In this document: positions 1 through 53,839 of the stretch, in pieces
Position numbering within the stretch: the stretch's first letter is position 1
Layout: every line of letters starts with the position of its first letter
NCBI GenBank assembly: GCA_017445365.1
Contig: JAFSUH010000175.1
Span: 1 to 53,839 of the forward strand
Reading direction: 5' to 3'
Source of the DNA: Kiritimatiellia bacterium
Lineage (GTDB): Bacteria; Verrucomicrobiota; Kiritimatiellia; CAIQIC01; Lenti-01
DNA: 53,839 nucleotides
Made by a program: the position numbers and the translations under genes
Notes under the pieces: generated by a model
Databases searched by the model: none
The model's input: the letters and a program-made list of their open reading frames with translations, nothing else
What the model was told of the DNA's origin: nothing

Positions 1-1
1 C

Positions 2-253
2 GTTGCGGTTGAGCCGCGCTTCCAGGTTCTCGTGTGCCCGGTCGTTGTCCAGCACGTGCTTCGCGAACTCGTCCTTCGTGACGTATTCCGCCTTCTTTTC
101 CGTCACCACGCCCAGGGGATTCGGCGTCACTTCCGTTTCCGTCTTCTGGTGCCGGGTCGCCCACACCTTGCACCCAATGTCGAGGAGCTTGAAGACGAGG
201 GCGCCGGAAAGGACGATGCCGCCGCCCTGGATGATGCTGCCCATCTCGCTCAT
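2..253 (-). CDS. hypothetical membrane-anchored protein, N-terminal part only (runs off the window start)
   Basis: Absent from the ORF track because it has no stop in the window. ATG at 253-251 with GGAGG 5 nt upstream. Reads MSEMGSIIQGGGIVLSGALVFKLLDIGCKVWATRHQK...KDEFAKHVLDNDRAHENLEARL: one hydrophobic helix, then a charged coiled segment. Looks like a small phage-type membrane protein. Confidence 0.4.
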   Translation of the reverse strand, partial: MSEMGSIIQGGGIVLSGALVFKLLDIGCKVWATRHQKTETEVTPNPLGVVTEKKAEYVTKDEFAKHVLDNDRAHENLEARLNRN

Positions 254-522
254 GCTGTCCTCCGGGGAGGAGGAAGGAGGACTCGCGCCTGCGGCGCTCG
301 ATGGGTGGTTGCGTTCGTTCGCATGCGGGCAAGATAGCGGCGGCGGGAACCGCCGCCTAATTTTGCGCGCGTTGCGCGCGATGCGCGCGAAAAACCAGCA
401 AGGCCGGGAAATCAAAAAAAATCAAAAAATCGCGTTTCACCCGCACCAGCATTGGCCGAAGTGCCGCTTTTTGTCGTGACACAAAGCGTGGGAAATCAAT
501 TTTTCCGTTTGATTTTTCCCGC

Positions 523-761
523 TTGCCAAGGCTTGGCGGAAAAACGGCCCCGTTGCCAAGCCCTGGCAAGGCCCCGGAAGGTCCTTTGCCAATGTTCGGC
601 AATGTCAAGGGAAATTTGCCAAGGGTTGGCAGAATCCGACGCGGGAAACGTCCAAGCCCTGGCCAAACTTGGCCGCGTTTGCCAAGGGTTGGCAACGCCT
701 TTGCAAGTCGTTTGCCAATGTCCGGCAAAACCGGACTCCGTTTGCCAAAGATTGGCAAAGG
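523..761. repeat. array A1: about 8 units of palindrome TTGCCAA-N3-TTGGCAA at about 29-34 bp spacing
   Basis: Units start near 523, 553, 587, 616, 650 (degenerate), 679, 712 and 742. Examples: tttgccaatgttcggcaa, tttgccaagggttggcag, tttgccaaagattggcaaa. Confidence 0.85.
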
Positions 762-762
762 C

Positions 763-975
763 CTATTTCGCGCGTGGTTTTCTTCCTCCGCGCGAAGGTG
801 CGGTTTTCATGGCCGGGGCAAGCTTAACCCCATGCTTTTCCAGGAACTCGAACACGGCCGCACGGATGAAGCTGGCCCGATCGGAAAACCCGGCAAGCGG
901 ATACGCCTCGTCGATGGCGCGCAAAAACTCTTCGCGCATCATCAAAATCACTGCTTTTTGGCCGTCGCCTCTCAT
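763..975 (-). CDS. ribbon-helix-helix (CopG/Arc-like) DNA-binding protein
   Basis: 70-aa ORF. AVILMMREEFLRAIDEA...SDRASFIRAAVFEFLEK fits a beta-strand/helix/helix RHH pattern. Divergent from a second RHH gene. Confidence 0.55.
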   Translation of the reverse strand: MRGDGQKAVILMMREEFLRAIDEAYPLAGFSDRASFIRAAVFEFLEKHGVKLAPAMKTAPSRGGRKPRAK

Positions 976-1028
976 GGATGGGCAAAACAGTAAAAGAAAA
1001 AAGCGTATGTGGCAAATTTATTCTTTAC

Positions 1029-1046
1029 AACCGTTATATAACCGTT
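1029..1046. promoter_or_regulatory. direct repeat AACCGTT-N4-AACCGTT in the AT-rich divergent RHH promoter region (possible operator)
   Basis: aaccgtt at 1029-1035 and 1040-1046, 11 bp apart, overlapping tatata/tatatt -10-like hexamers between the two RHH genes. Confidence 0.3.
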
Positions 1047-1062
1047 CTATATTCGCGCCACG

Positions 1063-1245
1063 ATGAAGACCAACCGAAAAACCGAATCGAAACCCGTGCT
1101 GGTGTGGGTGCCGAAGAACCTCGTGAAAAAGGCCGATGATTTCGCGGCCAAAAACGATTTGAATCGCTCGCAAGTATTCCGCATGGCCATCCGCCTCGAC
1201 ATCGCCGACTGCTGGTCGAATGACGAAAGCGAGGCCCCCCAGTGA
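1063..1245 (+). CDS. ribbon-helix-helix (CopG-like) protein
   Basis: 60-aa ORF. VLVWVPKNLVKKADDFAAKNDLNRSQVFRMAIRL is a typical RHH N-terminal strand plus two helices. Its stop overlaps the GTG of the next ORF (GTGA). Confidence 0.55.
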   Translation: MKTNRKTESKPVLVWVPKNLVKKADDFAAKNDLNRSQVFRMAIRLDIADCWSNDESEAPQ

Positions 1246-1745
1246 GCCTCTCCCCCGCCCAGATCCGCCGCTTCTGGCAAGCCTTCCGCCCCGCCTGGAA
1301 CGCCCACGCGGGGCGGTCCTCCCTCGACCCCTCCGACCGCGCCGCCGCCGAGTCCTGGCGCCACGCCGTCACCGCCGAGGAATGCAACGGCATCACCTCC
1401 GTCCGGTGCCTCGGCAACGACGACTTCGACGCCATCATGCTCCGCTTCGCCATCGAAGCCGGCGACGAACCCGCCATCGCCTACTGGGCCCCCGCCGCCG
1501 AACGCCGCCTCCGCCACCTCCTCCGCAGGAAGCTCGCCGCCCTGGATCGCATCGACCCCGCCCGCCGGCACGGCCCCGCCTACCTCGCCGGAATCCTCCG
1601 CCAGTCCAACCTCCTCTCCCCCCACGCCACCCTCGACGACCTCCCCGCCGACCACCTCCGCACCGCCCTCCAGTTCCTCGACACCCACCTCCGCCGCCTC
1701 CGTTCCCGCCCCCCCGCCGCCCTCCTCGAAGACGCCCCCTTCTGA
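1242..1745 (+). CDS. hypothetical protein (possibly phage-derived regulator)
   Basis: 167-aa ORF translationally coupled to the RHH gene and followed by a strong hairpin. No family recognised with confidence. Confidence 0.5.
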   Translation: MSLSPAQIRRFWQAFRPAWNAHAGRSSLDPSDRAAAESWRHAVTAEECNGITSVRCLGNDDFDAIMLRFAIEAGDEPAIAYWAPAAERRLRHLLRRKLAALDRIDPARRHGPAYLAGILRQSNLLSPHATLDDLPADHLRTALQFLDTHLRRLRSRPPAALLEDAPF

Positions 1746-1768
1746 CCCTCGGTTTCAGAGACGCAAAA

Positions 1769-1797
1769 GCCCCCTTGCAAGACCATTGCAAGGGGGC
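1769..1797 (+). terminator. rho-independent-type hairpin
   Basis: Perfect 12-bp stem gcccccttgcaa / ttgcaagggggc with a 5-nt loop, followed by ttcatt. Lies 24 nt after the stop at 1745. Confidence 0.55.
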
Positions 1798-2437
1798 TTC
1801 ATTATGCTCATGAGGCTCCATTTGGTTTTCTCAAATTCTTGATTCTATCCCCGCCACGTCCCTCGATCCCCCCCCGCCATTTCTCACATCCCCTCCGCCC
1901 CGTCAATTCCCCCATCCGTCCCGCCTTTTCACGTAAAATCCCGCCTTTCCTCACTTCTCACCCCCCACCATCCTTCTCCGCACGTTTTCCCCGCAACGGC
2001 AAAAGGGCCCGGTTTTGCCAATGGCAAACGACTCGCCGAGGACGGGTCCCCGGCGAGCTTGCTTCCCGGGGCTTCGTCTCGCCCCACCGGAATGCAAGCC
2101 GACGCCCAACCGGGGCGGCGCCCTGGCGGGGGATTTGGGCGGGCATCGGGGAGGCGGAGGTTTCCGACAGGTTCGATATTTTCGAAAAATTCGGATCTTT
2201 CGAAAATTTCGGAAACGCTTGCTTTCGTCTGGCGGCTATCCCTCCCGCGACAGCGTTGGAGGTCCGGCGAGGCATCGCCAAATTCGCGGCCCCGACAAGC
2301 GGGGCCCTCCCAGCCCCTTTCAATGCCCCCGGAGGGGGCTTTCAATGGTTTTCAATGTTCTTTGGTTGTTTTCCTTGCCGCCGGGGCGGATTGCGGCTTG
2401 GCGGGGCCCTTCCGACTTGCTACAAGCTCCCCCGCCC

Positions 2438-3070
2438 ATGAAACGCACCCTCCTCTCCCTCCTTTCCGCCCTCGCCCTTTCCCTCGCCGCCTTCGCCGAC
2501 GGCGAACCCGCCCCCGCCCCTTCCGCGGCCGACGACCCCGCCGCCGCACCCGCCCCCCAGGAGAACCCCATGCAGAAAGTACTCGTCAAAACCACCAAGG
2601 GCGACTTCACCGTCGCCCTCGACGCCGCCAAGGCCCCCCTCACCGTCGCCAACTTCCTCGCGTACGTGGACGAAGGCTTCTACGCGGGCACCATCTTTCA
2701 CCGCGTCATCGACGGGTTCATGATCCAGGGCGGCGGCTTCACCCGCGACATGCAGCAGAAGCCCACGCACGCCCCCGTCAAGAACGAGGCGGCGAACGGT
2801 CTCAAGAACAAGCGCGGCACCATCGCCATGGCCCGCACCTCCGTGGTGGACAGCGCGACGGCCCAGTTTTTCATCAACGTCGTGGACAACGGCTTCCTCG
2901 ATTTCCGCGCCCCGACCCTGCAGGGCTTCGGCTACTGCGTCTTCGGCGAAGTCGTCGACGGCATGGACGCGGTGGACGCCATCCGCGCGGTCAGGACGGG
3001 CCGCGCCGGGTACATGACCGACGTCCCCGTCGAGCCGGTCGAAATCCTCTCGGTCGAACGCATTCCGTAA
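2438..3070 (+). CDS. ppiA: secreted cyclophilin-type peptidyl-prolyl cis-trans isomerase
   Basis: In-frame ATG inside ORF 2015..3070. Signal peptide [20 protein letters not shown], then cyclophilin motifs [15 protein letters not shown] and GTIAMARTS...SATAQFFIN. Confidence 0.9.
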
Positions 3071-3109
3071 CCCCGCGGCGCGCTCCGGCCCCCCCCACCC
3101 CATCCCCCC

Positions 3110-3134
3110 GGGGCGCCCCGCGGCGCCCCTTTTC
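3110..3134 (+). terminator. GC hairpin plus T-tract between ppiA and aspC
   Basis: ggggcgcc (3110-3117), loop ccgc, ggcgcccc (3122-3129), then ttttcc. Confidence 0.4.
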
Positions 3135-3148
3135 CCTGCGGAGGCATC

Positions 3149-4330
3149 ATGTTCAAGGACTTTGCGTTGGCACCGGCGGACCCGATCCTCGGCCTCACGG
3201 CCGCCTACCGCGCCGACCCGCGCGCGGAAAAGGTCAATCTCGGCGTCGGCGTCTTCATGGACGAGACCGGCACGACCCCCGTCCTCCGCGCCGTCAAGGA
3301 CGCGGAAAGCGCGCTTCTCGCCGCGGAGACCTCGAAGTCGTACCTCCCCATCGCCGGGACGGACGGCTTCCGCGCCGCCGTCGCCCGCCTCCTCTTCGCG
3401 GGGGCCCTCCCCGCGGAGCGGACCGCCGTCCTCCAGGCCCCCGGCGGCACCGGCGCCCTCGCCGCCGCGGCGCACCTCGTCGTCCGCGCCCGTCCCGGCG
3501 GCCGCGTCTGGATTCCCGACCCGACGTGGGGCAACCACAAGGCGATTTTCCCCGCGGCGGGGCTTTCGACCGCGGCGTACCCGTACTTTTCCCGCACCAC
3601 CCGCGGGGTCGATTTCGACGCCTGCGCCGCCACGCTTTCCACCCTCGGCCCCGACGCCGTGGTCCTCCTGCACGCCTGTTGCCACAACCCGACCGGCGCC
3701 GACTTCACCCTCCCGCAGTGGGAAGAGGTCGCCCGCATCGCCGCGGAGCGCGGGTGGCTGCCGGTGGTGGATTTCGCCTACCAGGGGTTCGGCGAGGGGC
3801 TCGCGGAAGACCGCGCGGGGCTGCTCGCGCTCCTCACCCGCGTGCCGGAAGCCATCGTCTGCTCGTCCTTCTCGAAGAACATGGGGCTGTACGCCGAACG
3901 AACCGGCGCGATCACCCTCGTCGGGGAGGACGCCGGCGCCACCGCGCGCGCGGAAAGCCAGGCCAAGCAGGTCGCCCGCACGCTCTGGAGCAATCCGCCC
4001 AAGCACGGGGCGGCCGTCGCCGAAGCGATTCTCTCGGACGACGCGCGCCGCACCGCGTGGGAAGGCGAAGTCGCCGCGATGTGCGGGCGGATCCGCGGGA
4101 TGCGTGCGGCGCTGGTGGAAGGATTGCGCACGCGGCGCGGGGATGTCGATTTCGCGGCGCTGGCGGCGCAGAAGGGGATGTTCTCGTACCTCGCGTTGCC
4201 GGACGGGGCGGTGGCGCGCCTCCGGGAGGAGAAGGCAATCTACATGGTCGCGGGCGGGCGGATCAACGTCGCCGGTCTCCTCCCGCGCCAGCTCGATTAC
4301 GTCTGCGACAGCCTCGCGGAAGTGCTTTGA
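3149..4330 (+). CDS. aspC: aspartate/aromatic amino acid aminotransferase (class I, AspC/TyrB type)
   Basis: 393 aa. ADPILGL, HACCHNPTGADF, and the PLP-lysine motif SFSKNMGLYAERTG. GGAGG 6 nt upstream of the ATG. Confidence 0.93.
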   Translation: MFKDFALAPADPILGLTAAYRADPRAEKVNLGVGVFMDETGTTPVLRAVKDAESALLAAETSKSYLPIAGTDGFRAAVARLLFAGALPAERTAVLQAPGGTGALAAAAHLVVRARPGGRVWIPDPTWGNHKAIFPAAGLSTAAYPYFSRTTRGVDFDACAATLSTLGPDAVVLLHACCHNPTGADFTLPQWEEVARIAAERGWLPVVDFAYQGFGEGLAEDRAGLLALLTRVPEAIVCSSFSKNMGLYAERTGAITLVGEDAGATARAESQAKQVARTLWSNPPKHGAAVAEAILSDDARRTAWEGEVAAMCGRIRGMRAALVEGLRTRRGDVDFAALAAQKGMFSYLALPDGAVARLREEKAIYMVAGGRINVAGLLPRQLDYVCDSLAEVL

Positions 4331-4419
4331 AACCCCGCCGCCTCGGCGCTTGACAGGCGCGGGCGGTTTGGTAAAAGAGGCGCGCTTTCGAAAAACCGAC
4401 CCCTTTGGGAGAAACCACC

Positions 4420-4575
4420 ATGTCCATGCATCGCAGTTTGAAGTCCACGAGCAAAGTCTCCGTCCGCCGGAACGTACTCAAGCGTTTCGAGCGCATCGAA
4501 GTGCTCAAGGCGGCGGGCAAGTGGAAAGAGGGCGACCGCGGCCGCGGCCTCCCGAAGACCAAGCCCCCCGCGTGA
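4420..4575 (+). CDS. small basic protein (51 aa)
   Basis: Below the ORF-track size cut-off. GGGAGA RBS. MSMHRSLKSTSKVSVRRNVLKRFERIEVLKAAGKWKEGDRGRGLPKTKPPA resembles the conserved small basic protein family I recall from Chlamydiae/Verrucomicrobia (RNVLKRFERI...W.EGD...GLPKTK). Confidence 0.6.
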   Translation: MSMHRSLKSTSKVSVRRNVLKRFERIEVLKAAGKWKEGDRGRGLPKTKPPA

Positions 4576-4634
4576 GCGGCATCCAGACCACCGAAGGCGC
4601 ACGGGTTTCTCCCGTGCGCTTTGTGTGTCGAGGA

Positions 4635-4700
4635 CACTTTGCTTTGCGGCGGCTCCGCGCAACTCCGTTGCACGTGCCGCCGCTTCCGCCTCCAAAGCGC
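4635..4700 (+). repeat. REP-2 hairpin element (TTGCTTTGCGG-hairpin-CTTCCGCCTCCAA)
   Basis: cactttgctttgcggcggctccgcgcaactccgttgcacgtgccgccgcttccgcctccaaagcgc. Related copies at 7863, 9437, 18717 and 21270, and inside the R3 repeats. Confidence 0.8.
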
Positions 4701-4701
4701 G

Positions 4702-4838
4702 TTTTGCCAATGCTTGGCAAAAACCGCGAAAATTTGCCAAGGCTTGGCAAAATCGGCATGGAGACGGAAGCGGCGCTGCACGAAGTGGGAGGGCCGCAAG
4801 CAACGGGTCGGACGACCCTTGCCAAAGCTTGGCAAAAT
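4702..4838. repeat. array A2: 3 units of TTTGCCAA-N3-TTGGCAAA
   Basis: Units at 4702, 4732 (30 bp apart) and 4818. Confidence 0.85.
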
Positions 4839-4935
4839 CTTCCGGAGGTGCGGCATCCTGCCGCGCCGGCGTTTTCGCTTTCCGGTCCGCTTCCGCTCCG
4901 ATAGGATGCCGTTCCGCCCCCCGAAAGGATTCCCC

Positions 4936-5514
4936 ATGAGCAAAAAAGCGGCCCGCATCCTCGCCCTTCTCGCCTTCGTCGCGCTCTTCGCCCCTTGCCG
5001 CAATTTCCTGGATTCGCTGGATATCGGCATTGCCTTCGCCACGGGATGGCGATTCTGGCCCCTCCCCTCCCTTGGGGCTTTTTTGAGGCGTTTCGGCCTT
5101 TCCACCCTTGCTTTTTGGAGTCCCCGCATTCTGGCCGCCCTGCTCGACCTGTTGCTGGTCCGCGCCATCCACCGGTACCTCGCGGCCCGCGGTTTCCCGG
5201 AGATTTGCACCGATTGCGCCGCCCGTCCCGGCCGCGCGTGGACGTTTTTCGCCCTCTTCGCCGTCTTCAGCGTTTTCGGGGTTTCCACGTCCTGCCGGCA
5301 GCTCGTTTGCTCTCCCTCCCCGGATGGGGACCATCCCGGCTTCGACGCTTCCGCGTGGATGGAGGAAAATGCCGCTTCCGCCATCAATTCCGACGGCTCC
5401 TTCGACCCCGCCATCCCCGACCCGCTGGAAGGCATCCGGGAGGCGTCCCCCGCGTGGGTGGCGGAAAAGGCGGAGGGGACGGATACGTTGCTCGTCGTGG
5501 AACCCGGGAATTGA
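4936..5514 (+). CDS. hypothetical membrane protein
   Basis: In-frame ATG in ORF 4621..5514 with an AAAGGA RBS. Several hydrophobic segments (ILALLAFVALFA, ILAALLDLLLV, WTFFALFAVFSVFGV). Confidence 0.5.
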   Translation: MSKKAARILALLAFVALFAPCRNFLDSLDIGIAFATGWRFWPLPSLGAFLRRFGLSTLAFWSPRILAALLDLLLVRAIHRYLAARGFPEICTDCAARPGRAWTFFALFAVFSVFGVSTSCRQLVCSPSPDGDHPGFDASAWMEENAASAINSDGSFDPAIPDPLEGIREASPAWVAEKAEGTDTLLVVEPGN

Positions 5515-5516
5515 CG

Positions 5517-6044
5517 ATGTACGAAAAAAAACGCGTCCGGCCGATGGGAGGAGACGCTCGCCGCGCTCGCCTGCATCGGGAAGAACGGCGCGGCAAGGAA
5601 CGGGAGGGCGACCTCAAGACGACTTTGGGCACCTTCGGCTTCAACCGGGCATTCGGCTTGGCCGACGACCCGTGGTGTGCGCTGGATTACGTCAAGGTGG
5701 ACGACACCCATTACTGGGACTGCAACGGAGAAGCGGCGCGCTACAACACGCTGGTCACGACCGGTGAATACCGGGATTTCGACAAGGAGGCGTCCGAGCG
5801 CATCGCCGATTGCCCGGATGCCTACCGCTACGTCCTGAACACGACGTGGAACGAGGAACGGATTCCGGGGAAGGGGTCGGCAATCTTCCTGCACAGCCAA
5901 CGCGAAGGGCGCACGTACACCGCTGGATGCATCGCCATTCCGGAGAAGGCGATGGAATATGTCATGCGCCACGTCCGGCCGGAGACGAAAATCCTCATCC
6001 GGTTGAAGGATCTTTCCGAGAACGGGACCGGGCAAACCCGTTGA
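5517..6044 (+). CDS. L,D-transpeptidase catalytic-domain (YkuD-like) protein
   Basis: In-frame ATG in ORF 4995..6044, 3 nt after the previous stop. GKGSAIFLHSQREGRTYTAGCIAIPEKAM matches the His...Cys active-site arrangement of YkuD-type domains. Confidence 0.6.
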   Translation: MYEKKRVRPMGGDARRARLHREERRGKEREGDLKTTLGTFGFNRAFGLADDPWCALDYVKVDDTHYWDCNGEAARYNTLVTTGEYRDFDKEASERIADCPDAYRYVLNTTWNEERIPGKGSAIFLHSQREGRTYTAGCIAIPEKAMEYVMRHVRPETKILIRLKDLSENGTGQTR

Positions 6045-6258
6045 CCCCCGCCTCCGGGGGGCGGGGGGAGGGCCCCTCTTGTCGGGGCCGTTGCACCCGA
6101 AGGTGCCGCCTCGCCGGGTCCCCAACGCTGGCGCGGGATGGCTGGCCGCCACGCGGAAGCTTGCTTGACGGTGTGTTGCAAAATCCATACGATTCCAGCA
6201 AACAAAATTGTCCAATGGAAAACAACAAGTTTGAAAACTGGCGAAAAAGGAGCCGAAG

Positions 6259-7518
6259 ATGATTCGGGAAAGCGTGATTGCCGCCGTGGCGGCCAAACAG
6301 AAAGAGCATGTTTTGGCCCGGGCCGGCGGTTTGCCCCGGCTGGAGAAGCTCCGCGCGGCCCCGGCGGGATTCGCGTGGATAATCAGCGGCGTCCGCCGGT
6401 GCGGGAAATCGACGCTGATGGAACAGTTCCTCCGGCAGGCGCCGGACGAAGCCTTCTATCTCAACCTGGAATCGACGGCGCTGGCCGGGCTTTCCCTGGA
6501 AGACGCCGGGCGGTTGGACCGGGCCATCGGGGCCACAGGCGCGAAGACGATCTATCTCGACGAGGTGCAGACGCTTGCCGGGTGGGAACGCTACGTGCGG
6601 ACGAAGCTCGACGAAGGCTTCCGCGTCGTCGCCACCGGCTCGAACGCGTCCCTGTTGGGGCGGGAGTTGGGAACGAAACTCACCGGACGGCACGTGGACA
6701 CGGAGCTTTTCCCCTTCGACTACGGCGAATTCCTTGCCTTCACGGAACGCACGCCCGGTGCGGATGCGACGCGCGCCTACCTTGCCGCGGGGGGATTCCC
6801 CTCCTATCTCGCCACGGACGACGAGCGGATTCTCGAGACGCTTTTCGCGGACATCCTGGAACGGGACGTGGCGCTCCGCCACGCCGTGCGGGATATCGCG
6901 GGATTGCGGCGCCTGGCGGCCTGGCTGGTCGAGAACGCCGGCGGAAAGATGTCGGCCCAGCGGCTTCGGCAACCGCTCGGCGTCGCTTCCGCCTCGACCC
7001 TCCTGCAATGGGCGGAGCATCTCGCCGATGCCTACCTCTTTTCATTCCTGCCGAAATTCAGCCCGTCGTTGCGGGTCCAGCTCGTCAATCCCCGCAAGAT
7101 CTACTGCATCGACACCGGATTGCAATGCGCCCTTTCCGCGACGAATGCGCCGGACGAATCCCGCTTGTTCGAGAATCTCGTCTTCCTGGCGCTCCGGCGC
7201 CGTTTCCGCGATCTGGCCTACTTCGAAGGAGACGGGCGGGAATGCGATTTCGTGGCGGTTGCGGGCAAGCGGCCGCTGGATCCCGTGCAGGCCACCGTCG
7301 CGCTGAACGAAGACTCCGAGGAGCGGGAAGTCACGGGAATGCGCGCGGCCATGGCGGCGCTGGGACGCCGCCGGGGTTGGATCGTGACCGTCGGCGAGGA
7401 GGACGTTCTCTCCGTGCCGGAAGGGGAAATCCGCATCGTTCCGTTCCATGCGTTCGATCCGGCCGCGATCGGCGAAGCGGCACCGGTCGCGAAACGGGAG
7501 AATGGGAGCGGAACGTGA
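6259..7518 (+). CDS. AAA ATPase, AAA_14 + DUF4143 type (paralog 1)
   Basis: Walker A GVRRCGKST, Walker B IYLDEVQ, ATGSNASLLGRELGTKLTGR. C-terminal ECDFV segment. AAAGGAG RBS. Confidence 0.85.
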   Translation: MIRESVIAAVAAKQKEHVLARAGGLPRLEKLRAAPAGFAWIISGVRRCGKSTLMEQFLRQAPDEAFYLNLESTALAGLSLEDAGRLDRAIGATGAKTIYLDEVQTLAGWERYVRTKLDEGFRVVATGSNASLLGRELGTKLTGRHVDTELFPFDYGEFLAFTERTPGADATRAYLAAGGFPSYLATDDERILETLFADILERDVALRHAVRDIAGLRRLAAWLVENAGGKMSAQRLRQPLGVASASTLLQWAEHLADAYLFSFLPKFSPSLRVQLVNPRKIYCIDTGLQCALSATNAPDESRLFENLVFLALRRRFRDLAYFEGDGRECDFVAVAGKRPLDPVQATVALNEDSEEREVTGMRAAMAALGRRRGWIVTVGEEDVLSVPEGEIRIVPFHAFDPAAIGEAAPVAKRENGSGT

Positions 7519-7847
7519 ACCGTACGCGCGAAACAAGGAAAACGGCGGGGGCCGTCCCCGTCCACCACCTGTGGCCGATCGGGTTGTCGCTTCTTTGGCT
7601 CCTTGGGGAAATCCGGTATCGTTGCCGTTCCGCGAAAGGATTTTACGGGCGGCCGACGCCATACATGGATTCGTTCTTCCTTCTCCTTGCCGACTTGGCG
7701 TTCCTTGTCCTTTCCATCGTCCCGTTCCGCCTGCATTGGCGCAAAACCAAACGGGTGCACTGGGGATTCCCGGTTTCCGCATGCCTTCTGGTTGCAGGCC
7801 TTCTCGTCGCCTGGCGGTTCCTGGCGGAAATCGGATTTGTGACCTGA
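7515..7847 (+). CDS. hypothetical small 3-TM membrane protein, possibly coupled to the ATPase
   Basis: GTG overlaps the ATPase stop (GTGA). Three hydrophobic stretches (LWPIGLSLLWLLG, FFLLLADLAFLVLSIVPF, VSACLLVAGLLVAW). An alternative ATG lies at 7664. Confidence 0.3.
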   Translation: MNRTRETRKTAGAVPVHHLWPIGLSLLWLLGEIRYRCRSAKGFYGRPTPYMDSFFLLLADLAFLVLSIVPFRLHWRKTKRVHWGFPVSACLLVAGLLVAWRFLAEIGFVT

Positions 7848-7862
7848 TCCGAAAAGCGCATT

Positions 7863-7923
7863 TGAAGGCGGAAGCGGGGACTCGCGCAGCGGCGTCCCCG
7901 CAAAGCACCGTGCCTCCGGCACC
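7863..7923 (-). repeat. REP-2 hairpin element (inverted orientation)
   Basis: gaaggcggaagcggggactcgcgcagcggcgtccccgcaaagcaccgtgcctccggcac. The stem is GCGGGGAC/GTCCCCGC instead of GCGGCGGC/GCCGCCGC. Confidence 0.75.
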
Positions 7924-8019
7924 CTTCGGAACCAAACCGCAGTGCATGGCGGAATGGTGAGAACTTTTCCGCCATTGAATGCGGTTTGGTTCTTGATGTC
8001 CCCGGTCCGGCGGAGTAGG

Positions 8020-9231
8020 ATGCCGGGCATGGAAATCCAACGCATCTACGACAAGATTGTCGCCTCGCACCTTGCCAAATACCGGCAGATGGCCTTTCTC
8101 TCCGGTCCGCGGCAGGTGGGAAAAACGACCGTGGCGAAACACTTCGCACCGCATTACTTCGACTGGGACAACGTGAATGCGCGCACCCGGATTCTCAAGG
8201 GCCCCGATGCCGTTGCGGAGGCGGCGCATCTGGACACCCTCCGGGAAGGGAAGACCGTCGTGGCTTTCGACGAAATCCACAAATACCCCCGGTGGAAGGA
8301 TTTCCTGAAAGGATTTTTCGACACCTACGAGGCGGATGCGCAAGTCGTCGCGACGGGGTCGGCGCGGATGGACGTTTTCGGCAAGGGCGGCGACAGCCTC
8401 ATGGGGCGCTATTTCCCGTACCGCGTGCACCCGCTCTCCGTGGCGGAACTGCTGGGCGGCGGCTTCCCCGGCGACAAGAGCCTCCTGCGGGAACCCGCGC
8501 CGCTTGACGAAACGGAATGGCGCGCGCTTCTCGTGCACGGGGGGTTCCCGGAGCCGTTCGTGCGCCGGGAAGCGGCGTTCACCCGGCGGTGGCGGGCGTT
8601 GCGGTCGGCGCAGTTGCTCAAGCGGGACGTCCGGGACCTGTCGAACATCCAGGAACTGGCGCAACTGGAAGTGCTCGCGCGGATTCTCGCGAAGCGGTCT
8701 TCGGATCAGGTGGCGTTTTCGTCGCTTGCTTCCGAAGTGCGGGTCGGGGAAAACACCGTGCGCGGCTGGATCGAGGTCCTCAAGTCCCTCTACTTCGGCT
8801 TCACCGTGCAACCCTATTTCGCGAACATCGAAAACGCCTTGCGCAAAACGCCGAAGTGGTACCTCCGGGACTGGTCGGGCATCGCGGACGAAGGCAAGCG
8901 GGCGGAAACGTTCGTCGCCTGCCATCTCCTGAAGGCCGTGGAAGGGTGGACGGACTTGGGGCTTGGCGAATTCGCCCTGTTCTATTTGCGGGACAAGAAG
9001 AAGCGGGAGGTCGATTTCCTCGTCACGCGGGATTCCTCGCCGTGGTTCCTGGTCGAAGTGAAGAAAGGCGATGCGCCCCTTTCGCCGGCCTTGGCGCATT
9101 TCCAGGAAGCCACGGGGGCCGGACACGCCTTCCAGGTGGTTCTCGACGCGCCATACGTGCAGGCCGATCCCTTCCAACGGACGAAGCCGACAATCGTCCC
9201 GGCGCGGACGTTCCTTTCGCTCCTCCTGTAA
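8020..9231 (+). CDS. AAA ATPase, AAA_14 + DUF4143 type (paralog 2)
   Basis: Walker A GPRQVGKTT, Walker B VAFDEIH, ATGSARMD...GDSLMGR. C-terminal REVDFLV...FLVEVKKGD is a PD-(D/E)xK-like pattern. The start could be 8029. Confidence 0.85.
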   Translation: MPGMEIQRIYDKIVASHLAKYRQMAFLSGPRQVGKTTVAKHFAPHYFDWDNVNARTRILKGPDAVAEAAHLDTLREGKTVVAFDEIHKYPRWKDFLKGFFDTYEADAQVVATGSARMDVFGKGGDSLMGRYFPYRVHPLSVAELLGGGFPGDKSLLREPAPLDETEWRALLVHGGFPEPFVRREAAFTRRWRALRSAQLLKRDVRDLSNIQELAQLEVLARILAKRSSDQVAFSSLASEVRVGENTVRGWIEVLKSLYFGFTVQPYFANIENALRKTPKWYLRDWSGIADEGKRAETFVACHLLKAVEGWTDLGLGEFALFYLRDKKKREVDFLVTRDSSPWFLVEVKKGDAPLSPALAHFQEATGAGHAFQVVLDAPYVQADPFQRTKPTIVPARTFLSLLL

Positions 9232-9271
9232 TCCGCCTCTCCGGTCCTGCGCCCCCCGCATCCGGCCGCAC

Positions 9272-9433
9272 TTTTGCCGATGCTTGCCAAAGGGACGTCC
9301 GGCCCGTTGCTTGCACTTCCTCCGTTTCGCGTGGAAGTGCATCCGGCTTCACGCGCAATTTGCCAAACATTGGCAAATTCGAAAGGTGGGGCGAGGCGTC
9401 CCCGCCGAGCCGTTTGCCAAACCTTTCCCAAAC
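9272..9433. repeat. array A3: one intact and two degenerate TTTGCCAA-N3-TTGGCAAA units
   Basis: Intact unit atttgccaaacattggcaaatt at 9358-9379. Degenerate units at 9272 and 9412. Confidence 0.7.
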
Positions 9434-9436
9434 GGC

Positions 9437-9500
9437 TTGAAGGCGGAAGCGGGGACTCGCGCAGCGGCGTCTGCCGCAAGGCAACGTGGCGAACGCCACG
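9437..9500 (-). repeat. REP-2 hairpin element (inverted orientation)
   Basis: gaaggcggaagcggggactcgcgcagcggcgtctgccgcaaggcaacgtggcgaacgccacgg. Confidence 0.7.
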
Positions 9501-9593
9501 GTTGACCGCGTTCCCCGCGGGCGCTAGAGTTCGCGTTCCCTTGCGGCCGGGTTCCCGCCCTGCCCCCCACCCCACCCCCCACGAAAGGTTTCC

Positions 9594-10265
9594 ATGAGTC
9601 CGTTCGACACCGCCTCCAAGGGCGCTCTCCTCTTCGATCTCGACAATCTCGTCGTTTCCGCCCGCCGTCTCTACTACGCCGCGCTCAAGGAAATCGTCTC
9701 CGCCCAGGGCAAGGAACTCTCCCCCGTCCTTTTCTCCCGTTTCTTTGTCACCGGCAACGGCGCCGACATCCCCGCGCTGTACGCCGCCCTCGGTCTCGCC
9801 CCCGATGCCGCCGACGGCATCGACGGGCAGATTTCCGAAACCGTCATCCCCCGCCTCGCCGCCTCCACCGCGAAGCCCGACCAGGCCCTCTCCGACTGGA
9901 TTGCCGCCGCCCAGGCCCGCGGCGCGACCGTCGTCGCCCTCACCCGCCTTTCCGCCGACGCCGCCGAGTCCCTGCTCGCGCGCATCGGCCTGAACCCCGA
10001 AGCCGTCCGCCCCTTCACCATGGACGAGCCCGGCGACCCGGCGGCCTGGGGCAAGGCCTGCGCGTCGTTCGCAAAGCTCCCGCGCCGTTGCGTGGCGGTG
10101 GTCACCTCCTCCGACGCGGCGAAAGCCGCGCTGGCGGCGCATCTGGGCGTGGTCGCGGTCCCCGACGAGTACACGGATTTCCAGGACTTCGGCGGCGCGG
10201 ACGCGGTGGTCGGGTCCCTCAAGGAACTCGACGCGAAAGAATACTTCGATGCCATCCGCCTCTAG
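9594..10265 (+). CDS. HAD-superfamily hydrolase-like protein
   Basis: N-terminal LLFDLDNL (DxD-type motif I), about 220 aa, phosphatase-like layout. Weak call. Confidence 0.5.
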   Translation: MSPFDTASKGALLFDLDNLVVSARRLYYAALKEIVSAQGKELSPVLFSRFFVTGNGADIPALYAALGLAPDAADGIDGQISETVIPRLAASTAKPDQALSDWIAAAQARGATVVALTRLSADAAESLLARIGLNPEAVRPFTMDEPGDPAAWGKACASFAKLPRRCVAVVTSSDAAKAALAAHLGVVAVPDEYTDFQDFGGADAVVGSLKELDAKEYFDAIRL

Positions 10266-11139
10266 GGCGAAGCCCGCGGCGCGCGCCGGGAAAAAGGCCG
10301 CCGGACCGGCCTCCCCGCGCGGCGCCCTGCGCGCGAAGGGTGCTGTTCCCGGCGGCGCCGCCGCCGCGAAGGAACTGCGCGCGCTCCTTGGTGTCATGGA
10401 TTGCCTGCGCGACCCGGAGCGCGGTTGCCCGTGGGACAGGGAGCAGACGCACGAATCCATCCGCGGAAGCCTCCTCGAAGAGGCGTACGAGGCCATCGAC
10501 GCGATCGACGAAAAGGACCCCGCCCACCTCAAGGAGGAATTGGGCGACGTGTTGTTGCAAACCGTCTTCCACGCCCAGCTCGCGCAGGAAGCGGGCGCCT
10601 TCGATTTCGCGGAAGTGCTGCACGCCCTCCGCGACAAGCTCCTCCGCCGCCACCCGCACGTGTTCGGTGAAGTCAAGGTCCGCGGGACGGACGACGTCCT
10701 GCGCAACTGGGAAACCATCAAGGCGGGCGAAAAGGGCGGCAAAGAAGTCCGCCGCATCCTCTCGGGCGTCCCGAAAAGCGCGCCGCCGCTGGCCCGCGCA
10801 CGGATGCTCCAGAAGCGCGCCGCGCGCGTCGGCTTCGACTGGCCGGACGCCGCCGGCGCCGTCGAAAAGATAGCCGAGGAAGCCGGCGAAGTCGCTTCGG
10901 CCTTGAAGAGCGGCCAAACCGCCGCCGTCGAGGAAGAGCTGGGGGACCTCCTCTTCAGCGTCGTCAACGTATGCCGCAAGGCCCACGTCGATCCTTCCCT
11001 CGCCCTGACCAAGGCCAACAAGAAATTCGAAAAGCGCTTCGGCAAGGTCGAAGACGCCCTCCGCGCTGCCGGCAAGACCTGGAAGGACGCCTCGCTCGAA
11101 GAAATGGACCGCGCCTGGAACGCGGCGAAGGGTCGTTAG
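10249..11139 (+). CDS. mazG: nucleoside triphosphate pyrophosphohydrolase MazG
   Basis: Two MazG repeats: CPWDREQTHESIRGSLLEEAYEAIDAI...EELGDVLLQ and VGFDWPD...EEAGEV...EELGDLLFSVVN. Confidence 0.88.
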   Translation: MPSASRAKPAARAGKKAAGPASPRGALRAKGAVPGGAAAAKELRALLGVMDCLRDPERGCPWDREQTHESIRGSLLEEAYEAIDAIDEKDPAHLKEELGDVLLQTVFHAQLAQEAGAFDFAEVLHALRDKLLRRHPHVFGEVKVRGTDDVLRNWETIKAGEKGGKEVRRILSGVPKSAPPLARARMLQKRAARVGFDWPDAAGAVEKIAEEAGEVASALKSGQTAAVEEELGDLLFSVVNVCRKAHVDPSLALTKANKKFEKRFGKVEDALRAAGKTWKDASLEEMDRAWNAAKGR

Positions 11140-11149
11140 GGGTCGCGGA

Positions 11150-11282
11150 CCCGTTGTTTTGCGGCGCTTCCACGGCGCAAGTCGCCGTGTAGCGCCCGCC
11201 TTCGCCTCCAAACGGGAAGCGTCCTTGGGGGTGCGGGGGAAAATCCCCGTCGGTTGTCGAATCCCGTTCGCTTTTGGCGGGA
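11150..11282 (+). repeat. R3 direct repeat, copy 1 (133 bp; REP-2 hairpin plus G5/C5 hairpin)
   Basis: About 95% identical to 11933-12066. Starts just after the mazG stop. Confidence 0.9.
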
Positions 11283-11315
11283 TGTTTGATGTTTTTCCGC
11301 ATTTCTTGATTTGTC

Positions 11316-11364
11316 TTGCAAGTGTATTGAGATTGCAACATATTGTTTCCTGAAAGCATTGCAA
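11316..11364 (+). promoter_or_regulatory. putative TA promoter/operator: three self-complementary TTGCAA hexamers
   Basis: TTGCAA at 11316, 11333 and 11359. TTGCAA-17 nt-CATATT (11339-11344) could serve as -35/-10. AAGGA RBS before the ATG at 11377. Confidence 0.3.
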
Positions 11365-11376
11365 AAGGAATGCGAC

Positions 11377-11634
11377 ATGAGCTCAACCACCCTCCAAATC
11401 CGGCTTGATGCCGACCTCCGGCACGAGGCCGATGAATTGTTTTCCGCAGCGGGTCTCGACCTGTCTTCGGCGGTACGCCTGTTCCTGCGGCAATCGGTCA
11501 TCCGCCGGCGTTTGCCTTTCGAGGTCATCGGGGCGGACCCGTTCCACTCCGAAGCCAACCAGCGCGCCCTCGCCGACTCCATCCGCTCCATCGAGCGCGG
11601 CGAAGCCCAAGCCCACGCCCTTGTCTCCCCCTGA
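11377..11634 (+). CDS. RelB/DinJ-family antitoxin (TA module 1)
   Basis: TTLQIRLDADLRHEADELFSAAGLDLSSAVRLFLRQSV is the RHH DinJ signature. Immediately upstream of a YoeB-like toxin. Confidence 0.8.
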   Translation: MSSTTLQIRLDADLRHEADELFSAAGLDLSSAVRLFLRQSVIRRRLPFEVIGADPFHSEANQRALADSIRSIERGEAQAHALVSP

Positions 11635-11638
11635 CGTC

Positions 11639-11905
11639 ATGGATGTCCTTTTTTCGCCCCGCGCCTGGGAGGAATACACCCAATGGCAGCAGGAGGACAA
11701 AAAGACGCTCAAACGCATAAACCTTCTCGTCAAGGACATCGAGCGAAACGGCCACGCCGGCTTGGGCAAACCCGAACCCCTGCGCGGGTGGGACGGCTAC
11801 TGGAGCCGCCGCATCGACGACGCCAACCGTCTCGTCTACAAACTGGAAGCCACAGGCCCGACCCGCCGTCTCCTCATCGCCCAGTGCAAAACTCACTACG
11901 AATGA
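11639..11905 (+). CDS. yoeB: Txe/YoeB-family mRNA interferase toxin (TA module 1)
   Basis: FSPRAWEEYTQWQQEDKKTLKRINLLVKDIERNGHAGLGKPEPLRG...WSRRIDDANRLVY...CKTHY matches YoeB hallmarks. Confidence 0.85.
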   Translation: MDVLFSPRAWEEYTQWQQEDKKTLKRINLLVKDIERNGHAGLGKPEPLRGWDGYWSRRIDDANRLVYKLEATGPTRRLLIAQCKTHYE

Positions 11906-11932
11906 CCGCCCCGACGAAGGGGGGCCGTTAGG

Positions 11933-12066
11933 CCCGTTGTTTTGCGGCGCTTCCACGGCGCAAGGCGCCGTGTAGCGCCCGCCTTCGCCTCCAAACGGGA
12001 CGCGTCCTTGGGGGTGCGGGGGAAAATCCCTCGCCGGTTGTCGAATCCCGCTCGCTTTTGGCGGGA
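11933..12066 (+). repeat. R3 direct repeat, copy 2
   Basis: See copy 1. Preceded by aaggggggccgttagg, which resembles the mazG 3-prime end aagggtcgttagg. Confidence 0.9.
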
Positions 12067-12183
12067 GGCATTCCCGCCCGCGCCAGCGGCGCCGTTCCTT
12101 CCCGCTTGCCTCCTCGCCCATCCGGCAAAACTTTCCGCGCGTTTTCCGGCGATTGGAAAACGGTTGGAGGAGCGAAAGGTACT

Positions 12184-12552
12184 TTATGGGGGCTGGCTCC
12201 TCGATTTCTCGTCGCTATCCGGGTTGTCCCCGCCCATTCGTGAAAAACCCCCACCTTCGGAGAATGCCTGTTCCAAATTGGCAACAAGTGTCTCCAATCC
12301 ACTCCGTGACTGGACATCCACCTTCCATTCGTTATCAAAATACACAACCACCTTTGACAATTCATCAAGTCGACCCTGTTTGGCAAGGGTGGACAACAAC
12401 GTGGAATAATGCTCGAAACTTCTTATGTAAGTTCCCAGACAGAGCAATCGTTCAAATGCCCGCCCATAATGACATGCTCCCATCATGGACAAAATCCACA
12501 AAAGCAAAATCAATGAAATGGATGGAACAAGATTGCGTTTTGAGGATTTCAT
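12184..12552 (-). CDS. hypothetical small protein with N-terminal TM/signal anchor (lower-GC patch)
   Basis: In-frame ATG of ORF 12184..13008. MKSSKRNLVPSISLILLLWILSMMGAC... then a soluble domain. AAAGG upstream. Local GC is visibly lower. Confidence 0.45.
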   Translation of the reverse strand: MKSSKRNLVPSISLILLLWILSMMGACHYGRAFERLLCLGTYIRSFEHYSTLLSTLAKQGRLDELSKVVVYFDNEWKVDVQSRSGLETLVANLEQAFSEGGGFSRMGGDNPDSDEKSRSQPP

Positions 12553-12776
12553 GGAATGCCTTTTGGTTTCGGGTGTCCGTGTTGCAAGGGAACGCCTGGC
12601 AGAAGGAGCGGCGCGGGGCAAAGGAGGAATGTCGATGGCGAATTTCCGTCGCGAAAACATTGCCATCCGTCGTCTCCCGCGCTGGCGGCGCCGTTCCCTC
12701 TTGCCCCCTCCCCCATCCCTTGCTTTGCCGGCAAAATGCCGACTCCCAATGATTCTTGGCGGGCGGCGGGGGTCTT

Positions 12777-13100
12777 TCAGCAACTGGCGGTGACGGAGCC
12801 CCAGAGGAGGAAGAGGGCGGCGAGCCACCAGAGCGCCACGGCGGCGGCGGCCAGCAAGGCCGGGCGGAGACCGGGACGCCAGAACTGACGGGCGAACAGG
12901 TACAGCAAGCCTGCCGCCAAGGCCAGCCAGAGCCAGGGATTGATTCCCAAGTAGCCAAGGAGGCGCCGCGGCCACACCGCGCATTCGAGGAATGCGCGCC
13001 AATCCCACTCGCCCAGCATCGATTTCAGTTCAAGCGAGAAGATCGTGGTGCCGAACAGGCACACCACGGCATCCAGCAGCAGTGTCTTTTTCCAGTTCAT
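12777..13100 (-). CDS. hypothetical small multi-TM membrane protein
   Basis: In-frame ATG (MNWKKTLLLDAVVCLFGTTIF...) with GGAG 8 nt upstream. Three or four hydrophobic helices. Confidence 0.45.
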   Translation of the reverse strand: MNWKKTLLLDAVVCLFGTTIFSLELKSMLGEWDWRAFLECAVWPRRLLGYLGINPWLWLALAAGLLYLFARQFWRPGLRPALLAAAAVALWWLAALFLLWGSVTASC

Positions 13101-13183
13101 GGGGGGACTCCGGGGCGGACGGGAAGGCGGCACGGAAGGCGCCCGGGAAGATGTGGATGGGGAAAGGAAATGTGTGCCGTTGT

Positions 13184-13672
13184 TCATGGTGTGTCCCTTT
13201 TTCTTCCCTTTTCTTCCAGCTCTTCTTTGCAGGCACGAAGCCCCTTTCCGATTTCTTTTTCAAACCCGGACAACAGTCGGGTGGCCTTGAGAAAGATGGC
13301 CTCGGCTTCCCGTGCATTGTCTTCCACGTTCAAAACGTAATATCCCAATTCAATCCATGCATCCAGACATTGGCCGTCCAGATCCAATGCGTGTTGGAAC
13401 GATTTTTTGGCCTCATCCAACGGCAACTCCGTGCTGTCGGCCATCTGAAGGCACATACCCCGCAAAACCCACAATCTTGGCGACAACATGCCATGTCCCG
13501 ACTCTTCGATTCGGCGCAAGGCCTCGTCGAACCGTCGTGCGTGCATCAGGGATTCTATCGTGTCCGGAAATTTGGAATCAGGCCCCTTTCCCGGCTTCCT
13601 CCGTGCTGCGTCCAAATCTTCTCCGCGCTCTTTGCGTCCCTGCGTGGGATTTCTTTGTTTTGCGGTGTTCAT
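13184..13672 (-). CDS. hypothetical protein with TPR-like helical repeats
   Basis: 162-aa ORF. Basic N-terminus, then FDEALRRIEES...AKKSFQHALDLDGQCLDAWIELGYYVLNVEDNAREAEAIFLKA. Confidence 0.5.
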   Translation of the reverse strand: MNTAKQRNPTQGRKERGEDLDAARRKPGKGPDSKFPDTIESLMHARRFDEALRRIEESGHGMLSPRLWVLRGMCLQMADSTELPLDEAKKSFQHALDLDGQCLDAWIELGYYVLNVEDNAREAEAIFLKATRLLSGFEKEIGKGLRACKEELEEKGRKRDTP

Positions 13673-13674
13673 GC

Positions 13675-13863
13675 GGAAGCCTTTGGTTCGCGGGGTTCGG
13701 GTTGCAAGGACGTCTAGCAGAAGGAGCGGCGCGGGGCAAAAGGAAACGCGCGGCGCGCCTTTGGCGCGGTTGAAAAGTTGAAAGGTTGAAAAGTTGAAGA
13801 ATGGCCTTCAACAGATTTCCTCAAGCTTTCACCCTTTCAACTCTTCACCCTTCAACCCTTCAG
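13675..13863 (+). repeat. R4 direct repeat, copy 1 (189 bp) including GTTGAARR octamer tandem repeats and their inverted partners
   Basis: ggaagcctttggtt.gcggggttcgggttgcaaggacgtctagcagaaggagcggcgcggggcaaaaggaaacgcgcggcgcgcc...cttcaac... Near-identical to 16434-16608. Partial relatives at about 12565-12630 and 14540-14600. Confidence 0.9.
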
Positions 13864-13939
13864 AGCGGTGCGCCCGCGGAGCGGGCGGTATGTGGATGGA
13901 AAGGGATGGATAAGGTGAAAACAATAACGTATTGTTTGC

Positions 13940-13968
13940 TTGACAATGAAATGCAAATGTTTTCTATT
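13940..13968 (+). promoter_or_regulatory. putative promoter of TA module 2
   Basis: TTGACA (13940-13945), 17-nt spacer, tctatt. Palindrome aacaat-N5-attgtt just upstream (about 13921-13937). Confidence 0.3.
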
Positions 13969-13999
13969 CGGCAAGGGTTGACAGACGAAAGGTTTTCCA

Positions 14000-14269
14000 A
14001 TGGCACAGGTCAGTTTCAGGATGGATGATGATTTGAAGATGGTTGCGGATGATACGTTCCGCTCGATGGGCATGACGATGTCGACGGCCATCAACATTTT
14101 CGTGGCGCAGACGGTGCGGCTCGGGCAATTCCCATTTGCCATCAAGGCCGATCCGTTCTATTCGGAAGCCAACATGGCCGAGTTGCGCCGCCGTGCCGCG
14201 GACGTGGAGGCGGGGCGGCATCTCGTCGAACACGAGTTGGCGGAGGCGGGGGAAGCCACCCATGCGTAA
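14000..14269 (+). CDS. RelB/DinJ-family antitoxin (TA module 2)
   Basis: MAQVSFRMDDDLKMVADDTFRSMGMTMSTAINIFVAQTV plus the same DPF(Y/H)SEAN C-terminal segment as module 1. Confidence 0.8.
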   Translation: MAQVSFRMDDDLKMVADDTFRSMGMTMSTAINIFVAQTVRLGQFPFAIKADPFYSEANMAELRRRAADVEAGRHLVEHELAEAGEATHA

Positions 14270-14519
14270 GGTCTGGCACGAGGAGGCCTGGGAGGAATAT
14301 CTCGCCTGGCAGGGCACGGACAGGAAGACGCTCAAGCGCATCAACCAACTCCTCCAGAGCATCGACCGCAACGGCTATGCTTGTCTCGGCAAGCCGGAAC
14401 CGTTGAAGCACGACTTGGCCGGCTGGTGGAGCGTCCGCATCAACGACGCCGACCGCTTGGTATTCCGCATCGCGGGCGACCGCCTCGAAATCCTTTCCTG
14501 CAAAGGCCACTACTCTTGA
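14262..14519 (+). CDS. yoeB: Txe/YoeB-family toxin (TA module 2)
   Basis: In-frame ATG of ORF 14136..14519 overlapping the antitoxin end by 8 nt. WHEEAWEEYLAWQGTDRKTLKRINQLLQSIDRNGYACLGKPEPLKHDLAGWWSVRIN..DRLVF...CKGHY. Confidence 0.85.
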   Translation: MRKVWHEEAWEEYLAWQGTDRKTLKRINQLLQSIDRNGYACLGKPEPLKHDLAGWWSVRINDADRLVFRIAGDRLEILSCKGHYS

Positions 14520-14684
14520 GCTATGCGCCTGGGGCGCGAGCGAAAAGGGAACAGGGAAAAGTGAAAAGTTTGCGGTGCGCCCGCGGAGCGGGCGGGGGTG
14601 GACGGGATTTTCGATGATTGAAAAAAAATTCCGCGCGTTTTCCGGCGATTTGAGGGACGGTTGGAGAAGCGAAACGCATCTGCA

Positions 14685-15131
14685 TCACGGACGCTTGGAA
14701 TAAAACACGAATCCGTTGCCGCGCTTCACTTCCGCATAACCCAGCTTCGGGTACAAGGAATTCGTCCTGATGTTCCAGCAGGGAGTATCAAGCGTGAACT
14801 CTTTTGCCCCGGGGAACATCTTCTCGATTTCCCGCATCATGAAGATGCCGTATCCTTTCCGGAAATGCTCCGGAGCGACAAAGATCCTTCCGACATTCAA
14901 CTCGTCTCCGTTCGGAAAAAGGAGTGCTCCGCCGACAATGAGACCATCTTCCGCAAGCTTGTACAGATGACCCTGTTCCGCCATCTCGGCATGGAACTGC
15001 ACGGACATGTATCCGGGCGGTCCGCAGGGAGCCGGTGCCCCGACCGAAACATCGCTGTCGAATGCCCGCTTCGAGATCCCGTTTATGGTCGGGGCATCGG
15101 ATGTGCTTGCTTTCAAAAGTTGAAGACTCAT
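14685..15131 (-). CDS. GNAT-family N-acetyltransferase
   Basis: 148 aa. IFVAPEHFRKGYGIFMMREIEKMF fits the acetyl-CoA binding motif A region. Confidence 0.8.
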   Translation of the reverse strand: MSLQLLKASTSDAPTINGISKRAFDSDVSVGAPAPCGPPGYMSVQFHAEMAEQGHLYKLAEDGLIVGGALLFPNGDELNVGRIFVAPEHFRKGYGIFMMREIEKMFPGAKEFTLDTPCWNIRTNSLYPKLGYAEVKRGNGFVFYSKRP

Positions 15132-15214
15132 TCTTTTCTCCTGGATGAACCTGATTGCTTGAACAATGCATGAGGCTGGTTCACGGATGCCGCCGCCCGG
15201 GGCGCTGGGCGGGC

Positions 15215-16344
15215 CTATTTCAGGGAGATGCCGCGTTCTTCGAACCAGCGGGCGAGGGCTTCGGCCGATTCCGCGGTGAAGGGATAGTCGTCGGAGAAGG
15301 TGTTCCAGCGGAGCGCTTGGCCATGTTGCATGGACGTGAGGGCGAGCCGTTCACCGCCCTTCCACCAGTCGATGCCCGGATGGCCGCAGCACATGCGGAT
15401 GAGAACCCTCCGCTGGGACTGTCCTCGAATTGGATCATCGCCGTGAAGGTGGCAACTTCGGCAGCGTTGGTAAGGACGACGAGGGTGCGCTGGCGGTCGA
15501 TGTCCTCTTCGGGCACGCAGCAGTCGAAGCCGCCGTCCCGGACCACGATGCGGTCGGCTTCGGAAACCGTCTTGAAGAAATACGCCTTCTCCGCACGGGC
15601 GAGATCCCAGAGGGATACCCGGAAGGGCGCATTGGTTCCGACGACGAATACCATGTTCGTTTCGGCGTCCGCGGCGAGGTTGGAGAGGGAGTCGGGATCG
15701 ATGCCCGCCGCGCGGCAGTAGTTGAGGGCGAATGACGGCCAGAGCGGCGGGAAGGGGCGTTTCTCCGAAGGTTCCCGCGAGAGTTCGTCCACCTTGCCGG
15801 AGGAATCGACCCGAAAGACGACCGTCTCGGTCCATTCCTTCTCTTCTTCGTCCGATTCGGCGTCACGGAACGGATTCTTGATCATCCCATGGATGGATTC
15901 GCAGGTGAACAACCAAGCCGTGCCGCCGTCGGCGTCGGCGACGGTCTGGATGGCGTAGGGGAACAACAGTTCGTCATTCTTCCGGTAGTTCAGGCATCGT
16001 TCGGCCTCTGCAAAGTTGCGGGGCGGCGGCATGAAGCGATACCCGTAGCCATTCTCGACATGGTAGAGCCCCGTCAGGGCGTCGAGTTCCGAAAGCAGCT
16101 CTTCGAGCGAGATGCCGTCGGCGCGGAGCGTGATGGCGGGAAGCTCGTTGGGGGCGGAGCGGTCGAGCCGGACGATGAACGGGAAGGGCTCCTCCGGATT
16201 CATCGCAGTTATCTTTGACCCGATGTCGGCGAGCACCTCCGTGAACGCGACGTTCCCGTAGTCGACGGAGAGCTTCGTCCCGGAGAATTCATCCGCAAAC
16301 GCGGGAAGCGAGAGGAGCAGGAGGAGGAGCAGTAGGCGTTTCAT
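15215..16344 (-). pseudogene. secreted hypothetical protein with an apparent frameshift near 15405-15430
   Basis: Signal peptide MKRLLLLLLLLSLPAFA at 16344. The protein-like reading runs to ...TFTAMIQFEDS in the frame of ORF 15220..16413. The protein-like sequence then continues in the frame of ORF 15215..15835 (RVLIRMCCGHPGIDWWKGGERLALTSMQHGQALRWNTFSDDYPFTAESAEALARWFEERGISLK). Confidence 0.5.
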
Positions 16345-16433
16345 GGTTGTTGTCCTTTCTTGTGTTCTGCGTTCCTTTCTTGATTTTCCGCAACATGAAG
16401 TCGCTTTCCTCAACCACCATCATGATGTTCACG

Positions 16434-16608
16434 GGAAGCCTTTGGTTAGCGGGGTTCGGGTTGCAAGGACGTCTAGCAGAAGGAGCGGCGCGGGGCAAAA
16501 GGAAACGCGCGGCGCGCCTTCGGCGCGAGGGAAAAGTTGAAGAATGACCCTTCAACAGATTCCCGCAACCTTTCACCCTTTCAACTCTTCACCTTTTCAA
16601 CCTTTCAG
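16434..16608 (+). repeat. R4 direct repeat, copy 2 (175 bp)
   Basis: Same orientation as copy 1. Has a shorter GTTGAA left arm. Confidence 0.9.
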
Positions 16609-16668
16609 GGCGGCATCCTGCCGCGTTTCCACGCAAGGGTGGTGCAAGGGGGAGCCGGAGGGGGGCGG

Positions 16669-16911
16669 TCACGGTTTGTTTCCCGCCAGAAAAGCGGAGG
16701 CAATCTCCCAAAGGGTCAGGATGGTTCCGACCGAACCGAGGAAGGCGAAAAACAGCCCCAGCAGCTCCGGGTCCTCCACCCACCGTTCCGGCGCCTTCCA
16801 CCAGACGGGCTCCTTGGGTTTGTCCTTCCGCATCTTCGCCTCCCGCAGCAGATGCACCCCCGCGCACAGGCAAACGAGAGCCCCAACCAGCTTTGCCAGC
16901 ATCAGCACCAT
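16669..16911 (-). CDS. hypothetical small 2-TM membrane protein
   Basis: 80-aa ORF starting 3 nt after the dehydrogenase stop. LAKLVGALVCLCAGVHLL and LLGLFFAFLGSVGTILTLW. Confidence 0.45.
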   Translation of the reverse strand: MVLMLAKLVGALVCLCAGVHLLREAKMRKDKPKEPVWWKAPERWVEDPELLGLFFAFLGSVGTILTLWEIASAFLAGNKP

Positions 16912-16914
16912 CCG

Positions 16915-17904
16915 TCACCCCTCCTCCCGGGCAGGACGGGGTTCCTCGTGCATGGTGCATTCTGCATTGAGCTTCCGGATTTCCGCGGCGGCTTTCGCGA
17001 AGTAGAGGTCGAGGTAGTCGGGGGCGAAGGCGGAGGCGTGCGGGTAGAGGAAGCAGTTGGGGGCGTCGCGGAGCGGCGAGTCCGCGGGAAGCGGCTCCTC
17101 CCGGAACACGTCGAGCAGCGCCCCGGCGAGGGCGTTGCGCCGCAGGGCGCCGGCGAGCGCTTCCTCGTCGAGCAGGTTGCCGCGCCCGAAGTTGTAGAGG
17201 AAGGCGCTTGGCTTCAGGAGCGCCAGCCGCCGCGCGTCGAGGAGCCCGTCCGTTTCCGGCCCGGAGGGAAGGAAGCTCGCGACGTGGTCCGCGAGGGGGA
17301 GGACTTCATCGAGCTCCCCCACCCCCGCCACGCGGTCCGCCGCCGCGGGGTCGGGGACGGGCGAGCGCCGGACGCCGATTACGGTCGCGCCGAAGGGCTT
17401 GACGAGCGCGCCGAAGGCCCGGCCGATGCGGCCGAAGCCGAGGATGGCGACGGTCTGGCCGCACAGGCGGCGCGAGCGGAGCATGATGTCGCGGCGCGGC
17501 CAGGCTTTCCCGCCGCCGTCGCGGCGCATGGCGGAGGCGAAGGGGAGGAGCCCGTGCGTGCAGGCGAGCAGGGCCCCCAGCGCGGTTTCGGCCATGATGG
17601 CGCCGTGGAAGGTGCCGTAGTGCATCGCGACCCGCGGCGGCGGGACCACGCGGAAGTAGTCGCGCCCCGCGGCGGGGGTGCAGAGGTGGCGGAGTTTCGG
17701 CGCGCGGTCGAACCACTCCTGGCGGAAGTCCCAGACGAAGACGGCGCGGGCTTCGGGGAGGAGGGCGAGAAACTCCGCCTCGCTCGTGCAGCGGCGCACG
17801 TCCGCGCCGTCGCCGCAGAGGTCGGCGAAGCGGCGTACCTGCGCCTCCGTGGGCCGGAAGACGTCCATCGCGTGGGAAAGGTAGACAAGCCGCAAATCGC
17901 TCAT
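16915..17904 (-). CDS. D-isomer-specific 2-hydroxyacid dehydrogenase family protein
   Basis: In-frame ATG (MSDLRLVY). NAD motif ILGFGRIGRAFG. Arg/Glu/His triad context FNFGRGNLLDE, DVFREEP, YPHASA. Confidence 0.85.
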   Translation of the reverse strand: MSDLRLVYLSHAMDVFRPTEAQVRRFADLCGDGADVRRCTSEAEFLALLPEARAVFVWDFRQEWFDRAPKLRHLCTPAAGRDYFRVVPPPRVAMHYGTFHGAIMAETALGALLACTHGLLPFASAMRRDGGGKAWPRRDIMLRSRRLCGQTVAILGFGRIGRAFGALVKPFGATVIGVRRSPVPDPAAADRVAGVGELDEVLPLADHVASFLPSGPETDGLLDARRLALLKPSAFLYNFGRGNLLDEEALAGALRRNALAGALLDVFREEPLPADSPLRDAPNCFLYPHASAFAPDYLDLYFAKAAAEIRKLNAECTMHEEPRPAREEG

Positions 17905-17998
17905 GCCCCGAGCATGCCACGGCCCCCGCCGGCGGAGGAAGCAAGAAGTAAAAAAGTAAGAAGTGCGGAAGCGGCGCAAAGCGCCGCGCCCGGAGACA

Positions 17999-18124
17999 AT
18001 TTGCCAATGTTTGGCAAATTTTACGTGATTTTGCCAAGGTTTGGCAAAATGTTTCCCGTGCGCGGCAAATGGATTTGCCAAGGTTTGGCAAATTTTGCCC
18101 GTTTTTGCCAATGTTTGGCAAAAC
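17999..18124. repeat. array A4: 4 units TTTGCCAA-N3-TTGGCAAA with spacing 30/44/30 bp
   Basis: Units start at 17999, 18029, 18073 and 18103. Lies in the divergent promoter region between 17904 (-) and 18150 (+). Confidence 0.9.
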
Positions 18125-18149
18125 GCTCCCGTGCCGCAATCCTTCCCGC

Positions 18150-18617
18150 ATGGAACAACCGCCTCCCGCCTCCGGCCAGCATTCCCGCCCCCGGGCCATC
18201 TATTTCCCGTGGTTGAGTTGGTTCGTTTTCGGCGCGCTGAGTTTGCTGGGGCTGTGGGTTGTGCGGTACTTCCTTCTCCATGACGTGCCGTATTGGGACT
18301 TCAGGAAAAGCGCATTCACCTTCACTCTGCCCTGCCTGGGGGTGTTTTTGTCCCGCCCCGTCCTGCTGTTTTCCGGGGACAAGGTGCATGTCATCCGCTG
18401 TTTCGGGCTGTACTGGCGGCGTATCCGCGCTGCTGGCATCCTCAAGCTCGTGCTTTTCTTGAACAAAGGAGACGGCCCCGTCATCTCCCGGATTGGCAGC
18501 ATCTATCTCGTCCTGAAGAACGCGGAAAGCTTCGAGCTGTGGTTCCTTCCGGGCCAGAAACGGAAAATCGTGGAAGAATTCGTCTCCCGCTGGAACATCC
18601 CTCTCGAAATCCCCTGA
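18150..18617 (+). CDS. hypothetical membrane protein
   Basis: In-frame ATG (MEQPPPASG...) downstream of the repeat array. Two N-terminal TM helices, then a soluble domain. Confidence 0.5.
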   Translation: MEQPPPASGQHSRPRAIYFPWLSWFVFGALSLLGLWVVRYFLLHDVPYWDFRKSAFTFTLPCLGVFLSRPVLLFSGDKVHVIRCFGLYWRRIRAAGILKLVLFLNKGDGPVISRIGSIYLVLKNAESFELWFLPGQKRKIVEEFVSRWNIPLEIP

Positions 18618-18621
18618 AGCA

Positions 18622-18717
18622 TTTTGCCAAACATTGGCAATTTGGAACCCTTTTTGCCAAACATTGGCAAAATCAAAAACGCGCGCAGTGGGTGTTTTTG
18701 CCAAACATTGGCAATTT
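18622..18717. repeat. array A5: 3 units TTTTGCCAAACATTGGCAA with spacing 30/44 bp
   Basis: Units start at 18622, 18652 and 18696. Confidence 0.9.
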
Positions 18718-18783
18718 GCGCTTGGAGGCGGAAGCGGCGGCACACGCAGTGGAGCCGCCGCAAAGCAACGTGCCTCCGGCACC
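18717..18783 (-). repeat. REP-2 hairpin element (inverted orientation)
   Basis: gcgcttggaggcggaagcggcggcacacgcagtggagccgccgcaaagcaacgtgcctccggcacc. Confidence 0.8.
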
Positions 18784-18790
18784 GCCGCCG

Positions 18791-20098
18791 CTATCCGTTG
18801 ATCGGATATGACACGGTTTCGCCTTCGGTCCAGTCGCCGTCCGCCGCGATGGCCGCCAGCGCCGCTTCCAGCGCCGCCGCCTTCACCTTCCCCGTCACCA
18901 TCACCACCGGCACGTACTTCGCCCCCTCCTCCCCCTCCTTCTGGATGACCGACGCGATCCCGATGCCGTGCGCCCCCAGCGTTTGCGCCATCCGCGCCAG
19001 CGCCCCGGGGGTGTCCCGCAGCGAAAAGCGCAAGTAATGGCGGCTTTCCTCCTCGCCGCGCGGCCGCCGCGCGATTTCCCCCGCCTCCGGCAGCCGCTCG
19101 TACCGCCACGCCCCGCCACGCGCAATCGCTTCCGCCGCGTCCGCGATGTCCGCGACCACCGCGCTCGCCGTGGCCGCCCGGCCCGCCCCCCGGCCGTAGA
19201 ACAGGGTCGTCCCCACGCTGTCTCCCTCCACCAGCACCGCGTTGAACACGCCCGAAACCTGCGAGAGCAGGTGTTCGCGACCGACCAGCGTCGGAGCGAC
19301 GGACACCTCCAGCCCCGCCGGCCCGCAGGCCATGTGGGCCAGAAGCTTGATGCGGTAGCCGAGGTCGCCCGCGTAGCGGATGTCGCGCGCGTCGATGCCG
19401 CGGATGCCGCGGACGGCCACGTCCTTCGCCTCCACCAGCTTCCCGCACGCGAGCGAGGCGAGAATGGCCGCCTTGTGGGCGGTGTCGTGGCCGTCGATGT
19501 CGAGGCTCGGCTCGGCCTCCGCGTATCCGGCTTCCTGCGCGGCGTGCAGAACCGGGTCGAAGGCGAGGCCTTCCGACTCCATGCGCGTGAGGATGTAATT
19601 GCAGGTGCCGTTCAAGATCCCCTCGATGCGGAGGATGCGGTTGGCGACGAGGCCCTCGGTGAGCGCCTTCAAAATCGGTATGCCGCCGCCGACGGACGCT
19701 TCGAAGTGGAGCCTGGCGCCGTTCGCGCGGGCGGTCTCGAAGAGCTCCTTGCCGTGTTCGGCGATGAGCTTCTTGTTGGCGGTGACGACGGCCTTGCCGC
19801 GCCGCAGGGCGTCGAGCACGAGCGTGCGGGCGATGCCGCACCCGCCGATGGTTTCCACCACCACGTCCACGTCATCGCGGGCGATGGCCGCGGCCGAGTC
19901 GCGCGAGAGGATGCCGTCGGGCACTTCCACGCCGCGGTCGGTGTCGAGGTCGAGGTCGCAAACGGCGCGCAGGGCGACTCGCACGCCGAGGCGCGCGGCC
20001 AGAAGGTCGCCTTGCGCCAGCAGGATTTCGACCACGCCCGCGCCGACGGTCCCGAATCCCAGGACCGCAACGCCGATTTCGTTCCGTTTTTCCGTCAT
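18791..20098 (-). CDS. hom: homoserine dehydrogenase
   Basis: In-frame ATG (MTEKRNEIGVAVLGFGTVGAGV) of the long ORF 18791..22285. ANKKLIA, ASVGGGIPI, LNGTCNYILT, and a C-terminal ACT-like domain. Confidence 0.92.
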   Translation of the reverse strand: MTEKRNEIGVAVLGFGTVGAGVVEILLAQGDLLAARLGVRVALRAVCDLDLDTDRGVEVPDGILSRDSAAAIARDDVDVVVETIGGCGIARTLVLDALRRGKAVVTANKKLIAEHGKELFETARANGARLHFEASVGGGIPILKALTEGLVANRILRIEGILNGTCNYILTRMESEGLAFDPVLHAAQEAGYAEAEPSLDIDGHDTAHKAAILASLACGKLVEAKDVAVRGIRGIDARDIRYAGDLGYRIKLLAHMACGPAGLEVSVAPTLVGREHLLSQVSGVFNAVLVEGDSVGTTLFYGRGAGRAATASAVVADIADAAEAIARGGAWRYERLPEAGEIARRPRGEEESRHYLRFSLRDTPGALARMAQTLGAHGIGIASVIQKEGEEGAKYVPVVMVTGKVKAAALEAALAAIAADGDWTEGETVSYPING

Positions 20099-20203
20099 GA
20101 AATGTCTCCTCGCAGGGGTGAAGTCCGCCAATCCTAGCACATTCCCCGGCGATTCGTAGATTTTTGTGGTTTCCCGCGGCGGGCGGGTGTAGCGTCCGGG
20201 GGC

Positions 20204-21256
20204 ATGGACAAGAACGATTTGATTTTCGTGACCGGCGGAAGCGGTTTTCTCGCCATCAACCTCATCCGGTACCTGCGCGAGCGCGGTTTCAAGCGCATCC
20301 GCACGCTCGACATCGCCCCCTTCGACTATCCCGAAGCGGACGAAATCGACCACGTGTTGGGCGACGTCCGCGACAAGGCGGCCGTGGCGAAGTGCATGGA
20401 AGGGGCCAAGTGGGTCGTGCACACCGCGGCGGCCCTTCCGCTCTATTCGGAAGCGGACATCCTTTCGACGGAAATCCAAGGGTGCGCCAACGTGCTGGAC
20501 GCCGCGCGCGACGCGGGCGTGGAGCGGGTGGTCAACATCTCCTCGACCGCGGTGTACGGCGTTCCCAAGCACCATCCGCTGTACGAAACCGACACGCTCG
20601 TCGGCGTCGGGCCGTACGGCTTGGGGAAGATCAACGCGGAAATCAAGTGCCACGAGGCGCGCGAGCGCGGACAGGTCGTGAGCATCATCCGGCCGAAATC
20701 GTTCATCGGCCCGGAGCGGCTGGGCGTCTTCGCGCTGTTCTACGATTGGGCGTACACCGGCCACGGGTTCCCGATGATCGGCAGCGGCAGGAACCGCTAC
20801 CAGCTGATGGACGTGGAAGACTTGTGCGACGCGATTTTCGCGTGCTTGACCGTCGAGGACCCCGCCGTCGCCAACGACACCTACAACATCGGCGCGAAGG
20901 ATTTCACGACGATGAAGGAGGATTACCAGGCCGTGCTCGACCGCGCGGGGCACGGGAAAAAGATCCACGGCATGCCGGCGGGGTTGCTGATCCGCATTTT
21001 GCGCGTGCTGGAAAAGTTGCACCTCTCGCCGCTGTACCCGTGGGTGTACGAGACCGCGTGCGAGGACTCGTTCGTGAGCATCGAAAAGGCGGAAAAGCGC
21101 CTGGGCTTCAATCCGAAGTTCTCGAACAAGGACGCGTTGGTCCGCAACTACGACTGGTACGTCGCGCATCTGAAGGATTTCCAGGGCAAGAGCGGGATTT
21201 CCCACCGCGTCCCGTGGAAACAAGGCCTCCTCGCCGTTGCCAAACACTTCTTCTAG
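20204..21256 (+). CDS. NAD-dependent epimerase/dehydratase (SDR) family protein
   Basis: VTGGSGFLAINLIRYL (GxxGxxG) and YGLGKINAE (YxxxK). Confidence 0.85.
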   Translation: MDKNDLIFVTGGSGFLAINLIRYLRERGFKRIRTLDIAPFDYPEADEIDHVLGDVRDKAAVAKCMEGAKWVVHTAAALPLYSEADILSTEIQGCANVLDAARDAGVERVVNISSTAVYGVPKHHPLYETDTLVGVGPYGLGKINAEIKCHEARERGQVVSIIRPKSFIGPERLGVFALFYDWAYTGHGFPMIGSGRNRYQLMDVEDLCDAIFACLTVEDPAVANDTYNIGAKDFTTMKEDYQAVLDRAGHGKKIHGMPAGLLIRILRVLEKLHLSPLYPWVYETACEDSFVSIEKAEKRLGFNPKFSNKDALVRNYDWYVAHLKDFQGKSGISHRVPWKQGLLAVAKHFF

Positions 21257-21269
21257 GCTGCCCGAAGGG

Positions 21270-21336
21270 CACGTTGCTTTGCGGCGCTTCCACGGCGCTT
21301 CGCACCATGTAGCGCCGCCCCCGCCTCCAATCCGCC
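21270..21336 (+). repeat. REP-2 hairpin element
   Basis: cacgttgctttgcggcgcttccacggcgcttcgcaccatgtagcgccgcccccgcctccaatccgcc. A G5/C5 hairpin (gggggttcgggggcattcccccgtccgttgcc) follows at about 21430. Confidence 0.75.
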
Positions 21337-21474
21337 TTTTTGCCGTCGGTGGGGCGAGCCGTCCCCGGCGAGCCGTTTTCCAGTTCTCGGAGCATGCGGC
21401 TTCAGCCGCATTCACCCAAAAATCCTCGGGGGTTCGGGGGCATTCCCCCGTCCGTTGCCAAACAAAAGCTGGAT

Positions 21475-22329
21475 TCACGCATCCGCCGTCGGTTCCCATG
21501 CGCCGGACGGAAGGAGTTGCAAGTCTTTGACGAGACGCCGTGCCTTGTGCCGGAAGGCCGGTCTTTCGGCCTCGTGGAAGCGTTTCATGCCTAGTTCCAG
21601 AAATGCGGCCGATTGGTCGATGCCGAAAAACTTCCGCCCCAACAACCGCGCCGCGATGCCGGTCGTGCAGGAACCCGCGAAGGGGTCGAGAACCCAATCC
21701 CCCTCCTTCGTGGAAGCGAGGAGGATGCGGACGAGGAGCGAAAGCGGTTTTTGCGTGGGATGCTTGCCGAACGTCTTTTCCCAGCGGCCGATGGCGGCCA
21801 GCGGCCACACGTCGCGCATCTGTTTCCCGCCCGCCAGTTTGCGCATGAGGGAGTAGTTGAAAAAATGCGGCGTTTTCGCTTCGCGCCGCGCCCAGATCAC
21901 GAACTCGGCCGAATGCGTGAAATAGCGGCAGGAAAGGTTGGGCGGCGGATTCGTCTTCTGCCAGACGACGACGTTCAGGATTTTGTAGCCGAGTCCGGCA
22001 AGCGCGTTGGCGGTTTGGAACGTGTTGTGGTGCGTGCCGCTGATCCACACCGTTCCGGACGGCTTGAGGATGCGGCGCAACGCTTCGAGCCACCGGCGCG
22101 CGAAGGCGGCGTCCGCCTCCCCGCCGCGCGATTTGTCCCAGTCGCCCTTGTCCACGCAGACCTGCCGCCCGCTTTGCACGGAGATTCCGCCGTTGGAAAG
22201 GAAATACGGCGGATCGGCGAACGCGCAATCGAACTGGAACCCCTTCCGGGCGATTTCCTCCATCCACTCGACGCAATCGCCGCACCCGAGCGCCCAGCGC
22301 GCGTCGGGCGATTTGAAAAAGGGTTGCAT
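21475..22329 (-). CDS. beta-class N6-adenine (or N4-cytosine) DNA methyltransferase, second methylase of the RM cassette
   Basis: DPPY (FADPPYFL) precedes the AdoMet motif DPFAGSCTTG. The ATG overlaps the endonuclease stop (TGATG). Confidence 0.85.
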   Translation of the reverse strand: MQPFFKSPDARWALGCGDCVEWMEEIARKGFQFDCAFADPPYFLSNGGISVQSGRQVCVDKGDWDKSRGGEADAAFARRWLEALRRILKPSGTVWISGTHHNTFQTANALAGLGYKILNVVVWQKTNPPPNLSCRYFTHSAEFVIWARREAKTPHFFNYSLMRKLAGGKQMRDVWPLAAIGRWEKTFGKHPTQKPLSLLVRILLASTKEGDWVLDPFAGSCTTGIAARLLGRKFFGIDQSAAFLELGMKRFHEAERPAFRHKARRLVKDLQLLPSGAWEPTADA

Positions 22330-23252
22330 CACGGCGAGAGAATCTCCCCGAGGATGCCGGTCAGCAGGTTCTTCCCGCGGACGGCGGCGAGATTGAGGAG
22401 GTAGTCGGCTTTCTGGCAATACTCCCGCAGGGGCGCTTGCGTTCCCTTCCATCCGTAGCCGTCGGTGATCCAGAGGAATTCCACGCGCCGTTGCCGGGAA
22501 TACCGCTTGAACATTTCGCAGTATTCGGTTGCCGTTGATTTCAGTTTCGACCCGCCGCCGCCGTAGAAATTCGTTTCCAGGAGGAACAGGCGGTCGTCCC
22601 GGAAAATCGCGAAATCGACGCGGCGCTCGGATTTGTCCATTTGCAGGTCGAAGTCCCAATGCGCCTTGATCTTGGCCTTGGTCGCCTGCGCCATGTAGTC
22701 GGCGTGCAACGCCTCCGCCGTTTCCACGACGAAATTCTCGACGAGCGATTCCATCAGGTCTCCCGAGCGGTTCTTGCGCGCGTTGCTGTCGAGCCCGACC
22801 TCGATTCCGAAGTAGTAGTCCGGAATGCTCTTGACCTTCCGGTCGGCGAGGATGTCCAGAAGCCCGCTCTGCCGGAGGAAGCGGACGCACGAGGCGATGT
22901 CGGCCGCGGAAGGCGCACGCCCCTCGAAATCGAAGCGTTTGACGAGGAGTTTTTTCGCATCCACCATGACGTCGAAAGAGTGCTCGCGGGAGGCAAGAAG
23001 CAACGGCATCACGCGGAGGACTTTCGGATAGTCGGCGATGAGCGATGACAAATCGCGCTCGATGTCCTCGGATCCCACGAGCGTGTCGAGCAGGGCCAAT
23101 TCCCGGACGTGCGGTGCCACGTTTGCCTTTACGCGGTTCCAATCCACGAACCAATCGCTCCGGTGGATGGTCGGAATGAGCGTGTCGATGAGGAAGCGGA
23201 AGGATTCGTCCTCGTTCCGGCATCCGAGGAGGGCCGTTTCGATCGGGTTCAT
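22329..23252 (-). CDS. DpnII/MboI-family type II restriction endonuclease (GATC-type by family)
   Basis: 307 aa. Layout and segments (FGIEVGLDSNARKNRSG, DFAIF...LLETNFYGGGGSK) recalled from the DpnII family. Sandwiched between two methylases with overlapping start/stop codons. Confidence 0.75.
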   Translation of the reverse strand: MNPIETALLGCRNEDESFRFLIDTLIPTIHRSDWFVDWNRVKANVAPHVRELALLDTLVGSEDIERDLSSLIADYPKVLRVMPLLLASREHSFDVMVDAKKLLVKRFDFEGRAPSAADIASCVRFLRQSGLLDILADRKVKSIPDYYFGIEVGLDSNARKNRSGDLMESLVENFVVETAEALHADYMAQATKAKIKAHWDFDLQMDKSERRVDFAIFRDDRLFLLETNFYGGGGSKLKSTATEYCEMFKRYSRQRRVEFLWITDGYGWKGTQAPLREYCQKADYLLNLAAVRGKNLLTGILGEILSP

Positions 23253-24169
23253 GAGGGGACTCCGTTCGTGAAATTGGAGACAAGGATTTCGCCGAGTTTT
23301 CCGCGCCTGTCCGCCTTCGCGTTGACCATTCGCGAAGCCTGGACGCCTCGGATGTCGAATCCGGCGTAGAGTCCGTCGAAAAAGGTGTCGCCGGGGTCCG
23401 TCCCTTTCGGGTCGGAATTGCTGAGGAGCCAGCGGACGCCTTTGCGGTCCAAGGTGCGGCAAACGTCGGCGAGGCGGTGTTGCTCCCTGTCGTCGAAGCC
23501 GCCTTGCGTGTAATCGCGGAACCCCGACGTGGCCGAAATCGGCCGGTAGGGCGGATCGAAATAAACAAACCAATCCGGCCCGGCCCCGGCAAGGGCATCC
23601 GCGAAGTCGCCGTCGAGGATTTCGACTCCCGCAAGCGCCGCCGAGTCGGCCAGCAACGTTTCCCGGTCGCAAATCCGCGGATTCGCGTAGCGTCCGAAAG
23701 GGACGTTGAACGCACCTTTCGCGTTCACCCGGTAAAGCCCGTTGAAGCAGGTGCGGTTGAGAAAGAGCATTCGGGCCGTCCGCCGGACGGGATTGTCCGC
23801 GCAATCGGCAATGGCGGCGTTGTAGGCGTCGCGCACGGCAAGGTAGAACGCGCGGCGGTCCTCCTCTCCGGTTCGGGCGCGGTAGTCCGTTTGAAGTTCA
23901 TCCAAGGCTTCGACCAGTTCGGCGGCATGCGATTGGACAACCCGCCAGGCATTCGCGAGATCGGGATTCGAATCGTTGACAACGACCCGTTCCGGGCGGA
24001 GACCCTTGGCGAGAAGATGGAACAGCAACGCCCCGCCGCCGACGAACGGCTCCGCATAGACACGGACCGTCCTCTTGAAATCCTCCGGCAACCGGGCATC
24101 CAGTTCTGGGAGCAGTTGCGTTTTCCCGCCAGCCCATTTGATGAATGGTTTTATCGTCTCTCGTTTCAT
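23249..24169 (-). CDS. dam: Dam-family (alpha-class) DNA adenine methyltransferase
   Basis: IKWAGGKTQLLPEL, EPFVGGGALLF (FxGxG) before FDPPYRP (DPPY). The stop overlaps the endonuclease ATG (ATGA). Confidence 0.9.
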   Translation of the reverse strand: MKRETIKPFIKWAGGKTQLLPELDARLPEDFKRTVRVYAEPFVGGGALLFHLLAKGLRPERVVVNDSNPDLANAWRVVQSHAAELVEALDELQTDYRARTGEEDRRAFYLAVRDAYNAAIADCADNPVRRTARMLFLNRTCFNGLYRVNAKGAFNVPFGRYANPRICDRETLLADSAALAGVEILDGDFADALAGAGPDWFVYFDPPYRPISATSGFRDYTQGGFDDREQHRLADVCRTLDRKGVRWLLSNSDPKGTDPGDTFFDGLYAGFDIRGVQASRMVNAKADRRGKLGEILVSNFTNGVPS

Positions 24170-24260
24170 GCTCGCGATGCGTCCTGCATCGCGGCGGACA
24201 TGGAGAGACGAAAAAGCGCGTTCTCGAATCCATGCCCTCCTCGGAAGCCCTACCACAGGC

Positions 24261-24320
24261 TGATCAGATTACACGGAGAGAACGCGCCCGGAGGGGCGCG
24301 TCTGCTGATGAATCTGATCA
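24261..24320. promoter_or_regulatory. nested inverted repeat with two GATC sites upstream of the RM operon
   Basis: tgatcagat (24261-24269) and atctgatca (24312-24320) flank the GC hairpin gcgccc-ggag-gggcgc. Lies 90-150 nt upstream of the dam start. Confidence 0.3.
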
Positions 24321-24494
24321 AAGCCGCAGGCTTCAATCGGTACGACGGAAGGAAACGTGTGGTAGTATTTCCGAGGAGGCGTCGTTTAGCAGATCGCTAA
24401 AAGGTTGGATTGTTCAAGGCGGGATGCTGGGTGGGAACGGTTCTCCGTGGGGGTGGATTTCCTGCGCGGCGGATGCCGCGGAACGATGGAATCA

Positions 24495-24780
24495 CTTTGC
24501 CAAAAGCCCCCGCCCCCGGCAAGAATCCTTCCGTTGCCGGTTCCGGTTTTGCCAAACATTGGCAAATCCCAAAATGGTAAGGTGAGCCGTTCTCCAGTCC
24601 CGCTGGTTCCGCCCATCCCTTCCCAATCCTTGGGGGGTGCGGGGGTTTCCCCCGTCCGTTGTCATGCGCCGCGCATGCGCGGCGCCAAATCGAACCCCGC
24701 CAAAGGTGCCAACCCCCATTTTGCCAATGTTTGGAAAAAACGCCCTGAATTTGCCAAACATTGGCAACCCCTCCCCACCA
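24495..24780. repeat. array A6: TTTGCCAA-N3-TTGGCAAA units (3 good, 1 degenerate) plus a G5/C5 hairpin
   Basis: Units at 24547, 24729 and 24759 (30 bp apart). Degenerate unit at 24495. ggggggtgcgggggtttcccccgtccgttgtc at about 24633. Confidence 0.8.
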
Positions 24781-25810
24781 TTTCCCAGCCACTCCAAAAA
24801 CTGTCTTTTCAGTATCCGCGAAGCGGTTTCAATGTCCCACCCCTTTGCGGACCTCGCGCACTTTGCGCGAGCTTTTTCCCTTCCCCTCTCCCAAGCCCGA
24901 CAATCCTGCATTTCCTGTCGGAACCTTCTCTTTTCAATATCCGCTTTTATGGCCTTCATAGTCTCCGTTTCCCGCCCTTGTGTATTCTGCCTTGTGGATT
25001 GTCCATTGCCTTCCTGCTCCTGTCCGAAAGGCTTCTCCATTGAAAGCCCACGGACGCTTCAATGGTTTTCAATGTCTCCGTGACTCTCATTCTCCGTTTC
25101 CTCCGTGTTTGCAAACTGCATGATTGCGAAACCAATCAATCCCCGCCCCCTTTCCTCCCCAAATCCTTCGCATTCATTGTCCCCTCCTCTCTCCCCCCCC
25201 TCATTCCACCAATTTTCCTCTCCAACACACAAGGCACTATGTCACATAAATCTCTATATCGCTGTTTCTTCGCGTGGGCATTGTTTGCCATCCCTGCGAC
25301 ATCGTGGTCGAATCGCCCCAACGGAGGGAATGCCCCGTCTGCACGAAGGATGCGTTTGGAATCGATCTTCTCCAACTCGTCGGGGACGCAAGTTGCGCCC
25401 CGTAGAAATCACTTGACACGATTCCCGCGCCCTGATGTCCGCGCTTTCCTCCGGGACGACCTCGCATCCGGCCTGCCATCGGAAGTGTACGAGTCCCCCT
25501 CTCCGACTGTGTCTCCGTCCGCAACATCCGCTCTTTCCGATTTTGAGAACACCCCACAACGAGCCTCTGGCCTCGCTAGCGTTCCCCTCCCCTGCGCGAG
25601 TCTTCTTGCTCTTTTTCTCCGTTTTACCCTCCAATCCGCCCGTTTTCCGCCGGAAGGTGAAAAGCCGTTTTGGCAAGTATTCATGCGGTCGAAATGCAGA
25701 TTTTGCATCCAAAAGAACTCCGCCAGAATCGAAAAATGCAAAATGAGTCGTGTTCTTGCCCGTGAATTCCGCTTTTTTGAAACGGCTTTTCTCCCTCTTT
25801 TTCGCCTCTT

Positions 25811-25864
25811 GAAACAAAATATATTATTTTAAGATTTATGCGACAAAGTATTTTATAAAATCGT
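25811..25864. other. AT-rich island (10 G/C in 54 nt); candidate DNA-unwinding element or divergent promoter
   Basis: gaaacaaaatatattattttaagatttatgcgacaaagtattttataaaatcgt in an otherwise GC-rich genome. Lies at the point where the plus strand switches from C-rich to G-rich. Confidence 0.35.
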
Positions 25865-26193
25865 TACCCCTTCCCCACCCTTTCGAACGAATCGGTCAAG
25901 GTCGGTGACGGTCCGGGGCCGGGACGGAGAGTCGGGATGGGCGAAGCGGGATGGCGGGAATCTTCGGAGGATTCCAATCCGTCTTGCACGGAAGGAATCC
26001 TGGTCTCTGTTCCGTGAGAGTGATTCCCTTCCCTCCAAGGAACGAGGCTTGTGGGTATCGGTTGGACACAGGGAAGCAGGGCGAGCAAAAGAAAGAATGA
26101 CAGAAGGAGCGGGAAAACGCTTGAAGGAACGGGAGGGCTTCCCTACCCTCCCGTTGCGCGGATTGCGGAAGTTGCGCGAAAACAAGGATTTCC

Positions 26194-28185
26194 ATGACAA
26201 ATCTTTCCAAAACAGGGTTCGATATCGTCGTCGTCGGGGCCGGACATGCCGGTTGCGAGGCAGCCTTGGCAGCGGCGCGGATGGGTGCCGATACCGCCTT
26301 GATTTCCTTCTCGATCGAGGCGGCGGCGCGGATGAGCTGCAATCCCTCCATCGGAGGAATCGCCAAGTCCCACATGGTTTTCGAGTTGGATGCGCTGGGA
26401 GGGGAGATGGCCCGCAACACGGATGCGACCGGCCTCCAGTTCCGCGTGCTCAACACCCGGAAAGGCCCCGCCGTCCAGGCAAACCGCGCCCAATGCGACA
26501 AGGCCGCCTATGCCGCACGCATGGTGCATGTCCTCCGCGCAACGGCGAATCTGGCGCTTTTGGAAGACGATGTGACCGGCGTGCTTGTCGAAAACGACTG
26601 CATCACAGGCGTGAGGACTCTCCATCATGGCAATCTCTCCGCCAAGAAAGTAATCCTGACGGCGGGGACCTTTCTCAAAGGACGGATTTTCGTGGGAAAG
26701 GATTGCACGCCGGGCGGTCGCATCGGGGAAGATTCGGAAGAAACCTTGAGTGGACAGTTGAAGGACATCGGCTTTGAGGTGTCTCGCATGAAGACAGGAA
26801 CGCCCCCCCGCCTCAAGAAGGAATCCCTGCATTACGACAAGATGGTGCGGCAGGACGGTTTCAATCCGCCCCCGTTCTTCAGTTTCGAGGCGCGGGAAGC
26901 GGTCGATGCGCTTGTTCCACGTGGAACATTGAACGACGTATTTCCTGTCCCGCACGCCAGTAACGGAGATTCGACGCGCCTGGCGGAATCTCCTGTTCCA
27001 CGTGGAACATCGGAAAATGATTTCGCTCGCACGGCCCCGTTTTCCGGGATTTCTTTCGGTGTTTTGCCGTTTTCCCATTGGAAACCGGGGAGTGGTGAAA
27101 TGCCGTGTTTCCTGACGCACACAACGCCGAAAACGATGGAGATCATCCGCTCGCACCTCAAAGATTCCGCTCTTTACGGCGGTCTGATCGAGGTTGGAAG
27201 TCCGCGTTATTGTCCTTCCATCGAGGACAAGGTCGTCAAGTTCCCCGGGCGGGAAGAACACCACGTTTTCATCGAGCCGGAAGGGCGGGATGCCCCGCAA
27301 ATTTATCCGAACGGAACAAGCAACAGTCTTCCCTTGAATATCCAAGTGGAAATGATTCACAGCATCCCGGGTCTGGAGGATGCCGAGTTTTTCGCGCCGG
27401 GGTACGCCATCGAGTACGATTTCTTTCCTCCGACGCAGTTGCGACACTCCCTAGAAACAAAAAAAGTTGAAGGTCTGTATTTTGCTGGGCAGATCAACGG
27501 AACGACCGGATACGAGGAAGCCGCGGTGCAGGGATTCATGGCCGGCGTCAACGCCGCCCGTAGCATCGGGGGATTGCCACCGCTCGTCTTCGCCCGACAC
27601 GAGGCCTACATCGGAGTTTTGATTGACGACTTGGTGACCAAGGGGACCAATGAGCCATACCGGATGTTCACCTCCCGGGCGGAACACCGCCTGCTTCTCC
27701 GGCAGGACAACGCCATTTTCCGATTGCGGAATGCCGCCAAGGAAATCGGCATCGTGGACAAGGGCAAAATCGCGAAAATCCAAGAATTCTTGAGGGAAAT
27801 CGACGAAACGAAAAATCGTTTGCACCACACGAAATCCGGCGGGATAACGATTGCAAAACGCATACTTCAATCAAATACTGATTATGCGACTATGCGGGAA
27901 ATCGGGGCGCTTCCGTCTTTCGTGCGGCAGGAGGTGCTGTTTTCGTTGCGGTATGCCGGATACATCGAGCGGGAGGAGCGGAAAATCGCTTCTGCCCGGA
28001 ATCTGGAAGAAACCGCGATTCCCCAAACCTTCGATTTCATGTCTCTGGCGGCGTTGCGCTACGAGGCGCGGGAGAAGCTTTCGGCCATCCGCCCGGCGAC
28101 CTTGGGCCAGGCTTCCCGCATCTCGGGTGTCACCCCTGCCGACATCGCCATTCTCGCCGTCTGGCTCAAACGCGCCGGAACCTGA
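26194..28185 (+). CDS. mnmG: tRNA uridine 5-carboxymethylaminomethyl modification enzyme MnmG (GidA), with a lineage-specific insertion
   Basis: DIVVVGAGHAGCEAA, MSCNPSIGGIAKSH, KTGTPPR, GPRYCPSIEDK-type (SPRYCPSIEDK), GQINGTTGYEEAA, PYRMFTSRAEHRL, GQASRISGVTPADI. Confidence 0.95.
   Translation: MTNLSKTGFDIVVVGAGHAGCEAALAAARMGADTALISFSIEAAARMSCNPSIGGIAKSHMVFELDALGGEMARNTDATGLQFRVLNTRKGPAVQANRAQCDKAAYAARMVHVLRATANLALLEDDVTGVLVENDCITGVRTLHHGNLSAKKVILTAGTFLKGRIFVGKDCTPGGRIGEDSEETLSGQLKDIGFEVSRMKTGTPPRLKKESLHYDKMVRQDGFNPPPFFSFEAREAVDALVPRGTLNDVFPVPHASNGDSTRLAESPVPRGTSENDFARTAPFSGISFGVLPFSHWKPGSGEMPCFLTHTTPKTMEIIRSHLKDSALYGGLIEVGSPRYCPSIEDKVVKFPGREEHHVFIEPEGRDAPQIYPNGTSNSLPLNIQVEMIHSIPGLEDAEFFAPGYAIEYDFFPPTQLRHSLETKKVEGLYFAGQINGTTGYEEAAVQGFMAGVNAARSIGGLPPLVFARHEAYIGVLIDDLVTKGTNEPYRMFTSRAEHRLLLRQDNAIFRLRNAAKEIGIVDKGKIAKIQEFLREIDETKNRLHHTKSGGITIAKRILQSNTDYATMREIGALPSFVRQEVLFSLRYAGYIEREERKIASARNLEETAIPQTFDFMSLAALRYEAREKLSAIRPATLGQASRISGVTPADIAILAVWLKRAGT
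26913..26928. promoter_or_regulatory. parS: parS-type centromere site 1 (TGTTCCACGTGGAACA)
   Basis: Perfect 16-bp palindrome. 15/16 match to the chromosomal parS consensus TGTTNCACGTGAAACA. Confidence 0.7.
26994..27009. promoter_or_regulatory. parS: parS-type centromere site 2 (TGTTCCACGTGGAACA)
   Basis: Identical 16-mer 81 bp downstream of site 1. Confidence 0.7.
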
Positions 28186-28506
28186 ATTTTCAGATTTCGT
28201 TCCAAAGTCGCGAATTGCATGTTTTCCCCATCAATGGGGGAGGGGCCCCCAATGACGGTTCGATTCTTCGCTTTTCCTTTGCTGTTCGGCTAAATCCTTG
28301 TTAAAAGAAATCTACATTCTGTTTGATTTCCCCATGTCCTTTCTTCCCGATTCCCAATCTCTTCTATTACGTCATGCCCCGTTTTTCTGGCGTATGATGC
28401 GTTTTGTCTTCGCGAGAAACAGGAATTTGGGGTTGGGTGACGCCATGTCTGGGGAAACGATTTTACGGATATTTTCTTCCGCCATCAGCAACGAAGGCAG
28501 CATCCA

Positions 28507-29802
28507 ATGACTGATTTCCGTCAAGACCCCCGCTTTGCCGATCTCGCGCCTTTCCCGTCAAAACTTTGGCTGTCTTCCCCCACCATGCACGGGAAAGAAT
28601 TGCACTGGGTGGAAGAGGCCATCCGCACCAACTGGGTCACCACGCTCGGCGAAAACATCAACGAAGTCGAACGCGCCACCGCCTCCCTCGTCGGGCGCAA
28701 GTGTGCCGTCGGCCTTTCCGCCGGGACCGCCGCCCTCCACCTCGCCGTCAAACTCTGCGGCGAAGCCCTCTACGGCCAGCCCCGCGCCGGACACGGCACC
28801 CTCGAAGGCCATCGCGCCTTCTGCTCCGACCTCACGTTCGACGCAACCGTCAATCCTGTCTCCTACGAAGGGGGCGAAGCCGTCTTCGTCGATACTGAAC
28901 GCGACACCTGGAACATGGATCCTGCCGCCCTCGAAAAAGCTTTCGACCTTTATCCGGACGTGCGTCTCGTCGTTCTCGCCCATCTCTACGGAACGCCTGC
29001 CAGAATTGGCGAAATCCGCGCCATTTGCGACGCCCATCGCGCCTTGATCGTCGAAGACGCCGCCGAATCCTTCCTCGCTACCCACCAGGGCCGCCAGACC
29101 GGTACTTTCGGCGATGTCTCGATTTTTTCCTTCAATGGCAACAAGCTCGTCACCGGCAGTTCGGGCGGGATGCTCCTGACCGACAACCCCGAATGGGCGG
29201 ATAAAACCCGCAAGTGGTCCACCCAGTCGCGCGAAGCCGCCCCGTGGTATCAGCACGAGGAGCTCGGCTACAACTACCGGATGAGCAACATCGTCGCCGG
29301 CGTCGTCCGCGGGCAGCTTCCATACGCAGCCGAACACCGCGACCAAAAGAAGGCCATCTACGAGCGCTACAAGGCAGGCCTTGCCGACCTTCCCGTCTCT
29401 TTGAACCCGTTCCTCCCCGACGACGAGCCGAATTTCTGGCTCTCCTGCCTTTTGGTCGACACCGACGCGATGGCACCGCAAGTCCGCGGCGAACGCGACG
29501 CGCTCTACCGCCACGAGCCGGGCAAGTCATCGCCGACGGAAATCTTGGAAGCGCTCGCGGCTTTCAACGCCGAGGGCCGCCCCCTCTGGAAGCCGATGCA
29601 CCTGCAGCCGATCTACCGCATGAACCCGTTCGTGACGACAGCGGGCAGCGGCCGCGCCCGTTCCAACGCCTACATCTCCGGCGGCGCACCCGACGTCGGC
29701 GCCGACCTCTTCGCCCGCGGCCTGTGCCTGCCCTCCGACAACAAGATGACGCCCGATCAACAGGCCCTCATCATCGACATTGTCCACCGTTGTTTCCGAT
29801 GA
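28507..29802 (+). CDS. DegT/DnrJ/EryC1/StrS-family PLP aminotransferase (EpsN/PglE-like sugar aminotransferase)
   Basis: 431 aa. Contains FSFNGNKLVTGSSGGMLL (PLP-lysine region) and the N-terminal WVTTLGENINEVE pattern. Confidence 0.88.
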   Translation: MTDFRQDPRFADLAPFPSKLWLSSPTMHGKELHWVEEAIRTNWVTTLGENINEVERATASLVGRKCAVGLSAGTAALHLAVKLCGEALYGQPRAGHGTLEGHRAFCSDLTFDATVNPVSYEGGEAVFVDTERDTWNMDPAALEKAFDLYPDVRLVVLAHLYGTPARIGEIRAICDAHRALIVEDAAESFLATHQGRQTGTFGDVSIFSFNGNKLVTGSSGGMLLTDNPEWADKTRKWSTQSREAAPWYQHEELGYNYRMSNIVAGVVRGQLPYAAEHRDQKKAIYERYKAGLADLPVSLNPFLPDDEPNFWLSCLLVDTDAMAPQVRGERDALYRHEPGKSSPTEILEALAAFNAEGRPLWKPMHLQPIYRMNPFVTTAGSGRARSNAYISGGAPDVGADLFARGLCLPSDNKMTPDQQALIIDIVHRCFR

Positions 29803-30137
29803 CCCCGCCCCCGGCAAAACCATGCACCCCCGGCACCCCGGACGGCGAAGGCGTCCTCTCCTCAAAACGACAATGTCCCGATAAAAATCGAATCGTTGAT
29901 ATGTTGCGCCAACAACCCGGCCTCAACCGCAAACAACTGGCAGACATACTCTCGGTGGAGATCAAGACCGTTACCCGGGCTTTGGCGGAACTCACCCACA
30001 TGGTCGAACACCGTGGCAGAAGAAAACCTGCGGCTACCATCTCGTCTCTCCGCCCCACGAGTCTCCGTCCGCGTCGGATCCGACCGTGCCGGCCATTGGA
30101 AAGTCCTCGTTCCGCCGTTGCATGGGAACGGAAATAG
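29799..30137 (+). CDS. winged-helix (wHTH) protein, probably disrupted at its 3-prime end
   Basis: The ATG overlaps the aminotransferase stop (ATGA). HTH segment IVDMLRQQPGLNRKQLADILSVEIKTVTRALAEL. The conserved C-terminal VRVGSDRAGHWKVLVP is present but in another frame (ORF 29896..30144). Confidence 0.35.
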   Translation: MTPPPAKPCTPGTPDGEGVLSSKRQCPDKNRIVDMLRQQPGLNRKQLADILSVEIKTVTRALAELTHMVEHRGRRKPAATISSLRPTSLRPRRIRPCRPLESPRSAVAWERK

Positions 30138-30170
30138 TGTGTAATGTTCCCTCATCGCCAAGGAGTGAAC

Positions 30171-30461
30171 ATGCCGACCATTGAATCTATAGTGAAACCA
30201 CGCGGGAGCCGTATCAGCGTGGCCGTCCCGAAGGAGTACGCCTCGTATTCCTTCCAAGTCATACTTGTCCCCATCCGCCCCGAAGAACCTTCCGGGGCGA
30301 AACCCGCCCCGCGTTCCGCCCGGCAAATGCAATCCCTCGCCGATGCCCTTCTGTCCCTCCCCTCTCCGGGCGATGACTGGTCCCCCGACGCCTCCCGTGC
30401 CGACGACCCTCCATCGTTCTTCGAGCGCTCCGGCGGATTCTGTTCGGAGGCATTCGCTTGA
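30171..30461 (+). CDS. putative antitoxin of the VapC toxin
   Basis: AGGAG RBS 5 nt upstream. 96 aa. The stop overlaps the TTG start of the PIN gene. Family not recognised. Confidence 0.5.
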   Translation: MPTIESIVKPRGSRISVAVPKEYASYSFQVILVPIRPEEPSGAKPAPRSARQMQSLADALLSLPSPGDDWSPDASRADDPPSFFERSGGFCSEAFA

Positions 30462-30880
30462 AATACCTCATCGATACCTGTGTCGCTTCGGAATCCGCAA
30501 AACGCACGCCTTCCGGGGCCGTGACGCAATGGTTCGCCTCCGTCCCGGCTGCAGACGTATTCATTCCTTCCGTCGCCCTCGGCGAACTGTACAAGGGCAT
30601 CTCCCGGCTTGCGCCGGACGATCCCAGGCGTCCCCGGCTCGTTGACTGGCTGGAGAACCTCCGGAATGTATTCGCAGGCAGGATTGTCGCCTTCGACGAA
30701 CGTGCCGCCGTGACGTGGGGCCGCCTTTGCGGCGAAGCCGAACGCGCAGGACGCAAACGCCCATCCATCGACGCCCAGATCGCGGCCATCGCGCTGGCCA
30801 ACGGCATGACCCTCGTCACGCGCAACGTCGATGACATGGCGGGATTCGACGCCCCCATCTTCAACCCTTTCCCGCCCTGA
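30458..30880 (+). CDS. vapC: PIN-domain ribonuclease toxin VapC
   Basis: KYLIDTCV (first acidic residue), SIDAQIAAIALANGMTLVTRNVDDM (conserved D and TRN.D tail). Confidence 0.8.
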   Translation: MKYLIDTCVASESAKRTPSGAVTQWFASVPAADVFIPSVALGELYKGISRLAPDDPRRPRLVDWLENLRNVFAGRIVAFDERAAVTWGRLCGEAERAGRKRPSIDAQIAAIALANGMTLVTRNVDDMAGFDAPIFNPFPP

Positions 30881-30888
30881 CCGAAAGG

Positions 30889-31080
30889 TTGCCAGAAACA
30901 GCGGTCGCCATTCTTTCGGCCATGAACAAAACCCCAGCCATTACCATCGCCGAATTTTCCACAGCCTTGGACATCTCCTCCAGCGCCGTCGAAAAACACA
31001 TCTCCCGCTTCCGTTCGCGCGGCCTTCCCGTCCGCGTCGGCTCCGACCGTGCCGGCCATTGGAAAGTCCTCGTTCCATGA
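30889..31080 (+). CDS. small wHTH protein (intact copy)
   Basis: ITIAEFSTALDISSSAVEKHISRFRSRGLPVRVGSDRAGHWKVLVP. TTG start at 30889, or ATG at 30922. Confidence 0.45.
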   Translation: MPETAVAILSAMNKTPAITIAEFSTALDISSSAVEKHISRFRSRGLPVRVGSDRAGHWKVLVP

Positions 31081-31158
31081 GTTGCTTCTCCTTTTGTGAT
31101 TCTGGCTCTGCAAGGCATTTGCCGCGTTTGGACACTTGTCGAGCCAACGGGAATTTCA

Positions 31159-31247
31159 CCCGCGGGCTGTGCCTGCCTTCCGACAACAAGATGACGCCCT
31201 TCCAGCAAGATTTAGTCATCGACATCATCCACCGTTGCTTCCTATGA
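31159..31247 (+). pseudogene. duplicated, diverged 3-prime end of the aminotransferase gene
   Basis: Encodes RGLCLPSDNKMTPFQQDLVIDIIHRCFL*, versus RGLCLPSDNKMTPDQQALIIDIVHRCFR* for the true gene end (29713-29802). Confidence 0.7.
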
Positions 31248-31966
31248 CCATGGCTTCATCTCTTCCTGTCAACTCCGCCCCTCTCCGCATTCTCGTCGTC
31301 GCCGCCCATCCCGACGATGAGGTTCTCGGCATGGGGGGAACCATTGCCAAACTTGCAGCCAACGGGGCCGAAATCAAACTTCTCATTGTCACCGACGGAT
31401 CATCTTCCCAATACCGAGGCAATCCCGACCTTCCGGCCATCATCGAGGCGAAAAAAGAGGAAACGGCCCGTTGCGCCGCCATTCTCGGCATCCGGGAAAT
31501 TCTCCATGGGGGTCTCCCCGACATGCGTCTTGACATCACACCCCATGTCCAAATCAACCAGATTATCGAGTCGGCCGTCGAGTCGTTCCGCCCTTCCGTC
31601 GTTTTTACCCACTTTTCCGGCGACATCAACGCCGACCACCAGCGCGTCAGCCACTCCACGCTTGTCGCGTGCCGCCCAACCGCATCCCAATGCGTGAAAC
31701 GGCTCTATTTCTATTCCGTCCCTTCATCTACCGAATGGAACGCCCCCGCCGCAACCAACGCTTTTCTTCCCAACGTCTTTTTTGACATTTCCGGCCCCTG
31801 CGCCGACCTCAAGTACCGGGCCTTTGCCTGTTACGGAACCGAGCTCCGTCCCTATCCCCACCCGCGCAGCGTCCAATATCTCCAAAATGCCGACGCCGCC
31901 GTCGGCAACCGCGTCGGTCTCCCGTCCGCGGAAGCTTTCATGCTTGTCCGGTCCGTCAACCCATGA
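31244..31966 (+). CDS. PIG-L/LmbE-family N-deacetylase
   Basis: ILVVAAHPDDEVLGMGGTIAKL motif. The ATG overlaps the remnant stop (ATGA). Confidence 0.85.
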   Translation: MTMASSLPVNSAPLRILVVAAHPDDEVLGMGGTIAKLAANGAEIKLLIVTDGSSSQYRGNPDLPAIIEAKKEETARCAAILGIREILHGGLPDMRLDITPHVQINQIIESAVESFRPSVVFTHFSGDINADHQRVSHSTLVACRPTASQCVKRLYFYSVPSSTEWNAPAATNAFLPNVFFDISGPCADLKYRAFACYGTELRPYPHPRSVQYLQNADAAVGNRVGLPSAEAFMLVRSVNP

Positions 31967-32625
31967 CCCGCGCCTATCCAGTTTGCAAACGAGCGTTTGA
32001 CATCGTTGCGGCATCTTTGGCCACCGTCGTTTTCCTCATTCCGTGGCTTCTCATCGCTCTTGTCATCAAACTCCAATCCCCCGGACCGGTCATCTACAAG
32101 GCCACCCGCATCGGAAAGGACGGTCGGCCCTTCACTCTCCTCAAATTCCGCACCATGCGCGTCGACAGCGGTCGAATCCGCCTTACCACCCTTCGCAACG
32201 ACCCTCGCGTGTTTCCCTTCGGGGCCTTCCTGCGAAAAACCAAATTGGATGAGACTCCCCAACTTCTCAACATCCTTGCCGGGCACATGTCCGTGGTCGG
32301 GCCCCGTCCCGAAGACCAAATCAACTCCGGCAAGCTCTATGTAGGCCCCTTCGCCCGCATCCTTTCCGCCAAGCCGGGCCTTTCCAGTCCCGCCAGCCTT
32401 TACGATTACACCCACGGCGAAACCTACCCTTCCGAAGAACTCTACCTCCGCGACTTCGAGCCGAAAAAACTCGCCGTGGAACTCTATTACGTCGACCATC
32501 AATCCTTCCTCTACGACCTCCAAATCATTTTCCGCACCATCGCCACCATCACACTCATCGCCTTCGGCAAGCGTTCTTTCGATCCTCCCCGCGAGCTTGC
32601 CCTTGTGGAGGGGACAAATGCTTGA
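31963..32625 (+). CDS. small (PglC/WbaP C-terminal type) initiating sugar-phosphate transferase
   Basis: KRAFDIVAASLA..., one TM, KFRTM, DPRV..FGAFLRKTKLDETPQLLNILAGHMSVVGPRP. Confidence 0.9.
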   Translation: MTRAYPVCKRAFDIVAASLATVVFLIPWLLIALVIKLQSPGPVIYKATRIGKDGRPFTLLKFRTMRVDSGRIRLTTLRNDPRVFPFGAFLRKTKLDETPQLLNILAGHMSVVGPRPEDQINSGKLYVGPFARILSAKPGLSSPASLYDYTHGETYPSEELYLRDFEPKKLAVELYYVDHQSFLYDLQIIFRTIATITLIAFGKRSFDPPRELALVEGTNA

Positions 32626-32688
32626 ATTCTGGAATCGACATGGTGCAAGCCTCCTGCCCCCTGTCACTTGTTGAATCCCAATGGAATA

Positions 32689-34023
32689 ATGGAAAAGCAC
32701 TCTCTCATGAAACTCTACGACAAACTCGTTGCCCGCACGGAATCTTTGGCCCTTGTCGGCCTTGGATATGTCGGGATGCCCATCGCCCTCGCCTTTGCCA
32801 AAAAGGGCCTTGACGTCATCGGCTTCGACCTGAACAAGGCCAAAATCGACCTGTACAAATCCGGGAAAGATCCCACTCTGGAAGTGGGTGACGACGCCAT
32901 CCGACAAACCTCCGTCCGCTTCACGGCCGATGAAACGGAACTTCGCAACGCCAAGTTCGTCATCGTGGCGGTTCCGACGCCCGTCAACACCGACCACACC
33001 CCGGACCTCTCTCCCGTCATCGGCGCCTCCGAAATCGTCGGACGCAACCTCATCCCCGGTTCCATCGTGGTCTACGAATCTACCGTCTACCCCGGTTGCA
33101 CCGAAGACGTCTGCATTCCCATCCTCGAAAAGCAAAGCGGTCTCCGCTGCGGAACGGATTTCAAGGTGGGCTACAGCCCGGAGCGCATCAATCCCGGCGA
33201 CAAGGTCCACCGCCTCGAAAACATCCACAAGATTGTCTCCGGCATCGACGCCGAGAGCCTTGCGGAAATCAAGGCCGTCTACGACCTCGTCGTCGAAGTC
33301 GGCACCCATCCCGTCTCCAACCTCCGCACGGCTGAGGCCGTCAAGGTTGTCGAAAACAGCCAGCGCGACATCAACATCGCGTTCATGAACGAATTGGCCA
33401 TGGTCTTCGACCGCATGGACATCGACACCAACGAGGTCGTCGACGGCATGAACACCAAGTGGAACGCCCTCGGGTTCCGCCCCGGCCTCGTCGGCGGCCA
33501 CTGCATCGGCGTCGATCCCTACTACTTCACCCACGAGGCCGAAAAACTGGGCTACCACAGCCAAATCATCCTCAACGGGCGCATCGTCAACGACTCCATG
33601 GGAGCATTCGTCGCCGACGCCGCCATCCGCAAGATGATTGAAGCCGGACAAGCCCCCAAACGCTCCAAGGTCGTCATCCTCGGCCTCACTTTCAAGGAGA
33701 ATTGCCCCGACGTCCGCAACAGCAAAGTTGCCGACATCGTCGGGCGTTTCGCCGAATTCGGCATCGTCCCGCTGGTCGCGGACCCCTGGGCCGACCCCGC
33801 CGCCGCCAAAAAAGAATACGGCATCGACCTCTGCGACGTGGCGTCCGTCCACGATGCCGATTGCGTCATCGTCGCCGTCGCCCACAAGGAGTTCAAGGAA
33901 ATGGGGCTTCCCGGCATCCTGTCCATCTTCGGAAACCCCGCCGGGAAAGTGATTGTTGATGTCAAGGGCATCTATCCCATTTCCGTTCTGAACGTTTCGG
34001 GCACCCTCTGGTGGAGGCTTTGA
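32689..34023 (+). CDS. UDP-N-acetyl-hexosamine / nucleotide-sugar 6-dehydrogenase (TviB/WbpO/WecC-like)
   Basis: LALVGLGYVGMPIALAF, VPTPV, ESTVYPGCTE, GYSPERINPGD, and the catalytic GGHCIGVDPYY. The start may be 32668 (TTG) or 32707. Confidence 0.9.
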   Translation: MEKHSLMKLYDKLVARTESLALVGLGYVGMPIALAFAKKGLDVIGFDLNKAKIDLYKSGKDPTLEVGDDAIRQTSVRFTADETELRNAKFVIVAVPTPVNTDHTPDLSPVIGASEIVGRNLIPGSIVVYESTVYPGCTEDVCIPILEKQSGLRCGTDFKVGYSPERINPGDKVHRLENIHKIVSGIDAESLAEIKAVYDLVVEVGTHPVSNLRTAEAVKVVENSQRDINIAFMNELAMVFDRMDIDTNEVVDGMNTKWNALGFRPGLVGGHCIGVDPYYFTHEAEKLGYHSQIILNGRIVNDSMGAFVADAAIRKMIEAGQAPKRSKVVILGLTFKENCPDVRNSKVADIVGRFAEFGIVPLVADPWADPAAAKKEYGIDLCDVASVHDADCVIVAVAHKEFKEMGLPGILSIFGNPAGKVIVDVKGIYPISVLNVSGTLWWRL

Positions 34024-34029
34024 ATCCTC

Positions 34030-34434
34030 CTCCCAGCGCCTCCAATACCCACATGTTGTTCGACTCCACCGTCCACGCCGACGCCTGATAGGCCTCCAGC
34101 GCGCAGCCGATTGCATCCTCCAATGCCTTCTTCCCACGTTCGGTGTCCGCACGGAACTTCGCCGCGTCCATTTGCGTGAGCAACCCATGCTGATAGGAGT
34201 GGCATCCGATCTGATGGCCCGCATCACGGATTTTCCGGACAATCTCCGGATGATGGTCGACAATCCACCCCGGGCAAAAACAGGTTGCCGTGAGACCCCG
34301 CCGCCCAATTCTTTCAGGATTTGGTCTACGCCGCCATGCTAGCGGCACTCGTATTTCTCCCAGTCCAAATCCATGTACACGCAGTTGCAGTATCAATCCT
34401 CGATGTCAAACGTCAAAAGGTTCATGCACTTCAT
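34030..34434 (-). pseudogene. polysaccharide deacetylase (NodB-homology, DUF3473-like) remnant
   Basis: MKCMNLLTFDIEDWY... from 34434 hits TAG at 34341-34339. The homology then continues in another frame (ATCFCPGWIVDHHPEIVRKIRDAGHQIGCHSYQH...) and is cut off by the convergent dehydrogenase gene. Confidence 0.6.
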
Positions 34435-35005
34435 CTCTTCCGGCAATATGTTTGACGACTCTTGCGGGATTCCCGACCGCAATGCAATAGGGCGGGATAT
34501 CTTTCGTTACCAGAGAACGCGCCCCCACGATGGTTCCCTCCCCGATTGTCACTCCGGGCATGATCATGGTTTCCATGCCAATCATGCATGCTTTCCCAAT
34601 GTGGATATGCCCTTCCCGATACCCCAAATCCGCTGCATTGTCCCCCACCCGGTATCCGCGCAAGTCCCGTTGATGGCACAGCAACCGACATCCGCTTGTC
34701 ACATGGGCGTAATCGTCAATGGTGATCAAGTCGCAATGGCTCGCATCCATGCGCACGTAATCCCCAACGAACACGTTCTTCCCCACGTGGCACCCCATCA
34801 TGCGCAAGAGGCACGGCCGTAGTTTTCTCGGCAGAAGCGGTTCCAAAATGGCCCAGTCCATCATCTTTTCCAACTGCTTGATCCAAATGTTTCGAAAAAC
34901 CTGCCGGATTACCTGCCATAGGCTTACCTGCCCGTATTCCTCCTCGGAATAATGGAAACCCAAGCCTTTCAACATTCGATATGTCAAACTGGTCTGTCTG
35001 GCCAT
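34406..35005 (-). CDS. hexapeptide-repeat (LbH) O-acetyltransferase
   Basis: IGKACMIGMETMIMPGVTIGEGTIVGARSLVTKDIPPYCIAVGNPARV is typical of WbbJ/LacA-type acetyltransferases. Confidence 0.85.
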   Translation of the reverse strand: MARQTSLTYRMLKGLGFHYSEEEYGQVSLWQVIRQVFRNIWIKQLEKMMDWAILEPLLPRKLRPCLLRMMGCHVGKNVFVGDYVRMDASHCDLITIDDYAHVTSGCRLLCHQRDLRGYRVGDNAADLGYREGHIHIGKACMIGMETMIMPGVTIGEGTIVGARSLVTKDIPPYCIAVGNPARVVKHIAGRDEVHEPFDV

Positions 35006-35020
35006 GTCCTCAACCTCCTC

Positions 35021-35914
35021 TCACGCAGTGATTTTTCCTTTGTACTCTTTCATCCACGCCACCGCATCCCGGGGCGAAGCGAAAAAACACCGCACCGCCT
35101 CGCAAGCGGCCCGCAGATAGTGATGCATCTTGAAATGCACGAAAAACAAAACGCCGTGATGTCGGCAAACCACTTGCCGCCTTTCCGCCGCCGTCAGCAA
35201 CCGGAAATGCCGCTTCTTGTGCTCAAAAAGGATTTTCTGCCCCACCAGCTTTTTCTTTCCGGTGGACAACTGCCCCCCCGGATGCTGATAGTTCCGAATG
35301 TGGATTCCCGGTAGATAGCCGAATTTACCTCCGCCCATCAACGCCTTCTCCATCAAAAACCATTCCTGGCACGACGGAGCATCGTCAAATCCGCCAATTT
35401 TCCTCAGATAATCCGCCCGAAACATGAATGTGTTAGTTCCCGAAAGATGGTAGAGCAAGTGGATGCGCATCAGTTCCTCGTTCGTCATCCCTTCTTGGAC
35501 CCGCTGATGCCGTTCGCTGACCTTTTCTTCTGTCCCGTGCCGGTAGGTAGCTCCGTCCATCACCGCGAAATCCCATCCGTTCTCCTCCATCGCCTTCAAT
35601 TGCACTGCCAGCCGTTCCGGCAAATACTTGTCATCGTCATCCAAAAATGAAATATATTTTGTTTTTGCCTCGTCTATCCCATGATTCCGTGTCAATGCTC
35701 CCCCAAGGTTCCTATCGTTCAAGACATACCGGATGCGCGAATCGCTGTACCGCGACACCACCTTCCCCGTCTCCTCCCTCGTCGCACTCCCCGGCGGATT
35801 GTCGTCCACCACGATCAATTCCCAATCCGAAATCGTCTGCCCCAGCACAGACTCGATTGCCCGGGGCAAATACTCCGCACGCCCATGCGTCGGCATTACC
35901 ACACTCACTTTCAT
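35021..35914 (-). CDS. family 2 glycosyltransferase
   Basis: VSVVMPTHGRAEYLPRAIESVLGQT...LIVVDD...FLDDDD. Confidence 0.85.
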   Translation of the reverse strand: MKVSVVMPTHGRAEYLPRAIESVLGQTISDWELIVVDDNPPGSATREETGKVVSRYSDSRIRYVLNDRNLGGALTRNHGIDEAKTKYISFLDDDDKYLPERLAVQLKAMEENGWDFAVMDGATYRHGTEEKVSERHQRVQEGMTNEELMRIHLLYHLSGTNTFMFRADYLRKIGGFDDAPSCQEWFLMEKALMGGGKFGYLPGIHIRNYQHPGGQLSTGKKKLVGQKILFEHKKRHFRLLTAAERRQVVCRHHGVLFFVHFKMHHYLRAACEAVRCFFASPRDAVAWMKEYKGKITA

Positions 35915-35930
35915 CTGAAATCACCTATGT

Positions 35931-36722
35931 TTAATAATTTTTGTTTATCGCATATTGAAGTGCTTTCACGGACAACAAGGATTTTGTCTTGGGGACCAAT
36001 TTGGATGTCGAGACCGACCCCGCATCATTCAAACGCAGTTCTGGATAGTAATACACCGTAAGACCTGCTCTTTCCATCCTCTCTGCCATGTAAAGCTCCT
36101 CCCCGTATAAAAATACCGGATAGTCCAATCGGGGATAATGTTCAAAATAGCGTCTGGTCAGCAAGATAAATCCGCCGTTGCCCTCCCACACGTTTCGCGG
36201 CGTCCAATCATGGAGATATTTCTTTCGTTTGAAGATTGTATTGAGATAAAGCCATTGCAAAATCGGGAATCGAAACATCAAGCACAACCATTGCAGACGG
36301 CGTTTCGATGGCCTGTGCATCCGCAAAGGATTCCGATCCCTTCCGGAAGCGGTCAGGTACAGGCATGGCGCCACCCAGCCCACATTCTCCGTGAATTTGC
36401 AAACCGCCAGTTTTTGGAAGAAATCGTCCTGCATCACCAAATCCACGTTGGAAATCGCGACATAGTCACAAGCCGGAACCGTGGCATCCTCATTCAAAAC
36501 GGCCGCCGCAGCCCCAAAATACCCCAGATTTCCCAAAGGACGCACTTCCAGCCGCACATGCGGCAGAGTCACCTCCACTGGTTGCGGCTTCGTCGAGTTG
36601 TCGGCGACAACTACACGGACCGACACCTGCTCGCACAGCCCGGCCGCCCGGTCGATACTCTTCAGATAGGCTTCAAGTTCCGTGTAAGAATTGTAGTTCA
36701 CGCAAACGATGAGAACCTTCAT
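35931..36722 (-). CDS. family 2-like glycosyltransferase (rhamnosyltransferase-like)
   Basis: VLIVCVNYNSYTELEAYLKSI...VVADNS...ISNVD. GT-A layout. Confidence 0.7.
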   Translation of the reverse strand: MKVLIVCVNYNSYTELEAYLKSIDRAAGLCEQVSVRVVVADNSTKPQPVEVTLPHVRLEVRPLGNLGYFGAAAAVLNEDATVPACDYVAISNVDLVMQDDFFQKLAVCKFTENVGWVAPCLYLTASGRDRNPLRMHRPSKRRLQWLCLMFRFPILQWLYLNTIFKRKKYLHDWTPRNVWEGNGGFILLTRRYFEHYPRLDYPVFLYGEELYMAERMERAGLTVYYYPELRLNDAGSVSTSKLVPKTKSLLSVKALQYAINKNY

Positions 36723-36737
36723 GCCGCACCCTCCTTC

Positions 36738-37910
36738 TTACCTGCCATGCGCGTTGCCGTCCAGAATATGCTCATAAATCCGTTTGTAATCCTGGACCGT
36801 CTGTTTCCAGGACTTGCGCCCCTCATCATAGTCCGCCTCGATTGCCTTGCTCATTTGCTCCCGCATCGACGCATTGTCCAACATCATTTCCATTTTACTT
36901 GCCAAATCTTGCTCATCTCCGGGTTCCACCAGCAATCCGTACTTCCCGTCCAGCACCATCTCCGGTAGCCCTCCGACCCTTGTTGCCACTACCGGGCGAT
37001 GAAAGGCAAACGACGACATCACCACGCCACTCTGGGTCGCATCCAAATACGGAACCACCACGAACAAGGCGTTCCGTATCAGCCCGACCAGCTCCCCGTC
37101 CGGGATGAAGCAGTTCCGCACGTCATATCGGCCAGTCGCCAAATACGGCCCCAAATCCATCGGATACTGCCCCCGCCCGGCGGCAACCAGTTTGACCCCC
37201 GGAAACTTCTCGCATATCTTCCGAAAGGCCGGGAACAACACCTGAAGCCCCTTGTGCTTGGCCACCTGCCCGAAAAACAGGATATAGGGAGACCCCATCG
37301 GTCCAACGGAAGCCTCAGACACCCCCCTCAGATAGATGTAGCTACTGAGTGTGGTCGAAAATACCCGCTTGTCCCGCAACCGATAGTACTCGACAAACCG
37401 CTCCTTCTGCGCTTCGTTGAGCACCACAAAGTTCCGTAACCCAAGCACGGCTATGCGTCTGAAAATCTTGTTTTTCAGCGAATTCTCGTCGGAATGGGGG
37501 AAGGGGTCATGCATCGTCAGCACCATCCGCTCCCGCAACCGCAACAACTCCGCCGACAACAAGGTCGGAGGCCAGTTCAAATGGACAATGTCATATTGTT
37601 CCCGTTTCAACTCCTTCACCAGCTGGTGCGTTACCCAAATGGTCCGAGGATGCCAGCCGCGCGTGGCGCGGTTGACGACCCGCACCTTCCCCAAGTCCAC
37701 GAATTTCTCCAATCCCTTCAAATCGGGATAAATCGACCACGGAAAGATCCCGTTCCCCGGTGCGAACCGCTGGATGTTGATGGCCGCCCGCCGCAGGCAA
37801 AGGGGATTCAAAAGCAAATAATAAGTGATGTCCAGTTCCTGTTGCGCCACGCTCAAATACGACAAATCCACATCCGAGAAGGCGGTCGAGGAGATATAGG
37901 CAATTTTCAC
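36738..37910 (-). CDS. family 4 (GT-B) glycosyltransferase
   Basis: C-terminal FVVVPYLDATQSGVVMSSFAFHRPVVATRVGGLPEMV..GKYGLLVEPGD (EX7E-type region). Confidence 0.85.
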   Translation of the reverse strand: MKIAYISSTAFSDVDLSYLSVAQQELDITYYLLLNPLCLRRAAINIQRFAPGNGIFPWSIYPDLKGLEKFVDLGKVRVVNRATRGWHPRTIWVTHQLVKELKREQYDIVHLNWPPTLLSAELLRLRERMVLTMHDPFPHSDENSLKNKIFRRIAVLGLRNFVVLNEAQKERFVEYYRLRDKRVFSTTLSSYIYLRGVSEASVGPMGSPYILFFGQVAKHKGLQVLFPAFRKICEKFPGVKLVAAGRGQYPMDLGPYLATGRYDVRNCFIPDGELVGLIRNALFVVVPYLDATQSGVVMSSFAFHRPVVATRVGGLPEMVLDGKYGLLVEPGDEQDLASKMEMMLDNASMREQMSKAIEADYDEGRKSWKQTVQDYKRIYEHILDGNAHGR

Positions 37911-37926
37911 GGGCCACTCCCTGGTT

Positions 37927-39144
37927 TCATGTTGGCCGGGCCTGAATGGAATCCATCAAGGTCGCAACAGCGCGTCGATAATTGTCCATGCAGGCTTCCG
38001 CCCGTTCCTGCATCTGTTTCCCGACCATTTCCTTGTCAAAAGAACATAACCGCTCCATGACGGCTTCAGGACTCGGCCATGTCAGCCGCCGGAAAACGGA
38101 ATGACGGTTTCCCTCCAGCCCCAGCTCCCTTAAAAGCAGGAATATCTTGCTGTTGCGCTCATCCCGGCGGCGCAGACCATGAAGCATGCCGTAGTTGTCA
38201 AAGCTGTAGCACGGCACCGCGTTGTGCAAGGCCACGACAATGGGGTGCATCAGCATCCCGACATAGGCGGAAGCATGTCGAATCAGGCCATACCAATCCA
38301 GCGGGGAAAGCGGCAGGGGAATCCGATGATCAAGGGGCAGTCGTTGGCACCCTTCCGCCCGTGGGAACTCCACGCACGTCAAGCCCCTCCGTCCGGCCAG
38401 TTTGGAAAAATGCCGAATCCAGGTGGGGGATGCCGATGATTGGCCCTCGCCGAAGAAGGACACCAGGACATAACGCTCCGGCAAACCGTACCGTCTGCAA
38501 AGCTCCGCCTTGGAGGCGACGGGGGGGCGGTTCTGCTCCATCGCAAAAACAGGATCGGGGGTCACGGGCGGCGAGACTGCGCCGTCCGTGAAGTATTCCA
38601 CCATTTGCCGGGTCCATTCATCCCTCACGCTTAAATAGCGGAAGCGGCGCAATGCCGCCCCTATCGCATCCTTTTGGGGGGCGAAGGCATGATAAGGGGA
38701 ATTCTGCGAAGAAATGGAAAGTCCCGCATACGGCACATTTCCCTCCGGCCCGCAAGGCATCCAAAAAGGATTGGGAAAAGCATGGTCGGAAAAAACGCGG
38801 CTCTTCCGCAGTCGGCGCAACGAAAAGCGCGGGAGCATCAAATTGAAGAGGGAATCGCTTCCGACCAGAACGCCGTCCATCTTTTCATCCCGCACGGCCT
38901 GCCACACCTCTTTTTCATCCCTGCAAAGAGGCGTCATGTCGAAAAAATCCCCGGCGAATTTTTGCACGACCTCCCATTGCTCGCCGGGTATGCGTGCCTT
39001 GAATTTTTGCTCCGAATCCATCGGCCGCCAGTTGATGACGACAGGCTCGTGCCCCATGGCACGAAGACGCAGCACGCTCGCGTACGTCTGCATCTGCGCC
39101 CCGAAATTCGGCGCCCAATGATAGGTCAAAAGTCCTATTTTCAT
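37927..39144 (-). CDS. polysaccharide pyruvyl transferase family protein
   Basis: MKIGLLTYHWAPNFGAQMQTYA... N-terminus and overall size, as recalled for the PS_pyruv_trans family. Confidence 0.7.
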   Translation of the reverse strand: MKIGLLTYHWAPNFGAQMQTYASVLRLRAMGHEPVVINWRPMDSEQKFKARIPGEQWEVVQKFAGDFFDMTPLCRDEKEVWQAVRDEKMDGVLVGSDSLFNLMLPRFSLRRLRKSRVFSDHAFPNPFWMPCGPEGNVPYAGLSISSQNSPYHAFAPQKDAIGAALRRFRYLSVRDEWTRQMVEYFTDGAVSPPVTPDPVFAMEQNRPPVASKAELCRRYGLPERYVLVSFFGEGQSSASPTWIRHFSKLAGRRGLTCVEFPRAEGCQRLPLDHRIPLPLSPLDWYGLIRHASAYVGMLMHPIVVALHNAVPCYSFDNYGMLHGLRRRDERNSKIFLLLRELGLEGNRHSVFRRLTWPSPEAVMERLCSFDKEMVGKQMQERAEACMDNYRRAVATLMDSIQARPT

Positions 39145-40370
39145 GCCACTTGCGCTCCGAGTCCTTCTTCTTCCCCCCGTCGCGACGCCCGTTCCCTGTC
39201 ATACAGTCCGATCAACATCCCCCAAACTACGGCGAATACAAGCTGATAGCTCGGGTAAAGGAAAATATGGCTAACCAGCGAATTGACCAAAAAAATCACG
39301 TAGGAACACGCCATGGCCGGGGCATAGCGCGAGTGTTGCCTTGTCATGACGATGCACCGCCGAATGATTTGCGCATGCAGGAAAAGGTACAAGAGCAGCA
39401 CAAATACCCCCAAATCATACATGATTTCCAAGGGGTCGTTGTGCGCGGAGCACATCAATGGACTGTCCTTGATGACGGTGTTCCACCCATGTCCCGCAAA
39501 CCAGTTCCAAATCGGTGACTCATCGATCATGCGCATGGTTGTCTGCCAGATAAGTGTGCGCCCGCTCCCTCCTGTCTGTCCAATCTCGGTCATCCGCTCG
39601 ACGATGAGCAAGTCGCTGTTCATCACGCGATCCGCGAAAATGCCCGTCAAAACCAATGCCATGACGGCAAGCGTGGCGAATTTCCGAATTTTCTTCCTCC
39701 CCGCGTTGGCAACCAACGGCTGGCACAGCATATAGGCCGCAAGCCCCAGCAGGAAGGCCACCAAGCCCCCCCGTTTGGCCGATTGCACAACGGCAACCAT
39801 CACCAGGGCAATTCCGGACAGCCGCACCCATCGTCTGTGGTTTGCGAGCACCACGGGCAAAAAGTACAGCGGATAATAACATCCGCCAGAAACACCCTCG
39901 CCCAGATGCCGGTAATCAAGGACGATTTGTCTACTTTGAATCGCTCGGACAAACATCATGACAAGCGCTACAAAGGTTGCGGGCGCAATCCACCGCGTGT
40001 CCTTCATGCGTATGGTCAGGGAATATGCGAAGCCTATCGCCAAAAGGGGCAAAGGTATTCTTAAAAAATCAGAACGATTGGGGAAGCTTCCATTCACAAG
40101 CCAACAAAGCGACACGGCATAGGCGACAAGGACCAATGCCTGGAACAATGGGACGGGCGAGGTTCGGATGATGGGAAAGCTTTTGATGACAAACAGCCAA
40201 TAGGCCGCCATGATTGCATAGAAAAGTGGAAGACAATAGAGGGCATAGCCCGATTCCCCTGTCCATATTGCCAACGTCCGCGAGGTAATCTCGCCAAGCA
40301 TGAACACGGCAAAGCAAGCCATGAAGACCATGAAAATAAAACTGACGGTTTTCGTGTTCACTTTGTTCAA
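39141..40370 (-). CDS. wzy: O-antigen polymerase/ligase (Wzy_C) family membrane protein
   Basis: About 10 TM helices. Periplasmic loop with GSGRTLIWQTTMRMI...GHGWN...SAHNDPLEIMYDLG. Confidence 0.8.
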   Translation of the reverse strand: MNKVNTKTVSFIFMVFMACFAVFMLGEITSRTLAIWTGESGYALYCLPLFYAIMAAYWLFVIKSFPIIRTSPVPLFQALVLVAYAVSLCWLVNGSFPNRSDFLRIPLPLLAIGFAYSLTIRMKDTRWIAPATFVALVMMFVRAIQSRQIVLDYRHLGEGVSGGCYYPLYFLPVVLANHRRWVRLSGIALVMVAVVQSAKRGGLVAFLLGLAAYMLCQPLVANAGRKKIRKFATLAVMALVLTGIFADRVMNSDLLIVERMTEIGQTGGSGRTLIWQTTMRMIDESPIWNWFAGHGWNTVIKDSPLMCSAHNDPLEIMYDLGVFVLLLYLFLHAQIIRRCIVMTRQHSRYAPAMACSYVIFLVNSLVSHIFLYPSYQLVFAVVWGMLIGLYDRERASRRGEEEGLGAQVA

Positions 40371-40431
40371 TGCGTCATAAAGCTATGGCTTCAAAATCAT
40401 TCGGCGTGCCAGAAAGAATAGACAGGCGATT

Positions 40432-41511
40432 TCATCGCGGAGCAACATGTTTAGGATAATCAATACCTAAGCGTCCAACTTTCATCGGATCATTATCTTT
40501 CAAAGGTACAACCTGCCCACCATACATTCCTAAATCAAACGTATATTCATACTGGAATCCAGAGGAAAGTATCAACGCCCCCTTCGTTCCCCCGCATCTG
40601 GTCCCGATGAAGCAAGAGCATTTTGAGAGCAGATAGATTGCGCACAAGTATTCTAGTCCTGCCTGAAAACGTGTCTCGCTACTTTGTGCAATTTGCATTT
40701 TTTGGTAGGCTAAAGGCTTCCCATCCGGCAATTGGCTTCGTTTTATCCTGGTTTGCCGATTCACGATGAGCCGTTCCCCGAAAACAGCATGGAAATCGGA
40801 GTAAACATCTTCATCTTCCGTAGCCAAAAACAATGTCTCACACCCGTGCTCGGTCATGACATTTTTTGCTTTTTGGATGACTTGTTGCGAAGTCGGCGGA
40901 ATTGGATGATTTTTCGGGCGCATTGTGAGATAATCTGTCCCACGGCAGAGTACGCCTAGCGTTTTGACTCCACCATTTGGAAGGAGTGATATTTGTTCTT
41001 CAAGGTAGGCCTTCACAAAACTATCGTAACGGATGTACTTTGAAAAAAAAGAACGAAAATATTGGATGCGAGACTTGTCATTATAGAAATTGCCCATGAA
41101 GTGTTCGCGATCGGGAGCTGGATATCTTGCTGCAAGAATCACATTTTTACTTTTGTAAACATCATCTAGACTATAGCCAAATGGTTGTTGAAAATATTTC
41201 TCCCAAACATTCACCTTTCCGAGATCATTTGGTCCCGTATATTGGGTTCGATAATTTTTGTAATCAATGACCGGAATATATCCAGCTTCAACAGCAAAGG
41301 AAATATGCATTAGCGCTTTATTAAGCAGCCAAAAAATTCCACCAGCTGTATCATTAAATCCTATAACATAGAATGTTTTGTCTGGGTTTTCATGTCCATA
41401 ACTCCGCATCTTTGCACGCCGTAAAAACTGTGACCAAGCCCGAAATATCACCGTTCTTGTCCCCAATGAAACAATCTTTCGCGGGATGAATCTTTTGGAA
41501 TTTGCTTTCAT
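40432..41511 (-). CDS. hypothetical glycosyltransferase-like protein with fucosyltransferase-type motifs (low-GC gene)
   Basis: In-frame ATG (MKANSKRF). VLCRGTDY, LFLATEDEDV and IGTRCGGTKGALIL resemble the three motifs of the fucosyltransferase superfamily. Sampled 60-nt lines are 32-35% GC. Confidence 0.45.
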   Translation of the reverse strand: MKANSKRFIPRKIVSLGTRTVIFRAWSQFLRRAKMRSYGHENPDKTFYVIGFNDTAGGIFWLLNKALMHISFAVEAGYIPVIDYKNYRTQYTGPNDLGKVNVWEKYFQQPFGYSLDDVYKSKNVILAARYPAPDREHFMGNFYNDKSRIQYFRSFFSKYIRYDSFVKAYLEEQISLLPNGGVKTLGVLCRGTDYLTMRPKNHPIPPTSQQVIQKAKNVMTEHGCETLFLATEDEDVYSDFHAVFGERLIVNRQTRIKRSQLPDGKPLAYQKMQIAQSSETRFQAGLEYLCAIYLLSKCSCFIGTRCGGTKGALILSSGFQYEYTFDLGMYGGQVVPLKDNDPMKVGRLGIDYPKHVAPR

Positions 41512-41525
41512 CTTGCACTCTCCAA

Positions 41526-43058
41526 TTATTTCCGCAACCGACACATGATTCCGAAAGTGATATTTCTTATCAACCCGCGCTCGACATGCGAAAGTGCAAA
41601 CGTATATGTTCCAAATAAAATGGATAAAGATGTAGCAATTCCAACACGCAACACCCGCCACAAGGATGCAGTCATAAAATAGTGAAGTGGGTATGCCAGC
41701 CAAAATGCGCCTAACAATGTCGTGCACATTGGGAAAAAACACTTCACGAAATAAGCAACTACCGGATACCCGACAAGGGTGCGGGCAAAATAAAGGCGGA
41801 CAGCCAAGCAGCACATTTCAATGACGACTGTCGAAAACAGCACTGCATATGGCTGGAATCCCGTCCGCATGAGCATGTAGGCGATTGGAAGGTTCAGGAT
41901 GAGGACACAGGACAACGCGAGGCGGTATGCCTTAATTTTTCCGCCGGCATCAATGGACAGCGCCACGCCGGACGAAAATTGGAACAGAAGTTGGCAAAGC
42001 AAAATCAGCCTGCAAAAGGGAACGGTGTATTCCGGGATGTTGTCGCCCAGCCAAAGGGCCAGCAGGCTCCGCATTTCAATGATGGCCGGGATGGCCATCA
42101 GGCCAAAAACGAGCGTTGCGACCTTGACCAGGGAAAACGACATGGCCAAGGAGACGTCGCGTTGATTGGCGCCTTCCTTCTGCATCAACTGGGGGGCGAT
42201 GGCCTTTTGAATGCTGGATGTGAACGACGACAGCAAGCCGTTGATTTGGTTGGCGACGCCATAGGCCGCATTGATGGCCGTTCCCTTGAACAGGTTCAAT
42301 ATGATGGCAATGCCTTGGTTTTTCCCCATCATGGCGACGGACCCGAAAGCGGACCATCCGGCATAGGACACCATTTCCTGAAACAGGCTTCTTTCAACCG
42401 GGGCATGGAAATCAATGCGAATGGCTCGGTATCTCGAACGGACAATTTTCCACTTCAAGAAGGTCGCCGCAATGTAGATGGAGGCCATGCCGATTCCGTA
42501 GAAGAGCAATTTGTCCCATGCGACATAAAAAAGGAAAAATGCCAAAAGAAGTTTTCCAAAAGCCTCCGCGACAAAGATGAGGGAGATGGCCAGCATGTTT
42601 TCGTAGGCATTGAGGGCGGCATCGTACGGCACGGCCAAAATGGAGAAGAATGTGCTGACGACCATGAATTGATAGATCCACTTTGCGGCTACGATGCGTT
42701 CGGGCCGGATATTGAGGAACCCGTTGAACAAGAAGAGCGCGCACACCTCCATGAAAATGGCGATGAGAACGGCAAGGCACAAGTGGATTCTGATGCTTGC
42801 ATTGTACACCGCATTGAGTTTCCCGGCGTCTTTCATCCCCATCGTGACGGACATGTAGCGCTGACTGGCAACCGTCATGGAGGAATTGAGGAACGCGAGC
42901 ATGACCACGACGCCCGCGACGAGATTGTAAAGGCCGTAATCCGAAACGCCCAGCGCGCGAAGGGTTACGGGAACCGTCCAAAGCGAAAGCACCATGCAAA
43001 CGATGATTTTTGCATACAGGATGCCGGTGTTGAGGATGATGCGGTTCCCGGCCTTCAT
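41526..43058 (-). CDS. wzx: Wzx-type polysaccharide flippase (MOP superfamily)
   Basis: 510 aa with about 12-14 TM helices. N-terminal ILNTGILYAKIIV... pattern. Confidence 0.85.
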   Translation of the reverse strand: MKAGNRIILNTGILYAKIIVCMVLSLWTVPVTLRALGVSDYGLYNLVAGVVVMLAFLNSSMTVASQRYMSVTMGMKDAGKLNAVYNASIRIHLCLAVLIAIFMEVCALFLFNGFLNIRPERIVAAKWIYQFMVVSTFFSILAVPYDAALNAYENMLAISLIFVAEAFGKLLLAFFLFYVAWDKLLFYGIGMASIYIAATFLKWKIVRSRYRAIRIDFHAPVERSLFQEMVSYAGWSAFGSVAMMGKNQGIAIILNLFKGTAINAAYGVANQINGLLSSFTSSIQKAIAPQLMQKEGANQRDVSLAMSFSLVKVATLVFGLMAIPAIIEMRSLLALWLGDNIPEYTVPFCRLILLCQLLFQFSSGVALSIDAGGKIKAYRLALSCVLILNLPIAYMLMRTGFQPYAVLFSTVVIEMCCLAVRLYFARTLVGYPVVAYFVKCFFPMCTTLLGAFWLAYPLHYFMTASLWRVLRVGIATSLSILFGTYTFALSHVERGLIRNITFGIMCRLRK

Positions 43059-43315
43059 GTGGCCCTCCCTGCTATATGAATTGCCTCCGATACTGTAGCC
43101 CGAACAAGATTGGCATCAACATTGCGCTTGAAAAGCGTTTGCCTATGCCAGCTAGTTGCCGGATAGCAGACCGTCTGCCATGCCGTTGCCACCACATGTT
43201 GGAAACTGTGAATCATCTCCTCCCCCCCTATTCCCCGCCCTGCCGCTGTCATGTTCGCCTTCATTTGTGCCGCGACTCTACCCCCCTCTCTCCCCCAATT
43301 CCAGCTCGCATTGCA

Positions 43316-43687
43316 TCACAGTAAAGGATACCGGAGCCGGAAAACCCCGGCGACCTCTCTGCCGTCGAGGCGCGCACGGTGTACATGCCCTTCTCCACTA
43401 ACATCTTCGCCATCGGTGGCGATCAGTCGCACCCCGGGTTTCAACGCGCTCTGCACTGGTGCAAAGAACACGGAAAGAAAGCCGTTCGGCTTCCCCGTAC
43501 GCCGGGGATTTGTTCCTCTGCCATCAAAAACCAATTGGAATTCCTGCGGTAAAACCGCCTCCAATCGCATAAAGAACGTGTACCCAGGCAATAGGGCATG
43601 AAAATCGATTTGGCATGTTGCGGAAAGAGAGTTTGTCGCTTCTATGGACATCGCATCATGAAGATGGACAAAGAATTGCTTGCTCAT
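43316..43687 (-). CDS. hypothetical protein (123 aa)
   Basis: In-frame ATG (MSKQFFVHLHD...) preceded by AAGGAGGAGGGA. No family recognised. Confidence 0.45.
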   Translation of the reverse strand: MSKQFFVHLHDAMSIEATNSLSATCQIDFHALLPGYTFFMRLEAVLPQEFQLVFDGRGTNPRRTGKPNGFLSVFFAPVQSALKPGVRLIATDGEDVSGEGHVHRARLDGREVAGVFRLRYPLL

Positions 43688-43761
43688 TCCCTCCTCCTTC
43701 TCGCCCTTGTCTACCACCGCCGTCGCATCATTCGCATGCTTGCCGCCTTCCGAAAGACACC

Positions 43762-43838
43762 CCGCGCGGCCTGATTCGGCCGAAAGTTGCCCGAAATCAA
43801 GTTTCTTTGTTTCGAGAAAGTTGTTTTGTTGCATTTTG
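43762..43838 (+). repeat. repeat A, copy 1 (77 bp, identical to 45601-45677) upstream of ATPase 1
   Basis: ccgcgcggcctgattcggccgaaagttgcccgaaatcaagtttctttgtttcgagaaagttgttttgttgcattttg. Confidence 0.95.
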
Positions 43839-43902
43839 TATGAAATACCGTAATACAACTTCCCGGATTGCTTAAATTTTCGGCGAATGCCACAATCCCG
43901 GC

Positions 43903-45081
43903 ATGTTGATTGCACGCCAAATGGAAGCTGCCATGAGAGCCTCGGCGGAAGAGTATCCCGTCCTGACCGTTGTCGGCCCCCGTCAATCGGGAAAAACGAC
44001 TTTGGTCAGGACTCTCTTTCCATCGAAACCCTATCAAACGCTGGAAACACCCTCCACCCGCCTCCGCGCGGAAAGCGATCCCCAGGGGTTTCTGGCATCG
44101 TTTCCCGATGGGGCCATCCTCGATGAAGTCCAGCGCGTGCCCTCCCTCCTTTCCTACATCCAAGGCATCGTGGACGAAAAGAACCGGAACGGACTTTTCG
44201 TTTTGACGGGGTCCGCCAACCTTCTTTTGATGCAAAACGTCAGCCAGTCCTTGGCCGGGCGATGTGCCGTATTCACCCTTTTGCCCTTCAGTCTCGCCGA
44301 AGCGGCGGGCGTTCTTCCCTCCGACTCCCCGCTTTCCGCCATCCTTTGCGGGGGCTATCCCCGCCTTCTTGTCCGGGGCATGGGACGCCCGCGTTTCTTC
44401 GCCAACTACATCGACACCTATGTCGAGCGCGACATCCGCCAACTTCTCAACATCAAGAACACGCTTCTTTTTTCGCGATTCCTGCGCCTTCTGTCCGGGC
44501 GGGTCGGATCGCTCCTCGATCGCACGTCGCTCGCGAACGATTGCGGCATCTCGACGAAAACCGTCGCTGAATGGTTTTCCGTCCTCCAAGCTTCCTCCAT
44601 CTGCTTTCTTCTCCCTCCTTGGCATGACAACCGCGGCAAGCGCCTTGTCAAAACCCCGAAAATCTACTTCCACGACACCGGCCTGGCCTGTGCCTTGGCC
44701 GGAATCGAAACCGAGCGGCAGCTCGAACGCGATCCGCTCCGCGGCGGGCTTTTCGAAAACTTGATTGTTTTGGAAGCTTTGAAGCGCGCCCTCAACGCCG
44801 GTCGGAAACCCGATTTGTATTTCTACCGGGATGCCAACGGTGTCGAAATCGATCTTGTCGAACAGCGGGCGGGATGTCTCCATCCCGTCGAAATCAAGTC
44901 TTCGGCGACTTTCCATCCCGATTTTTGCAAATCCCTCTTCACCTTTGCCGCCCGCCATCCCGGACGTTGCGATTCGCCGTCCCTCGTCTATGGCGGGAGG
45001 GAACGTTTCATCCACAAGGGCGTTTCCGTCCTGCCTTTCGCAAATGCGTTTCCGCCGCTCTCCGAAGCGCCGGATGCATGA
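43903..45081 (+). CDS. AAA ATPase, AAA_14 + DUF4143 type (paralog 3)
   Basis: GPRQSGKTT, AILDEVQ, LTGSANLLLMQNVSQSLAGR. C-terminal VEIDLV...HPVEIKSS is a PD-(D/E)xK-like pattern. Confidence 0.85.
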   Translation: MLIARQMEAAMRASAEEYPVLTVVGPRQSGKTTLVRTLFPSKPYQTLETPSTRLRAESDPQGFLASFPDGAILDEVQRVPSLLSYIQGIVDEKNRNGLFVLTGSANLLLMQNVSQSLAGRCAVFTLLPFSLAEAAGVLPSDSPLSAILCGGYPRLLVRGMGRPRFFANYIDTYVERDIRQLLNIKNTLLFSRFLRLLSGRVGSLLDRTSLANDCGISTKTVAEWFSVLQASSICFLLPPWHDNRGKRLVKTPKIYFHDTGLACALAGIETERQLERDPLRGGLFENLIVLEALKRALNAGRKPDLYFYRDANGVEIDLVEQRAGCLHPVEIKSSATFHPDFCKSLFTFAARHPGRCDSPSLVYGGRERFIHKGVSVLPFANAFPPLSEAPDA

Positions 45082-45244
45082 TTGCCTTGCCCTGTGCACG
45101 CTTTCCCGTTTCGTCCATCTCCGGAACGATTCCGCGCATTCCACGATCCGTCATTCCCTTTCGAGCATCCTGTTTCGACTTCCTTTCGACGAAACATTGG
45201 TTCGGGACGAAGACCATGCTAGAGGGGGCAGGCCCCGACGGGAA

Positions 45245-45372
45245 GGTTCGCGGCGGGAAAGACCATCTTGAAAGGCATCGCATGAAAGCATTGATCTTGA
45301 ATTCCGGGCTGGGCAGTCGCATGGGCGTGCCCACGTCCGAACACCCCAAGTGCATGACGGAGGTTCCGCCGC
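45245..45372 (+). pseudogene. repeat B, copy 1: duplicated, diverged 5-prime end (leader plus first 30 codons) of the PEP-mutase fusion gene
   Basis: ATG at 45282 reads MKALILNSGLGSRMGVPTSEHPKCMTEV, then diverges into junk. 117/128 nt identical to 47017-47144. Confidence 0.7.
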
Positions 45373-45600
45373 GTTTTGCGGGACAGGGCAACTGCGAGCT
45401 CCTCTTTCCCTTGCCGAAATTTTATTCGAACTTTTTCGGCTTGAACCGAAGAAATGCCGACTCGGTCGGGAATCGCGGCCGGAATCCCGTCAGGGAAAAC
45501 ATTTGATGCTGCCTGTCCCTTTCGGCGTTCCATGGCCTTTCCGGGCAATGAATGCTGAAATCGTTGCCTTTGGAGCATATGAGGGGAAAACTTGTTTGGT

Positions 45601-45677
45601 CCGCGCGGCCTGATTCGGCCGAAAGTTGCCCGAAATCAAGTTTCTTTGTTTCGAGAAAGTTGTTTTGTTGCATTTTG
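45601..45677 (+). repeat. repeat A, copy 2 upstream of ATPase 2
   Basis: 77/77 identical to 43762-43838. Confidence 0.95.
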
Positions 45678-45718
45678 CAAAACGCGCCGCTAGTGTACCC
45701 GCGGCAGGAAACACCGAG

Positions 45719-46867
45719 ATGAATGCAAATCCTTTCGTTTACGGGAAAGAAGTGGCCGGGGAGAATTTCTACGACCGCCGGGAAGATTTTTCCCGGCTGG
45801 TTTCGACCTTGGAGGGAGGGGCGGCCAATGTCGTCCTGTATGCGCCCCGGCGCTACGGCAAGACGTCGCTGGCGAAAAAAGCGCTCGGCGAACTGGCACG
45901 GCGGGGCTTCCGGTGCGTTTATTTCGATTTCATGCGCGTGGAATCCGTCCCGAAATTCTGCGAGGCCTATGCTTCTTCCGTGTATGCACTGGAACGAGGG
46001 ACCGTGCGCGCCATGCGCAGGATCGGGAAAACCCTCTCGGCATTGCGTCCCCGCTTCACCGTCGGCGACGACGGGAAGCCCGCCCTCGAACTCGACTTGG
46101 GCGTGAAGCCGACGGTCGCGACCCTCGAAGAAACGCTCGACCTTCCAGAAAGGCTGGCCGACCCGAAACATCCCGTGGTCGTGGCCTTCGACGAATTCCA
46201 GGAAATCGGCACGCTATCCCCGTCCCTTCCTCTCGAGGGCGTTTTCCGCGGCTGCATCCAACGCCACCGCCTGGTCCGCTATTTGTTCCTGGGCAGCAAA
46301 ACCCACATGATCAAGCGGATGTTCGCCGATCGTTCCCGTCCGTTCTACAATTCCGCGGCCATCCAACGTCTGGACGTGCCCTCCGGGGAGGAGTCGGCGG
46401 CCTTCGTCGAAGCGCGATTCGCGTCCGTGGGGATGCGAATCGAAAAGGATGCCGTCCAAACCGTGCTGGAAATGTCCAAGGGGATTCCCTACTACGTCCA
46501 AGCCCTGTCCGCCCTGTCCTTTGAGGAAGCGGTGGCCGCTCCGGTCCGGCATCCGGTGTGCGTTGGCGATGTCGAATCGGCTGCAAGGCGTTTGCTCGAA
46601 TCCAAGAGCGATGTTTACGAAAGCGTTCTCCAAGCCCTCTCCGCGTCGCAACGGACCCTTCTTGCGGCACTTGCGCGCAAGCCCGTCCGGCGCTTCGATG
46701 CGGGTTTCCGCGCCGCCAACGGAATCGGAACGTTGTCCGGGCTTCATTCCGCACTGGCCGTGCTGCTTGAAAAAGGCCATGTGGAAGCCACCCTGCGCGG
46801 ATATGAAATCGGCGATCCGTTTTTTGCCCGCTATCTCACGGAGTCCGTATTCCATGTCATTGAATGA
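45719..46867 (+). CDS. ATP-binding protein of the archaeal-type ATPase (PF01637-like) family
   Basis: NPFVYGKEVAGENFYDRREDFSRL, Walker A APRRYGKTS, Walker B VVAFDEFQE. Probable C-terminal wHTH region. Confidence 0.8.
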   Translation: MNANPFVYGKEVAGENFYDRREDFSRLVSTLEGGAANVVLYAPRRYGKTSLAKKALGELARRGFRCVYFDFMRVESVPKFCEAYASSVYALERGTVRAMRRIGKTLSALRPRFTVGDDGKPALELDLGVKPTVATLEETLDLPERLADPKHPVVVAFDEFQEIGTLSPSLPLEGVFRGCIQRHRLVRYLFLGSKTHMIKRMFADRSRPFYNSAAIQRLDVPSGEESAAFVEARFASVGMRIEKDAVQTVLEMSKGIPYYVQALSALSFEEAVAAPVRHPVCVGDVESAARRLLESKSDVYESVLQALSASQRTLLAALARKPVRRFDAGFRAANGIGTLSGLHSALAVLLEKGHVEATLRGYEIGDPFFARYLTESVFHVIE

Positions 46868-47053
46868 ATTCCCGTCTCGCATCGGGCCTCCTCCCGTTCT
46901 GCTGCTTTTGCGCAGCTCTTGCGGACGCGTTTGTACTTTTGTCCGTTCCACTCCTTCGCAAAAAATTGTTTCGAGCGGGAGAGAATGCCGGGGGAATCGG
47001 ATTCTCCTGCAGGCAGGGTTCGCGGCGGGAAAGACCATCTTGAAAGACATCGC

Positions 47054-49066
47054 ATGAAAGCATTGATTTTGAATTCCGGTCTCGGTTCCCGCATGGGCGT
47101 GCTCACTTCCGAACACCCCAAGTGCATGACGGAGGTTTCGCCGCGGGAGACCATCCTCTCCCGGCAACTGAACCAGCTGGCGGAAGTCGGCATCACGGAC
47201 GTGGTGATGACGACCGGCCCCTTCGACGGGGTGCTCGAAAACTACTGCCGCTCGCTCGACCTGCCGCTGGACATCCGGTTCGTCAAGAACCCCGTGTACG
47301 ACAAGACGAACTACATCTACTCCATCCATTGCGCGCGGGAACTCCTGCTCGACGACGACATCCTCTTGATGCACGGCGACCTCGTTTTCGAAAACGAGGT
47401 TCTCGACATGCTTCTGGCCGCCCCCGGCTCCGCGATGGCCGTTTCCTCCACCCTGCCGCTCCCCGAAAAGGACTTCAAGGCGGTCGTCCGCGACGGCATG
47501 GTGCAGAAGGTCGGCACCGGGTTTTTCGGGGAAGGGGCGATGGCGGCCCAGGCGCTTTACAAGCTCGACCGGGCCGATTGGCGGCTCTGGCTCGACAAAA
47601 TCGCGGCTTTCTGCGAGGCCGGAAACACCGGCGTCTACGCCGAAAACGCCCTGAACGAACTCGACGGGGCCGCCAACATCCGCGCGTGCGACGTTCGCGA
47701 CCTCCTGTGCGCGGAAATCGACAACCCCGACGACCTCGCCGCCGTTTCCGCCAAGCTCGCCGCCGTCGAATCGCGCACCGTGTACGCGGTTTTCTCGACC
47801 GACATCCTCCACGGCGGGCACGTCGCCATCCTCCGCAAGGCCGCGCGCCTCGGTCGCGTCATCGTGGGGGTCCTTTCCGACGAAGCCGTCGTCGCGTACA
47901 AGCGCTTCCCGCTCGTTCCCGCCGCGGAACGAAAGAAACTTTTCGAGAGCATCGCGGGCGTCTGGAAGGTGGTGGACCAGCGGACGCTTTCCTACCGGGA
48001 AAACCTTGCAAAGTACCGCCCCGACATCGTGGTCCACGGCGACGACTGGTGCCAGGGCTTCCAGAAGCCCGTCCGCGACGAAGTGGTGGCCTTGCTTGCC
48101 GGATACGGCGGCCGTCTCGTGGAGTTTCCGCATTCCGACGCGCCCGAATACCGCGAAATGGAAGCGCGCGCCCGCGCCGAACTCTCCCTCCCCGACATCC
48201 GCCGCGCCCGGCTCAGGAAGACCCTCGAAATGAAGGGGTTCGCGACCGCGATGGAAGCGCACAGCGGCATCACCGGGCTTATCGTCGAAAAGACCAAGGT
48301 GTACCAGGACGGCGGCACGCACCAGTTCGACGCGATGTGGGTTTCCTCGCTCTGCGACTCCACCGCGAAGGGCAAGCCCGACATCGAGCTGGTGGACATG
48401 ACCAGCCGCTTCCGCACCATCGACGACATCATGGAAGTGACGACCAAGCCCATCATCTTCGACGGCGACACCGGGGGACTCGCCGAGCACTTCGTCTACA
48501 CGGTCCGCTCGCTGGAACGGATGGGCGTCTCCATGGTCATCATCGAGGACAAGACGGGGCTCAAGAAGAACTCGCTCTTCGGGATCGAAGTCGCCCAGAC
48601 GCAGGACAGCATCGAAAACTTCTCCGCGAAGATCCGCGCCGGGAAGAAAGCGCAAAAAACGCGGGATTTCATGATTTGCGCGCGCATAGAGTCGCTCATC
48701 CTCGAGCGCGGCATGGAAGACGCGCTGGCGCGGGCATCCGCTTTCGTCGAAGCCGGAGCGGATGCCATCATGATCCACTCGCGCAAGAAAGACCCTTCCG
48801 AAATCAAGGAGTTCATCCGCCTCTTCCGCGAAAAGGACCCGACCACGCCCATCGTGCTGGTGCCGACCTCGTTCAATTCCGTGACCGAAGAGGAATGGAA
48901 GGCTCTCGGCGCGAACATCGTGATTTACGCGAACCAGCTCACCCGCACGGGCTTTCCGGCGATGCAGAACGCGGCCAAAACCATCCTCGAACACCACCGG
49001 GCGAAGGAATGCGACGCGATGTGCATGTCCATCAAGGACATCATCACGCTCATTCCCGAAGAGTAG
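47054..49066 (+). CDS. pepM: three-domain protein: LicC/PntC-like nucleotidyltransferase + HxGH cytidylyltransferase + phosphoenolpyruvate mutase
   Basis: N-terminal MKALILNSGLGSRMG (GxGxR NTP-transferase). Middle VYAVFSTDILHGGHVAILRKA (HxGH). C-terminal PEP mutase with IIEDKTGLKKNS (EDKxxxxxNS signature). Confidence 0.88.
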   Translation: MKALILNSGLGSRMGVLTSEHPKCMTEVSPRETILSRQLNQLAEVGITDVVMTTGPFDGVLENYCRSLDLPLDIRFVKNPVYDKTNYIYSIHCARELLLDDDILLMHGDLVFENEVLDMLLAAPGSAMAVSSTLPLPEKDFKAVVRDGMVQKVGTGFFGEGAMAAQALYKLDRADWRLWLDKIAAFCEAGNTGVYAENALNELDGAANIRACDVRDLLCAEIDNPDDLAAVSAKLAAVESRTVYAVFSTDILHGGHVAILRKAARLGRVIVGVLSDEAVVAYKRFPLVPAAERKKLFESIAGVWKVVDQRTLSYRENLAKYRPDIVVHGDDWCQGFQKPVRDEVVALLAGYGGRLVEFPHSDAPEYREMEARARAELSLPDIRRARLRKTLEMKGFATAMEAHSGITGLIVEKTKVYQDGGTHQFDAMWVSSLCDSTAKGKPDIELVDMTSRFRTIDDIMEVTTKPIIFDGDTGGLAEHFVYTVRSLERMGVSMVIIEDKTGLKKNSLFGIEVAQTQDSIENFSAKIRAGKKAQKTRDFMICARIESLILERGMEDALARASAFVEAGADAIMIHSRKKDPSEIKEFIRLFREKDPTTPIVLVPTSFNSVTEEEWKALGANIVIYANQLTRTGFPAMQNAAKTILEHHRAKECDAMCMSIKDIITLIPEE

Positions 49067-49073
49067 GGCGCGG

Positions 49074-49115
49074 CGGGACCGCCCGTTTGCGTTGCACGCC
49101 GCGGGCGCGGTCCCG
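49074..49115. terminator. hairpin between the convergent pepM fusion and ATP-grasp genes
   Basis: cgggaccgc (49074-49082) pairs with gcggtcccg (49107-49115). Confidence 0.35.
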
Positions 49116-49116
49116 G

Positions 49117-50055
49117 TCAGGGGAGGGGAGGCATGGCGAGGAGGTCGCCAAATGCGAGGTCCTTTTCCGGCGGGAAGAAACATTCCAAGCCGCTGCCGTG
49201 GTAGAAGGTCAGTTCCCCGAAGTACACCTTCCCGCCCACGTGGAACAGGTCCACCCGGACGTACGGCCAGCCCGCCGAAAGCGTCCGCGCGATGTCCGCC
49301 ATCTCCTCCAGCGCCGCGGGCCGCGGCACGTCCGGCCCGTTCGGCCACTTGGGCGAGCCGTCCGCCTCCGTTTCGCACCACAAAAACGGCTGTTTTTGCC
49401 ACTGCAAATCGTAGAAATTCCGCTTGTGGGCGGTTTCGCGGTCCAAATCGACCTGCACGGCCGCCACTTCGCCCGCAAAACAGTGGAATTTGTAGTCTTT
49501 CGGAAGCGCCCCGTCCCCTTCCAGCAGCAATTTTTCCGCCGTGATGCGCGGAACCACCCCGCGGTACGGCCACTCGCGCGAAATCGCCGCGTGGTTTTCC
49601 TTCATCCAGCGCGCAAGTGTTTTCTTGATTTCGCGCCCGTCCTCTTTCGCCTTGTCGCGGACGATCCAGTTCTGCCCGCTTCCGTGGTTGACTTTGAGTA
49701 CGAAAGCGTCCGGCAAGGCGTCAAACGAAACCTCCCGCGCCTTTTCCCAGACGCCCAACAGCGGAACCAGGTGTTTTTCGCCGATTTTCCCGGCGACAAC
49801 TGCGCGGACGGCGTACTTGTCCACCAGCCGCGTCATGTCCGGCCTGCGGAAACGCGTTTTGAGGACGTTGAGCTTTTCGTTGAGCGTCCGGGGGTGTTCC
49901 CAATCGAGCGGGCAGCCAAAAACGCGCTCGAAATCGTGCGAAACGGCGCTTTCGTCGCTCCGCCAGCCGCCGAGGAGCCACCAGTCGCGGGCGTGCAACA
50001 GCGCCGCGAGGCCGGGAATCCGTTCGGCCCGTTTCCGCCATGCCGCGCGCGTCAT
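49117..50055 (-). CDS. TupA-like ATP-grasp amidoligase family protein
   Basis: In-frame ATG overlapping the ruvX stop (ATGA). NEKLNVLK...DKYAVR..V...G...LVPLLGVW...LP..FVLKVNHGSG.N....DYKFHCF.G......VDLDR...H.RNFYD pattern recalled for the ATPgrasp_TupA family. Confidence 0.75.
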   Translation of the reverse strand: MTRAAWRKRAERIPGLAALLHARDWWLLGGWRSDESAVSHDFERVFGCPLDWEHPRTLNEKLNVLKTRFRRPDMTRLVDKYAVRAVVAGKIGEKHLVPLLGVWEKAREVSFDALPDAFVLKVNHGSGQNWIVRDKAKEDGREIKKTLARWMKENHAAISREWPYRGVVPRITAEKLLLEGDGALPKDYKFHCFAGEVAAVQVDLDRETAHKRNFYDLQWQKQPFLWCETEADGSPKWPNGPDVPRPAALEEMADIARTLSAGWPYVRVDLFHVGGKVYFGELTFYHGSGLECFFPPEKDLAFGDLLAMPPLP

Positions 50056-50522
50056 GGCATCGGCCCGTGCGCGTCGAGATACGACTGGAGGATGACCTGC
50101 GCGGCGAGCTTGTCGACGACGGCGCTCCGCTTTTCGCGGCGGGTGCCCGCGGCAATCAACACGCTTTCGGCAATCTTGGTCGAAAGCCGTTCGTCCCACG
50201 TCTCGACCGGCAAGTCCGTGCGCTTGCGCAGTTCGTCGAGGAATTTCCGGGTCGCCGCGATGCGCGGTCCCTCGCCGCCGGACATGTCGAGCGGCCAGCC
50301 GATGACGATTTTTCCGGCGCCTTCGGCCGCGGCGTATCGCGCGACGGCGGCGGCGGCCTGGTCGGCGCGCGTGCATTCCAGGGTCGTCCGCGGGAAGGCG
50401 ATGCAGGCGATCTCGTCGCTCATGGCGAGGCCCGTCCGCCGTTCGCCGTAATCGACGCCCAGCACGCGGCCGCTCCCCCGGGAAGCCGGGCTTTCCGGAG
50501 GGACGGGGGAAGCGGGGGCCAT
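50052..50522 (-). CDS. ruvX: Holliday junction resolvase-like nuclease RuvX (YqgF)
   Basis: VLGVDYGERRTGLAMSD, IVIGWPLDMSG, WDERLST, VDKLAAQVILQSYLD. Confidence 0.85.
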   Translation of the reverse strand: MAPASPVPPESPASRGSGRVLGVDYGERRTGLAMSDEIACIAFPRTTLECTRADQAAAAVARYAAAEGAGKIVIGWPLDMSGGEGPRIAATRKFLDELRKRTDLPVETWDERLSTKIAESVLIAAGTRREKRSAVVDKLAAQVILQSYLDAHGPMP

Positions 50523-50534
50523 CGGGGGACGATG

Positions 50535-50975
50535 CTACTTCGCCGCGGCGGCGGAGCGCGCCTTGGCCATGCTCGTGGCGGCCTTGACCACGATGAAGAC
50601 GGTGAGCGCCGTGATGAGGAACTCGATGATGGTGTTGCAGAAGGCGCCGTAGCGGATGGCCACTTCGGGCACTTCCGCGACCGCGGCGGTGACGACTTCG
50701 CCGGCTTCGTTCACGACTTCCTCGACGCCGGGCTTCGCGGCTTGCAGGACGTACTTCAAGTCGGTGAAATCGACGTTGCCGAGAATCATCCCGATGGGAG
50801 GCATCACGATGTCGTTGACCAGGGACGTCACGATTTTGTTGAACGCGCCGCCGACGATGATGCCGACGGCCATGTCGATGGCGTTGCCCTTGATGGCAAA
50901 TTCCTTGAATTCTTCCAGAAAACCTTTGATGCCGGCGGGTTTCTTGGTTTCGGCGGCGGCGGTTTCTTCGCTCAT
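50535..50975 (-). CDS. mscL: large-conductance mechanosensitive channel MscL
   Basis: In-frame ATG with AAGGAG RBS. FKEFAIKGNAIDMAVGIIVGGAFNKIVTSLVNDIVMPPIG and IRYGAFCNTIIEFLI. Confidence 0.9.
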   Translation of the reverse strand: MSEETAAAETKKPAGIKGFLEEFKEFAIKGNAIDMAVGIIVGGAFNKIVTSLVNDIVMPPIGMILGNVDFTDLKYVLQAAKPGVEEVVNEAGEVVTAAVAEVPEVAIRYGAFCNTIIEFLITALTVFIVVKAATSMAKARSAAAAK

Positions 50976-50991
50976 GTTACGGCTCCTTGTC

Positions 50992-52350
50992 TCAGGCCTT
51001 CTTGCTGTAGGCGGCCTGGATTTTCTTGGCGACATCGCGGTAGGTGATGTCCACTTCGTAAATTTCCTTGTAGTACCCGACGGCCTCGTCGGTGCGGCCC
51101 ATTTGCTCGGCGAGGAGGCCCATTTCGTAGACGATGTCCTTCTTGTCGTCGTCCATCGATGTCAGCTCGCCCTTGGCCTTCTTGAGCTGGTCGAACCCGA
51201 GGTCGATCTGGCCCATCTGCGTGAAGCAGCGCGCGAGGTAGTACAGCGAGCGGATGCGCCGCTGCGGGTTGCGCTGCGAGAGCTGGAACTCCTCGATGGC
51301 TTCGGTGAACTGCCCGCGCGAGAAGTACTGCACGCCGAGCTCGTAGCGGCACTGCAGGTCGTTCGGGTACCGCTTCGCCATGTCCAGCGCGTCCTCGAAG
51401 ATGAACTGCGCCTTGGCCTCTTCGAGCGCCGCCTTCTCCGCGTCGGCCGCGGCGGCGATCTGGGAATCGAACTTCTTGACCTTGATGGCGGACTTCATCT
51501 TCTCGATCTGCGGGTCGGTGCGGCCGGCGGCCTTTTCCGCTTCGTCGAGGGCGGAAAGCGCGTCGTCGAAGCGGGCGGCCTTCAGGTACAGGTCGGCCAG
51601 CGCGCGGCGGAAGTTCATGTTGAGCGGCTCGCGCTCGATGTCCGCGAGGCGCGCGGCGATGAGCGCGTTGACGTCGCCGGAGCCCTGCACCGTGCGGTGT
51701 TCCTGCTCCAGGCGCGCCGCGACCTTCTGGTCCTTGAGTTTCGTGCGGTAGTCGCTCTTGGTGTCTTCCCAGTTGCCGGCCTTCATCGTGTCGAGCGCGG
51801 CGGCGTCCTTGAGCCGCTTGATGGCGGCCTGGTCGTTGGGGCGGAGCTTGCAGACGGCGGCGTAGCACTCCTTGGCGGCGCCGGGGTTGCCGTTGGCGAT
51901 GTACACCTGCGCGAGGAGGTTGAGGAAATCCACGTCCTTGGGCAGGGCCGCGCGGGCGAGTTCGAGGGTCATCACGGCGGCTTCGGGGAGGTCCGCGCCG
52001 TTGGCGGCGTCCACGTAGAATTTGAGAAACGAGAGGTTCGTCGGGTCGAGCTCCATCAGCTTTTCGGCGGCGGCGAGGGCGGCCTTGGGGTCCTTGCCCA
52101 GCTTCCCCTGCCCGCCCATGAGGGTGAAGGCGCCCTTGACGGAGGAGAGGGAGGGCTTCTTCGCGAGGGCGCGCTTGACTTGGACGAAGCGGAGGTTCTT
52201 GCGGGCGGCGAGGCAGCGCGGCTCCATGGCGAGGACCTGGGAGAAGAAGTTGGTTGCGTAGTCGATGTTGCCGCGGTCGAGGGCGACGGAACCCTTGTCG
52301 AAGGATTCCTTGAGCTTGCGGGGCAGTTGTTCGGGGGAGATGGCGGCCAT
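50992..52350 (-). CDS. tetratricopeptide-repeat protein
   Basis: 452 aa with multiple TPR-like A..Y......P.. repeats. AGGAG RBS. Confidence 0.8.
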   Translation of the reverse strand: MAAISPEQLPRKLKESFDKGSVALDRGNIDYATNFFSQVLAMEPRCLAARKNLRFVQVKRALAKKPSLSSVKGAFTLMGGQGKLGKDPKAALAAAEKLMELDPTNLSFLKFYVDAANGADLPEAAVMTLELARAALPKDVDFLNLLAQVYIANGNPGAAKECYAAVCKLRPNDQAAIKRLKDAAALDTMKAGNWEDTKSDYRTKLKDQKVAARLEQEHRTVQGSGDVNALIAARLADIEREPLNMNFRRALADLYLKAARFDDALSALDEAEKAAGRTDPQIEKMKSAIKVKKFDSQIAAAADAEKAALEEAKAQFIFEDALDMAKRYPNDLQCRYELGVQYFSRGQFTEAIEEFQLSQRNPQRRIRSLYYLARCFTQMGQIDLGFDQLKKAKGELTSMDDDKKDIVYEMGLLAEQMGRTDEAVGYYKEIYEVDITYRDVAKKIQAAYSKKA

Positions 52351-52448
52351 GGGGGACTCCTGTATTGGAAAGCTTGAAAGGAAACTCTACGCGCGCGTTG
52401 CCGAAAAGACAAGCGCTTGGGCGGGCCATTCCCGGCGCGCGAAGAGCG

Positions 52449-52574
52449 TTTTGCCAATGTTCGGCAAATCCGGCCCGTTTTTGCCGAACATTGGCAAATC
52501 CATCCGCCGCGCGCGTTCCCGGTTTTGCCAATGTTTGGCAAATTTCACGCGATTTTGCCAAGGATTGGCAAAAT
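52449..52574. repeat. array A7: 4 units TTTGCCAA-N3-TTGGCAAA with spacing 30/44/30 bp
   Basis: Units start at 52449, 52479, 52523 and 52553. Lies in the divergent promoter region between 52350 (-) and 52650 (+). Confidence 0.9.
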
Positions 52575-52649
52575 GCCTTCCGGGCGCGGCGGACGGTTGA
52601 TTTCCGCCCGGGGAATCGGCACACTCCTCCGCCGAACAAGGAGTTTCCC

Positions 52650-52985
52650 ATGCTTGAATTCACGGACAACCACGTCGGTCGCGCCATCGTCGTCGCCCTC
52701 AAGGGAAAAGTCGACAACCTCTCCGCCGACCTCTTCGACGCCCACTGCCGCCAGCTTCTCGGCGACGGCGAACAATCCTTCGTCTTCGACTGCACCGAGC
52801 TGGCGTACCTGTCGAGCGCGGGCCTGCGCGTCGTCCTCAAGCTCGCCAAGGACATCGCCCCCAAGGGCAAGATCGCCTTCGCCGCGATGAACGAAACCGT
52901 CAAGGAAATTTTCGCGGTTTCCGGCTTCGGCGAAATGTTCCGCTGCTACCCGACGCTGGAAGGCGCCGTCCAGGAAGGACTCTAG
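52650..52985 (+). CDS. STAS-domain protein (anti-sigma-factor antagonist, SpoIIAA-like)
   Basis: In-frame ATG with AAGGAG RBS. FDCTELAYLSSAGLRVVLKLAK contains the conserved phosphorylatable Ser context. Confidence 0.8.
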   Translation: MLEFTDNHVGRAIVVALKGKVDNLSADLFDAHCRQLLGDGEQSFVFDCTELAYLSSAGLRVVLKLAKDIAPKGKIAFAAMNETVKEIFAVSGFGEMFRCYPTLEGAVQEGL

Positions 52986-52988
52986 ACC

Positions 52989-53839
52989 ATGAAATCGCTT
53001 TTCAAATTCCTCGGTTGGACGCTTTTCGTCCTCGTCGTCCTCGCCGCCGTCCTCCTCTTCGCGTTCGGTCCCATCGCCAAGTTCGCCGTCAACCACCTCG
53101 CCGGTCCCTTCCTTGGCGTCTCCGCGCACGTGGACGACGTGAGTTTCTCACCGGTCAAGGGGAAGCTCGCGATGGAGAATTTCGTCCTCGGCAACCCGAA
53201 GGGGTTCGACAGCGGGTACATGATGAAGCTCGACCACCTGCTCTTCGACCTGGAGACCGGCAGCCTCTTCTCCGATCCGCTCCACATCGAGGAAATCGAG
53301 GTCACCGGCTTCGCCGTCACCCTCGACGGCATCGTCAACAACAACATTTCGGCTTTCATCGACGGCCTCTCCGGCGGCAAGGACGGGAAGGAAAAAGAGG
53401 AAAAGAAGGAAGAAAAGCCGGAAGGAAAGGACGCGGAGAAGAAGCCCGCCCGCAAGGTGTACATCGGCTCGGTGGACATCTCCGACACGCATTTCAATTT
53501 CGCCCCGTTCGCCGGGAAAGTCCTCCCCATCCCCCTGCCTCCCATCCATCTCGACGAAATCGGCAAGCCCGACGACGGCGCGAGCATCATGGATGCGGTC
53601 AAGCAGATCATGGGCGGCATCCTGGACGCGGTCACGGGCGCGGCCAAGGGCGCCGGCCAGTTCTTCGGCGACGCGGCCGGTGCGGCCGCGGATGCCGTGG
53701 GCAGCACCGTCGGCGTCGTGGGAGACGCGGCGGGCGCGACCGTGGACGCCGTGGGCGACGCCTTGGGTTCCACCGCGGATGCCGTGGGGGATGCGGCCGG
53801 TGCGGCCGCGGGTGCGGTCGGCGACGCCGCCGGAGCCGC
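52989..53839 (+). CDS. membrane-anchored hypothetical protein, partial (runs off the window end)
   Basis: Absent from the ORF track because it has no stop. MKSLFKFLGWTLFVLVVLAAVLLFAF anchor, a Lys/Glu-rich linker, then a low-complexity (D/G)A(A/V)G repeat tail. Starts 4 nt after the STAS stop. Confidence 0.55.
   Translation, partial: MKSLFKFLGWTLFVLVVLAAVLLFAFGPIAKFAVNHLAGPFLGVSAHVDDVSFSPVKGKLAMENFVLGNPKGFDSGYMMKLDHLLFDLETGSLFSDPLHIEEIEVTGFAVTLDGIVNNNISAFIDGLSGGKDGKEKEEKKEEKPEGKDAEKKPARKVYIGSVDISDTHFNFAPFAGKVLPIPLPPIHLDEIGKPDDGASIMDAVKQIMGGILDAVTGAAKGAGQFFGDAAGAAADAVGSTVGVVGDAAGATVDAVGDALGSTADAVGDAAGAAAGAVGDAAGA

Follow-up and report, generated by a model that had tools for sequence, protein, structure and literature searches.

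A relB/dinJ-yoeB toxin-antitoxin operon between long direct repeats downstream of mazG in a Kiritimatiellia genome: probable insertion with target duplication

Introduction

Insertion with long target duplication has been described for restriction-modification (RM) units (Nobusato et al. 2000, Gene 259:99; Furuta, Abe and Kobayashi 2010, PMC2853133; also PMC3874152). In the survey of Furuta et al. (PMC2853133) such events were recognised by an insert smaller than 20 kb, the absence of mobility genes, a duplication longer than 30 bp and an empty site in a relative. The repeats often span a stop codon, keeping the neighbouring gene intact, and DNA breaks made by the RM enzymes were put forward there as a possible driver of insertion.

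Long direct repeats have also been reported around toxin-antitoxin (TA) genes. A ParE/ParD-like module of Microcystis aeruginosa PCC 7806 lies between identical 152-bp direct repeats (Klemencic et al. 2021, PMC7935541), and TA cassettes between direct attC repeats are classic in the superintegrons of Vibrio (PMC2654758). Homology-facilitated illegitimate recombination, as defined in PMC3240628, is a further route by which DNA can be acquired. Chromosomal TA operons evidently pass from genome to genome, but the insertion of one that lacks a mobility gene has rarely been documented at base-pair resolution.

Here we describe a TA locus directly downstream of mazG in an uncultured Kiritimatiellia bacterium (GenBank assembly GCA_017445365.1, contig JAFSUH010000175.1). 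The whole stretch of DNA analysed, 53,839 nucleotides, is referred to as the window. The locus offers both filled and empty alleles, and its cargo has exact limits and recurs in other contexts. We consider it probable, at roughly two chances in three, that the TA operon was inserted just downstream of mazG with duplication of a target of ~155 bp and without an element-encoded enzyme.

Results

The locus is ordered mazG, first repeat copy (c1), TA genes, second repeat copy (c2) and spacer, and mazG is intact. The repeat is termed R3. The features are as follows.

10249..11139, + strand: mazG (nucleoside triphosphate pyrophosphohydrolase); PF03819, E 1.3e-40; its last 14 nt lie inside c1
11126..11282, + strand: c1, delimited by the repeat coordinates and a five-way alignment with the empty-site alleles; it comprises the mazG end with the stop codon, a small hairpin (11140-11152), a REP-like hairpin (~11150-11212) and locus-specific hairpins (11218-11282)
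11283..11376, + strand: AT-rich TA upstream region, presumed promoter/operator, with repeated TTGCAA motifs and a GC of 0.49-0.52
11377..11634, + strand: relB/dinJ-family antitoxin, 85 aa; PF04221, E 5e-6
11639..11905, + strand: yoeB-family toxin, 88 aa; PF06769, E 5e-28, and matches to PDB YoeB chains
11915..12066, + strand: c2, a 17-nt mazG 3' remnant (11915-11931) followed by the hairpin series of c1
12067..12183, no strand: spacer, aligning with relatives L040, L062 and L063 directly after their single R3; it ends in the conserved block GCGATTGGAAAACGGTTGGAGGAGCGAAAGG, which adjoins the first of the minus-strand cassette genes at its stop codon

Downstream of mazG and of the TA operon alike lies the same hairpin block.

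The cargo between the two copies spans 632 bp (11283-11914) and holds only the AT-rich upstream region, relB/dinJ and yoeB. Antitoxin precedes YoeB-fold toxin in one operon, the two genes being 4 nt apart behind one common upstream region. Pfam matches to PF04221 and PF06769 both lie above their cut-offs, and the toxin aligns to PDB YoeB chains with E values of 1e-22 to 1e-19, including the GKPEPL and WSRRI motifs. Homology thus assigns the cargo to the type II RelB/DinJ-YoeB toxin-antitoxin systems. The region 11283-11376 is presumably its promoter; no match to the sigma-70 consensus was found there.

The TA unit also occurs elsewhere. RelB has 274 homologues, many at 85 to 95% identity and several labelled Kiritimatiellae by their sources, unlike MazG, which has almost no close relatives, with homologue identity dropping from 97 to 87 and then to 58%. 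At the nucleotide level, the unit is present in contigs L043-L052 (92% over window positions 11309-11912) and in L053 (88% over 11297-11922), and its neighbouring genes differ among the window, L043-L052 and L053. In these other contexts its limits match the cargo limits 11283-11914 to within about 10-25 nt, and the upstream region is kept with the unit from about 11297-11309 onward. No flanking direct repeats longer than expected by chance were found around it in L043, L044, L047 or L053. The 632-bp relB/dinJ-yoeB unit is thus a discrete entity, horizontally mobile among Kiritimatiellia, with at least two contexts besides the present one.

The original prediction, made from the DNA letters of the window, held that two R3 copies about 95% identical and in the same orientation enclose only the TA genes and their upstream region, and that the duplication reaches into the 3' end of the upstream gene. 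Both statements were borne out. Comparison of 11150-11282 with 11933-12066 by blastn gave 96.3% identity over 134 nt, the copies being direct repeats. A repeat search of the window resolved them into two blocks offset by a 1-nt indel: 11150-11247 against 11933-12030 (98% over 98 nt) and 11235-11282 against 12019-12066 (88% over 48 nt). A 35-mer of R3 occurs exactly twice in the window and was matched in none of 100 shuffles. The repeat pair is real and far from chance.

On the left, the similarity extends into mazG. The sequence CGAAGGGGGGCCGTTAGG (11915-11932) is the counterpart of the mazG end CGAAGGG---TCGTTAG (11126-11139), and it is even closer to the mazG end of relatives L040 and L063, AAGGGGAGCCGTTAGG; the 17-nt remnant (11915-11931) agrees with these at 16 of 17 positions. 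Since the mazG end is echoed before c2, the duplicated segment comprises approximately 11126-11282 and 11915-12066 (157 and 152 nt), and the stop codon and last 14-17 nt of mazG fall inside it. The identical mazG-c1-TA-c2 structure is found in independent assemblies from other samples (L039, L056 and L058-L060), which rules out an assembly artefact; the occupied contigs represent one strain throughout. L057, considered as a 98% variant, was rejected as such, being the same strain with an N gap.

R3 is rich in secondary structure, folding as single-stranded DNA or RNA into a series of hairpins (z about -3), and the duplicated segment is bounded at both sides by the feet of hairpins. No known RNA family was found anywhere in the window using Rfam. 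The first 61 nt of R3 are a member of a dispersed hairpin family (consensus GTTGCTTTGCGG-hairpin-CCGCTTCCGCCTCCAA) with 44 nhmmer matches in the 2.3-Mb assembly, the match within c1 being 11151-11212. Across 25 copies, compensatory changes occur at 4 of 10 consensus stem pairs. With many dispersed copies and a conserved hairpin, this first part of R3 has the properties of REP/BIME-like intergenic repeats.

Such a family might suggest that c1 and c2 are two independent dispersed copies that happen to flank the TA pair. Membership of the first 61 nt in the family, with its compensated hairpin, is what that proposal would draw on. However, no other family member exceeds about 84% identity with R3, across some 60 nt (blastn), against 96% over 134 nt between c1 and c2, and the repeat also holds mazG coding bases and a second half of ~65 nt that is absent elsewhere in the genome. 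This second half is kept at the same place in the empty alleles of related strains, and those empty sites hold exactly one R3 copy, contradicting chance adjacency. We regard that explanation as very improbable. Because full-length R3 is present in only two copies in the genome (blastn) and its second half is specific to the locus, R3 would be a local mazG-proximal sequence that happens to hold a REP-like element, and not a mobile repeat that landed twice.

Empty sites were found among the useful relatives, which are the members of the 90% protein cluster of the best MazG match. MazG orthologues are present in 57 of 61 related genomes, but those of the family, order and class are ~50% identical and too distant for an empty-site comparison. 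Three alleles on four contigs (L040, L062 and L063/L064), with mazG at 95-96% nucleotide identity to the window, carry mazG, one R3 and the c2-type spacer, without the TA pair. This is the arrangement that had been foreseen from the window. By blastn, the single R3 of these alleles joins c1 on its left and c2 plus spacer on its right. In L040, positions 64-1868 correspond to window 9499-11282 and positions 1780-2027 to window 11981-12228, so that L040 lacks exactly the cargo and one repeat copy. Neither of the two outcomes named in advance as contrary to the prediction was encountered, no relative having an R3 pair without cargo or the TA pair here unaccompanied by repeats.

The three empty alleles are closer to each other than to the window and thus form a sister clade to its strain. 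More distant relatives, L061, L065, L066 and L041 (92, 89, 87 and 84% mazG identity, respectively), have a different mazG end and lack both R3 and TA; the 2-hydroxyacid dehydrogenase gene of L066 is an almost immediate neighbour of mazG. In a five-way alignment, c1 and c2 have common derived states that are absent from all empty alleles, and the two are more alike than either is to the empty-site alleles. Given the outgroups without R3 and TA and the derived states of c1 and c2, parsimony favours a gain with target duplication on the branch of the window, an argument that spans one occupied strain and one empty sister clade. For the cassette-like gain and loss originally envisaged, the same comparisons support the gain with target duplication, and do not amount to a demonstrated reversible system.

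The edges of the repeats are less simple. The c1 copy has the short mazG end of L062, whereas c2 has the long end of L040 and L063. These mismatched left edges are not what a simple, recent local duplication would predict; c1 would have been mutated later or exchanged with other strains, or one of the copies would be derived from a donor. Additionally, the R3 of L062 looks recombinant, with a window-like hairpin and a second half like that of its clade. A sliding-window comparison across mazG revealed no clear recombination breakpoint. Among the relatives, intermediate alleles were likewise absent, there being neither a tandem R3-R3 without cargo nor a mazG-R3-TA without c2.

These edges bear on the possibility that the arrangement is ancestral, with R3-TA-R3 predating the split, the sister clade having lost the TA genes by recombination between c1 and c2, and gene conversion maintaining the identity of the copies. 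Sharing of the long mazG end by c2, L040 and L063 and of the short end by c1 and L062 is in keeping with this, as is the recombinant look of the L062 R3. Furthermore, c1 and c2 agree best centrally (98%) and less well towards the edges (88%), as gene conversion can bring about. Conversely, the outgroups at 84-92% mazG identity have neither TA nor R3 after mazG, and the hairpin variant of L040 and L063 is entirely different from that of c1 and c2. From the established properties of type II TA systems in general, loss of the YoeB module should also be selected against. We judge an ancestral origin unlikely.

No integrase or transposase Pfam domain was detected in the cargo or its neighbouring genes, in agreement with the absence of a recombinase noted originally, and a genome search returned no integrase-like match on the contig of the window. 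Two Y1_Tnp matches above cut-off, both with HUH-like motifs, lie on contigs C42 and C110, and repeat-specific enzymes of this HUH Y1-transposase-like kind may play a role. Xer-like recombinases are encoded on other contigs; the genome is about 66% complete, and a trans-acting recombinase could sit in the missing part.

It could accordingly be imagined that mazG has at its 3' end, within R3, an attachment site used in trans by a tyrosine or serine recombinase encoded elsewhere. The TA genes and one R3 would then form a non-autonomous, CIME-like element (cis-mobilizable, without its own integrase), with c1 and c2 as attL and attR. Integrative elements typically have direct repeats through which the target gene regains its 3' end, an element-derived arm would be expected to give left edges of unlike allele type, and the Xer-like recombinases and incomplete genome leave a source for the enzyme. 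However, there is no integrase in or near the insert, near-identity over 155 bp is long for an att core, and the genome holds no further R3 copy. Elsewhere the TA unit is found without R3, a mazG piece or flanking repeats, indicating that it has no dedicated attachment sequence. Site-specific integration in trans is on this evidence an improbable origin, somewhat more so than an ancestral arrangement.

The locus opens an island. From mazG to the 2-hydroxyacid dehydrogenase gene (11.1-16.9 kb), the GC content is lower and the gene content is different in every related strain. The stretch measures 5.5 kb in the window, 3.7 kb with other genes in L062, ~1 kb in L061 and ~0.3 kb in L066. Its minus-strand genes are exchanged between strains, between conserved 5' and 3' blocks.

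Such hypervariability might point to a cluster of integron cassettes without an integrase, R3 being attC. The family is integron-bearing: 13 of its 36 genomes have an integron integrase above the curated cut-off, and the Vibrio precedent supplies TA cassettes between direct attC repeats. The attC sites of the family are, however, about 57 nt long (AACGTYAGCGTTC...GCAACGCCTTGTT). A covariance model of them finds 21, 40 and 10 sites (71) in three relatives outside the model and none in the present genome, the best match in the window scoring 12 bits and lying outside the locus. The best IntI match (TIGR02249) reaches 92 bits against a cut-off of 265 in this ~66% complete genome. R3 starts inside a housekeeping gene, and the junctions between minus-strand cassettes, taken as single-stranded DNA, fold no better than shuffled sequence (z 0.07, -1.2 and -1.7). 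With no attC by the family covariance model and no IntI above cut-off, the integron cassette explanation was rejected as the least credible of those considered, and the term cassette-like does not hold in the integron sense.

The window contains two further TA loci, for which the same architecture had been proposed. They are indeed bracketed by repeats, but the repeats are of other kinds and empty sites did not emerge. YoeB module 2 is flanked by a direct repeat of 24 nt without mismatches; the match offered by L062 is no more than approximate, and no empty site was found for this module. At the PIN module, a 49-nt pair (98%) is nested within a 95-nt pair (82%), and the cargo also holds small wHTH ORFs. 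Here the outer pair consists of the 3' end of the upstream DegT gene and a remnant before the PIG-L gene, so that a PIN-domain (VapC-like) toxin and a candidate antitoxin lie behind a duplicated 3' end of the upstream gene, as at mazG. In one metagenome scan with DegT, no match exceeded 84% at the amino acid level and DegT-PIG-L synteny was absent, so that no empty site emerged for the PIN module.

Discussion

Insertion with long target duplication is the closest known kind of event to the locus described here, which by its sequence appears to belong with it, the cargo alone differing in kind. Four of the five features that Furuta et al. rely on are found: a complete addiction unit, an insert of 632 bp without a mobility gene, a duplication of 134 nt that extends to 152-157 nt with the mazG end, and an empty site whose single copy aligns with both repeats and both flanks. 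On the fifth, whether the repeat is something other than a dispersed element, the observations point both ways: full-length R3 occurs only twice and its second half is specific to the locus, but its first 61 nt belong to the 44-match family.

The likeness to the RM examples extends to several particulars. In both, the insert is a compact addiction module without a mobility gene, a related strain has an empty site with a single repeat, the two copies are closer to one another than to that site, and the repeat spans the stop codon of a neighbour that remains intact. Repeats of 46-423 bp there and of about 155 bp here are both far beyond the duplications made by transposons. The differences are that the cargo here is a type II TA pair, whose toxin family cleaves mRNA and not DNA; that the duplicated target includes a dispersed REP-like hairpin; and that the host belongs to an uncultured Kiritimatiellia lineage.

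Two described TA arrangements are also similar. In M. aeruginosa, as far as the account available to us describes it, the TA genes likewise lie directly 3' of a host gene between same-orientation direct repeats of ~150 bp that hold inverted repeats. There, however, the two repeats are fully identical and begin 14 bp beyond the stop codon, the TA family is another one, and that part of the account gives neither an empty site nor a duplicated upstream gene end. The superintegron cassettes of Vibrio resemble the present unit in being whole TA operons with their own promoter between direct repeats of ~120 bp, in varying in presence between strains and in lying in a region rich in small strain-specific genes. 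Here, in contrast, attC is absent in both structure and sequence, and no integron integrase was found in the ~66% complete genome; the repeat has only two copies and includes the end of a housekeeping gene.

The preferred reading, insertion of the operon with target duplication, would proceed as follows. A horizontally mobile 632-bp relB/dinJ-yoeB unit enters the lineage of the window directly 3' of mazG. Its insertion would duplicate ~155 bp, comprising the last 14-17 nt of mazG with the stop codon, the REP-like hairpin and ~65 nt of locus-specific hairpins. We infer that host recombination or replication functions, and not an element-encoded enzyme, would form the structure. One candidate is that a small circle with one repeat copy integrated by a single crossover (Campbell-type); another is template switching at the hairpins. 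A third is homology-facilitated illegitimate recombination, combining one-sided homologous and illegitimate joining from a sibling donor. This process can insert foreign DNA without an element enzyme, using one homologous anchor (here mazG and R3) and one illegitimate join; a piece of the resident mazG end would then persist 3' of the insert. It needs a mazG-R3-TA donor, and no such allele was found.

Once in place, the module could presumably be deleted by RecA-type recombination between the 96%-identical copies, so that one R3 would remain. Cells losing the module would pay a cost, the YoeB toxin being stable.

A broader proposal is that long target duplication represents a general, host-driven entry of any addiction module at gene ends rich in hairpins, whether or not the cargo cleaves DNA. 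It is suggested by the mRNA-interferase TA cargo in place of an RM unit, by the hairpin feet at both edges of the duplication and by the PIN module behind a duplicated gene end in the same window. We hold this generalisation to be doubtful. If it is true, the mechanism long looked for would probably lie in fork stalling with template switching at REP-like hairpins or, alternatively, in cleavage at hairpin feet by the HUH transposase-like proteins of the genome.

The locus would extend long target duplication, so far systematically documented for RM units, to a TA pair in a little-studied phylum. As the toxin is not known to cut DNA, the view that DNA breaks made by the cargo cause such insertions would be weakened, and the implication, a modestly new one, is that a DNA-cutting cargo may not be required. 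For annotation, a repeat-flanked island of small genes in an integron-bearing family need not be an integron array.

Strain-variable regions on both sides of mazG

Comparison of the window with related contigs L040, L061, L062, L063 and L066 revealed that the interval from mazG to the 2-hydroxyacid dehydrogenase gene (window 11140-16910) is a strain-level hypervariable island of 0.3-5.5 kb. Within it, minus-strand ORFs are swapped between strains nearly exactly from start codon to stop codon. Conserved blocks bracket them, one on the 5' side (GGTGTCCGTGTTGCAAGG...GGCAGAAGGAGCGGCGCGGGGCAAAGG) and one on the 3' side (GCGATTGGAAAACGGTTGGAGGAGCGAAAGG). These blocks also follow the TA unit (the relB/dinJ-yoeB operon) in three other Kiritimatiellia contigs (L043, L044 and L047), where the next genes are three different ones.

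In the window, two AAA_14/DUF4143 ATPase genes and a YkuD-domain gene (6259-9231) precede the HAD-like gene and mazG. The 84-92% relatives L041, L061 and L065 lack all three genes, and in them the aminotransferase gene, a 51-aa ORF, the HAD-like gene and mazG follow one another without a break. The three-gene block is another strain-specific insertion.

Other small cargos between direct repeats

The PIN-domain toxin of the window and its upstream 96-aa ORF are enclosed by two small wHTH ORFs, the 3' ends of which form a 49-nt direct repeat (98%).

Features of the PIN module (window coordinates)
29710-31249, PIN-module region
29710-29804, intact DegT aminotransferase end, left of the insert
30458-30880, PIN-domain toxin
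31155-31249, DegT-end remnant, right of the insert and immediately before the PIG-L gene; 82% identical to the intact end

The module represents a second case of insertion behind the duplicated end of a gene, here that of DegT; a metagenome scan with DegT found no empty site for it.

Self-comparison of the genome revealed more close direct-repeat pairs around small cargos.

Repeat pairs elsewhere in the genome
Contig C38, 9825-11872, 128-nt repeats (87%) flanking 1.8 kb of DNA (48% GC) that codes for an AAA-type ATPase and for a partner ORF
Contig C71, 3594-5681, 123-nt repeats (93%) enclosing a region with a small gene pair that may resemble DUF4160/DUF2442

Integrons in the family

Integron integrases scoring above the TIGR02249 cut-off were present in 13 of the 36 genomes from the same Kiritimatiellia family (G002, G004, G009, G013, G016, G017, G021, G024-G026, G028, G031 and G035); the comparison also covered L069:9691-16738. 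The arrays of integrase-bearing members contain canonical 57-nt attC sites (AACGTYAGCGTTC...GCAACGCCTTGTT), as many as 40 of them in one genome.

The REP-like element and its candidate mobilisers

In the downstream repeat copy c2 (11922-11935) and in all empty-site alleles (L040, L062 and L063), a small hairpin (GGRSC-RTTA-GRSYC) carries the mazG stop codon in its loop; with this hairpin the REP-like element begins at its 5' end. The upstream copy c1 has an insertion of 9 nt (GGTCGCGGA) that gives rise to a separate hairpin 3' of the stop codon (11140-11152), matching the TCGCGGACCC prefix seen in many copies of the REP-like family.

Two open frames of the genome scored above the cut-off for Pfam Y1_Tnp, the IS200/RAYT-type HUH transposase family.

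Y1_Tnp open frames
Contig C42, 7547-8632
Contig C110, 9050-10045

Both possess HUH-like motifs (SNHVHVL, DNHFHLL) together with a conserved YIHLNP motif, and their products are candidate mobilisers of the REP-like hairpin family.

What the first reader, a model, noticed from the sequence alone, without database searches (positions are those of the whole stretch)
17999..18124. Phased arrays of the palindrome TTTGCCAA-N3-TTGGCAAA in seven intergenic regions
- A 19-22 bp palindrome (arms TTTGCCAA / TTGGCAAA, 3-nt spacer) occurs about 28 times in this window.
- All copies are intergenic, in clusters at 523-761, 4702-4838, 9272-9433, 17999-18124, 18622-18717, 24495-24780 and 52449-52574.
- Spacing is not random. 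Units come in pairs 30 bp apart (start to start), and pairs are 44 bp apart. Starts are 17999/18029/18073/18103, 52449/52479/52523/52553 and 18622/18652/18696.
- The two 4-unit arrays both fill divergent promoter regions and share semi-conserved 8-bp inter-unit spacers (ttacgtga / tcacgcga and ttgcccgt / cggcccgt).

This looks like either a composite REP/MITE-like element or a dimer-of-dimers binding platform for an abundant DNA-binding protein. I do not recognise the motif from any described system.
Basis: seen in the sequence. Interest (0 to 1): 0.65.

Follow-up and report, generated by a model that had tools for sequence, protein, structure and literature searches.

The report
Clustered intergenic palindromic repeats in Kiritimatiellia
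The phased palindromes are real and are best read as a previously undescribed family of REP/BIME-like intergenic repeats in an uncultured Kiritimatiellia bacterium: a familiar kind of genome feature, but with an unusual AT-rich, protein-site-like design and no identifiable mobilising enzyme.

Summary
TTTGCCAA-N3-TTGGCAAA occurs 27 times (0.3 expected by chance) in seven clusters. The window is a whole metagenome contig from a deep-branching Kiritimatiellia bacterium.

- **Anatomy:** the basic module is a doublet, two units 30 bp apart. Doublets with a GC-rich tail are reiterated at 74- or 63-bp periods.
- **Spread:** the same units and the same composite arrays occur in about 1 Mb of contigs from a related organism. 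They are mostly at non-orthologous sites and in either orientation. They are enriched in convergent spacers, often 20-55 nt after stop codons, and show no target duplications.
- **Dispersal:** linker sequences are shared between unlinked arrays, so whole modules have been dispersed.
- **Relatives:** other Kiritimatiellia genomes carry arrays of the same design with symmetrically changed arms (TTTTCCAA, TTTTACGT).

I read this as a REP/BIME- or REPIN-like mosaic repeat family. It has no GTAG/CGTC tag, and no RAYT gene lies next to it in the DNA available.

Three features imply a sequence-specific dimeric protein partner, not identified: near-invariant arms, a central base pair that is always G:C, and spacings near whole helical turns. 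A primary role as a protein-binding platform is therefore not excluded.

Novelty: new variant of a known kind. Interest is moderate.

The parts
522..759 (.). Array 1. Seven units start at 522, 552, 585, 615, 678, 711 and 741 (spacings 30, 33, 30, 63, 33, 30). Several are degenerate, with 1-3 mismatches.
   Evidence: It lies in the divergent spacer between called genes 2-253(-) and 1063-1245(+).
4703..4836 (.). Array 2. A doublet at 4703/4733 plus a single unit at 4818. The 85-bp gap holds a copy of the GC-rich hairpin repeat.
   Evidence: It lies in the spacer between co-directional called genes 4420-4575(+) and 4936-5514(+).
9273..9431 (.). Array 3. Units at 9273 (2 mismatches), 9359 (exact) and 9413 (3 mismatches): a decaying array.
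   Evidence: It lies in the spacer between 8029-9231(+) and 9594-10265(+). The orthologous spacer of the relative (L052) also carries units.
18000..18122 (.). Array 4, the reported feature. Two doublets (18000/18030 and 18074/18104), each followed by an approximately 18-nt GC-rich tail. This is a tandem duplication of a 74-bp module.
   Evidence: family D2. It lies between divergent genes 16915-17904(-) (2-hydroxyacid dehydrogenase) and 18111 or 18150-18617(+). Each doublet is predicted to fold into one long hairpin.
18623..18715 (.). Array 5. A doublet at 18623/18653 plus a unit at 18697. It starts 6 nt after the stop codon of the small gene.
   Evidence: It lies in the convergent spacer between 18617(+) and the homoserine dehydrogenase gene 18791-20098(-).
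24548..24768 (.). Array 6. A single unit at 24548 and a doublet at 24720/24750. An isolated half-site sits at about 24496-24503.
   Evidence: It lies in an approximately 2-kb stretch upstream of mnmG with no convincing gene. The ORF called at 24492-25040(-) looks spurious.
52450..52572 (.). Array 7. Two doublets (52450/52480 and 52524/52554) with the same 30-44-30 layout as array 4.
   Evidence: It is 83% identical over 135 nt to an array at a non-orthologous site of the relative (L078). It lies between divergent genes 50992-52350(-) (TPR) and 52650-52985(+) (STAS).
4631..4698 (+). GC-rich hairpin repeat (second family). Its CCTCCAA end lies 7 nt before unit 4703.
   Evidence: (D12).
4755..4812 (-). 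GC-rich hairpin repeat lying between units 4733 and 4818.
9434..9501 (-). GC-rich hairpin repeat abutting array 3.
   Evidence: (D6).
18719..18786 (-). GC-rich hairpin repeat abutting array 5, directly after the stop codon of the homoserine dehydrogenase gene.
   Evidence: (D6).

Best explanation
The palindromes are the units of a lineage-specific, high-copy family of extragenic palindromic repeats of the REP/BIME type, in an uncultured Kiritimatiellia bacterium.

**Shown**
- The replicated module is a doublet: two 19-bp dyads 30 bp apart, 49 bp in all.
- The doublet plus a GC-rich tail or linker is reiterated in tandem. The period is 74 bp in the window, and 73/74 or 63 bp in the relative.
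- Whole modules, with their linkers, occur at unlinked intergenic sites. They lie in either orientation and have no target duplication.
- They sit preferentially in 3' space and are gained and lost between related genomes, while the unit consensus stays the same.

**Inferred**
- The doublet can extrude as one long hairpin or cruciform in single-stranded DNA or RNA.
- A sequence-specific, two-fold symmetric protein recognises TTTGCCAA-nSn-TTGGCAAA. That recognition keeps the arms identical across hundreds of copies and two organisms. The protein is either the enzyme that disperses the modules or a host DNA-binding protein that makes them useful.
- For the host, the arrays probably act as known REP/BIME elements do: as 3' hairpins that buffer mRNA decay or read-through, and as protein-binding or supercoiling sites. 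In divergent spacers they may incidentally supply promoter-like hexamers.

The dispersal mechanism itself is unknown.
For: **Real and far above chance.** 27 hits against 0.32 expected. By my GC3-based gene map no unit centre lies in a gene; one cluster lies in a called ORF that I judge spurious.

**Doublets dominate.** 16 of 21 good units in the unbiased window have a partner at +/-30 bp. In the relative's loci the cluster types are 90 x (30), 22 x (30,43,30), 9 x (30,33,30) and 7 x (30,44,30), though those loci were found through a doublet pattern.

**Doublets fold.** Each is predicted to form one long hairpin, with z-scores of -5 to -6.

**A second organism carries the same units and composites.** It shares only about 76% nucleotide identity with the window in the one orthologous gene megablast aligned. 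An array at a non-orthologous site is 83% identical to window array 7.

**Whole arrays share descent.**
- In 22 arrays the linker core GCGGGCCG is conserved, and the third unit mostly has GGT at its centre.
- The 58 variable positions are 61% identical between arrays.
- 15 array pairs reach at least 75% identity there, against 1.5 in column shuffles, although their flanks are unrelated.

**Placement is like REPs.**
- Units occupy 39% of convergent spacers against 18% of co-directional and divergent spacers.
- They often lie 20-55 nt after stop codons; the median in co-directional spacers is 52 nt.
- This is the distribution described for REPs (PMC3733652).

**Orientation is random** with respect to genes and GC skew.

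**Turnover.** Only 1 of 4 orthologous spacers keeps units in both organisms.

**Mosaic structure.** A second hairpin repeat with compensatory pair changes abuts units in 4 of its 8 copies.
Against: - No RAYT or other HUH transposase gene lies next to the units in 54 kb plus about 1 Mb. The only RAYT-like genes found (L038, L145) carry a different repeat at their flanks; in L145 this is a GTAG-tagged palindrome on both sides.
- Units lack the GTAG or CGTC tag that most described REPs carry (PMC3733652).
- They are AT-rich, whereas classical REPs are G+C-rich.
- Degenerate copies show no excess of compensatory changes: 4 compensatory against 3 non-compensatory double changes, and 86 one-sided changes. 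Nothing therefore shows selection for the hairpin as such.
- No empty-site polymorphism was available. The strains in the metagenomes are about 100% identical, so mobility is inferred and not observed.
- The relative's loci were ascertained through an exact doublet pattern, which inflates doublet counts and arm conservation there.
Confidence: 0.6

Rival explanations
1. The arrays are primarily binding platforms. An abundant dimeric DNA-binding protein (a nucleoid-associated protein or global regulator) binds each dyad. Dimers on units spaced about 3 and about 4 helical turns apart cooperate. The arrays exist because that binding is useful for chromosome organisation, insulation or regulation. 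They spread by local duplication and selection, not by transposition.
For: - The arms are near-invariant (0.92-0.99 per position) while the centre and spacers vary. This estimate is partly circular, because units were defined by their arms.
- The central base pair is G or C in essentially all units and never A or T. G and C are about equally frequent, as expected for a two-fold symmetric contact on double-stranded DNA.
- The same holds in the variant families.
- Spacings are 22, 30-33, 43-44, 54, 63-66 and 84-86 bp, all near whole numbers of helical turns.
- In other Kiritimatiellia genomes both half-sites change together: TTTTCCAA/TTGGAAAA, TTTTCCA-N5-TGGAAAA and TTTTACGT/ACGTAAAA.
- Units in degenerate copies show no excess of compensatory changes.
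- Two 4-unit arrays fill divergent spacers.
Against: - Density is about 0.5 units per kb, which would mean on the order of a thousand or more sites per genome. That is far more than any known operator set.
- Units are enriched in convergent spacers, which have no promoters.
- Linkers and tails, which a dyad-binding protein would not constrain, are shared between unlinked arrays and between organisms.
- Positions are mostly not conserved between relatives.
- Only four or five spacing classes exist, and they are fixed by descent of the module, so the helical phasing cannot be tested statistically.
Confidence: 0.25
2. The units work mainly as RNA. Transcribed at the 3' ends of genes, the hairpins terminate transcription or block 3' exonucleases. 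They are therefore a lineage-specific kind of terminator or 3'-UTR stabiliser.
For: - Arrays often begin 5-60 nt after stop codons and are most frequent in convergent spacers.
- Stable hairpins are predicted on both strands.
- In the relative, gene duplicates carry their 'head plus doublet' element with them.
Against: - The stem is followed by an A-run, not a U-run. The T-run lies 5' of the stem.
- The terminator scan finds no more sites than shuffles do.
- Arrays also sit in divergent spacers and immediately upstream of start codons.
- Composite arrays are oriented at random relative to transcription.
- There is no excess of compensatory changes.
- Strict conservation of stem sequence is not needed for a hairpin.
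Confidence: 0.08
3. The arrays are ordinary MITEs: deletion derivatives of a DDE-type insertion sequence whose terminal inverted repeats are the TTTGCCAA arms.
For: - The doublet is formally a 49-bp element with arms of about 21 bp in inverted repeat.
- Whole modules are dispersed.
- An IS4-like transposase gene occurs in the relative.
Against: - There are no target-site duplications of 3-8 bp at any tested offset.
- No longer element with distinct ends surrounds the arrays.
- The IS4-like gene's neighbourhood owes its similarity to a duplicated gene with its own 5' region, not to the units.
- There is no match in plasmid or phage records, and viral contigs give only chance-level single hits.
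Confidence: 0.05

Closest known systems
REP sequences organised in BIMEs (bacterial interspersed mosaic elements; Enterobacteria, Pseudomonas, Stenotrophomonas)
   Same: - Short (20-40 bp) palindromes in high copy, in extragenic DNA.
- Regularly spaced in composite arrays with linkers of a few fixed lengths and sequences.
- Mosaic with other motifs.
- Species-specific sequence.
- Preference for convergent and co-directional spacers downstream of genes (PMC2817692, PMC3733652).
   Different: - AT-rich arms flanked by T- and A-runs, instead of G+C-rich stems.
- No GTAG or CGTC tag.
- Each unit is an almost perfect dyad, so 'alternating orientation' is not defined.
- No RAYT gene beside them in the DNA sampled.
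REPINs (REP doublets forming hairpins) mobilised by RAYTs
   Same: - Doublets, not single units, are the over-represented entity.
- The doublet with its spacer folds into one long hairpin (PMC3116915).
   Different: - The two units of a doublet are not consistently inverted relative to each other. By centre base: 65 G/C, 9 C/G and 92 same-sense doublets.
- The central triplets of the two units are fully complementary in only 24 of 178 doublets.
- No cognate RAYT was found.
CGTC-tagged REPs, which lack a dedicated transposase
   Same: An abundant REP-like family with no associated RAYT (PMC3733652).
   Different: The CGTC tag is absent here, and the base composition and architecture differ.
Neisserial intergenic mosaic elements (dRS3 / RS arrays); comparison from my own knowledge, not tested
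   Same: Intergenic mosaics in which a short repeat with terminal dyad symmetry alternates with variable or semi-conserved segments.
   Different: The sequences are unrelated. dRS3 repeats serve as integration targets for a phage or IS110-type recombinase, and no such link is seen here.

Membership tests
REP (broad definition) | Palindromic unit of 20-40 bp that can form a stem-loop | tested here: met
   The unit is a 19-22 bp dyad with an 8-9 bp stem and a 3-nt centre. Stable folds are predicted.
REP (broad definition) | High copy number, extragenic | tested here: met
   27 units in 54 kb. By my GC3-based gene map 27 of 27 are non-coding; the assembly's own caller puts array 6 inside a doubtful hypothetical ORF. 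There are 424 units in about 1 Mb of the relative's loci, which were ascertained through the repeat itself. A whole-genome count is not possible.
REP (broad definition) | Preferentially downstream of genes, in convergent and co-directional spacers | tested here: met
   Units occupy 39% of convergent spacers against 18% of the other types. In co-directional spacers the median distance is 52 nt from the stop codon and 82 nt to the next start. Gene calls here are crude, being GC3-based.
GTAG / CGTC tagged REP super-families | Unpaired GTAG or CGTC motif at one end of the hairpin | tested here: not met
   The position-specific consensus of 183 doublets and their flanks shows neither tag. A canonical GTAG REP does exist in a related genome (L145), and it is a different repeat.
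RAYT-associated REP / REPIN | A RAYT gene flanked by the cognate repeats | tested here: not met
   Motif and phmmer searches covered all six frames of the window and all loci. They find RAYT-like ORFs only in L038 and L145. In L038 the nearest TTTGCCAA unit is 2.8-3.6 kb from the RAYT-like ORFs, and L145 has none. The genome is incomplete, so absence is not proven.
REPIN | Doublets over-represented and forming one hairpin | tested here: met
   16 of 21 good units in the window are paired at 30 bp. The minimum-free-energy fold of a doublet is a single long hairpin.
REPIN | The two units of a doublet are in inverted orientation | tested here: inconclusive
   Units are themselves dyads. Judged by the centre base there are 65 G/C, 9 C/G and 92 same-sense doublets.
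BIME | Regularly spaced units with a small set of conserved linkers, forming modular tandem arrays | tested here: met
   Spacings are 30, then 33 or 43/44. The long linker has a conserved GCGGGCCG core. The window has a 74-bp module (family D2).
MITE | Terminal inverted repeats bounding a longer element, with target-site duplication | tested here: not met
   No direct repeat of 3-8 bp flanks 155 clusters beyond the permutation expectation. There is no conserved sequence outside the arrays.
Intrinsic terminator | G+C-rich stem-loop followed by a U-run | tested here: not met
   The stem is followed by A-runs. The consensus scan finds 3 terminator-like sites against 2.8 expected around arrays 4 and 5, and 0 around array 7.
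Operator array of a dimeric DNA-binding protein | A protein that binds the dyad, with an effect on the neighbouring genes | not testable with these tools
   There are only indirect sequence arguments: dyad symmetry, a G:C centre and near-helical spacing.

The most novel reading that the evidence does not exclude
Kiritimatiellia genomes share an undescribed system. A conserved dimeric DNA-binding protein recognises a dyad built as T-run, lineage-specific core, G:C centre, core, A-run. The core specificity co-evolves with the sites (GCCAA, TCCAA, TCCA, TACGT). The sites are laid out in helically phased arrays throughout intergenic DNA and serve as a chromosome-organising or insulating scaffold. 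This would be a nucleoid-level function, not a selfish repeat, and it would be independent of RAYT-type enzymes.
Probability: 0.2. Interest if true: 0.7.

Novelty: new variant of a known kind. Interest (0 to 1): 0.4.

Why it matters
REP/BIME-type repeats are known mainly from Proteobacteria, and almost all described families carry a GTAG or CGTC tag tied to RAYT enzymes. This family differs in four ways:
- It comes from an uncultured branch of the PVC group.
- It has no such tag and no RAYT beside it.
- Its arms are AT-rich, in a genome of 60-67% G+C.
- Its sequence constraints look like those of a site for a dimeric protein on double-stranded DNA.

Sister lineages carry arrays of the same design with co-varied half-sites. 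That gives a natural experiment for finding the partner protein by co-variation. It could also settle whether such repeats are maintained by a mobilising enzyme or by a host function.

In practical terms, the repeats explain why these genomes assemble into fragments. They also mark intergenic DNA that automated gene callers wrongly annotate as ORFs.

Tried and rejected
- **Sigma-54 or sigma-70 promoter.** By eye, the hexamer spacing does not fit sigma-54. The scan finds sigma-70-like hexamers (TTGCCA-18-TAAAAT) only in array 4, not in array 7 and not in the family consensus.
- **Intrinsic terminators.** Rejected: A-runs follow the stems and the scan stays at chance level.
- **MITE with target duplication.** Rejected.
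- **Known RNA family.** No Rfam hit at gathering thresholds.
- **Phage or plasmid origin.** No blastn match. Viral contigs give only 32 isolated single units, which by my rough estimate is about the chance number, and no arrays.
- **RAYT association.** Two RAYT-like genes were found in fetched loci, but both carry a different repeat at their flanks.
- **An IS4-like element as carrier.** The multi-copy 1-kb segment next to some 'head plus doublet' elements is a duplicated gene with its own 5' region, not an insertion sequence.
- **Genes flanked on both sides by arrays, as candidate partner genes.** The intervals gave only non-coding-looking frames and no candidate.
- **oriC link.** mnmG is nearby, but there is no DnaA-box cluster and arrays occur throughout.
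- **Empty-site comparison between strains.** Impossible: overlapping contigs from different samples are 99.2-100% identical.
- **Literature search for the motif or for Kiritimatiellia palindromes.** Nothing relevant.
- **Reference genomes.** An exact doublet search of 185,579 species representatives returned nothing.

Full report
**1. The observation**

The dyad TTTGCCAA-N3-TTGGCAAA, allowing up to 3 mismatches, occurs 27 times in the 53,839-bp window. Dinucleotide-preserving shuffles give a mean of 0.32 and at most 2. The units fall in seven clusters: 522-759, 4703-4836, 9273-9431, 18000-18122, 18623-18715, 24548-24768 and 52450-52572. In this unbiased sample, 16 of 21 well-preserved units have a partner at +/-30 bp.

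**2. What the window is**

The window is a complete metagenome contig, ENA ERZ27256812 k141_504988, in reverse complement. It carries ordinary chromosomal genes:
- mnmG, homoserine dehydrogenase and an aminotransferase;
- a DpnII-type restriction-modification cluster;
- a polysaccharide-synthesis cluster.

Its MnmG is only about 60% identical to the nearest of 185,579 species representatives, all labelled Kiritimatiellia or Verrucomicrobiota MAGs. The organism is therefore an uncatalogued, deep-branching Kiritimatiellia.

**3. Are the units intergenic?**

By the assembly's own gene calls, six clusters lie between genes. Arrays 1, 4 and 7 are in divergent spacers, arrays 2 and 3 in co-directional spacers, and array 5 in a convergent spacer. 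Array 6 falls inside a called 182-aa ORF (24492-25040, minus strand). That ORF has no Pfam hit and a low-complexity translation, and it is probably spurious. The small gene next to array 4 is called from an ATG inside the fourth unit (18111), but an in-frame ATG at 18150 exists. There are no units between 24768 and 52450. That stretch holds the polysaccharide-synthesis cluster and includes the lowest-GC part of the window.

**4. Anatomy**

A related organism supplies many more copies (paragraph 5). From its contigs, a position-specific consensus of 183 non-redundant doublets is:

...TTTGCCAA-kGy-TTGGCAAAAa..ccCcgTTTTTGCCAA-rCm-TTGGCAAAa...

- The arms are 92-99% conserved. This figure is partly circular, because units are defined by their arms.
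- The 11-nt spacer is variable.
- The centre base is G or C in all units and never A or T.
- Each doublet is predicted to fold into one long hairpin, with the outer arms and the inner arms pairing (z-scores -5 to -6).

In the window, the repeated module is the doublet plus about 18 nt of GC-rich tail, 67 nt in all. Window 52524-52590 is 90% identical to 18000-18066. The 4-unit arrays are tandem repeats of a 74-bp period (family D2).

**5. A second organism with the same repeats**

- An exact doublet pattern found nothing in the reference genomes.
- It found 115 stretches in JGI metagenome contigs, mostly Ga0310786 and Ga0265298.
- These come from a relative, not the same organism. The loci average 67% G+C, higher than most of the window. 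Megablast aligned only one shared gene, at 76% identity.
- The loci hold 424 units. Spacings are 30 (192 times), 33 (22), 43 (29) and 44 (6).
- Cluster types are (30), (30,43,30), (30,44,30), (30,33,30) and (30,33,30,33,30).
- The loci were ascertained through a doublet, so doublet frequency there is inflated.

**6. Whole arrays are dispersed copies**

- Properly oriented, the 22 arrays of type 30-43-30 share a linker with a conserved GCGGGCCG core. Their third unit mostly has GGT at its centre.
- Their 58 variable positions are 61% identical on average.
- 15 array pairs reach at least 75% identity, against 1.5 (at most 7) in column shuffles, while their flanks are unrelated.
- Window array 7 is 83% identical over 135 nt to an array beside an unrelated gene in the relative.

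The composite, linkers included, has therefore been copied to unlinked sites. It was not assembled independently at each site.

**7. Where arrays sit and how they are oriented**

- Composite-array orientation is random with respect to neighbouring genes and to GC skew.
- No target-site duplication is detectable.
- Units occupy 39% of convergent spacers against 18% of co-directional or divergent spacers.
- In co-directional spacers they lie closer to the upstream stop codon (median 52 nt, many at 20-55) than to the next start.

**8. Turnover between the two organisms**

Four orthologous segments could be compared. Only the spacer upstream of the 9594-10265 gene has units in both organisms, and different units are decayed in each. 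The other three differ in presence. Overlapping contigs from different samples are 99.2-100% identical, so no filled/empty polymorphism was available.

**9. Companion modules differ between the organisms**

In the relative, about 60 doublets are preceded by a conserved 'head': CCCCCC-GGC-GGTTTTTGCCCG-N5-CCGA. The head lies on the C-rich strand in 57 of 59 cases. Contig-wide GC skew there is about +/-0.2. About half of the heads follow a same-strand stop codon by 4-46 nt. The rest face the start of an opposite-strand gene.

The window has no head. Instead it has a 60-75-nt GC-rich hairpin repeat in eight copies, with compensatory changes in 4 of its 13 predicted pairs. Four copies abut units. 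That repeat is absent from the relative's loci. The T-rich dyads are thus the shared, conserved part of a mosaic whose other pieces are lineage-specific.

**10. Wider family**

Other Kiritimatiellia or Verrucomicrobiota MAGs fetched through mnmG carry arrays of the same design with both arms changed symmetrically:
- TTTTCCAA-N3-TTGGAAAA (L132, L134);
- TTTTCCA-N5-TGGAAAA (L129, L131);
- TTTTACGT-N3-ACGTAAAA (L145).

Their spacings are 22 and 30-32 bp, and the centre base is again G or C.

L145 also has a canonical RAYT gene bracketed by GTAG-tagged GC-rich palindromes (GGTAGGGCGACTTGG.CAAGTCGCC), about 4 kb from its TTTTACGT array. Classical REP/RAYT systems therefore exist in this group, and the T-rich arrays are something else.

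**11. Search for a mobilising gene**

Motif and phmmer searches of all six frames of the window and all loci found RAYT-like ORFs only in L038 and L145. In L038 the nearest TTTGCCAA unit is 2.8-3.6 kb from the RAYT-like ORFs, and L145 has no such unit. Intervals bracketed by two arrays gave no candidate gene. The multi-copy segment next to an IS4-like transposase is a duplicated gene that carries its own 3' 'head plus doublet', not an insertion sequence.

**12. Interpretation**

Several properties match REP sequences organised in BIMEs, and REPINs, as defined in PMC2817692, PMC3733652 and PMC3116915:
- copy density;
- an extragenic location with a 3' preference;
- the doublet as the basic module;
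- a modular mosaic with fixed linkers;
- dispersal of whole modules;
- turnover between relatives;
- lineage-specific sequence.

Two defining features of the best-studied families fail: there is no GTAG or CGTC tag, and no flanking RAYT. PMC3733652 notes that CGTC REPs also lack a dedicated transposase, so this is not without precedent.

The sequence constraints point to recognition of double-stranded DNA by a two-fold symmetric protein, and not to selection for a hairpin alone:
- near-invariant arms;
- a centre that is G:C in either orientation;
- symmetric co-variation of the half-sites between lineages;
- no excess of compensatory changes in decaying copies (86 one-sided, 4 compensatory, 3 non-compensatory).

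That protein could be the disperser or a host factor. The data cannot tell which, so a primary role as a binding platform remains the main rival. I reject the terminator and promoter readings as primary roles.

**13. Verdict**

This is a new variant of a known kind of element, of moderate interest. The interest would rise if the partner turns out to be a conserved host protein that organises Kiritimatiellia chromosomes.

Noticed in passing
window 4631-4698(+), 4755-4812(-), 7859-7926(-), 9434-9501(-), 11143-11214(+), 11926-11997(+), 18719-18786(-), 21262-21333(+): A second intergenic repeat family of 60-75 nt, GC-rich: ...GTTGCTTTGCGGCG..TCCAC-loop-GTGT.GCGCCGCTTCCGCCTCCAA. It has a conserved hairpin and compensatory changes in 4 of 13 predicted pairs. 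Three copies contain GTAG next to the 3' stem. Four copies abut the TTTGCCAA units. It is absent from the relative's loci.
   Followed up: partly
loci L001-L115 (relative), e.g. L078:2890-2935: A 'head' motif, CCCCCC-GGC-GGTTTTTGCCCG-N5-CCGA, directly precedes about 60 doublets. It lies on the C-rich strand in 57 of 59 cases, and all heads within any one contig point the same way. This polarity would fit insertion or selection tied to the direction of replication.
   Followed up: partly
loci L001-L115: Contig-wide GC skew in the relative is unusually strong, about +/-0.2 and up to 0.4. Non-coding DNA is very C-rich on one strand.
   Followed up: no
window 24170-26193: About 2 kb upstream of mnmG has no convincing gene. 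The two called hypothetical ORFs have no Pfam hit, and the one I assessed (24492-25040) has an implausible low-complexity translation. There is an AT-rich patch at about 25790-25860. There is no Rfam hit and no DnaA-box cluster.
   Followed up: partly
L145:9790-10470: A canonical REP/RAYT unit in a Verrucomicrobiota MAG (UBA2281). The RAYT-like ORF is bracketed by GGTAGGGCGACTTGG.CAAGTCGCC palindromes carrying the GTAG tag. A RAYT-like gene in L038 (8970-9887, minus strand) has a different direct repeat at its flanks, which encodes 'ARLESRTSQ'.
   Followed up: partly
window 43762-43838 and 45601-45677; 45240-45373 and 47012-47145; 13675-13782 and 16434-16541: Further dispersed repeats. A 77-nt stretch is 100% identical upstream of two ATPase genes. 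There are also 134-nt and 108-nt pairs at 90-95% identity. The window holds three paralogous AAA_14/DUF4143 ATPase genes and a fourth AAA ATPase gene of the ATPase_2/AAA_16 type.
   Followed up: no
window 11377-11905 and 14000-14519: Two RelB/YoeB-type toxin-antitoxin pairs. Segments within or next to them recur about 2.6 kb apart (families D7 and D16), and family D8 flanks the first pair.
   Followed up: no
window 21475-24169: A restriction-modification cluster: an N6/N4 methyltransferase, a DpnII-family endonuclease and a Dam-like (MethyltransfD12) methyltransferase.
   Followed up: no
loci of the relative, e.g. L101:1455-1500 and L054 near 2040: The motif CAAGATTAAGGAAAA recurs shortly upstream of start codons. 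It may be a conserved 5'-UTR or ribosome-binding element of this lineage.
   Followed up: no
window 53667-53838: Tandem repeats with a 33-nt period inside the DUF748-family gene at the end of the contig. These are coding repeats.
   Followed up: no
L129:6070-6240: A four-unit TTTTCCA-N5-TGGAAAA array is bracketed by an inverted repeat (CGCGGCTCATG ... CATGAGCCGCG). This may be two divergent paralogous gene starts.
   Followed up: no

Follow-up and report, generated by a model that had tools for sequence, protein, structure and literature searches.

The window analysed here is the whole 53,839-nucleotide stretch of contig JAFSUH010000175.1 from a Kiritimatiellia bacterium. Within it, positions 24170-26193 have an RM cassette to their left and are followed on the right by mnmG, an arrangement that Pfam bears out with a Dam-like MTase and a DpnII endonuclease on one side and mnmG on the other. 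By gene calls, the order in the DpnII-type RM operon is D12 MTase (first gene), DpnII, N6_N4 MTase. The features of the region and its borders are as follows.

23249-24169, minus strand: D12-class (Dam-like) N6-adenine DNA methyltransferase gene (Pfam MethyltransfD12, 1.3e-54)
24150-24215, minus strand: predicted local helix CGUCUCUC/GAGAGACG and hairpin CGCGAUGC-AGGAC-GCAUCGCG around the MTase start codon
24170-24535, minus strand: structured element of about 360 nt, the putative leader RNA (covariance-model core 24202-24396)
24548-24767: three copies, at 24548, 24720 and 24750, of the genome-wide palindrome TTTGCCAA-N3-TTGGCAAA
24751-25301: pyrimidine-rich tract, C-rich on the plus strand (200-nt GC skew down to -0.56)
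24800-24885, plus strand: repeated module of about 80 nt, matched in a terminator scan
25062-25832, plus strand: orphan ORF of 256 aa, called by gene finders and judged non-coding
25811-25864, no strand: AT-rich island, 81% A+T by base counts
25865-26193, plus strand: G-rich stretch of unique sequence (skew +0.1 to +0.3)
26194-28185, plus strand: mnmG (gidA; Pfam GIDA, 7e-146)
26913-26928 and 26994-27009: parS palindromes in mnmG, the only two in the assembly

The stretch had been described as free of protein genes, and this was found to be so. GC content is flat across codon positions 1, 2 and 3 of its ORFs (0.52/0.52/0.53), against approximately 0.6/0.4-0.47/0.7-0.8 in the flanking genes, and no ORF in the stretch has a Pfam match. 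The 256-aa ORF is equally flat (0.52/0.50/0.54) and is without a homologue among 5.8 billion proteins, its sole match being itself; a 197-aa ORF likewise matches itself alone in the same collection. Scans for tRNA and tmRNA returned nothing. A home-made gene caller based on GC3 was unreliable in the window.

The base counts given in the preliminary description for the right-hand part were reproduced exactly. There are 10 G/C in the 54 nt of the AT-rich island, 36 C against 3 G in 25141-25200, and 33 G against 11 C in 25901-25960. Positions 25816-25832 of the island form the sole A/T-only run of at least 16 nt in the 2.3-Mb assembly, and 54-nt windows with 10 or fewer G/C occur at three loci in the 2.3 Mb, this one among them. 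On the minus strand the island includes a sigma-70-like promoter match, TTGTCG, 17 nt, TATATT (25846-25818), which is a consensus match only. The island may be a promoter or a site for an architectural protein. A dif-like reading was rejected, because the XerC arm matches poorly by eye and parS lies beside the island.

The skew of -0.56 places the C-rich tract among the most extreme 0.3% of 200-nt windows, and 43 loci in the genome, this one included, have an absolute skew of at least 0.45. The skew might have come from C-rich leaders in front of genes in general, but this was rejected, such a trend being absent. On the other side of the island, 25865-26193 has no second copy in the genome and none in the family, and is presumably the 5' untranslated and promoter region of mnmG. 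The change from C to G across the island had been taken for the polarity of a replication origin. This is probably not so: the cumulative skew of the window falls on the right of mnmG without a turn, and the skew there is negative, whereas an origin would give it the other sign. Contig-level GC skew is weak and unimodal in this genome, which is assembled in 248 contigs. The flip is probably a local juxtaposition of a pyrimidine-rich spacer and the G-rich region upstream of mnmG, not a replichore boundary.

The reasoning that mnmG itself is close to an origin holds. Two parS sites had been placed 0.7-0.8 kb into the gene, and they are perfect TGTTCCACGTGGAACA palindromes 719 and 800 nt in; parS is also found inside mnmG in the relatives G031, G032, G004 and G006. 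The distance between mnmG and dnaA is 6-8 kb in four relatives of the same family (G013, G017, G009 and G021), and the cumulative GC-skew minimum is at mnmG in G013 and G004. With parS, the short distance to dnaA and the skew minimum all in its favour, mnmG can be regarded as an origin-proximal marker in this Kiritimatiellia family.

The stretch beside mnmG had been put forward as a candidate oriC. Under that proposal it would be the chromosomal origin or part of it, with the AT island unwinding, DnaA using degenerate or unrecognised boxes, and the parS of mnmG loading ParB alongside. There are real likenesses to known systems, the E. coli type of oriC beside gidA/mnmG and the dnaA-dnaN-linked oriC of most bacteria. 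A non-coding stretch with an AT-rich element adjoins mnmG, parS is near, the two sites being 1.1 kb away, and mnmG is at the skew minimum in family relatives. An AT-rich stretch of the kind sought as the unwinding element of a DnaA-dependent oriC is present at 25811-25864, and this island, unique in the assembly and next to a parS-bearing mnmG, is what would be expected of such an element at a relocated origin. Perfect DnaA boxes also occur near mnmG in two relatives, one at -120 in a 1.7-kb gap upstream of the gene (L011) and two just downstream of it (L012). The assembled genome offers no better candidate.

Against this, the proposal failed every test that could be run. The caveat that had accompanied it, that no DnaA box within one mismatch is found in the stretch, is correct. 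Boxes resembling TTATCCACA number zero with one mismatch or fewer and three with two mismatches in the 2 kb, and the box score per 500 bp is 0-2, the genome mean being 0.45 and the 95th percentile 2. Given that mean, three two-mismatch boxes in 2 kb are background. Nor does the stretch contain TGTTGACAA, the variant found near dnaA. The domain IV motif of the DnaA protein of the source genome, NHATVLHA, is the same as that of G013, where dnaA is flanked by canonical DnaA boxes. Clusters of boxes adjoin dnaA in both G013 and G031. In G031 a distance of 110 kb separates mnmG from dnaA, and it is dnaA, not mnmG, that has kept the skew minimum and a cluster of four boxes. The stretch differs from the E. 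coli-type and dnaA-dnaN-linked origins in being without a DnaA-box cluster, in being unconserved, in having dnaA (contig C185) and dnaN (contig C96) on other contigs, and in that a replichore-scale skew turn is not seen.

In favour of the proposal, a search of the assembled 66% of the genome, the surroundings of dnaA and dnaN included, turned up no cluster of DnaA boxes; the 34% that is unassembled counts against placing the origin here. The best box window genome-wide (contig C116, 15.6 kb) was rejected as coding DNA of low GC. The flanks of dnaA and dnaN were rejected as origins, being without boxes except for two TGTTGACAA repeats, and these overlap a -35-like TTGACA hexamer. A literature search on Kiritimatiellaeota origins returned nothing relevant. 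Given the unique AT island, a DnaA-box-poor origin is still conceivable, at a low probability. The stretch is probably not oriC and is instead a spacer full of repeats.

The spacer is also a derived insertion. In 24 of 27 relatives mnmE is directly upstream of mnmG with 8-152 bp between them, and DNA like the stretch was not found in any genome of the family. In the source genome mnmE is on contig C11 and no mnmE remnant was found inside the stretch. Plasmid and phage collections contain no match to it. Contigs from other samples that are nearly identical to this one give no comparative power, because they are 99.9% identical.

Repeats make up the left part, 24164-24941, and the same repeats are found in many other intergenic regions. 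Strict copies of the palindrome number 340 in the genome, 93 of them as pairs with a spacing of 30 bp, and the copies at 24720 and 24750 are such a pair. It has no copies in 40 relatives. The palindromes are thus REP/BIME-like in being high-copy, clustered and lineage-specific. In an Rfam search by E-value, the hits in the stretch were chance matches to microRNA models only, at the palindromes and at 24985-25073. The module of about 80 nt carries a terminator-like hairpin, CTCGCGCA-CTT-TGCGCGAG, and then a T-run (24853-24871), and has 25 nhmmer matches in the genome and blastn matches on more than 20 contigs. The short repeats noticed previously in this area as 14-mers are confirmed as 16-mers, TCTTTTCA(G/A)TATCCGC, at 24804 and 24929. 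As with REP/BIME, BOX, ERIC and Correia-type repeats, short high-copy palindromic or hairpin modules form lineage-specific intergenic mosaics here. The palindrome differs from REP/BIME-type repeats in that it is AT-rich, resembles a protein-binding site and has a fixed phasing of 30 bp.

The spacer upstream of mnmG is a recent repeat mosaic, though its origin-proximal context is real. For the stretch as a whole, the reading that is favoured, with some confidence, is that of a lineage-specific non-coding mosaic and, within the reach of the available tests, not that of the chromosomal origin. It probably arose through a break of the ancestral mnmE-mnmG junction. The order outward from the RM operon would be leader RNA, palindromes, terminator-like module, spacer, AT island and mnmG upstream region, with approximately 1 kb of unique pyrimidine-rich sequence, devoid of coding signal, as the spacer between the terminator-like module and the AT island.

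The element nearest the RM operon is of a different nature from the other repeats. Eight full copies are present in the source genome at 70-75% identity (the repeat here spans 24164-24535). Genera g6 and g2 have strong copies, and other genera have shorter relatives of about 165 nt; in all, copies are found in three other genera, with 4 to 8 per genome in three of the element's genera. Its fold has a long hairpin in three tiers (P2/P3/P4), a side hairpin and two 3' hairpins. The element stops at the start codon, its 3' end being the ATG of the Dam-like MTase (24169-24167). In 19 sequences from four genera there are 51 pairs, 25 of which have compensatory changes. Paired cells amount to 95%, compared with 82% in shuffles and 33-45% when slid, and none of 500 shuffles of the 19 sequences reaches the observed pairing values. 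The conserved secondary structure of the element is backed by covariation. So many compensatory changes over 360 nt indicate selection on the structure and not recent copying.

A long ORF begins at or beside the conserved ATG in 9 of the 19 copies, and the other copies with enough flanking sequence are followed by a gene on the same strand. The methylases that follow copies are, by Pfam, D12, N6_Mtase, HsdM, EcoRI-type and N6_N4 DNA methylases. Other genes in this position encode an HTH protein, a BspA-type LRR protein, FGE-sulfatase lipoproteins and polytopic membrane proteins. For one of the membrane-protein copies, G000 (contig C65) and G005 (contig C97) have kept the RNA together with the downstream orthologue.

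Several lines of evidence suggest that the RNA is made from the minus strand, in the sense of the gene. The copies adjoin the 5' end of a gene on that strand, the RNA and the orthologue behind it have been kept together in G000 and G005, the alifold energy is -61.5 kcal/mol for the gene-sense strand and -49.5 for the antisense, and many A-U to G-U exchanges pair on the gene-sense strand only. Two results do not separate the strands: both fold well, with z-scores of -8.0 for the gene-sense and -6.8 for the opposite (plus) strand, and the helices that the two folds share have as many G-U as A-C cells (11 and 12).

Around the MTase start codon, inverted repeat I12 and the minimum-free-energy fold of the gene-sense strand give the local helix and hairpin at 24150-24215; covariation was looked for in this start-codon helix and gave no support. 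By that fold, the leader RNA would enclose the methylase start codon in a local helix, and it may regulate the RM operon at the level of translation or of transcript elongation.

Structured cis-regulatory 5' leaders include riboswitch expression platforms and processive-antitermination leaders such as the Bacillus EAR element. The element resembles them in its conserved, covarying structure, in lying on the same strand directly upstream of coding genes, in the predicted helix that holds the start codon, and in having several paralogous copies per genome before envelope-related and accessory operons. It differs in having no Rfam counterpart: at the gathering score there is no match in the window or in the loci of the relatives, and at E-values up to 5 the element itself is still without one. 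None of these leader families is known for RM DNA methyltransferase genes, which dominate here, and to our knowledge no leader common to RM methyltransferase and surface-protein genes has been described. A literature search for RNA motifs that precede RM genes yielded nothing relevant. It is tentatively proposed that the element of about 360 nt and its relatives of about 165 nt form a class of cis-acting leader RNA not described before, which may act as a shared post-transcriptional switch for RM methyltransferases and surface or envelope genes of the Kiritimatiellia.

Such genes are also the classic repertoire of phase variation, and the RM methylases, the BspA-type LRR surface protein and the membrane proteins downstream of copies could point to an invertible promoter instead. 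The 20-bp arms at 24236-24257 and 24358-24379, which enclose approximately 100 nt (repeat I3), would then be recombinase sites that switch RM and surface genes. Matched arms would also yield apparent covariation, and like the invertons of gut bacteria the element has inverted repeats and lies upstream of genes for RM and surface proteins. An inverton has no need of covariation, however, and here three nested helices and the side hairpins all covary, with A-U to G-U exchanges that indicate pairing in RNA. Four independent assemblies from different samples are colinear, with the element in the same orientation. No recombinase gene is found beside the copies; the genes that recur next to them encode a polytopic membrane protein and a member of the FGE-sulfatase family. 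An inverton is therefore improbable, slightly more so than an origin.

The alternative in which the element is a small RNA gene in its own right, located on the plus strand and divergent from the methylase gene, is about as improbable as the inverton: the fold of eight sequences preferred that strand (covariation term -4.7 against -2.2) and included invariant G-U pairs, and the plus strand folds well too, but the gene-sense strand scores better with the 19 sequences, 11 of them added from other genera, the RNA and its orthologous downstream gene remain adjacent across genera, and conservation starts exactly at the start codon of the neighbouring gene, so that a plus-strand promoter would have to sit inside unrelated coding sequences.

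For annotation, the locus is a caution that an AT island and a local skew flip beside mnmG are insufficient to call an oriC. A parS-bearing mnmG does mark the origin region in this family, which helps to orient fragmented MAGs. The structured RNA family, well supported and without a match in Rfam, is the more useful by-product. If the leader RNA is regulatory, it would provide a handle on how defence and surface variation are coordinated in an uncultured gut or rumen lineage.

The gene-free stretch of about 2 kb upstream of mnmG (24170-26193), which the preliminary description had proposed as oriC, is a derived insertion in which the AT island is the only hallmark of an origin. It is non-coding, as had been stated, with the GC content of its ORFs flat over the codon positions, unlike that of the flanking genes, no Pfam match, and no homologue of the largest ORF. 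The assembly is 2.33 Mb in 248 contigs and an estimated 66% complete, the window being contig C108. Three further samples gave contigs colinear with the window and 99.9% identical to it, and the nearest relatives of mnmG are from Kiritimatiellia MAGs. Nothing similar was found in plasmid and phage collections.

Features of the stretch and its flanks
21475-24169 (6414-9108 of locus L082): RM operon, in the order D12 methylase, DpnII endonuclease, second N6_N4 methylase (gene calls)
23249-24169, minus strand: D12 (Dam-like) methylase (Pfam), first gene of this DpnII-type operon and left flank of the stretch
after the D12 methylase, minus strand: DpnII endonuclease (Pfam)
24164-24535: element repeat, eight full copies of 70-75% identity, plus fragments
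24548, 24720 and 24750: palindrome TTTGCCAA-N3-TTGGCAAA
24800-24885: repeat module, 25 copies, with a terminator-like hairpin ahead of a T-run
26194-28185, plus strand: mnmG (Pfam), right flank of the stretch

The left part of the stretch (24164-24941) is made up of repeat modules, identified by blastn against the genome itself. The palindrome TTTGCCAA-N3-TTGGCAAA has 340 strict copies genome-wide, usually paired 30 bp apart; 40 relatives lack it. The repeated motif already described is a pair of 16-mers, at 24804 and 24929. Intergenic repeat families are unusually abundant in this genome; a further one is found at C109:4820-5080 (L045) and near position 470 of contig C19, with AAAGTTTCCCGCAGAGACGCAAGAGCCGCAGAGAGTTTCGACAGGATTTTCAGGAT, in tandem, as one copy. 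Contigs C7, C74 and C89 end at or just past a copy of the element, C7 breaking inside one, and C7 and C74 have an identical edge in common. The element family evidently breaks the assembly, so that there may in reality be more than eight copies.

From 25112 onward the sequence is single-copy, and the pyrimidine-rich spacer, the AT island and the G-rich region upstream of mnmG are all unique and unconserved. DNA similar to 25100-26193 was not found in any genome of the family. The base counts reported earlier are exact: 10 G/C in the 54 nt of the island (25811-25864), 36 C to 3 G at 25141-25200, and 33 G to 11 C at 25901-25960. Windows of 54 nt as poor in G/C as the island occur at only three loci in the assembly, and 25816-25832 is the sole A/T-only run of at least 16 nt in its 2.3 Mb. 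The C-rich tract has an extreme skew (-0.56), yet is one of 43 comparable loci; the skew of the G-rich side is modest, about +0.3. These 43 loci are short tracts of strand-asymmetric G/C with absolute skews of 0.45-0.82, such as C42:18901-19251 and C222:13501-13851. A sigma-70-like match lies on the minus strand of the island, whose simplest reading is as a putative promoter or architectural-protein site. About 70-110 bp to its left, an inverted pair of ATTTTGCAT (ATGCAGATTTTGCAT ... AAATGCAAAAT) at 25697-25749 may be an operator.

As the preliminary description had cautioned, DnaA boxes with at most 1 mismatch are absent from the stretch; there are three with 2 mismatches, which is the background level. 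Across the assembled genome, the flanks of dnaA (contig C185) and dnaN (C96) included, windows with at least three boxes (1 mismatch or fewer) were not found, and the best-scoring window, on C116, was rejected as low-GC coding DNA. Upstream of dnaA, about 55-70 bp from its start codon, TGTTGACAA is present as two directly repeated copies 11 bp apart (C185:25140-25159), each overlapping a perfect TTGACA hexamer. They could act as degenerate DnaA boxes in autoregulation or be no more than -35 elements. The window shows no turn in cumulative skew at 25.8 kb, and right of mnmG, over a minus-strand low-GC glycan locus, its skew stays strongly negative; since skew at the contig level is weak and unimodal in this genome, it is not decisive for oriC here.

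By the skew minima and dnaA distances in relatives, mnmG serves in this family as an origin-proximal marker, as had been supposed. It lies 6-8 kb from dnaA on one contig in four genomes of the family (G013, G017, G009 and G021). For G013, a 316-kb contig has a sharp V-shaped cumulative skew with its minimum at 250.5 kb, the mnmE/mnmG junction, where the spacer is only about 70 bp; in G004 the minimum is likewise at mnmG. Canonical DnaA boxes flank dnaA in G013, two upstream and four in the 165 bp between dnaA and dnaN (258011-258022 and 259597-259761 of contig C28, L054). The skew turn is 7-9 kb from the boxes, with positive skew already in the DNA between. G031 belongs to another family of the same order; there mnmG and its parS pair lie 110 kb away from dnaA, and it is at dnaA that the skew minimum and a cluster of four boxes are found. 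This genome and G013 have the same DnaA domain IV motif (NHATVLHA), so canonical boxes are expected here.

In 24 of 27 relatives mnmE is 8-152 bp upstream of mnmG. Here it is apart from mnmG, at the edge of contig C11 (33-1052), which is 2 kb long, and is followed by a gene that differs from that in the relatives and whose product has a signal-peptide-like N-terminus; the origin-region synteny of mnmE, mnmG, dnaA and dnaN is scrambled over at least 10 contigs. Origin-type sites can adjoin mnmG in this class, since the 1.7-kb gap that precedes mnmG in L011 (G006, contig C9) contains a perfect DnaA box at -120, and L012 has two perfect boxes just downstream of the gene. A DnaA-box-poor origin within the stretch would be consistent with the uniqueness of the AT island, its place beside the two parS palindromes TGTTCCACGTGGAACA in mnmG (confirmed at 26913 and 26994, with no others in the assembly), and the lack of a better candidate in the assembled two-thirds of the genome, and is considered improbable.

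The derived insertion carries, at its left end, a structured element of 360 nt. Searches with a covariance model of its core identified eight copies here, between three and seven in each genome of genus g6, and a single strong copy in genus g2. Shorter relatives (about 165 nt) that keep the helices are found in other genera and one other family; no Rfam family matches. Of the 51 pairs in the consensus of 19 sequences (four genera), 25 show compensatory changes. Paired cells make up 95%. The figure is 82% in shuffles, none of 500 attaining the observed value, and only 33-45% with the partners slid. The single-sequence fold has a z of -8.0. Helix P3 is the GATC-bearing inverted repeat at 24261-24320; other copies differ in sequence there, which makes the GATC sites incidental.

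A plus-strand assignment made from eight sequences was reversed with 19, on which the gene-sense strand scores better, with many A-U to G-U exchanges. The gene-sense strand is also supported by conservation that starts exactly at the ATG of the neighbouring gene, by a gene following on that strand at every copy with enough flanking sequence, and by one RNA-gene pair orthologous between genera. Against it, G-U and A-C cells are equal in the helices common to both folds, and the antisense also folds well.

Genes downstream of element copies
five DNA methyltransferases (D12, N6_Mtase, HsdM, EcoRI-type and N6_N4; Pfam-confirmed)
an 825-aa protein with an NPPY motif
an XRE-type HTH protein
a giant BspA-type LRR protein
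FGE-sulfatase lipoproteins
polytopic membrane proteins
two orthologous proteins of about 500 aa with signal-peptide-like N-termini

In the predicted fold of the window copy, the start codon is enclosed by a helix (CGUCUCUC/GAGAGACG) and a hairpin. Many copies have a conserved CCAUGC able to pair with an upstream GCAUGG or with the GCAUGG of the start codon, the latter helix having no covariation support. The element is read as a putative cis-acting leader.

What the first reader, a model, noticed from the sequence alone, without database searches (positions are those of the whole stretch)
26887..27099. Two perfect parS centromere palindromes carried on an in-frame insertion inside mnmG
- The 16-bp perfect palindrome TGTTCCACGTGGAACA occurs twice, at 26913-26928 and 26994-27009. 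The copies are 81 bp (27 codons) apart.
- It matches the canonical chromosomal ParB-binding consensus TGTTNCACGTGAAACA at 15/16. From memory, it is the fully symmetric variant used by some bacteria.
- Both copies lie in a stretch of about 71 codons between FFSF and PCFLTHT. As I recall, E. coli MnmG has only about 11 residues there.
- Each palindrome is translated as VPRGT. The rest of the insert is not repeated.

A universally conserved tRNA-modification gene therefore appears to have gained about 60 extra codons that host two centromere sites. This also marks the window as origin-proximal.
Basis: partly seen in the sequence, partly recalled or inferred. Interest (0 to 1): 0.8.

Follow-up and report, generated by a model that had tools for sequence, protein, structure and literature searches.

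The report
Centromere sites inside the mnmG gene
Two copies of the bacterial chromosome-segregation site parS lie inside a floppy extra loop of the tRNA-modifying enzyme gene mnmG, and the DNA sequence (read in any of three frames) is conserved across a whole bacterial class, so the loop appears to exist in order to carry the centromere.

Summary
TGTTCCACGTGGAACA occurs exactly twice in the window (26913-26928 and 26994-27009), inside mnmG (26194-28185, +). Both copies lie in an in-frame segment that is 68 aa longer than in typical MnmGs and is predicted to be disordered.

The parS reading is strongly supported by comparison:
- 33 of 34 Kiritimatiellia/Verrucomicrobiota relatives (about 60% aa identity) and all 120 closest database homologs carry 1-5 copies at the same loop.
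- The copies are read in all three frames (FHVEQ, VPRGT, CSTWN).
- The 14-bp core is nearly invariant, while the linker between copies is only 52% identical and varies in length. In some lineages the insert grows to about 400 aa.
- The 16-mer equals P. aeruginosa parS2/parS3.
- In a metagenome scan, perfect pairs of it lie mostly beside rsmG/parA/parB/mnmG.
- In several relatives the mnmG sites are 1-6 kb from dnaA.

Not supported:
- Origin proximity of this window. There is no dnaA and no DnaA-box cluster within 26 kb on either side.
- The insert is ancient, not a recent gain.

Main gap: no ParB gene was found in the window or in the clade DNA I could reach.

Verdict: a new variant of a known kind, namely a centromere housed in a dedicated, expandable loop of a conserved enzyme.

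The parts
26194..28185 (+). mnmG (gidA), 663 aa. It encodes the FAD-dependent tRNA U34 carboxymethylaminomethyl-modification enzyme and is the host gene of the centromere sites.
   Evidence: Pfam GIDA E=7e-146 and SAM_GIDA_C. PDB sequence hits 2ZXH, 3CP2 and 9HIP. AF2 model pTM 0.82 superposes on GidA structures, TM-score normalised to target 0.82-0.87.
26887..27102 (+). In-frame insert (aa 232-303) between FFSF and PCFLTHT. It is a predicted disordered surface loop, hypervariable in length and sequence among relatives.
   Evidence: Homology to solved MnmGs breaks here. pLDDT is 27-38 for aa 243-300. The KTGTPPR..YCPSIEDK segment is 138 aa against a mode of 70 in outgroups. Alignment of relatives.
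26913..26928 (.). parS copy 1, TGTTCCACGTGGAACA. It starts at codon position 3 and is read as VPRGT (aa 241-245).
   Evidence: Identical to P. aeruginosa parS2/parS3. The orthologous copy is conserved in relatives.
26929..26993 (+). 65-nt linker between the two parS copies. It is unconserved filler that keeps the reading frame open.
   Evidence: Start-to-start spacing among relatives ranges from 36 to 135 nt. The linker is 52% identical pairwise, against 98% for the parS copies.
26994..27009 (.). parS copy 2, TGTTCCACGTGGAACA. Read as VPRGT (aa 268-272).
   Evidence: The orthologous VPRGT copy is present in nearly all relatives.

Best explanation
The two 16-mers are chromosomal parS sites, the loading sites for the CTP-dependent ParB clamp. 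They nucleate the partition complex on which ParA acts, and probably SMC loading as well. In Kiritimatiellia and allied lineages the parS cluster lies inside the coding sequence of mnmG, in a surface loop of the enzyme that tolerates any sequence.

Selection acts on the DNA. The 14-bp core GTTCCACGTGGAAC is kept whatever the reading frame. The protein simply reads through it as VPRGT, FHVEQ or CSTWN, and the intervening codons drift and expand freely. This parS variant (GG at positions 12-13) has no stop codon in any of the six frames, so it can be embedded in an ORF in any register.

Copy number (1-5) and spacing probably change by local duplication or deletion between copies.

- **Shown:** the sequence identity to validated parS, the DNA-level conservation, the position of the loop, its predicted disorder, origin proximity in relatives, and the association of the same 16-mer pair with parAB in other bacteria.
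- **Inferred:** that a ParB of this organism binds here, that these are the main centromere, and that MnmG remains active with the loop.
For: 1. **Identity to known parS.** The 16-mer is identical to P. aeruginosa parS2/parS3 and P. putida parS, one base from M. xanthus parS, and 15/16 to the general consensus.
2. **Presence across relatives.** 33 of 34 GTDB relatives at about 60% aa identity carry 1-4 copies (0-2 mismatches) at the same place in mnmG, and none in their +-3 kb flanks. All 120 closest homologs carry at least one strict parS-encoded peptide in this segment; 98 carry two and 5 carry three.
3. **Frame independence.** Copy 1 is usually read as FHVEQ, copy 2 as VPRGT and extra copies as CSTWN. 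The commonest spacing, 58 nt, is not a multiple of 3.
4. **Conservation at the DNA level.** The inner 14 bases are 93-100% conserved, against 40-77% in the +-12 nt flanks. Gene-wide, only 0.8% of third codon positions are invariant. The parS copies are 97.9% identical pairwise, the linker 52%.
5. **Pattern of variants.** 24 of 30 mismatches fall at positions 1 and 16, and only 1 of 24 variant sites remains palindromic. That fits protein half-site recognition, not stem pairing.
6. **Wide GC range.** The exact 16-mer was confirmed in DNA of distant lineages with 48-66% GC and inserts of up to about 400 aa.
7. **Origin proximity in relatives.** dnaA lies 0.6-5.2 kb from mnmG in L023, L039, L040, L045, L046, L126 and L165.
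8. **Independent metagenome control.** Of 120 stretches with a perfect pair, 74 lie within 600 nt of parA/parB/rsmG/mnmG and 53 carry ParA/ParB. The 15 inside mnmG are all at this loop.
9. **Low copy number.** There are 2 copies in the 53.8-kb window, and 2 in 38 kb around the origin of a relative.
10. **Structure.** The insert is predicted disordered in an otherwise well-folded MnmG.
Against: - No ParB or ParA gene was found in the window. The tblastn query was validated against PDB 6SDK.
- None was found in 463 kb of clade loci, in 38 kb walked around mnmG-dnaA on a 738-kb contig, or next to any of the 15 loop-type metagenome loci. The reader protein is therefore unverified.
- In the window's own sub-lineage mnmG is not near dnaA.
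- There are no binding data.
- The genome-wide copy number could not be counted.
Confidence: 0.8

Rival explanations
1. The palindrome is the operator of some other DNA-binding protein, not the partition ParB. It could be a regulator of mnmG or mnmE, or a ParB-like or XRE-type factor. The resemblance to parS would then be convergence, or re-use after loss of ParAB.
For: No ParAB was found in any clade DNA examined. The loop-type loci never have rsmG-parA-parB next to mnmG, unlike the classic loci.
Against: There is 16/16 identity to sites bound by ParB in Pseudomonas. The variation pattern (free outer bases, fixed 14-bp core) is that of chromosomal parS. The same pair sits beside parAB in dozens of other bacteria. 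The sites are origin-proximal in relatives. An intragenic position 700 nt into the ORF is an odd place for an operator.
Confidence: 0.08
2. It is an RNA or DNA secondary-structure element. The copies would pair with each other, or each would form a hairpin, to regulate mnmG translation, mRNA stability or transcription.
For: The two copies are predicted to pair as a 16-bp stem enclosing the linker (MFE -83 kcal/mol, z = -2.0).
Against: Any two copies of a palindrome would pair in this way. Some lineages have a single copy and others up to five. The spacing ranges from 36 to 135 nt. The sequence itself is invariant rather than covarying, and only 1 of 24 variants is compensated. There is no Rfam match.
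Confidence: 0.04
3. These are relic centromere sites. ParABS was lost in the clade, and the sites persist only because they are now part of a coding sequence.
For: ParAB was not found. In the window's sub-lineage the sites are no longer demonstrably near dnaA.
Against: The surrounding loop is free to vary (52% identity, large length changes), so purifying selection on the protein cannot explain perfect 16-mers in three different frames, including at wobble positions. A few lineages do show decayed motifs (P0121, P0126), which shows what relaxation looks like.
Confidence: 0.04
4. It is a mobile or REP-like palindromic element, or a functional peptide motif (VPRGT), that happens to lie in MnmG.
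For: It is palindromic and copy number varies between lineages.
Against: The 16-mer is not dispersed. In the clade loci every copy is in mnmG or within 180 nt upstream of it. The window's real dispersed palindrome is a different sequence. The peptide differs with the frame (FHVEQ, VPRGT, CSTWN), which excludes a peptide function.
Confidence: 0.02

Closest known systems
Pseudomonas aeruginosa parS2/parS3 (and P. putida parS)
   Same: It is the identical 16-bp palindrome TGTTCCACGTGGAACA. It occurs at low copy number and is clustered near oriC. Some P. aeruginosa parS sites are intragenic, and their mutagenesis had to preserve the ORF.
   Different: In Pseudomonas the sites lie in ordinary sequence of assorted genes beside a gidAB-parAB operon. 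Here they sit in a dedicated, lineage-wide insertion of one particular gene, parAB is not nearby, and the copies are kept in different reading frames.
Classic gidA-gidB-parA-parB origin cluster with intergenic parS
   Same: It shows the same association of parS with mnmG/gidA. In the metagenome scan, 74 of 120 perfect pairs lie within 600 nt of parA/parB/rsmG/mnmG. In L049 parS-type sites even fall in the mnmG 5' end, the mnmG C-terminal linker and the rsmG 3' end, right before parAB.
   Different: In the classic loci the pairs are mostly intergenic and adjacent to parA. In the loop-type lineages rsmG-parA-parB are absent from the neighbourhood, and the sites lie inside a grown protein loop.
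Bacillus subtilis parS within the spo0J coding sequence (own knowledge, Lin and Grossman 1998; not checked here)
   Same: It is a functional chromosomal parS embedded in a protein-coding gene near the origin.
   Different: It is a single site within normal coding sequence of the ParB gene itself. There is no insertion, no array and no frame variability.
Multi-copy parS arrays, for example Myxococcus xanthus (22 sites, TGTTCCACGTGGAACG)
   Same: The site is nearly the same, with several closely spaced copies forming one centromere region.
   Different: Those arrays are spread over a region of the chromosome, not packed into one ORF.

Membership tests
Chromosomal parS (ParABS class Ia centromere site) | 16-bp palindrome matching TGTTNCACGTGAAACA | tested here: met
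   15/16 to the consensus and 16/16 to P. aeruginosa parS2/parS3.
Chromosomal parS (ParABS class Ia centromere site) | Bound by a ParB (GERR box plus HTH) encoded in the same genome | not testable with these tools
   No ParB or ParA was found in the window or in 463 kb of clade loci.
Chromosomal parS (ParABS class Ia centromere site) | Few copies, clustered, not dispersed | tested here: met
   There are 2 copies in 53.8 kb at up to 3 mismatches. There are 2 in 38 kb of a relative's origin region. All 86 clade sites are in mnmG or within 180 nt upstream of it. The genome-wide count was not possible.
Chromosomal parS (ParABS class Ia centromere site) | Origin-proximal location | tested here: inconclusive
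   Met in relatives, where dnaA is 0.6-5.2 kb away in L023, L039, L040, L045, L046, L126 and L165. Not shown for this window: there is no dnaA or DnaA-box cluster within 26 kb, nor in its sub-lineage.
Chromosomal parS (ParABS class Ia centromere site) | Sequence conserved as DNA, independent of coding context | tested here: met
   Three reading frames are used. The core is 93-100% conserved against 52% in the linker, including at wobble positions.
MnmG/GidA tRNA-modification enzyme | GIDA FAD-binding fold plus the C-terminal helical domain, full length and with an open frame | tested here: met
   All relatives keep the frame open through the insert. Catalytic activity was not tested.
REP/MITE-type dispersed palindromic repeat | Many dispersed, mostly intergenic copies | tested here: not met
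   Only the two intragenic copies are present. A different palindrome, TTGCCAA-N3-TTGGCAA, fills that role in the window.
Structured cis-regulatory RNA | Pairing maintained by compensatory changes; match to a known family | tested here: not met
   Only 1 of 24 variants is compensated. There is no Rfam hit. The fold z-score is only -2.0.

The most novel reading that the evidence does not exclude
In Kiritimatiellia and allied lineages the principal, perhaps only, chromosomal centromere is written inside the ORF of a housekeeping enzyme. Selection on a cis-acting DNA site has created and maintains an intrinsically disordered protein loop. That loop can grow to about 400 aa and hold five parS copies, uncoupled from the parAB genes and, in some lineages including this one, from dnaA. 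ParB clamp loading and transcription or translation of mnmG would then share the same DNA, and possibly be coupled.
Probability: 0.45. Interest if true: 0.75.

Novelty: new variant of a known kind. Interest (0 to 1): 0.62.

Why it matters
- **A DNA element shaping a protein.** This is a clean natural example of a non-coding function (a centromere) shaping a protein sequence. The enzyme carries a disordered insert whose only conserved residues are by-products of a DNA site, read in whichever frame it happens to fall. That bears on how disordered insertions arise in conserved proteins, and on how alignments of 'conserved peptide motifs' can mislead.
- **Relevance to chromosome biology.** It locates the likely centromere of a poorly studied, mostly uncultured class, and shows that parS can stay tied to mnmG even when parAB, and sometimes dnaA, are elsewhere.
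- **Testable questions.** Does ParB loading tolerate or modulate transcription through the site? Does the centromere follow mnmG when the gene moves?
- **Practical use.** The motif pair is a simple marker for the origin region in MAGs of this clade.

Tried and rejected
1. Pfam scans of my own crude ORF picks in the window flanks gave almost nothing, because high-GC DNA produced wrong frames. I used the called genes from the look-up of encoding contigs instead.
2. The hunt for ParB/ParA failed throughout.
   - tblastn of the window and of all loci found nothing.
   - Walking 38 kb on a 738-kb contig found nothing, and neither did extending L046.
   - The one apparent hit (L166) is a ParB-N-like domain fused to an MscS channel, without a GERR box or HTH.
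   - I ran no further search on ParB. The top-120 lists cannot be steered to this clade, and context look-ups were exhausted.
3. I tested whether oriC lies in the unannotated 24.3-26.2 kb upstream of mnmG. There is no DnaA-box cluster, tRNA or Rfam hit. Rejected.
4. The RNA hairpin, peptide motif and REP/MITE readings were tested and rejected.
5. Livny et al. 2007 could not be read. Searches for prior reports of parS inside mnmG, or for ParB in Kiritimatiellota, found nothing relevant.
6. Source names for the large-insert and second-clade representatives were unavailable, apart from one MAG labelled Bacteroidales that is probably mis-binned.
7. A crude NJ tree could not decide between one and two origins of the loop state.
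Full report
**1. Observation**

TGTTCCACGTGGAACA is present exactly at window 26913-26928 and 26994-27009, 81 nt apart. These are the only matches on either strand of the 53,839-nt window, even with up to 3 mismatches. Shuffles give 0.21 such matches on average.

Both copies lie in ORF 26194-28185 (+), 663 aa. This is MnmG/GidA: Pfam GIDA 7e-146 and SAM_GIDA_C, and 3e-174 to Aquifex GidA. Both are translated VPRGT.

Alignment to solved MnmGs stops at query residue 232/233 and resumes at 294-302. Aquifex and E. coli have only 5-7 residues in between. Using two invariant anchors (KTGTPPR and YCPSIEDK), about 120 outgroup representatives have 68-77 residues between them (mode 70), while this protein has 138. 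The insertion is therefore real and about 68 aa long.

An AlphaFold2 model (pTM 0.82) gives pLDDT 27-38 for residues 243-300 and a well-folded remainder. The remainder superposes on GidA crystal and cryo-EM structures with a TM-score (normalised to target) of 0.82-0.87. The insert is a predicted disordered loop.

**2. Source of the window**

The window is a metagenome contig (ENA ERZ27256812 k141_504988). NCBI labels its MnmG as from a Kiritimatiellae MAG.

**3. Comparative evidence**

A scan of one genome per GTDB species returned 34 related loci at 51-68% aa identity (75% for one short fragment). All are Kiritimatiellia or 'Verrucomicrobiota' MAGs.
- In 33 of them mnmG carries 1-4 copies of the 16-mer (0-2 mismatches), about 700 nt into the gene. 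The 34th is a fragment that ends before this point.
- None has a copy in its +-3 kb flanks.
- All full-length ORFs stay open through the insert.

The copies are not in a constant reading frame.
- In most relatives copy 1 starts at codon position 2 and is read (M/L)FHVEQ.
- Copy 2 starts at codon position 3 and is read VPRGT.
- Extra copies start at position 1 and are read CSTWN.
- The commonest spacing, 58 nt, is not a multiple of three.
- In the window and its closest relatives (64-84% identity) all 2-3 copies are in the VPRGT frame.

Conservation is at the DNA level.
- Over 30 loci the inner 14 bases of each copy are 93-100% conserved, while the +-12 nt flanks are 40-77%.
- Gene-wide, only 0.8% of third codon positions are invariant.
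- Among the 17 loci with identical spacing, the two parS copies are 97.9% identical pairwise, the 42-nt linker 52%, and the adjacent coding sequence about 71%.
- Of 86 sites in non-redundant clade loci, 62 are exact. 24 of the 30 mismatches are at positions 1 and 16, and only one of the 24 variant sites is still palindromic.

This is the signature of a protein-recognised DNA site with a 14-bp core. It is not the signature of a peptide motif or of a base-paired stem.

**4. Breadth**

All 120 closest database homologs carry at least one strict parS-encoded pentapeptide in this segment. 98 carry two and 5 carry three.

In a search of 50%-identity cluster representatives, the top-ranking MnmGs have this segment expanded to 86-479 residues, with up to five copies in any of the three frames. 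Examples are P0127 (F,V,V,V,V), P0130 (five F), P0133 (F plus four C) and P0135 (four C in a 479-residue segment). They are separated by low-complexity, unconserved sequence.

For two such lineages I confirmed the exact 16-mers in DNA, at 48% and 53% GC. Two representatives show decayed motifs (P0121, P0126).

On a crude NJ tree with the loop masked, the loop-type proteins form one clade of 39 (37 with motifs, plus the 2 decayed ones) and a second clade of 10 (8 with motifs). I cannot resolve whether this reflects one origin or two.

**5. Is the 16-mer really a parS?**

It is identical to P. aeruginosa parS2/parS3 and to the P. putida site, and one base from the M. xanthus site. It matches the general chromosomal consensus TGTTNCACGTGAAACA at 15/16.

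As an independent control I scanned the metagenome collection for perfect pairs with a 20-50 nt gap.
- 74 pairs lie within 600 nt of parA, parB, rsmG or mnmG. This is the classic intergenic centromere of the gidAB-parAB cluster.
- 53 stretches also encode ParA or ParB.
- 27 stretches had no recognisable gene of this set.
- 15 pairs lie inside mnmG, and all 15 are at this same loop (segment 83-160 aa).

One unrelated lineage (L049) has dnaN-dnaA | yidC-mnmE-mnmG-rsmG-parA-parB. Its parS-type sites fall in the first codons of mnmG, in the mnmG C-terminal linker, and in the 3' end of rsmG.

So mnmG is a frequent neighbour and occasional host of parS generally. What is particular here is the dedicated, expandable loop.

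**6. Genomic context**

In relatives the sites are origin-proximal.
- dnaA-dnaN lie 5.2 kb downstream of mnmG in L039, L040 and L041.
- dnaA is at most 1.8 kb downstream in L023.
- dnaA is divergent, 1.8-2.5 kb upstream, in the large-insert lineages L045 and L046.
- dnaA is 0.6-4.5 kb away in L165 and L126.
- L046 and L043 have an extra copy just upstream of mnmG.

In the window this linkage is absent. mnmG is flanked by a DpnII-type restriction-modification cluster and by polysaccharide-synthesis genes. mnmE is missing upstream, and there is no dnaA, dnaN, rsmG or parAB and no DnaA-box cluster anywhere in the 53.8 kb. Its nearest sub-lineage also lacks dnaA within 10 kb.

**7. The missing reader**

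I found no ParB or ParA anywhere in clade DNA.
- The window has none.
- The 463 kb of loci held at that point have none.
- The 38 kb walked around mnmG-dnaA on a 738-kb contig has none.
- The extended L046 region has none.
- The 15 loop-type metagenome stretches have none. The one hit there (L166) is a ParB-N-like domain fused to an MscS channel, not a partition ParB.

This shows that parAB is not linked to mnmG or dnaA in these lineages.

**8. Mechanism proposed**

ParB dimers load at each 16-mer as CTP-dependent clamps and form the partition complex that ParA, and probably SMC, act on. This rests on established knowledge of class Ia ParABS (review PMC7022226).

The sites sit in a loop of MnmG where any sequence is tolerated. 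The DNA can therefore be held under selection for ParB binding while the ORF stays open.

This GG variant of parS has no stop codon in any of the six frames. The canonical TGTTTCACGTGAAACA contains TGA in frame 0 on both strands, which may be why this variant is the one embedded.

Repeated units in some inserts (for example P0130 and L137) suggest that copy number changes by local duplication. Spacing of 36-135 nt shows no helical phasing, as expected for independent loading sites.

**9. Rivals**

- A peptide function is excluded by the three frames.
- An RNA or cruciform role is unlikely. The fold in which the two copies pair (z = -2.0) is automatic for two palindromes. Copy number varies from 1 to 5, and the variants are not compensated.
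- A REP-like element is excluded by copy number. The window's real dispersed palindrome is TTGCCAA-N3-TTGGCAA.
- A different binding protein, or relic sites after loss of ParAB, cannot be fully excluded until ParB is found. The perfect conservation within a freely drifting loop argues against relics.

**10. Novelty**

Intragenic parS sites (P. aeruginosa; B. subtilis spo0J, from my own knowledge) and the gidA-parS neighbourhood are known.

I found no report of a clade-wide in-frame insertion of a conserved enzyme that houses the parS array in variable reading frames and grows to hundreds of residues. The Livny 2007 survey could not be consulted.

I rate it a new variant of a known kind, of moderate to high interest. 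The parS interpretation carries confidence of about 0.8.

Noticed in passing
window ~553-742, 4704-4819, 9274-9360, 18001-18105, 18624-18698, 24549-24751, 52451-52555: A dispersed palindromic repeat, TTGCCAA-NNN-TTGGCAA (best form TTTGCCAAACATTGGCAAA), occurs in small arrays of 2-6 copies spaced about 30 and 44 nt apart, apparently in intergenic DNA. It looks like a REP-like or regulator-site family and is unrelated to parS.
   Followed up: partly
window 24300-26190: About 1.9 kb upstream of mnmG holds only two called ORFs without any Pfam family. GC dips to 0.30-0.35 at 25741-25900. In relatives mnmE sits directly upstream of mnmG, but it is missing here. There is no DnaA-box cluster, tRNA or Rfam hit.
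   Followed up: partly
window 21475-24169 (-): A DpnII-type restriction-modification cluster lies immediately upstream of the mnmG region. It comprises an N6_N4 methyltransferase, a DpnII endonuclease and a D12-class adenine methyltransferase.
   Followed up: no
window 29710-31249: A 95-nt direct repeat (82% identical; 29710-29804 and 31155-31249) duplicates the 3' end of the DegT-family aminotransferase gene. A 49-nt repeat (98% identical; 30065-30113 and 31028-31076) lies inside it. Together they bracket a PIN-toxin gene (30458-30880) and its 96-aa partner. This looks like a toxin-antitoxin cassette inserted with a target duplication.
   Followed up: partly
L049 10008, 11626, 12506 (JGI 3300009777 contig, unrelated lineage): This locus has the classic dnaN-dnaA | yidC-mnmE-mnmG-rsmG-parA-parB-bactofilin layout. 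Its parS-type sites lie inside coding sequence: in the first codons of mnmG (read MFHVEQ), in the mnmG C-terminal linker (VPRGT), and in the 3' end of rsmG. Similar N-terminal or C-terminal motifs are seen in P0125, P0137, P0142 and P0206.
   Followed up: partly
L045 10001-13126; L046 10001-13510; proteins P0126-P0135, P0150, P0155, P0162: Some MnmG homologs reach 790-1169 aa. The same loop has grown to 200-480 residues of low-complexity sequence carrying 2-5 parS copies. P0134 and P0150 also appear to have further extensions elsewhere in the protein.
   Followed up: partly
L166 309-1592 (-): A 427-aa protein combines an MscS-like mechanosensitive-channel domain with a C-terminal ParB-N-like domain. 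It lacks a GERR box and an HTH. It is encoded about 0.5 kb downstream of a loop-type mnmG.
   Followed up: no
L045 2583-3203 and L046 1839-2339: A small XRE-family HTH protein (166-206 aa) is encoded next to dnaN in both large-insert lineages. Its role is unknown and I did not examine it.
   Followed up: no

Follow-up and report, generated by a model that had tools for sequence, protein, structure and literature searches.

What lies between two genes of a polysaccharide biosynthesis operon that are joined directly in some relatives, and how did the intervening DNA come to be there? In the window analysed (the whole stretch of 53,839 nt), a sugar aminotransferase gene (DegT) and a PIG-L family deacetylase gene are held apart by a block of 1.35 kb, which contains a toxin-antitoxin pair and one direct repeat nested within another. 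The initial annotation described the block as an inserted VapBC pair with two winged-helix (wHTH) genes, one cassette inside another. We propose, with a probability of roughly 55 %, that the locus is a pile of gene 3' ends, orphaned as recombination took place without the help of a recombinase, around an intact toxin-antitoxin module. The variable junction is carried by a group of uncultured gut bacteria, probably Kiritimatiellae.

Organization of the locus

In the proposed structure, the block comprises one intact toxin-antitoxin module and four co-oriented orphaned 3' ends, or scars: a frameshifted wHTH stub, two stubs of 49 and 198 bp of AlbA_2/HATPase_c_4 type, and a 93-bp stub from an older DegT allele, which its ATGA overlap still joins to PIG-L. 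The features are as follows.

28507..29802 (+): DegT/DnrJ/EryC1-type sugar aminotransferase, intact, 431 aa (Pfam PF01041, E = 1.3e-68)
29710-29802 (+): outer repeat copy 1, the last 93 bp of DegT
29803..30064 (+): wHTH1, apparently a 3' stub, with a frameshift, of a gene whose product has a winged helix at its end
30065..30113 (+): 49-bp repeat copy 1, the very 3' end of a gene of AlbA_2/HATPase_c_4 type, orphaned
30114..30170 (+): conserved stretch ahead of the toxin-antitoxin module, with a putative promoter/operator and ribosome-binding site
30171..30461 (+): candidate antitoxin, 96 aa, co-conserved with the toxin
30458..30880 (+): PIN-domain toxin, VapC/FitB-like, 140 aa, apparently intact
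30883..31080 (+): wHTH2, a 3' stub that keeps the last 63 codons of a gene with SLFN_AlbA_2 + HATPase_c_4 + wHTH architecture
31081..31154 (+): 74-bp spacer
31155..31247 (+): DegT stub (last 30 codons and stop), apparently of another allele
31244..31966 (+): PIG-L family deacetylase, the native downstream neighbour of DegT (PF02585, E = 6.8e-29)
31963-32625: Bac_transf gene following PIG-L (PF02397, E = 5.7e-53)

The Pfam scan of the cassette ORFs and 20 flanking ORFs revealed no integrase, recombinase or transposase, in agreement with the earlier description, and no inverted repeats were found at the block ends in the repeat search. There was no convincing terminator across 28100-32000, and no Rfam families or tRNAs were present in the window. 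The GC content of DegT was 0.63 compared to 0.60 for the window, and the GC and GC3 profiles were without anomaly. A composition-based call of one flank as foreign was dropped, as GC and GC3 were not discriminating.

Validity of the assembly

The source is metagenomic and the contigs of one sample break near 30098 and 30159, which could suggest that strains were chimerically joined at the repeats; an assembly artefact had also been named earlier as an explanation of the duplicates. However, a 10.7-kb stretch that takes in the frameshift and the two repeats was 99.98-100 % identical in separately assembled contigs from other samples (comparison contigs ERZ28653718, ERZ28653955, ERZ28654026, ERZ28019165 and ERZ28019131). 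Contigs spanning the whole block were obtained from at least three other samples, with parts covered in further ones, and neither repeat is as long as the k-mer of 141 used in assembly. Since the arrangement recurs at 99.98 % identity or more in independent metagenome assemblies, it is not an artefact, and the probability of a chimeric join is negligible.

The junction in related genomes

In the relatives L105/106 and L187/188 the junction is empty, DegT being joined directly to PIG-L via the same ATGA overlap. These are the relatives that the proposal of an insertion had called for, and the 1.35-kb block is an insertion when compared with the ancestral state, in which DegT and PIG-L adjoin. 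Other relatives carry different DNA at the same place. L100/101 contain an AAA-ATPase_like/PDDEXK_9 gene and an AAA_16-like gene, and in L100 the 3' end of a gene is itself duplicated perfectly over 127 nt. In L102-104 DegT is followed by AAA_16, AlbA_2, PrpD and AAA_14 genes, and in L189 an AlbA_2-type wHTH end lies approximately 125 bp ahead of PIG-L. In L100 and L102 the inserted DNA starts past the stop codon of DegT. No second DegT tail was found in L100 (through to PIG-L) or in L102-104 (approximately 6 kb past DegT, a range in which PIG-L was not reached).

The arrangement is thus not shared by all relatives, as it would be if it were an ancient fixed feature. Because relatives have different inserts or empty junctions, the DegT/PIG-L junction is, as judged from sequence comparison, a variable insertion hot spot. 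The case records such a hot spot within an operon for surface polysaccharide, in a gut phylum about which little is known. The DegT-PIG-L-Bac_transf adjacency was also observed in distant Clostridia in the GTDB genome scan.

The second aminotransferase tail

Both repeats reported earlier are real, the earlier coordinates being off by only 1-4 nt. The outer one extends over 95 nt with 82 % identity (29710-29804 and 31155-31249), and blastn against the whole 54-kb window gave E = 2e-21 for the pair, with no third copy. The two 93-nt DegT tails share 76 identical positions, and the longest identical block between them is 21 nt, TCCGACAACAAGATGACGCCC. The ATGA overlap is present at both copies, as had been noted, with the DegT stop and the start of the next ORF at 29799-29802 and the stub stop and PIG-L start at 31244-31247.

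DegT tails from different lineages are identical to each other at 74-85 of 93 positions. The two tails of the window are as diverged as this, which argues, as the initial annotation had proposed, that the second tail came from another allele and is not a fresh in-situ duplication. Several of the differences between the tails lead to residues that are common in functional homologues. The region 31155-32625 has contiguous homology with the DegT tail, PIG-L and Bac_transf gene of L105; at the DNA level tail 2 is roughly equidistant from all relatives. The suggested phylogeny of the two tails was dropped, since the 30-aa tail varies too little within the family for tail 2 to be assigned a position. 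Sliding-window identity along DegT gave no clear mosaic breakpoint. The closest DegT relatives were 89 % (L100) and 85 % identical (L102, a Kiritimatiellae MAG, and L105), and the closest PIG-L relative 80 %. None of the relatives in the GTDB genome scan with PIG-L exceeded 67 %, and among the matches listed in the metagenome PIG-L alignment scan relatives had at most 55 % identity.

The inner repeat and the winged-helix fragments

The inner repeat has 48 of 49 nt identical (30065-30113 and 31028-31076, E = 3.6e-18), and it corresponds to the last 49 bp of a 516-aa AlbA_2/HATPase_c_4-type gene. The reference for this gene, with an SLFN_AlbA_2 + HATPase_c_4 + wHTH architecture, was from L102-104 (Kiritimatiellae MAG). 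Copy 1 aligns to the end of the L102 gene, with 16 codons kept, and encodes PVRVGSDRAGHWKVLVP in a third frame. Copy 2 lies inside wHTH2, which is colinear with the last 198 bp of the 516-aa gene (85.9 % nt and 79 % aa identity). This homology begins 3 nt past the VapC stop, and wHTH2 has no start signals of its own. It passes the Pfam HTH_24 cut-off (25.4 vs. 21.9), yet the AlbA_2 and HATPase_c_4 domains are absent ahead of the wHTH here, the full architecture being that of the 516-aa L102 gene. What is left amounts to the last 63 codons in wHTH2 and to 16 codons in 49-bp copy 1, and we therefore consider them stubs rather than members of the SLFN_AlbA_2 gene family.

The first wHTH ORF begins at the stop codon of DegT, inside the ATGA overlap. 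Its frame breaks at approximately 30020-30030, in or beside an AAAA run, where '...VEHRGRRK' continues as 'TCGYHLV' in the next frame, and the earlier observation that it is out of frame with 49-bp repeat copy 1 was borne out. wHTH1 remained under all Pfam cut-offs (best MarR, 22.6-23.1 vs. 24.6), and its phmmer matches were the same wHTH proteins as those of wHTH2. There was no DNA similarity between wHTH1 and the AlbA_2 stub. The L102 AlbA_2 gene was rejected as the parent of wHTH1, with a BLASTP E value of 0.61 and an exact DNA match of only 14 nt. We take wHTH1 to be a frameshifted stub of a gene other than the wHTH2 parent. The two supposed wHTH genes would hence both be dead gene ends, and orphaned 3' ends around one module fit the locus better than a cassette in a cassette, which implies discrete mobile units. 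The apparent structure was open to misreading from the letters alone, as two of the four ORFs are such dead ends.

The spacer and the DegT stub together form a 56-aa chimeric ORF (31077-31247), which starts in an ATGA overlap with wHTH2 and is called in L002/L004/L005. The 74-bp spacer had no significant similarity to L189, L100, L102 (downstream of the AlbA_2 gene) or AAA_16-type gene ends: the score against L189 was reached by 32 of 1000 shuffles, and the other comparisons were worse. A 'B-type stub' reading of the spacer was dropped on these grounds.

The toxin-antitoxin module

The antitoxin and the FitB-like PIN toxin appear to be the only intact genes in the block. The toxin exceeds the PF01850 cut-off (45.3 vs. 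23.6 bits) and matches FitB (PDB 2H1C) with E = 3.5e-15 over residues 4-138, while remaining under the NCBIfam VapC equivalog cut-offs. D6, E43 and D105 align with the acidic residues of FitB; the fourth position is N123 (D in FitB), and asparagine is found here also in close homologues of the toxin. The antitoxin stop overlaps the toxin start (TTGA), and the 96-aa ORF accompanies the toxin in six contexts with 55-80 % aa identity. It had no match in Pfam (E up to 0.1), NCBIfam, PADLOC or the PDB profile search, and matched none of the known VapB/FitA DNA-binding classes (RHH, AbrB, Phd/YefM, HTH). A single-sequence AlphaFold model of it was poor (pLDDT 60.7). The antitoxin half of the designation VapBC was thus not supported by any VapB class; this unclassified family may merit description.

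Upstream of the antitoxin, a small inverted repeat covers TTGCAT (30118-30123), TGTAAT (30140-30145) and AAGGAG (30160-30165). From GCCGTTGCA on, this region is near-invariant across five contexts, and it may function as promoter/operator and ribosome-binding site; a simple promoter scan raised no flag there. The module (30112-30880) recurs in five other neighbourhoods, four times with 78-85 % DNA identity and once with 64 %, the homology running from the promoter region to the stop codon. In three contexts the homology ends at the VapC stop, and in the others at different points; no shared imperfect repeat was found downstream of the stop. No viral or plasmid relatives of the module were found. 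Further wHTH-VapBC-wHTH units, which the initial annotation had suggested searching for, were not found, none of the five other module contexts having flanking wHTH ORFs.

Origin of the block

We suggest that DNA from related lineages was repeatedly recombined into the junction, with the conserved DegT side (or PIG-L side) serving as the homologous anchor. The other end would have been joined illegitimately inside a resident gene, each event pushing a 3' remnant downstream. [quoted passage not shown] 2017, PMC5361080). The near-identical 49-bp repeat may derive from a partial tandem duplication of the toxin-antitoxin module with the 198-bp stub, or from a misaligned join. In L100 a 3' stub precedes the complete copy of the gene, so that one-sided displacement alone would be insufficient there without an extra duplication. 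The order and number of events are our reconstruction, since no intermediate state was found and the closest DegT and PIG-L relatives are 89 and 80 % identical. The lack of a clear mosaic breakpoint along DegT and the unremarkable base composition also weigh against the reconstruction.

It is possible that the pair acts as an addiction module, in which case deletions removing the antitoxin would be lethal, and this would account for neighbours eroded right up to the module promoter and stop codon. An intact module amid erosion to its exact functional limits fits the addiction or anti-deletion view of chromosomal toxin-antitoxin loci. As the block is co-oriented, has no strong terminator and has kept its chain of ATGA/TTGA overlaps, the downstream glycan genes could still be expressed by read-through.

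The same arrangement might have arisen by decay in place, if one large L102-like island (AAA_16, AlbA_2 and others) between DegT and PIG-L had been whittled down by internal deletions, together with a single partial tandem duplication, and foreign DNA had not entered time and again. We regard this as a less likely alternative: an L102-type island carries the gene whose end is wHTH2, and the repeats enclose little beyond one unit copy (963 bp in the window, 1576 bp in L100), resembling partial tandem duplications. Decay in place would, however, leave unexplained the second DegT tail, 18 % diverged and beside PIG-L, and would require at least three deletions, each running from a gene end into the next gene.

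The second tail would be accounted for if the block were the remnant of a site-specific integrative element targeting the DegT 3' end, with the two tails as attL and attR and the integrase lost later. The topology, with a replacement tail on the intact left gene and the displaced native tail on the right, would suit such an element, as would the 21-nt identical block. We nevertheless regard it as unlikely, as no integrase was present among the scanned window ORFs, the L100 and L102 inserts start after the stop codon without a second DegT tail, and viral or plasmid relatives were not found. It is very unlikely that the block is a functional mobile wHTH-VapBC-wHTH cassette, with two small regulators bracketing the pair, nested in a larger one. 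wHTH2 does have a complete winged-helix domain above the HTH_24 cut-off, and many single-domain proteins of its kind exist, but wHTH1 is frameshifted, wHTH2 is colinear with a gene end just past the VapC stop and lacks start signals, and the flanking wHTH ORFs do not recur with the module elsewhere.

Comparison with known systems

Sequential or C-terminal displacement is known from Rhs loci, CDI orphan modules and Vibrio T6SS effector-immunity arrays (Kirchberger et al. 2017, PMC5361080; see also Jackson et al. 2009, as cited there). Like these arrays, the present locus has a conserved upstream anchor gene and co-oriented orphaned 3' fragments, which incoming DNA would have pushed downstream: behind DegT lies a DegT stub of 93 bp, and one AlbA_2-type gene is represented by two stubs. 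In contrast to them, the displaced genes are a sugar aminotransferase and AlbA_2-type genes rather than polymorphic toxins, and toxin C-terminal/immunity pairs were absent in Pfam, NCBIfam and PADLOC. As immunity genes are not retained, it is not evident what would select for the stubs. The locus works like a 3'-end displacement array but is not a member of this group.

The module itself resembles VapBC/FitAB type II systems in its FitB-like PIN toxin behind a small co-conserved ORF, the stop/start overlap, the upstream inverted repeat and the patchy, mobile distribution. It differs from them in an antitoxin outside the known VapB/FitA classes and in the asparagine at the fourth acidic PIN position.

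Variable hot spots and defence islands flanked by core genes are known from bacterial pan-genomes. The DegT/PIG-L junction shares with them a single conserved-gene junction and cargo that varies with lineage (ATPases, nuclease-like genes, a toxin-antitoxin pair). Unlike them it lies inside a polysaccharide biosynthesis operon with its cargo oriented with transcription, and the PADLOC comparison of the cargo with defined defence systems gave nothing above weak domain matches. Integron cassettes are likewise small, promoter-proximal, co-oriented stacked units with a toxin-antitoxin pair among them, but IntI was not found in the scanned ORFs and attC was not seen. A transposon or IS would have a transposase, inverted repeats at its ends and a short target-site duplication; the scanned ORFs contained no transposase, the block ends had no inverted repeats, and the direct repeats here are 49 and 95 nt, the longer being 18 % diverged. 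Integron, IS and integrase-based explanations were rejected, as their defining features were not found.

The locus is a fresh example of already known processes, ordinary but clearly layered, and it does not overturn current understanding. Its stacked 3' stubs preserve, on a small scale and in datable form, a history of recombination in which no recombinase took part, and could serve for following gene flow among uncultured Kiritimatiellae.

A more general idea, which we regard as quite doubtful, is that cassettes stack independently of recombinases in Kiritimatiellae polysaccharide operons. Incoming genes would be captured at ATGA stop/start junctions, with gene 3' ends duplicated or displaced and translational coupling to the downstream glycan genes kept. 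If true, 'C-terminal displacement' would reach beyond polymorphic toxin loci into metabolic operons of an ordinary kind, and toxin-antitoxin modules would serve as anti-deletion anchors. Parallel signs of such stacking were seen in the window, in the perfect 127-nt 3'-end duplicate of L100 and in L189.

Organisation of the block

The stretch between the sugar aminotransferase (DegT) and deacetylase (PIG-L) genes is marked by two direct repeats, which were recomputed on the sequence: an outer one of 95 nt (29710-29804 and 31155-31249, 82% identity) and an inner one of 49 nt (30065-30113 and 31028-31076, 48/49 identical). In blastn against the whole 53.8-kb window these gave E = 2e-21 and E = 3.6e-18, respectively, with no further copies of either. 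ATGA stop/start overlaps lie at 29799-29802 and 31244-31247. The repeats and overlaps are thus as reported in the initial annotation, and the assembly artefact it had considered is excluded: the window is an ENA metagenome contig, and assemblies of several other samples yielded contigs with the same arrangement at 99.98-100% identity.

Features of the block and its flanks (Pfam)
28507-29802, DegT_DnrJ_EryC1
29799-30137, wHTH1 ORF; wHTH matches, all sub-threshold
30171-30461, 96-aa ORF (candidate antitoxin); no match
30458-30880, PIN toxin
30889-31080, HTH_24 (wHTH2), above cut-off
31244-31966, PIG-L
31963-32625, Bac_transf

Read 5' to 3', an intact DegT gene is followed by a wHTH-gene stub, a 49-bp AlbA_2 stub, an intact toxin-antitoxin module, a 198-bp AlbA_2 stub, a 74-bp segment, a 93-bp DegT stub and PIG-L. 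The stubs are all 3' ends and all co-oriented.

The small winged-helix ORFs wHTH1 and wHTH2, initially described as two genes, are both gene ends as judged by sequence comparison. Window positions 30883-31080, starting 3 nt past the VapC stop, share 85.9% DNA identity with the last 198 bp of a 516-aa AlbA_2-type gene in a Kiritimatiellae MAG (L102), and wHTH2 is 79% identical to the end of the encoded protein over 63 residues. Genes of this type have the 49-bp repeat at their extreme end (…RVGSDRAGHWKV…), copy 1 being an isolated piece of it. The wHTH1 ORF starts within the DegT ATGA overlap and its frame is broken at about 30020-30030, in or beside an AAAA run, the domain resuming in the next frame (…RGRRK/TCGYHLV). 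It and wHTH2 fall within one broad wHTH family, but its DNA is not similar to that of the AlbA_2 stub, and sequence comparison identified no parent gene for it. The supposed nested wHTH-VapBC-wHTH cassette is better seen as a set of scars that recombination left around a mobile toxin-antitoxin module at a hot spot.

The DegT-PIG-L junction in related loci

In two related loci the junction is empty and DegT and PIG-L overlap by ATGA: L105/106 (DegT 85%, PIG-L 72% identical to the window) and L187/188 (PIG-L 80%). Window positions 31155-32625 align as a single block with the DegT tail, PIG-L and Bac_transf of L105. DegT also abuts PIG-L in distant gut Clostridia (L015, L020, L021 and L022), which have the order DegT-PIG-L-Bac_transf. 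The empty junctions uphold the view that the block is an insertion in the glycan locus. Other relatives carry different inserts. L100/101, syntenic with the window including mnmG (DegT 89%), has 3.5 kb containing an AAA-ATPase_like/PDDEXK_9 gene, a 57-aa ORF and an AAA_16-like 524-aa gene. In L102-104, DegT (85%) is followed by AAA_16, the 516-aa gene (SLFN_AlbA_2 + HATPase_c_4 + wHTH), PrpD and AAA_14/DUF4143, and in L189 an AlbA_2-type wHTH end lies ~125 bp 5' of PIG-L (77%). The arrangement is thus not shared by all relatives, and these several states among the closest of them mark the junction, on the sequences compared, as a variable hot spot. Unrelated inserts were also seen in distant Clostridia: a VanZ-like gene with an 80-aa ORF (L010:5336-5979) and a 280-aa ORF without a Pfam match (L024:2138-2980).

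Parallel to the 49-bp repeat of the window, L100 contains a perfect 127-nt direct repeat (8248-8374 and 9824-9950), a length that is a common SPAdes k-mer, and its copy number is provisional at the assembly level. It comprises the last ~122 bp of the AAA_16-like gene plus CATGA, copied just 5' of that gene's start; the ATG after copy 1 is the gene's own start and that after copy 2 the PIG-L start. An independent Logan contig of the locus stops 30 nt inside copy 1.

The toxin-antitoxin module

Window positions 30112-30880 share 78-85% DNA identity with four loci that place this pair in quite different surroundings: flanked by a PhdYeFM antitoxin gene and an AAA_14 gene (L090-94), after a PIN-like gene (L098), 3' of the apparent end of a substrate-binding protein gene (L099) and 5' of a large repeat protein (L096/97). 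In a fifth context (L095, 64% identity) it adjoins a restriction-modification pair. The homology begins at a conserved GCCGTTGCA…AAATAGTGTGTAATG…AAGGAG region and stops at the stop codon or within about 35 nt of it; the exact ends vary by context, which is evidence against a site-specific mechanism. Searches for relatives of the module in viruses and plasmids found none. Toxin-antitoxin modules show addiction behaviour, and the pair being intact right up to its promoter and stop codon would fit this.

The toxin is FitB-like (PDB 2H1C, E = 3.5e-15) and keeps three of the four acidic residues, the fourth position being Asn. The candidate antitoxin (30171-30461) has a conserved N-terminus and an invariant C-terminal SFFERSGGF motif and matched no class in Pfam, NCBIfam, PADLOC or PDB; it may belong to a family of antitoxins, not yet described, that pair with FitB-like PIN toxins. 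L096 (940-975) and L098 (1030-1065) have a common GC-rich imperfect palindrome 10-35 nt past the VapC stop, absent from the window, L090 and L099, which may be a terminator or be left over from an earlier boundary of the module.

Origin of the block

No recombinase was found among the window ORFs scanned, in agreement with the initial annotation, nor were terminal inverted repeats or att-like recurrence. For Rhs, CDI and T6SS arrays, a process has been described in which homology anchors one side of the incoming DNA, the other side joins illegitimately, and the resident 3' end is displaced downstream (PMC5361080). The block has the same signature of co-oriented, displaced 3' ends without a recombinase, and we infer that it arose by this process, making it a new example of known processes. 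Incoming DNA would have been anchored at DegT or PIG-L, its other end being joined illegitimately and pushing the resident 3' end downstream. The two DegT tails match at 76/93 nt, within the divergence between tails of different lineages (74-85/93), and several differences give residues usual in functional homologues; the earlier proposal that the second tail came from a different allele is thus borne out.

The inner part of the block might instead have arisen purely by deletions within one L102-like island, but such a history leaves the diverged DegT stub unexplained. The near-perfect 49-bp repeat indicates that the unit of toxin-antitoxin module and stub was partly duplicated or mis-joined recently. 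No breakpoints showed up in base composition or sliding identity, and the order of events is only a model, because the closest relatives found reach 89% identity for DegT and 80% for PIG-L.

Read-through and neighbouring genes

Expression of the downstream glycan genes by read-through across the block is plausible, because it contains no convincing terminator and has a chain of ATGA/TTGA overlaps (DegT-wHTH1, antitoxin-toxin, wHTH2-56-aa ORF, 56-aa ORF-PIG-L and PIG-L-Bac_transf).

The glycan locus has, at its far end, another gene-end echo beside an orphan ATPase: positions 43787-43894, just 5' of an AAA_14/DUF4143 gene (43903-45081), resemble the first 35 aa of an ATPase_2/AAA_16-like gene at 45626-46867 (56% aa, E = 9e-6). 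The window has three paralogous AAA_14/DUF4143-type ATPase genes (6259-7518, 7942-9231 and 43903-45081), a type also found 3' of the module in L090-94 and within the L102 island. A DpnII-type restriction endonuclease gene (PF04556, 22329-24400, minus strand) lies 5' of mnmG; the gene calls for L006 place a D12-class methyltransferase next to it. Beside the polysaccharide locus, 46919-49066 encodes a 715-aa protein in which nucleotidyltransferase, cytidylyltransferase and PEP mutase domains are fused, which suggests phosphonate decoration of the glycan.
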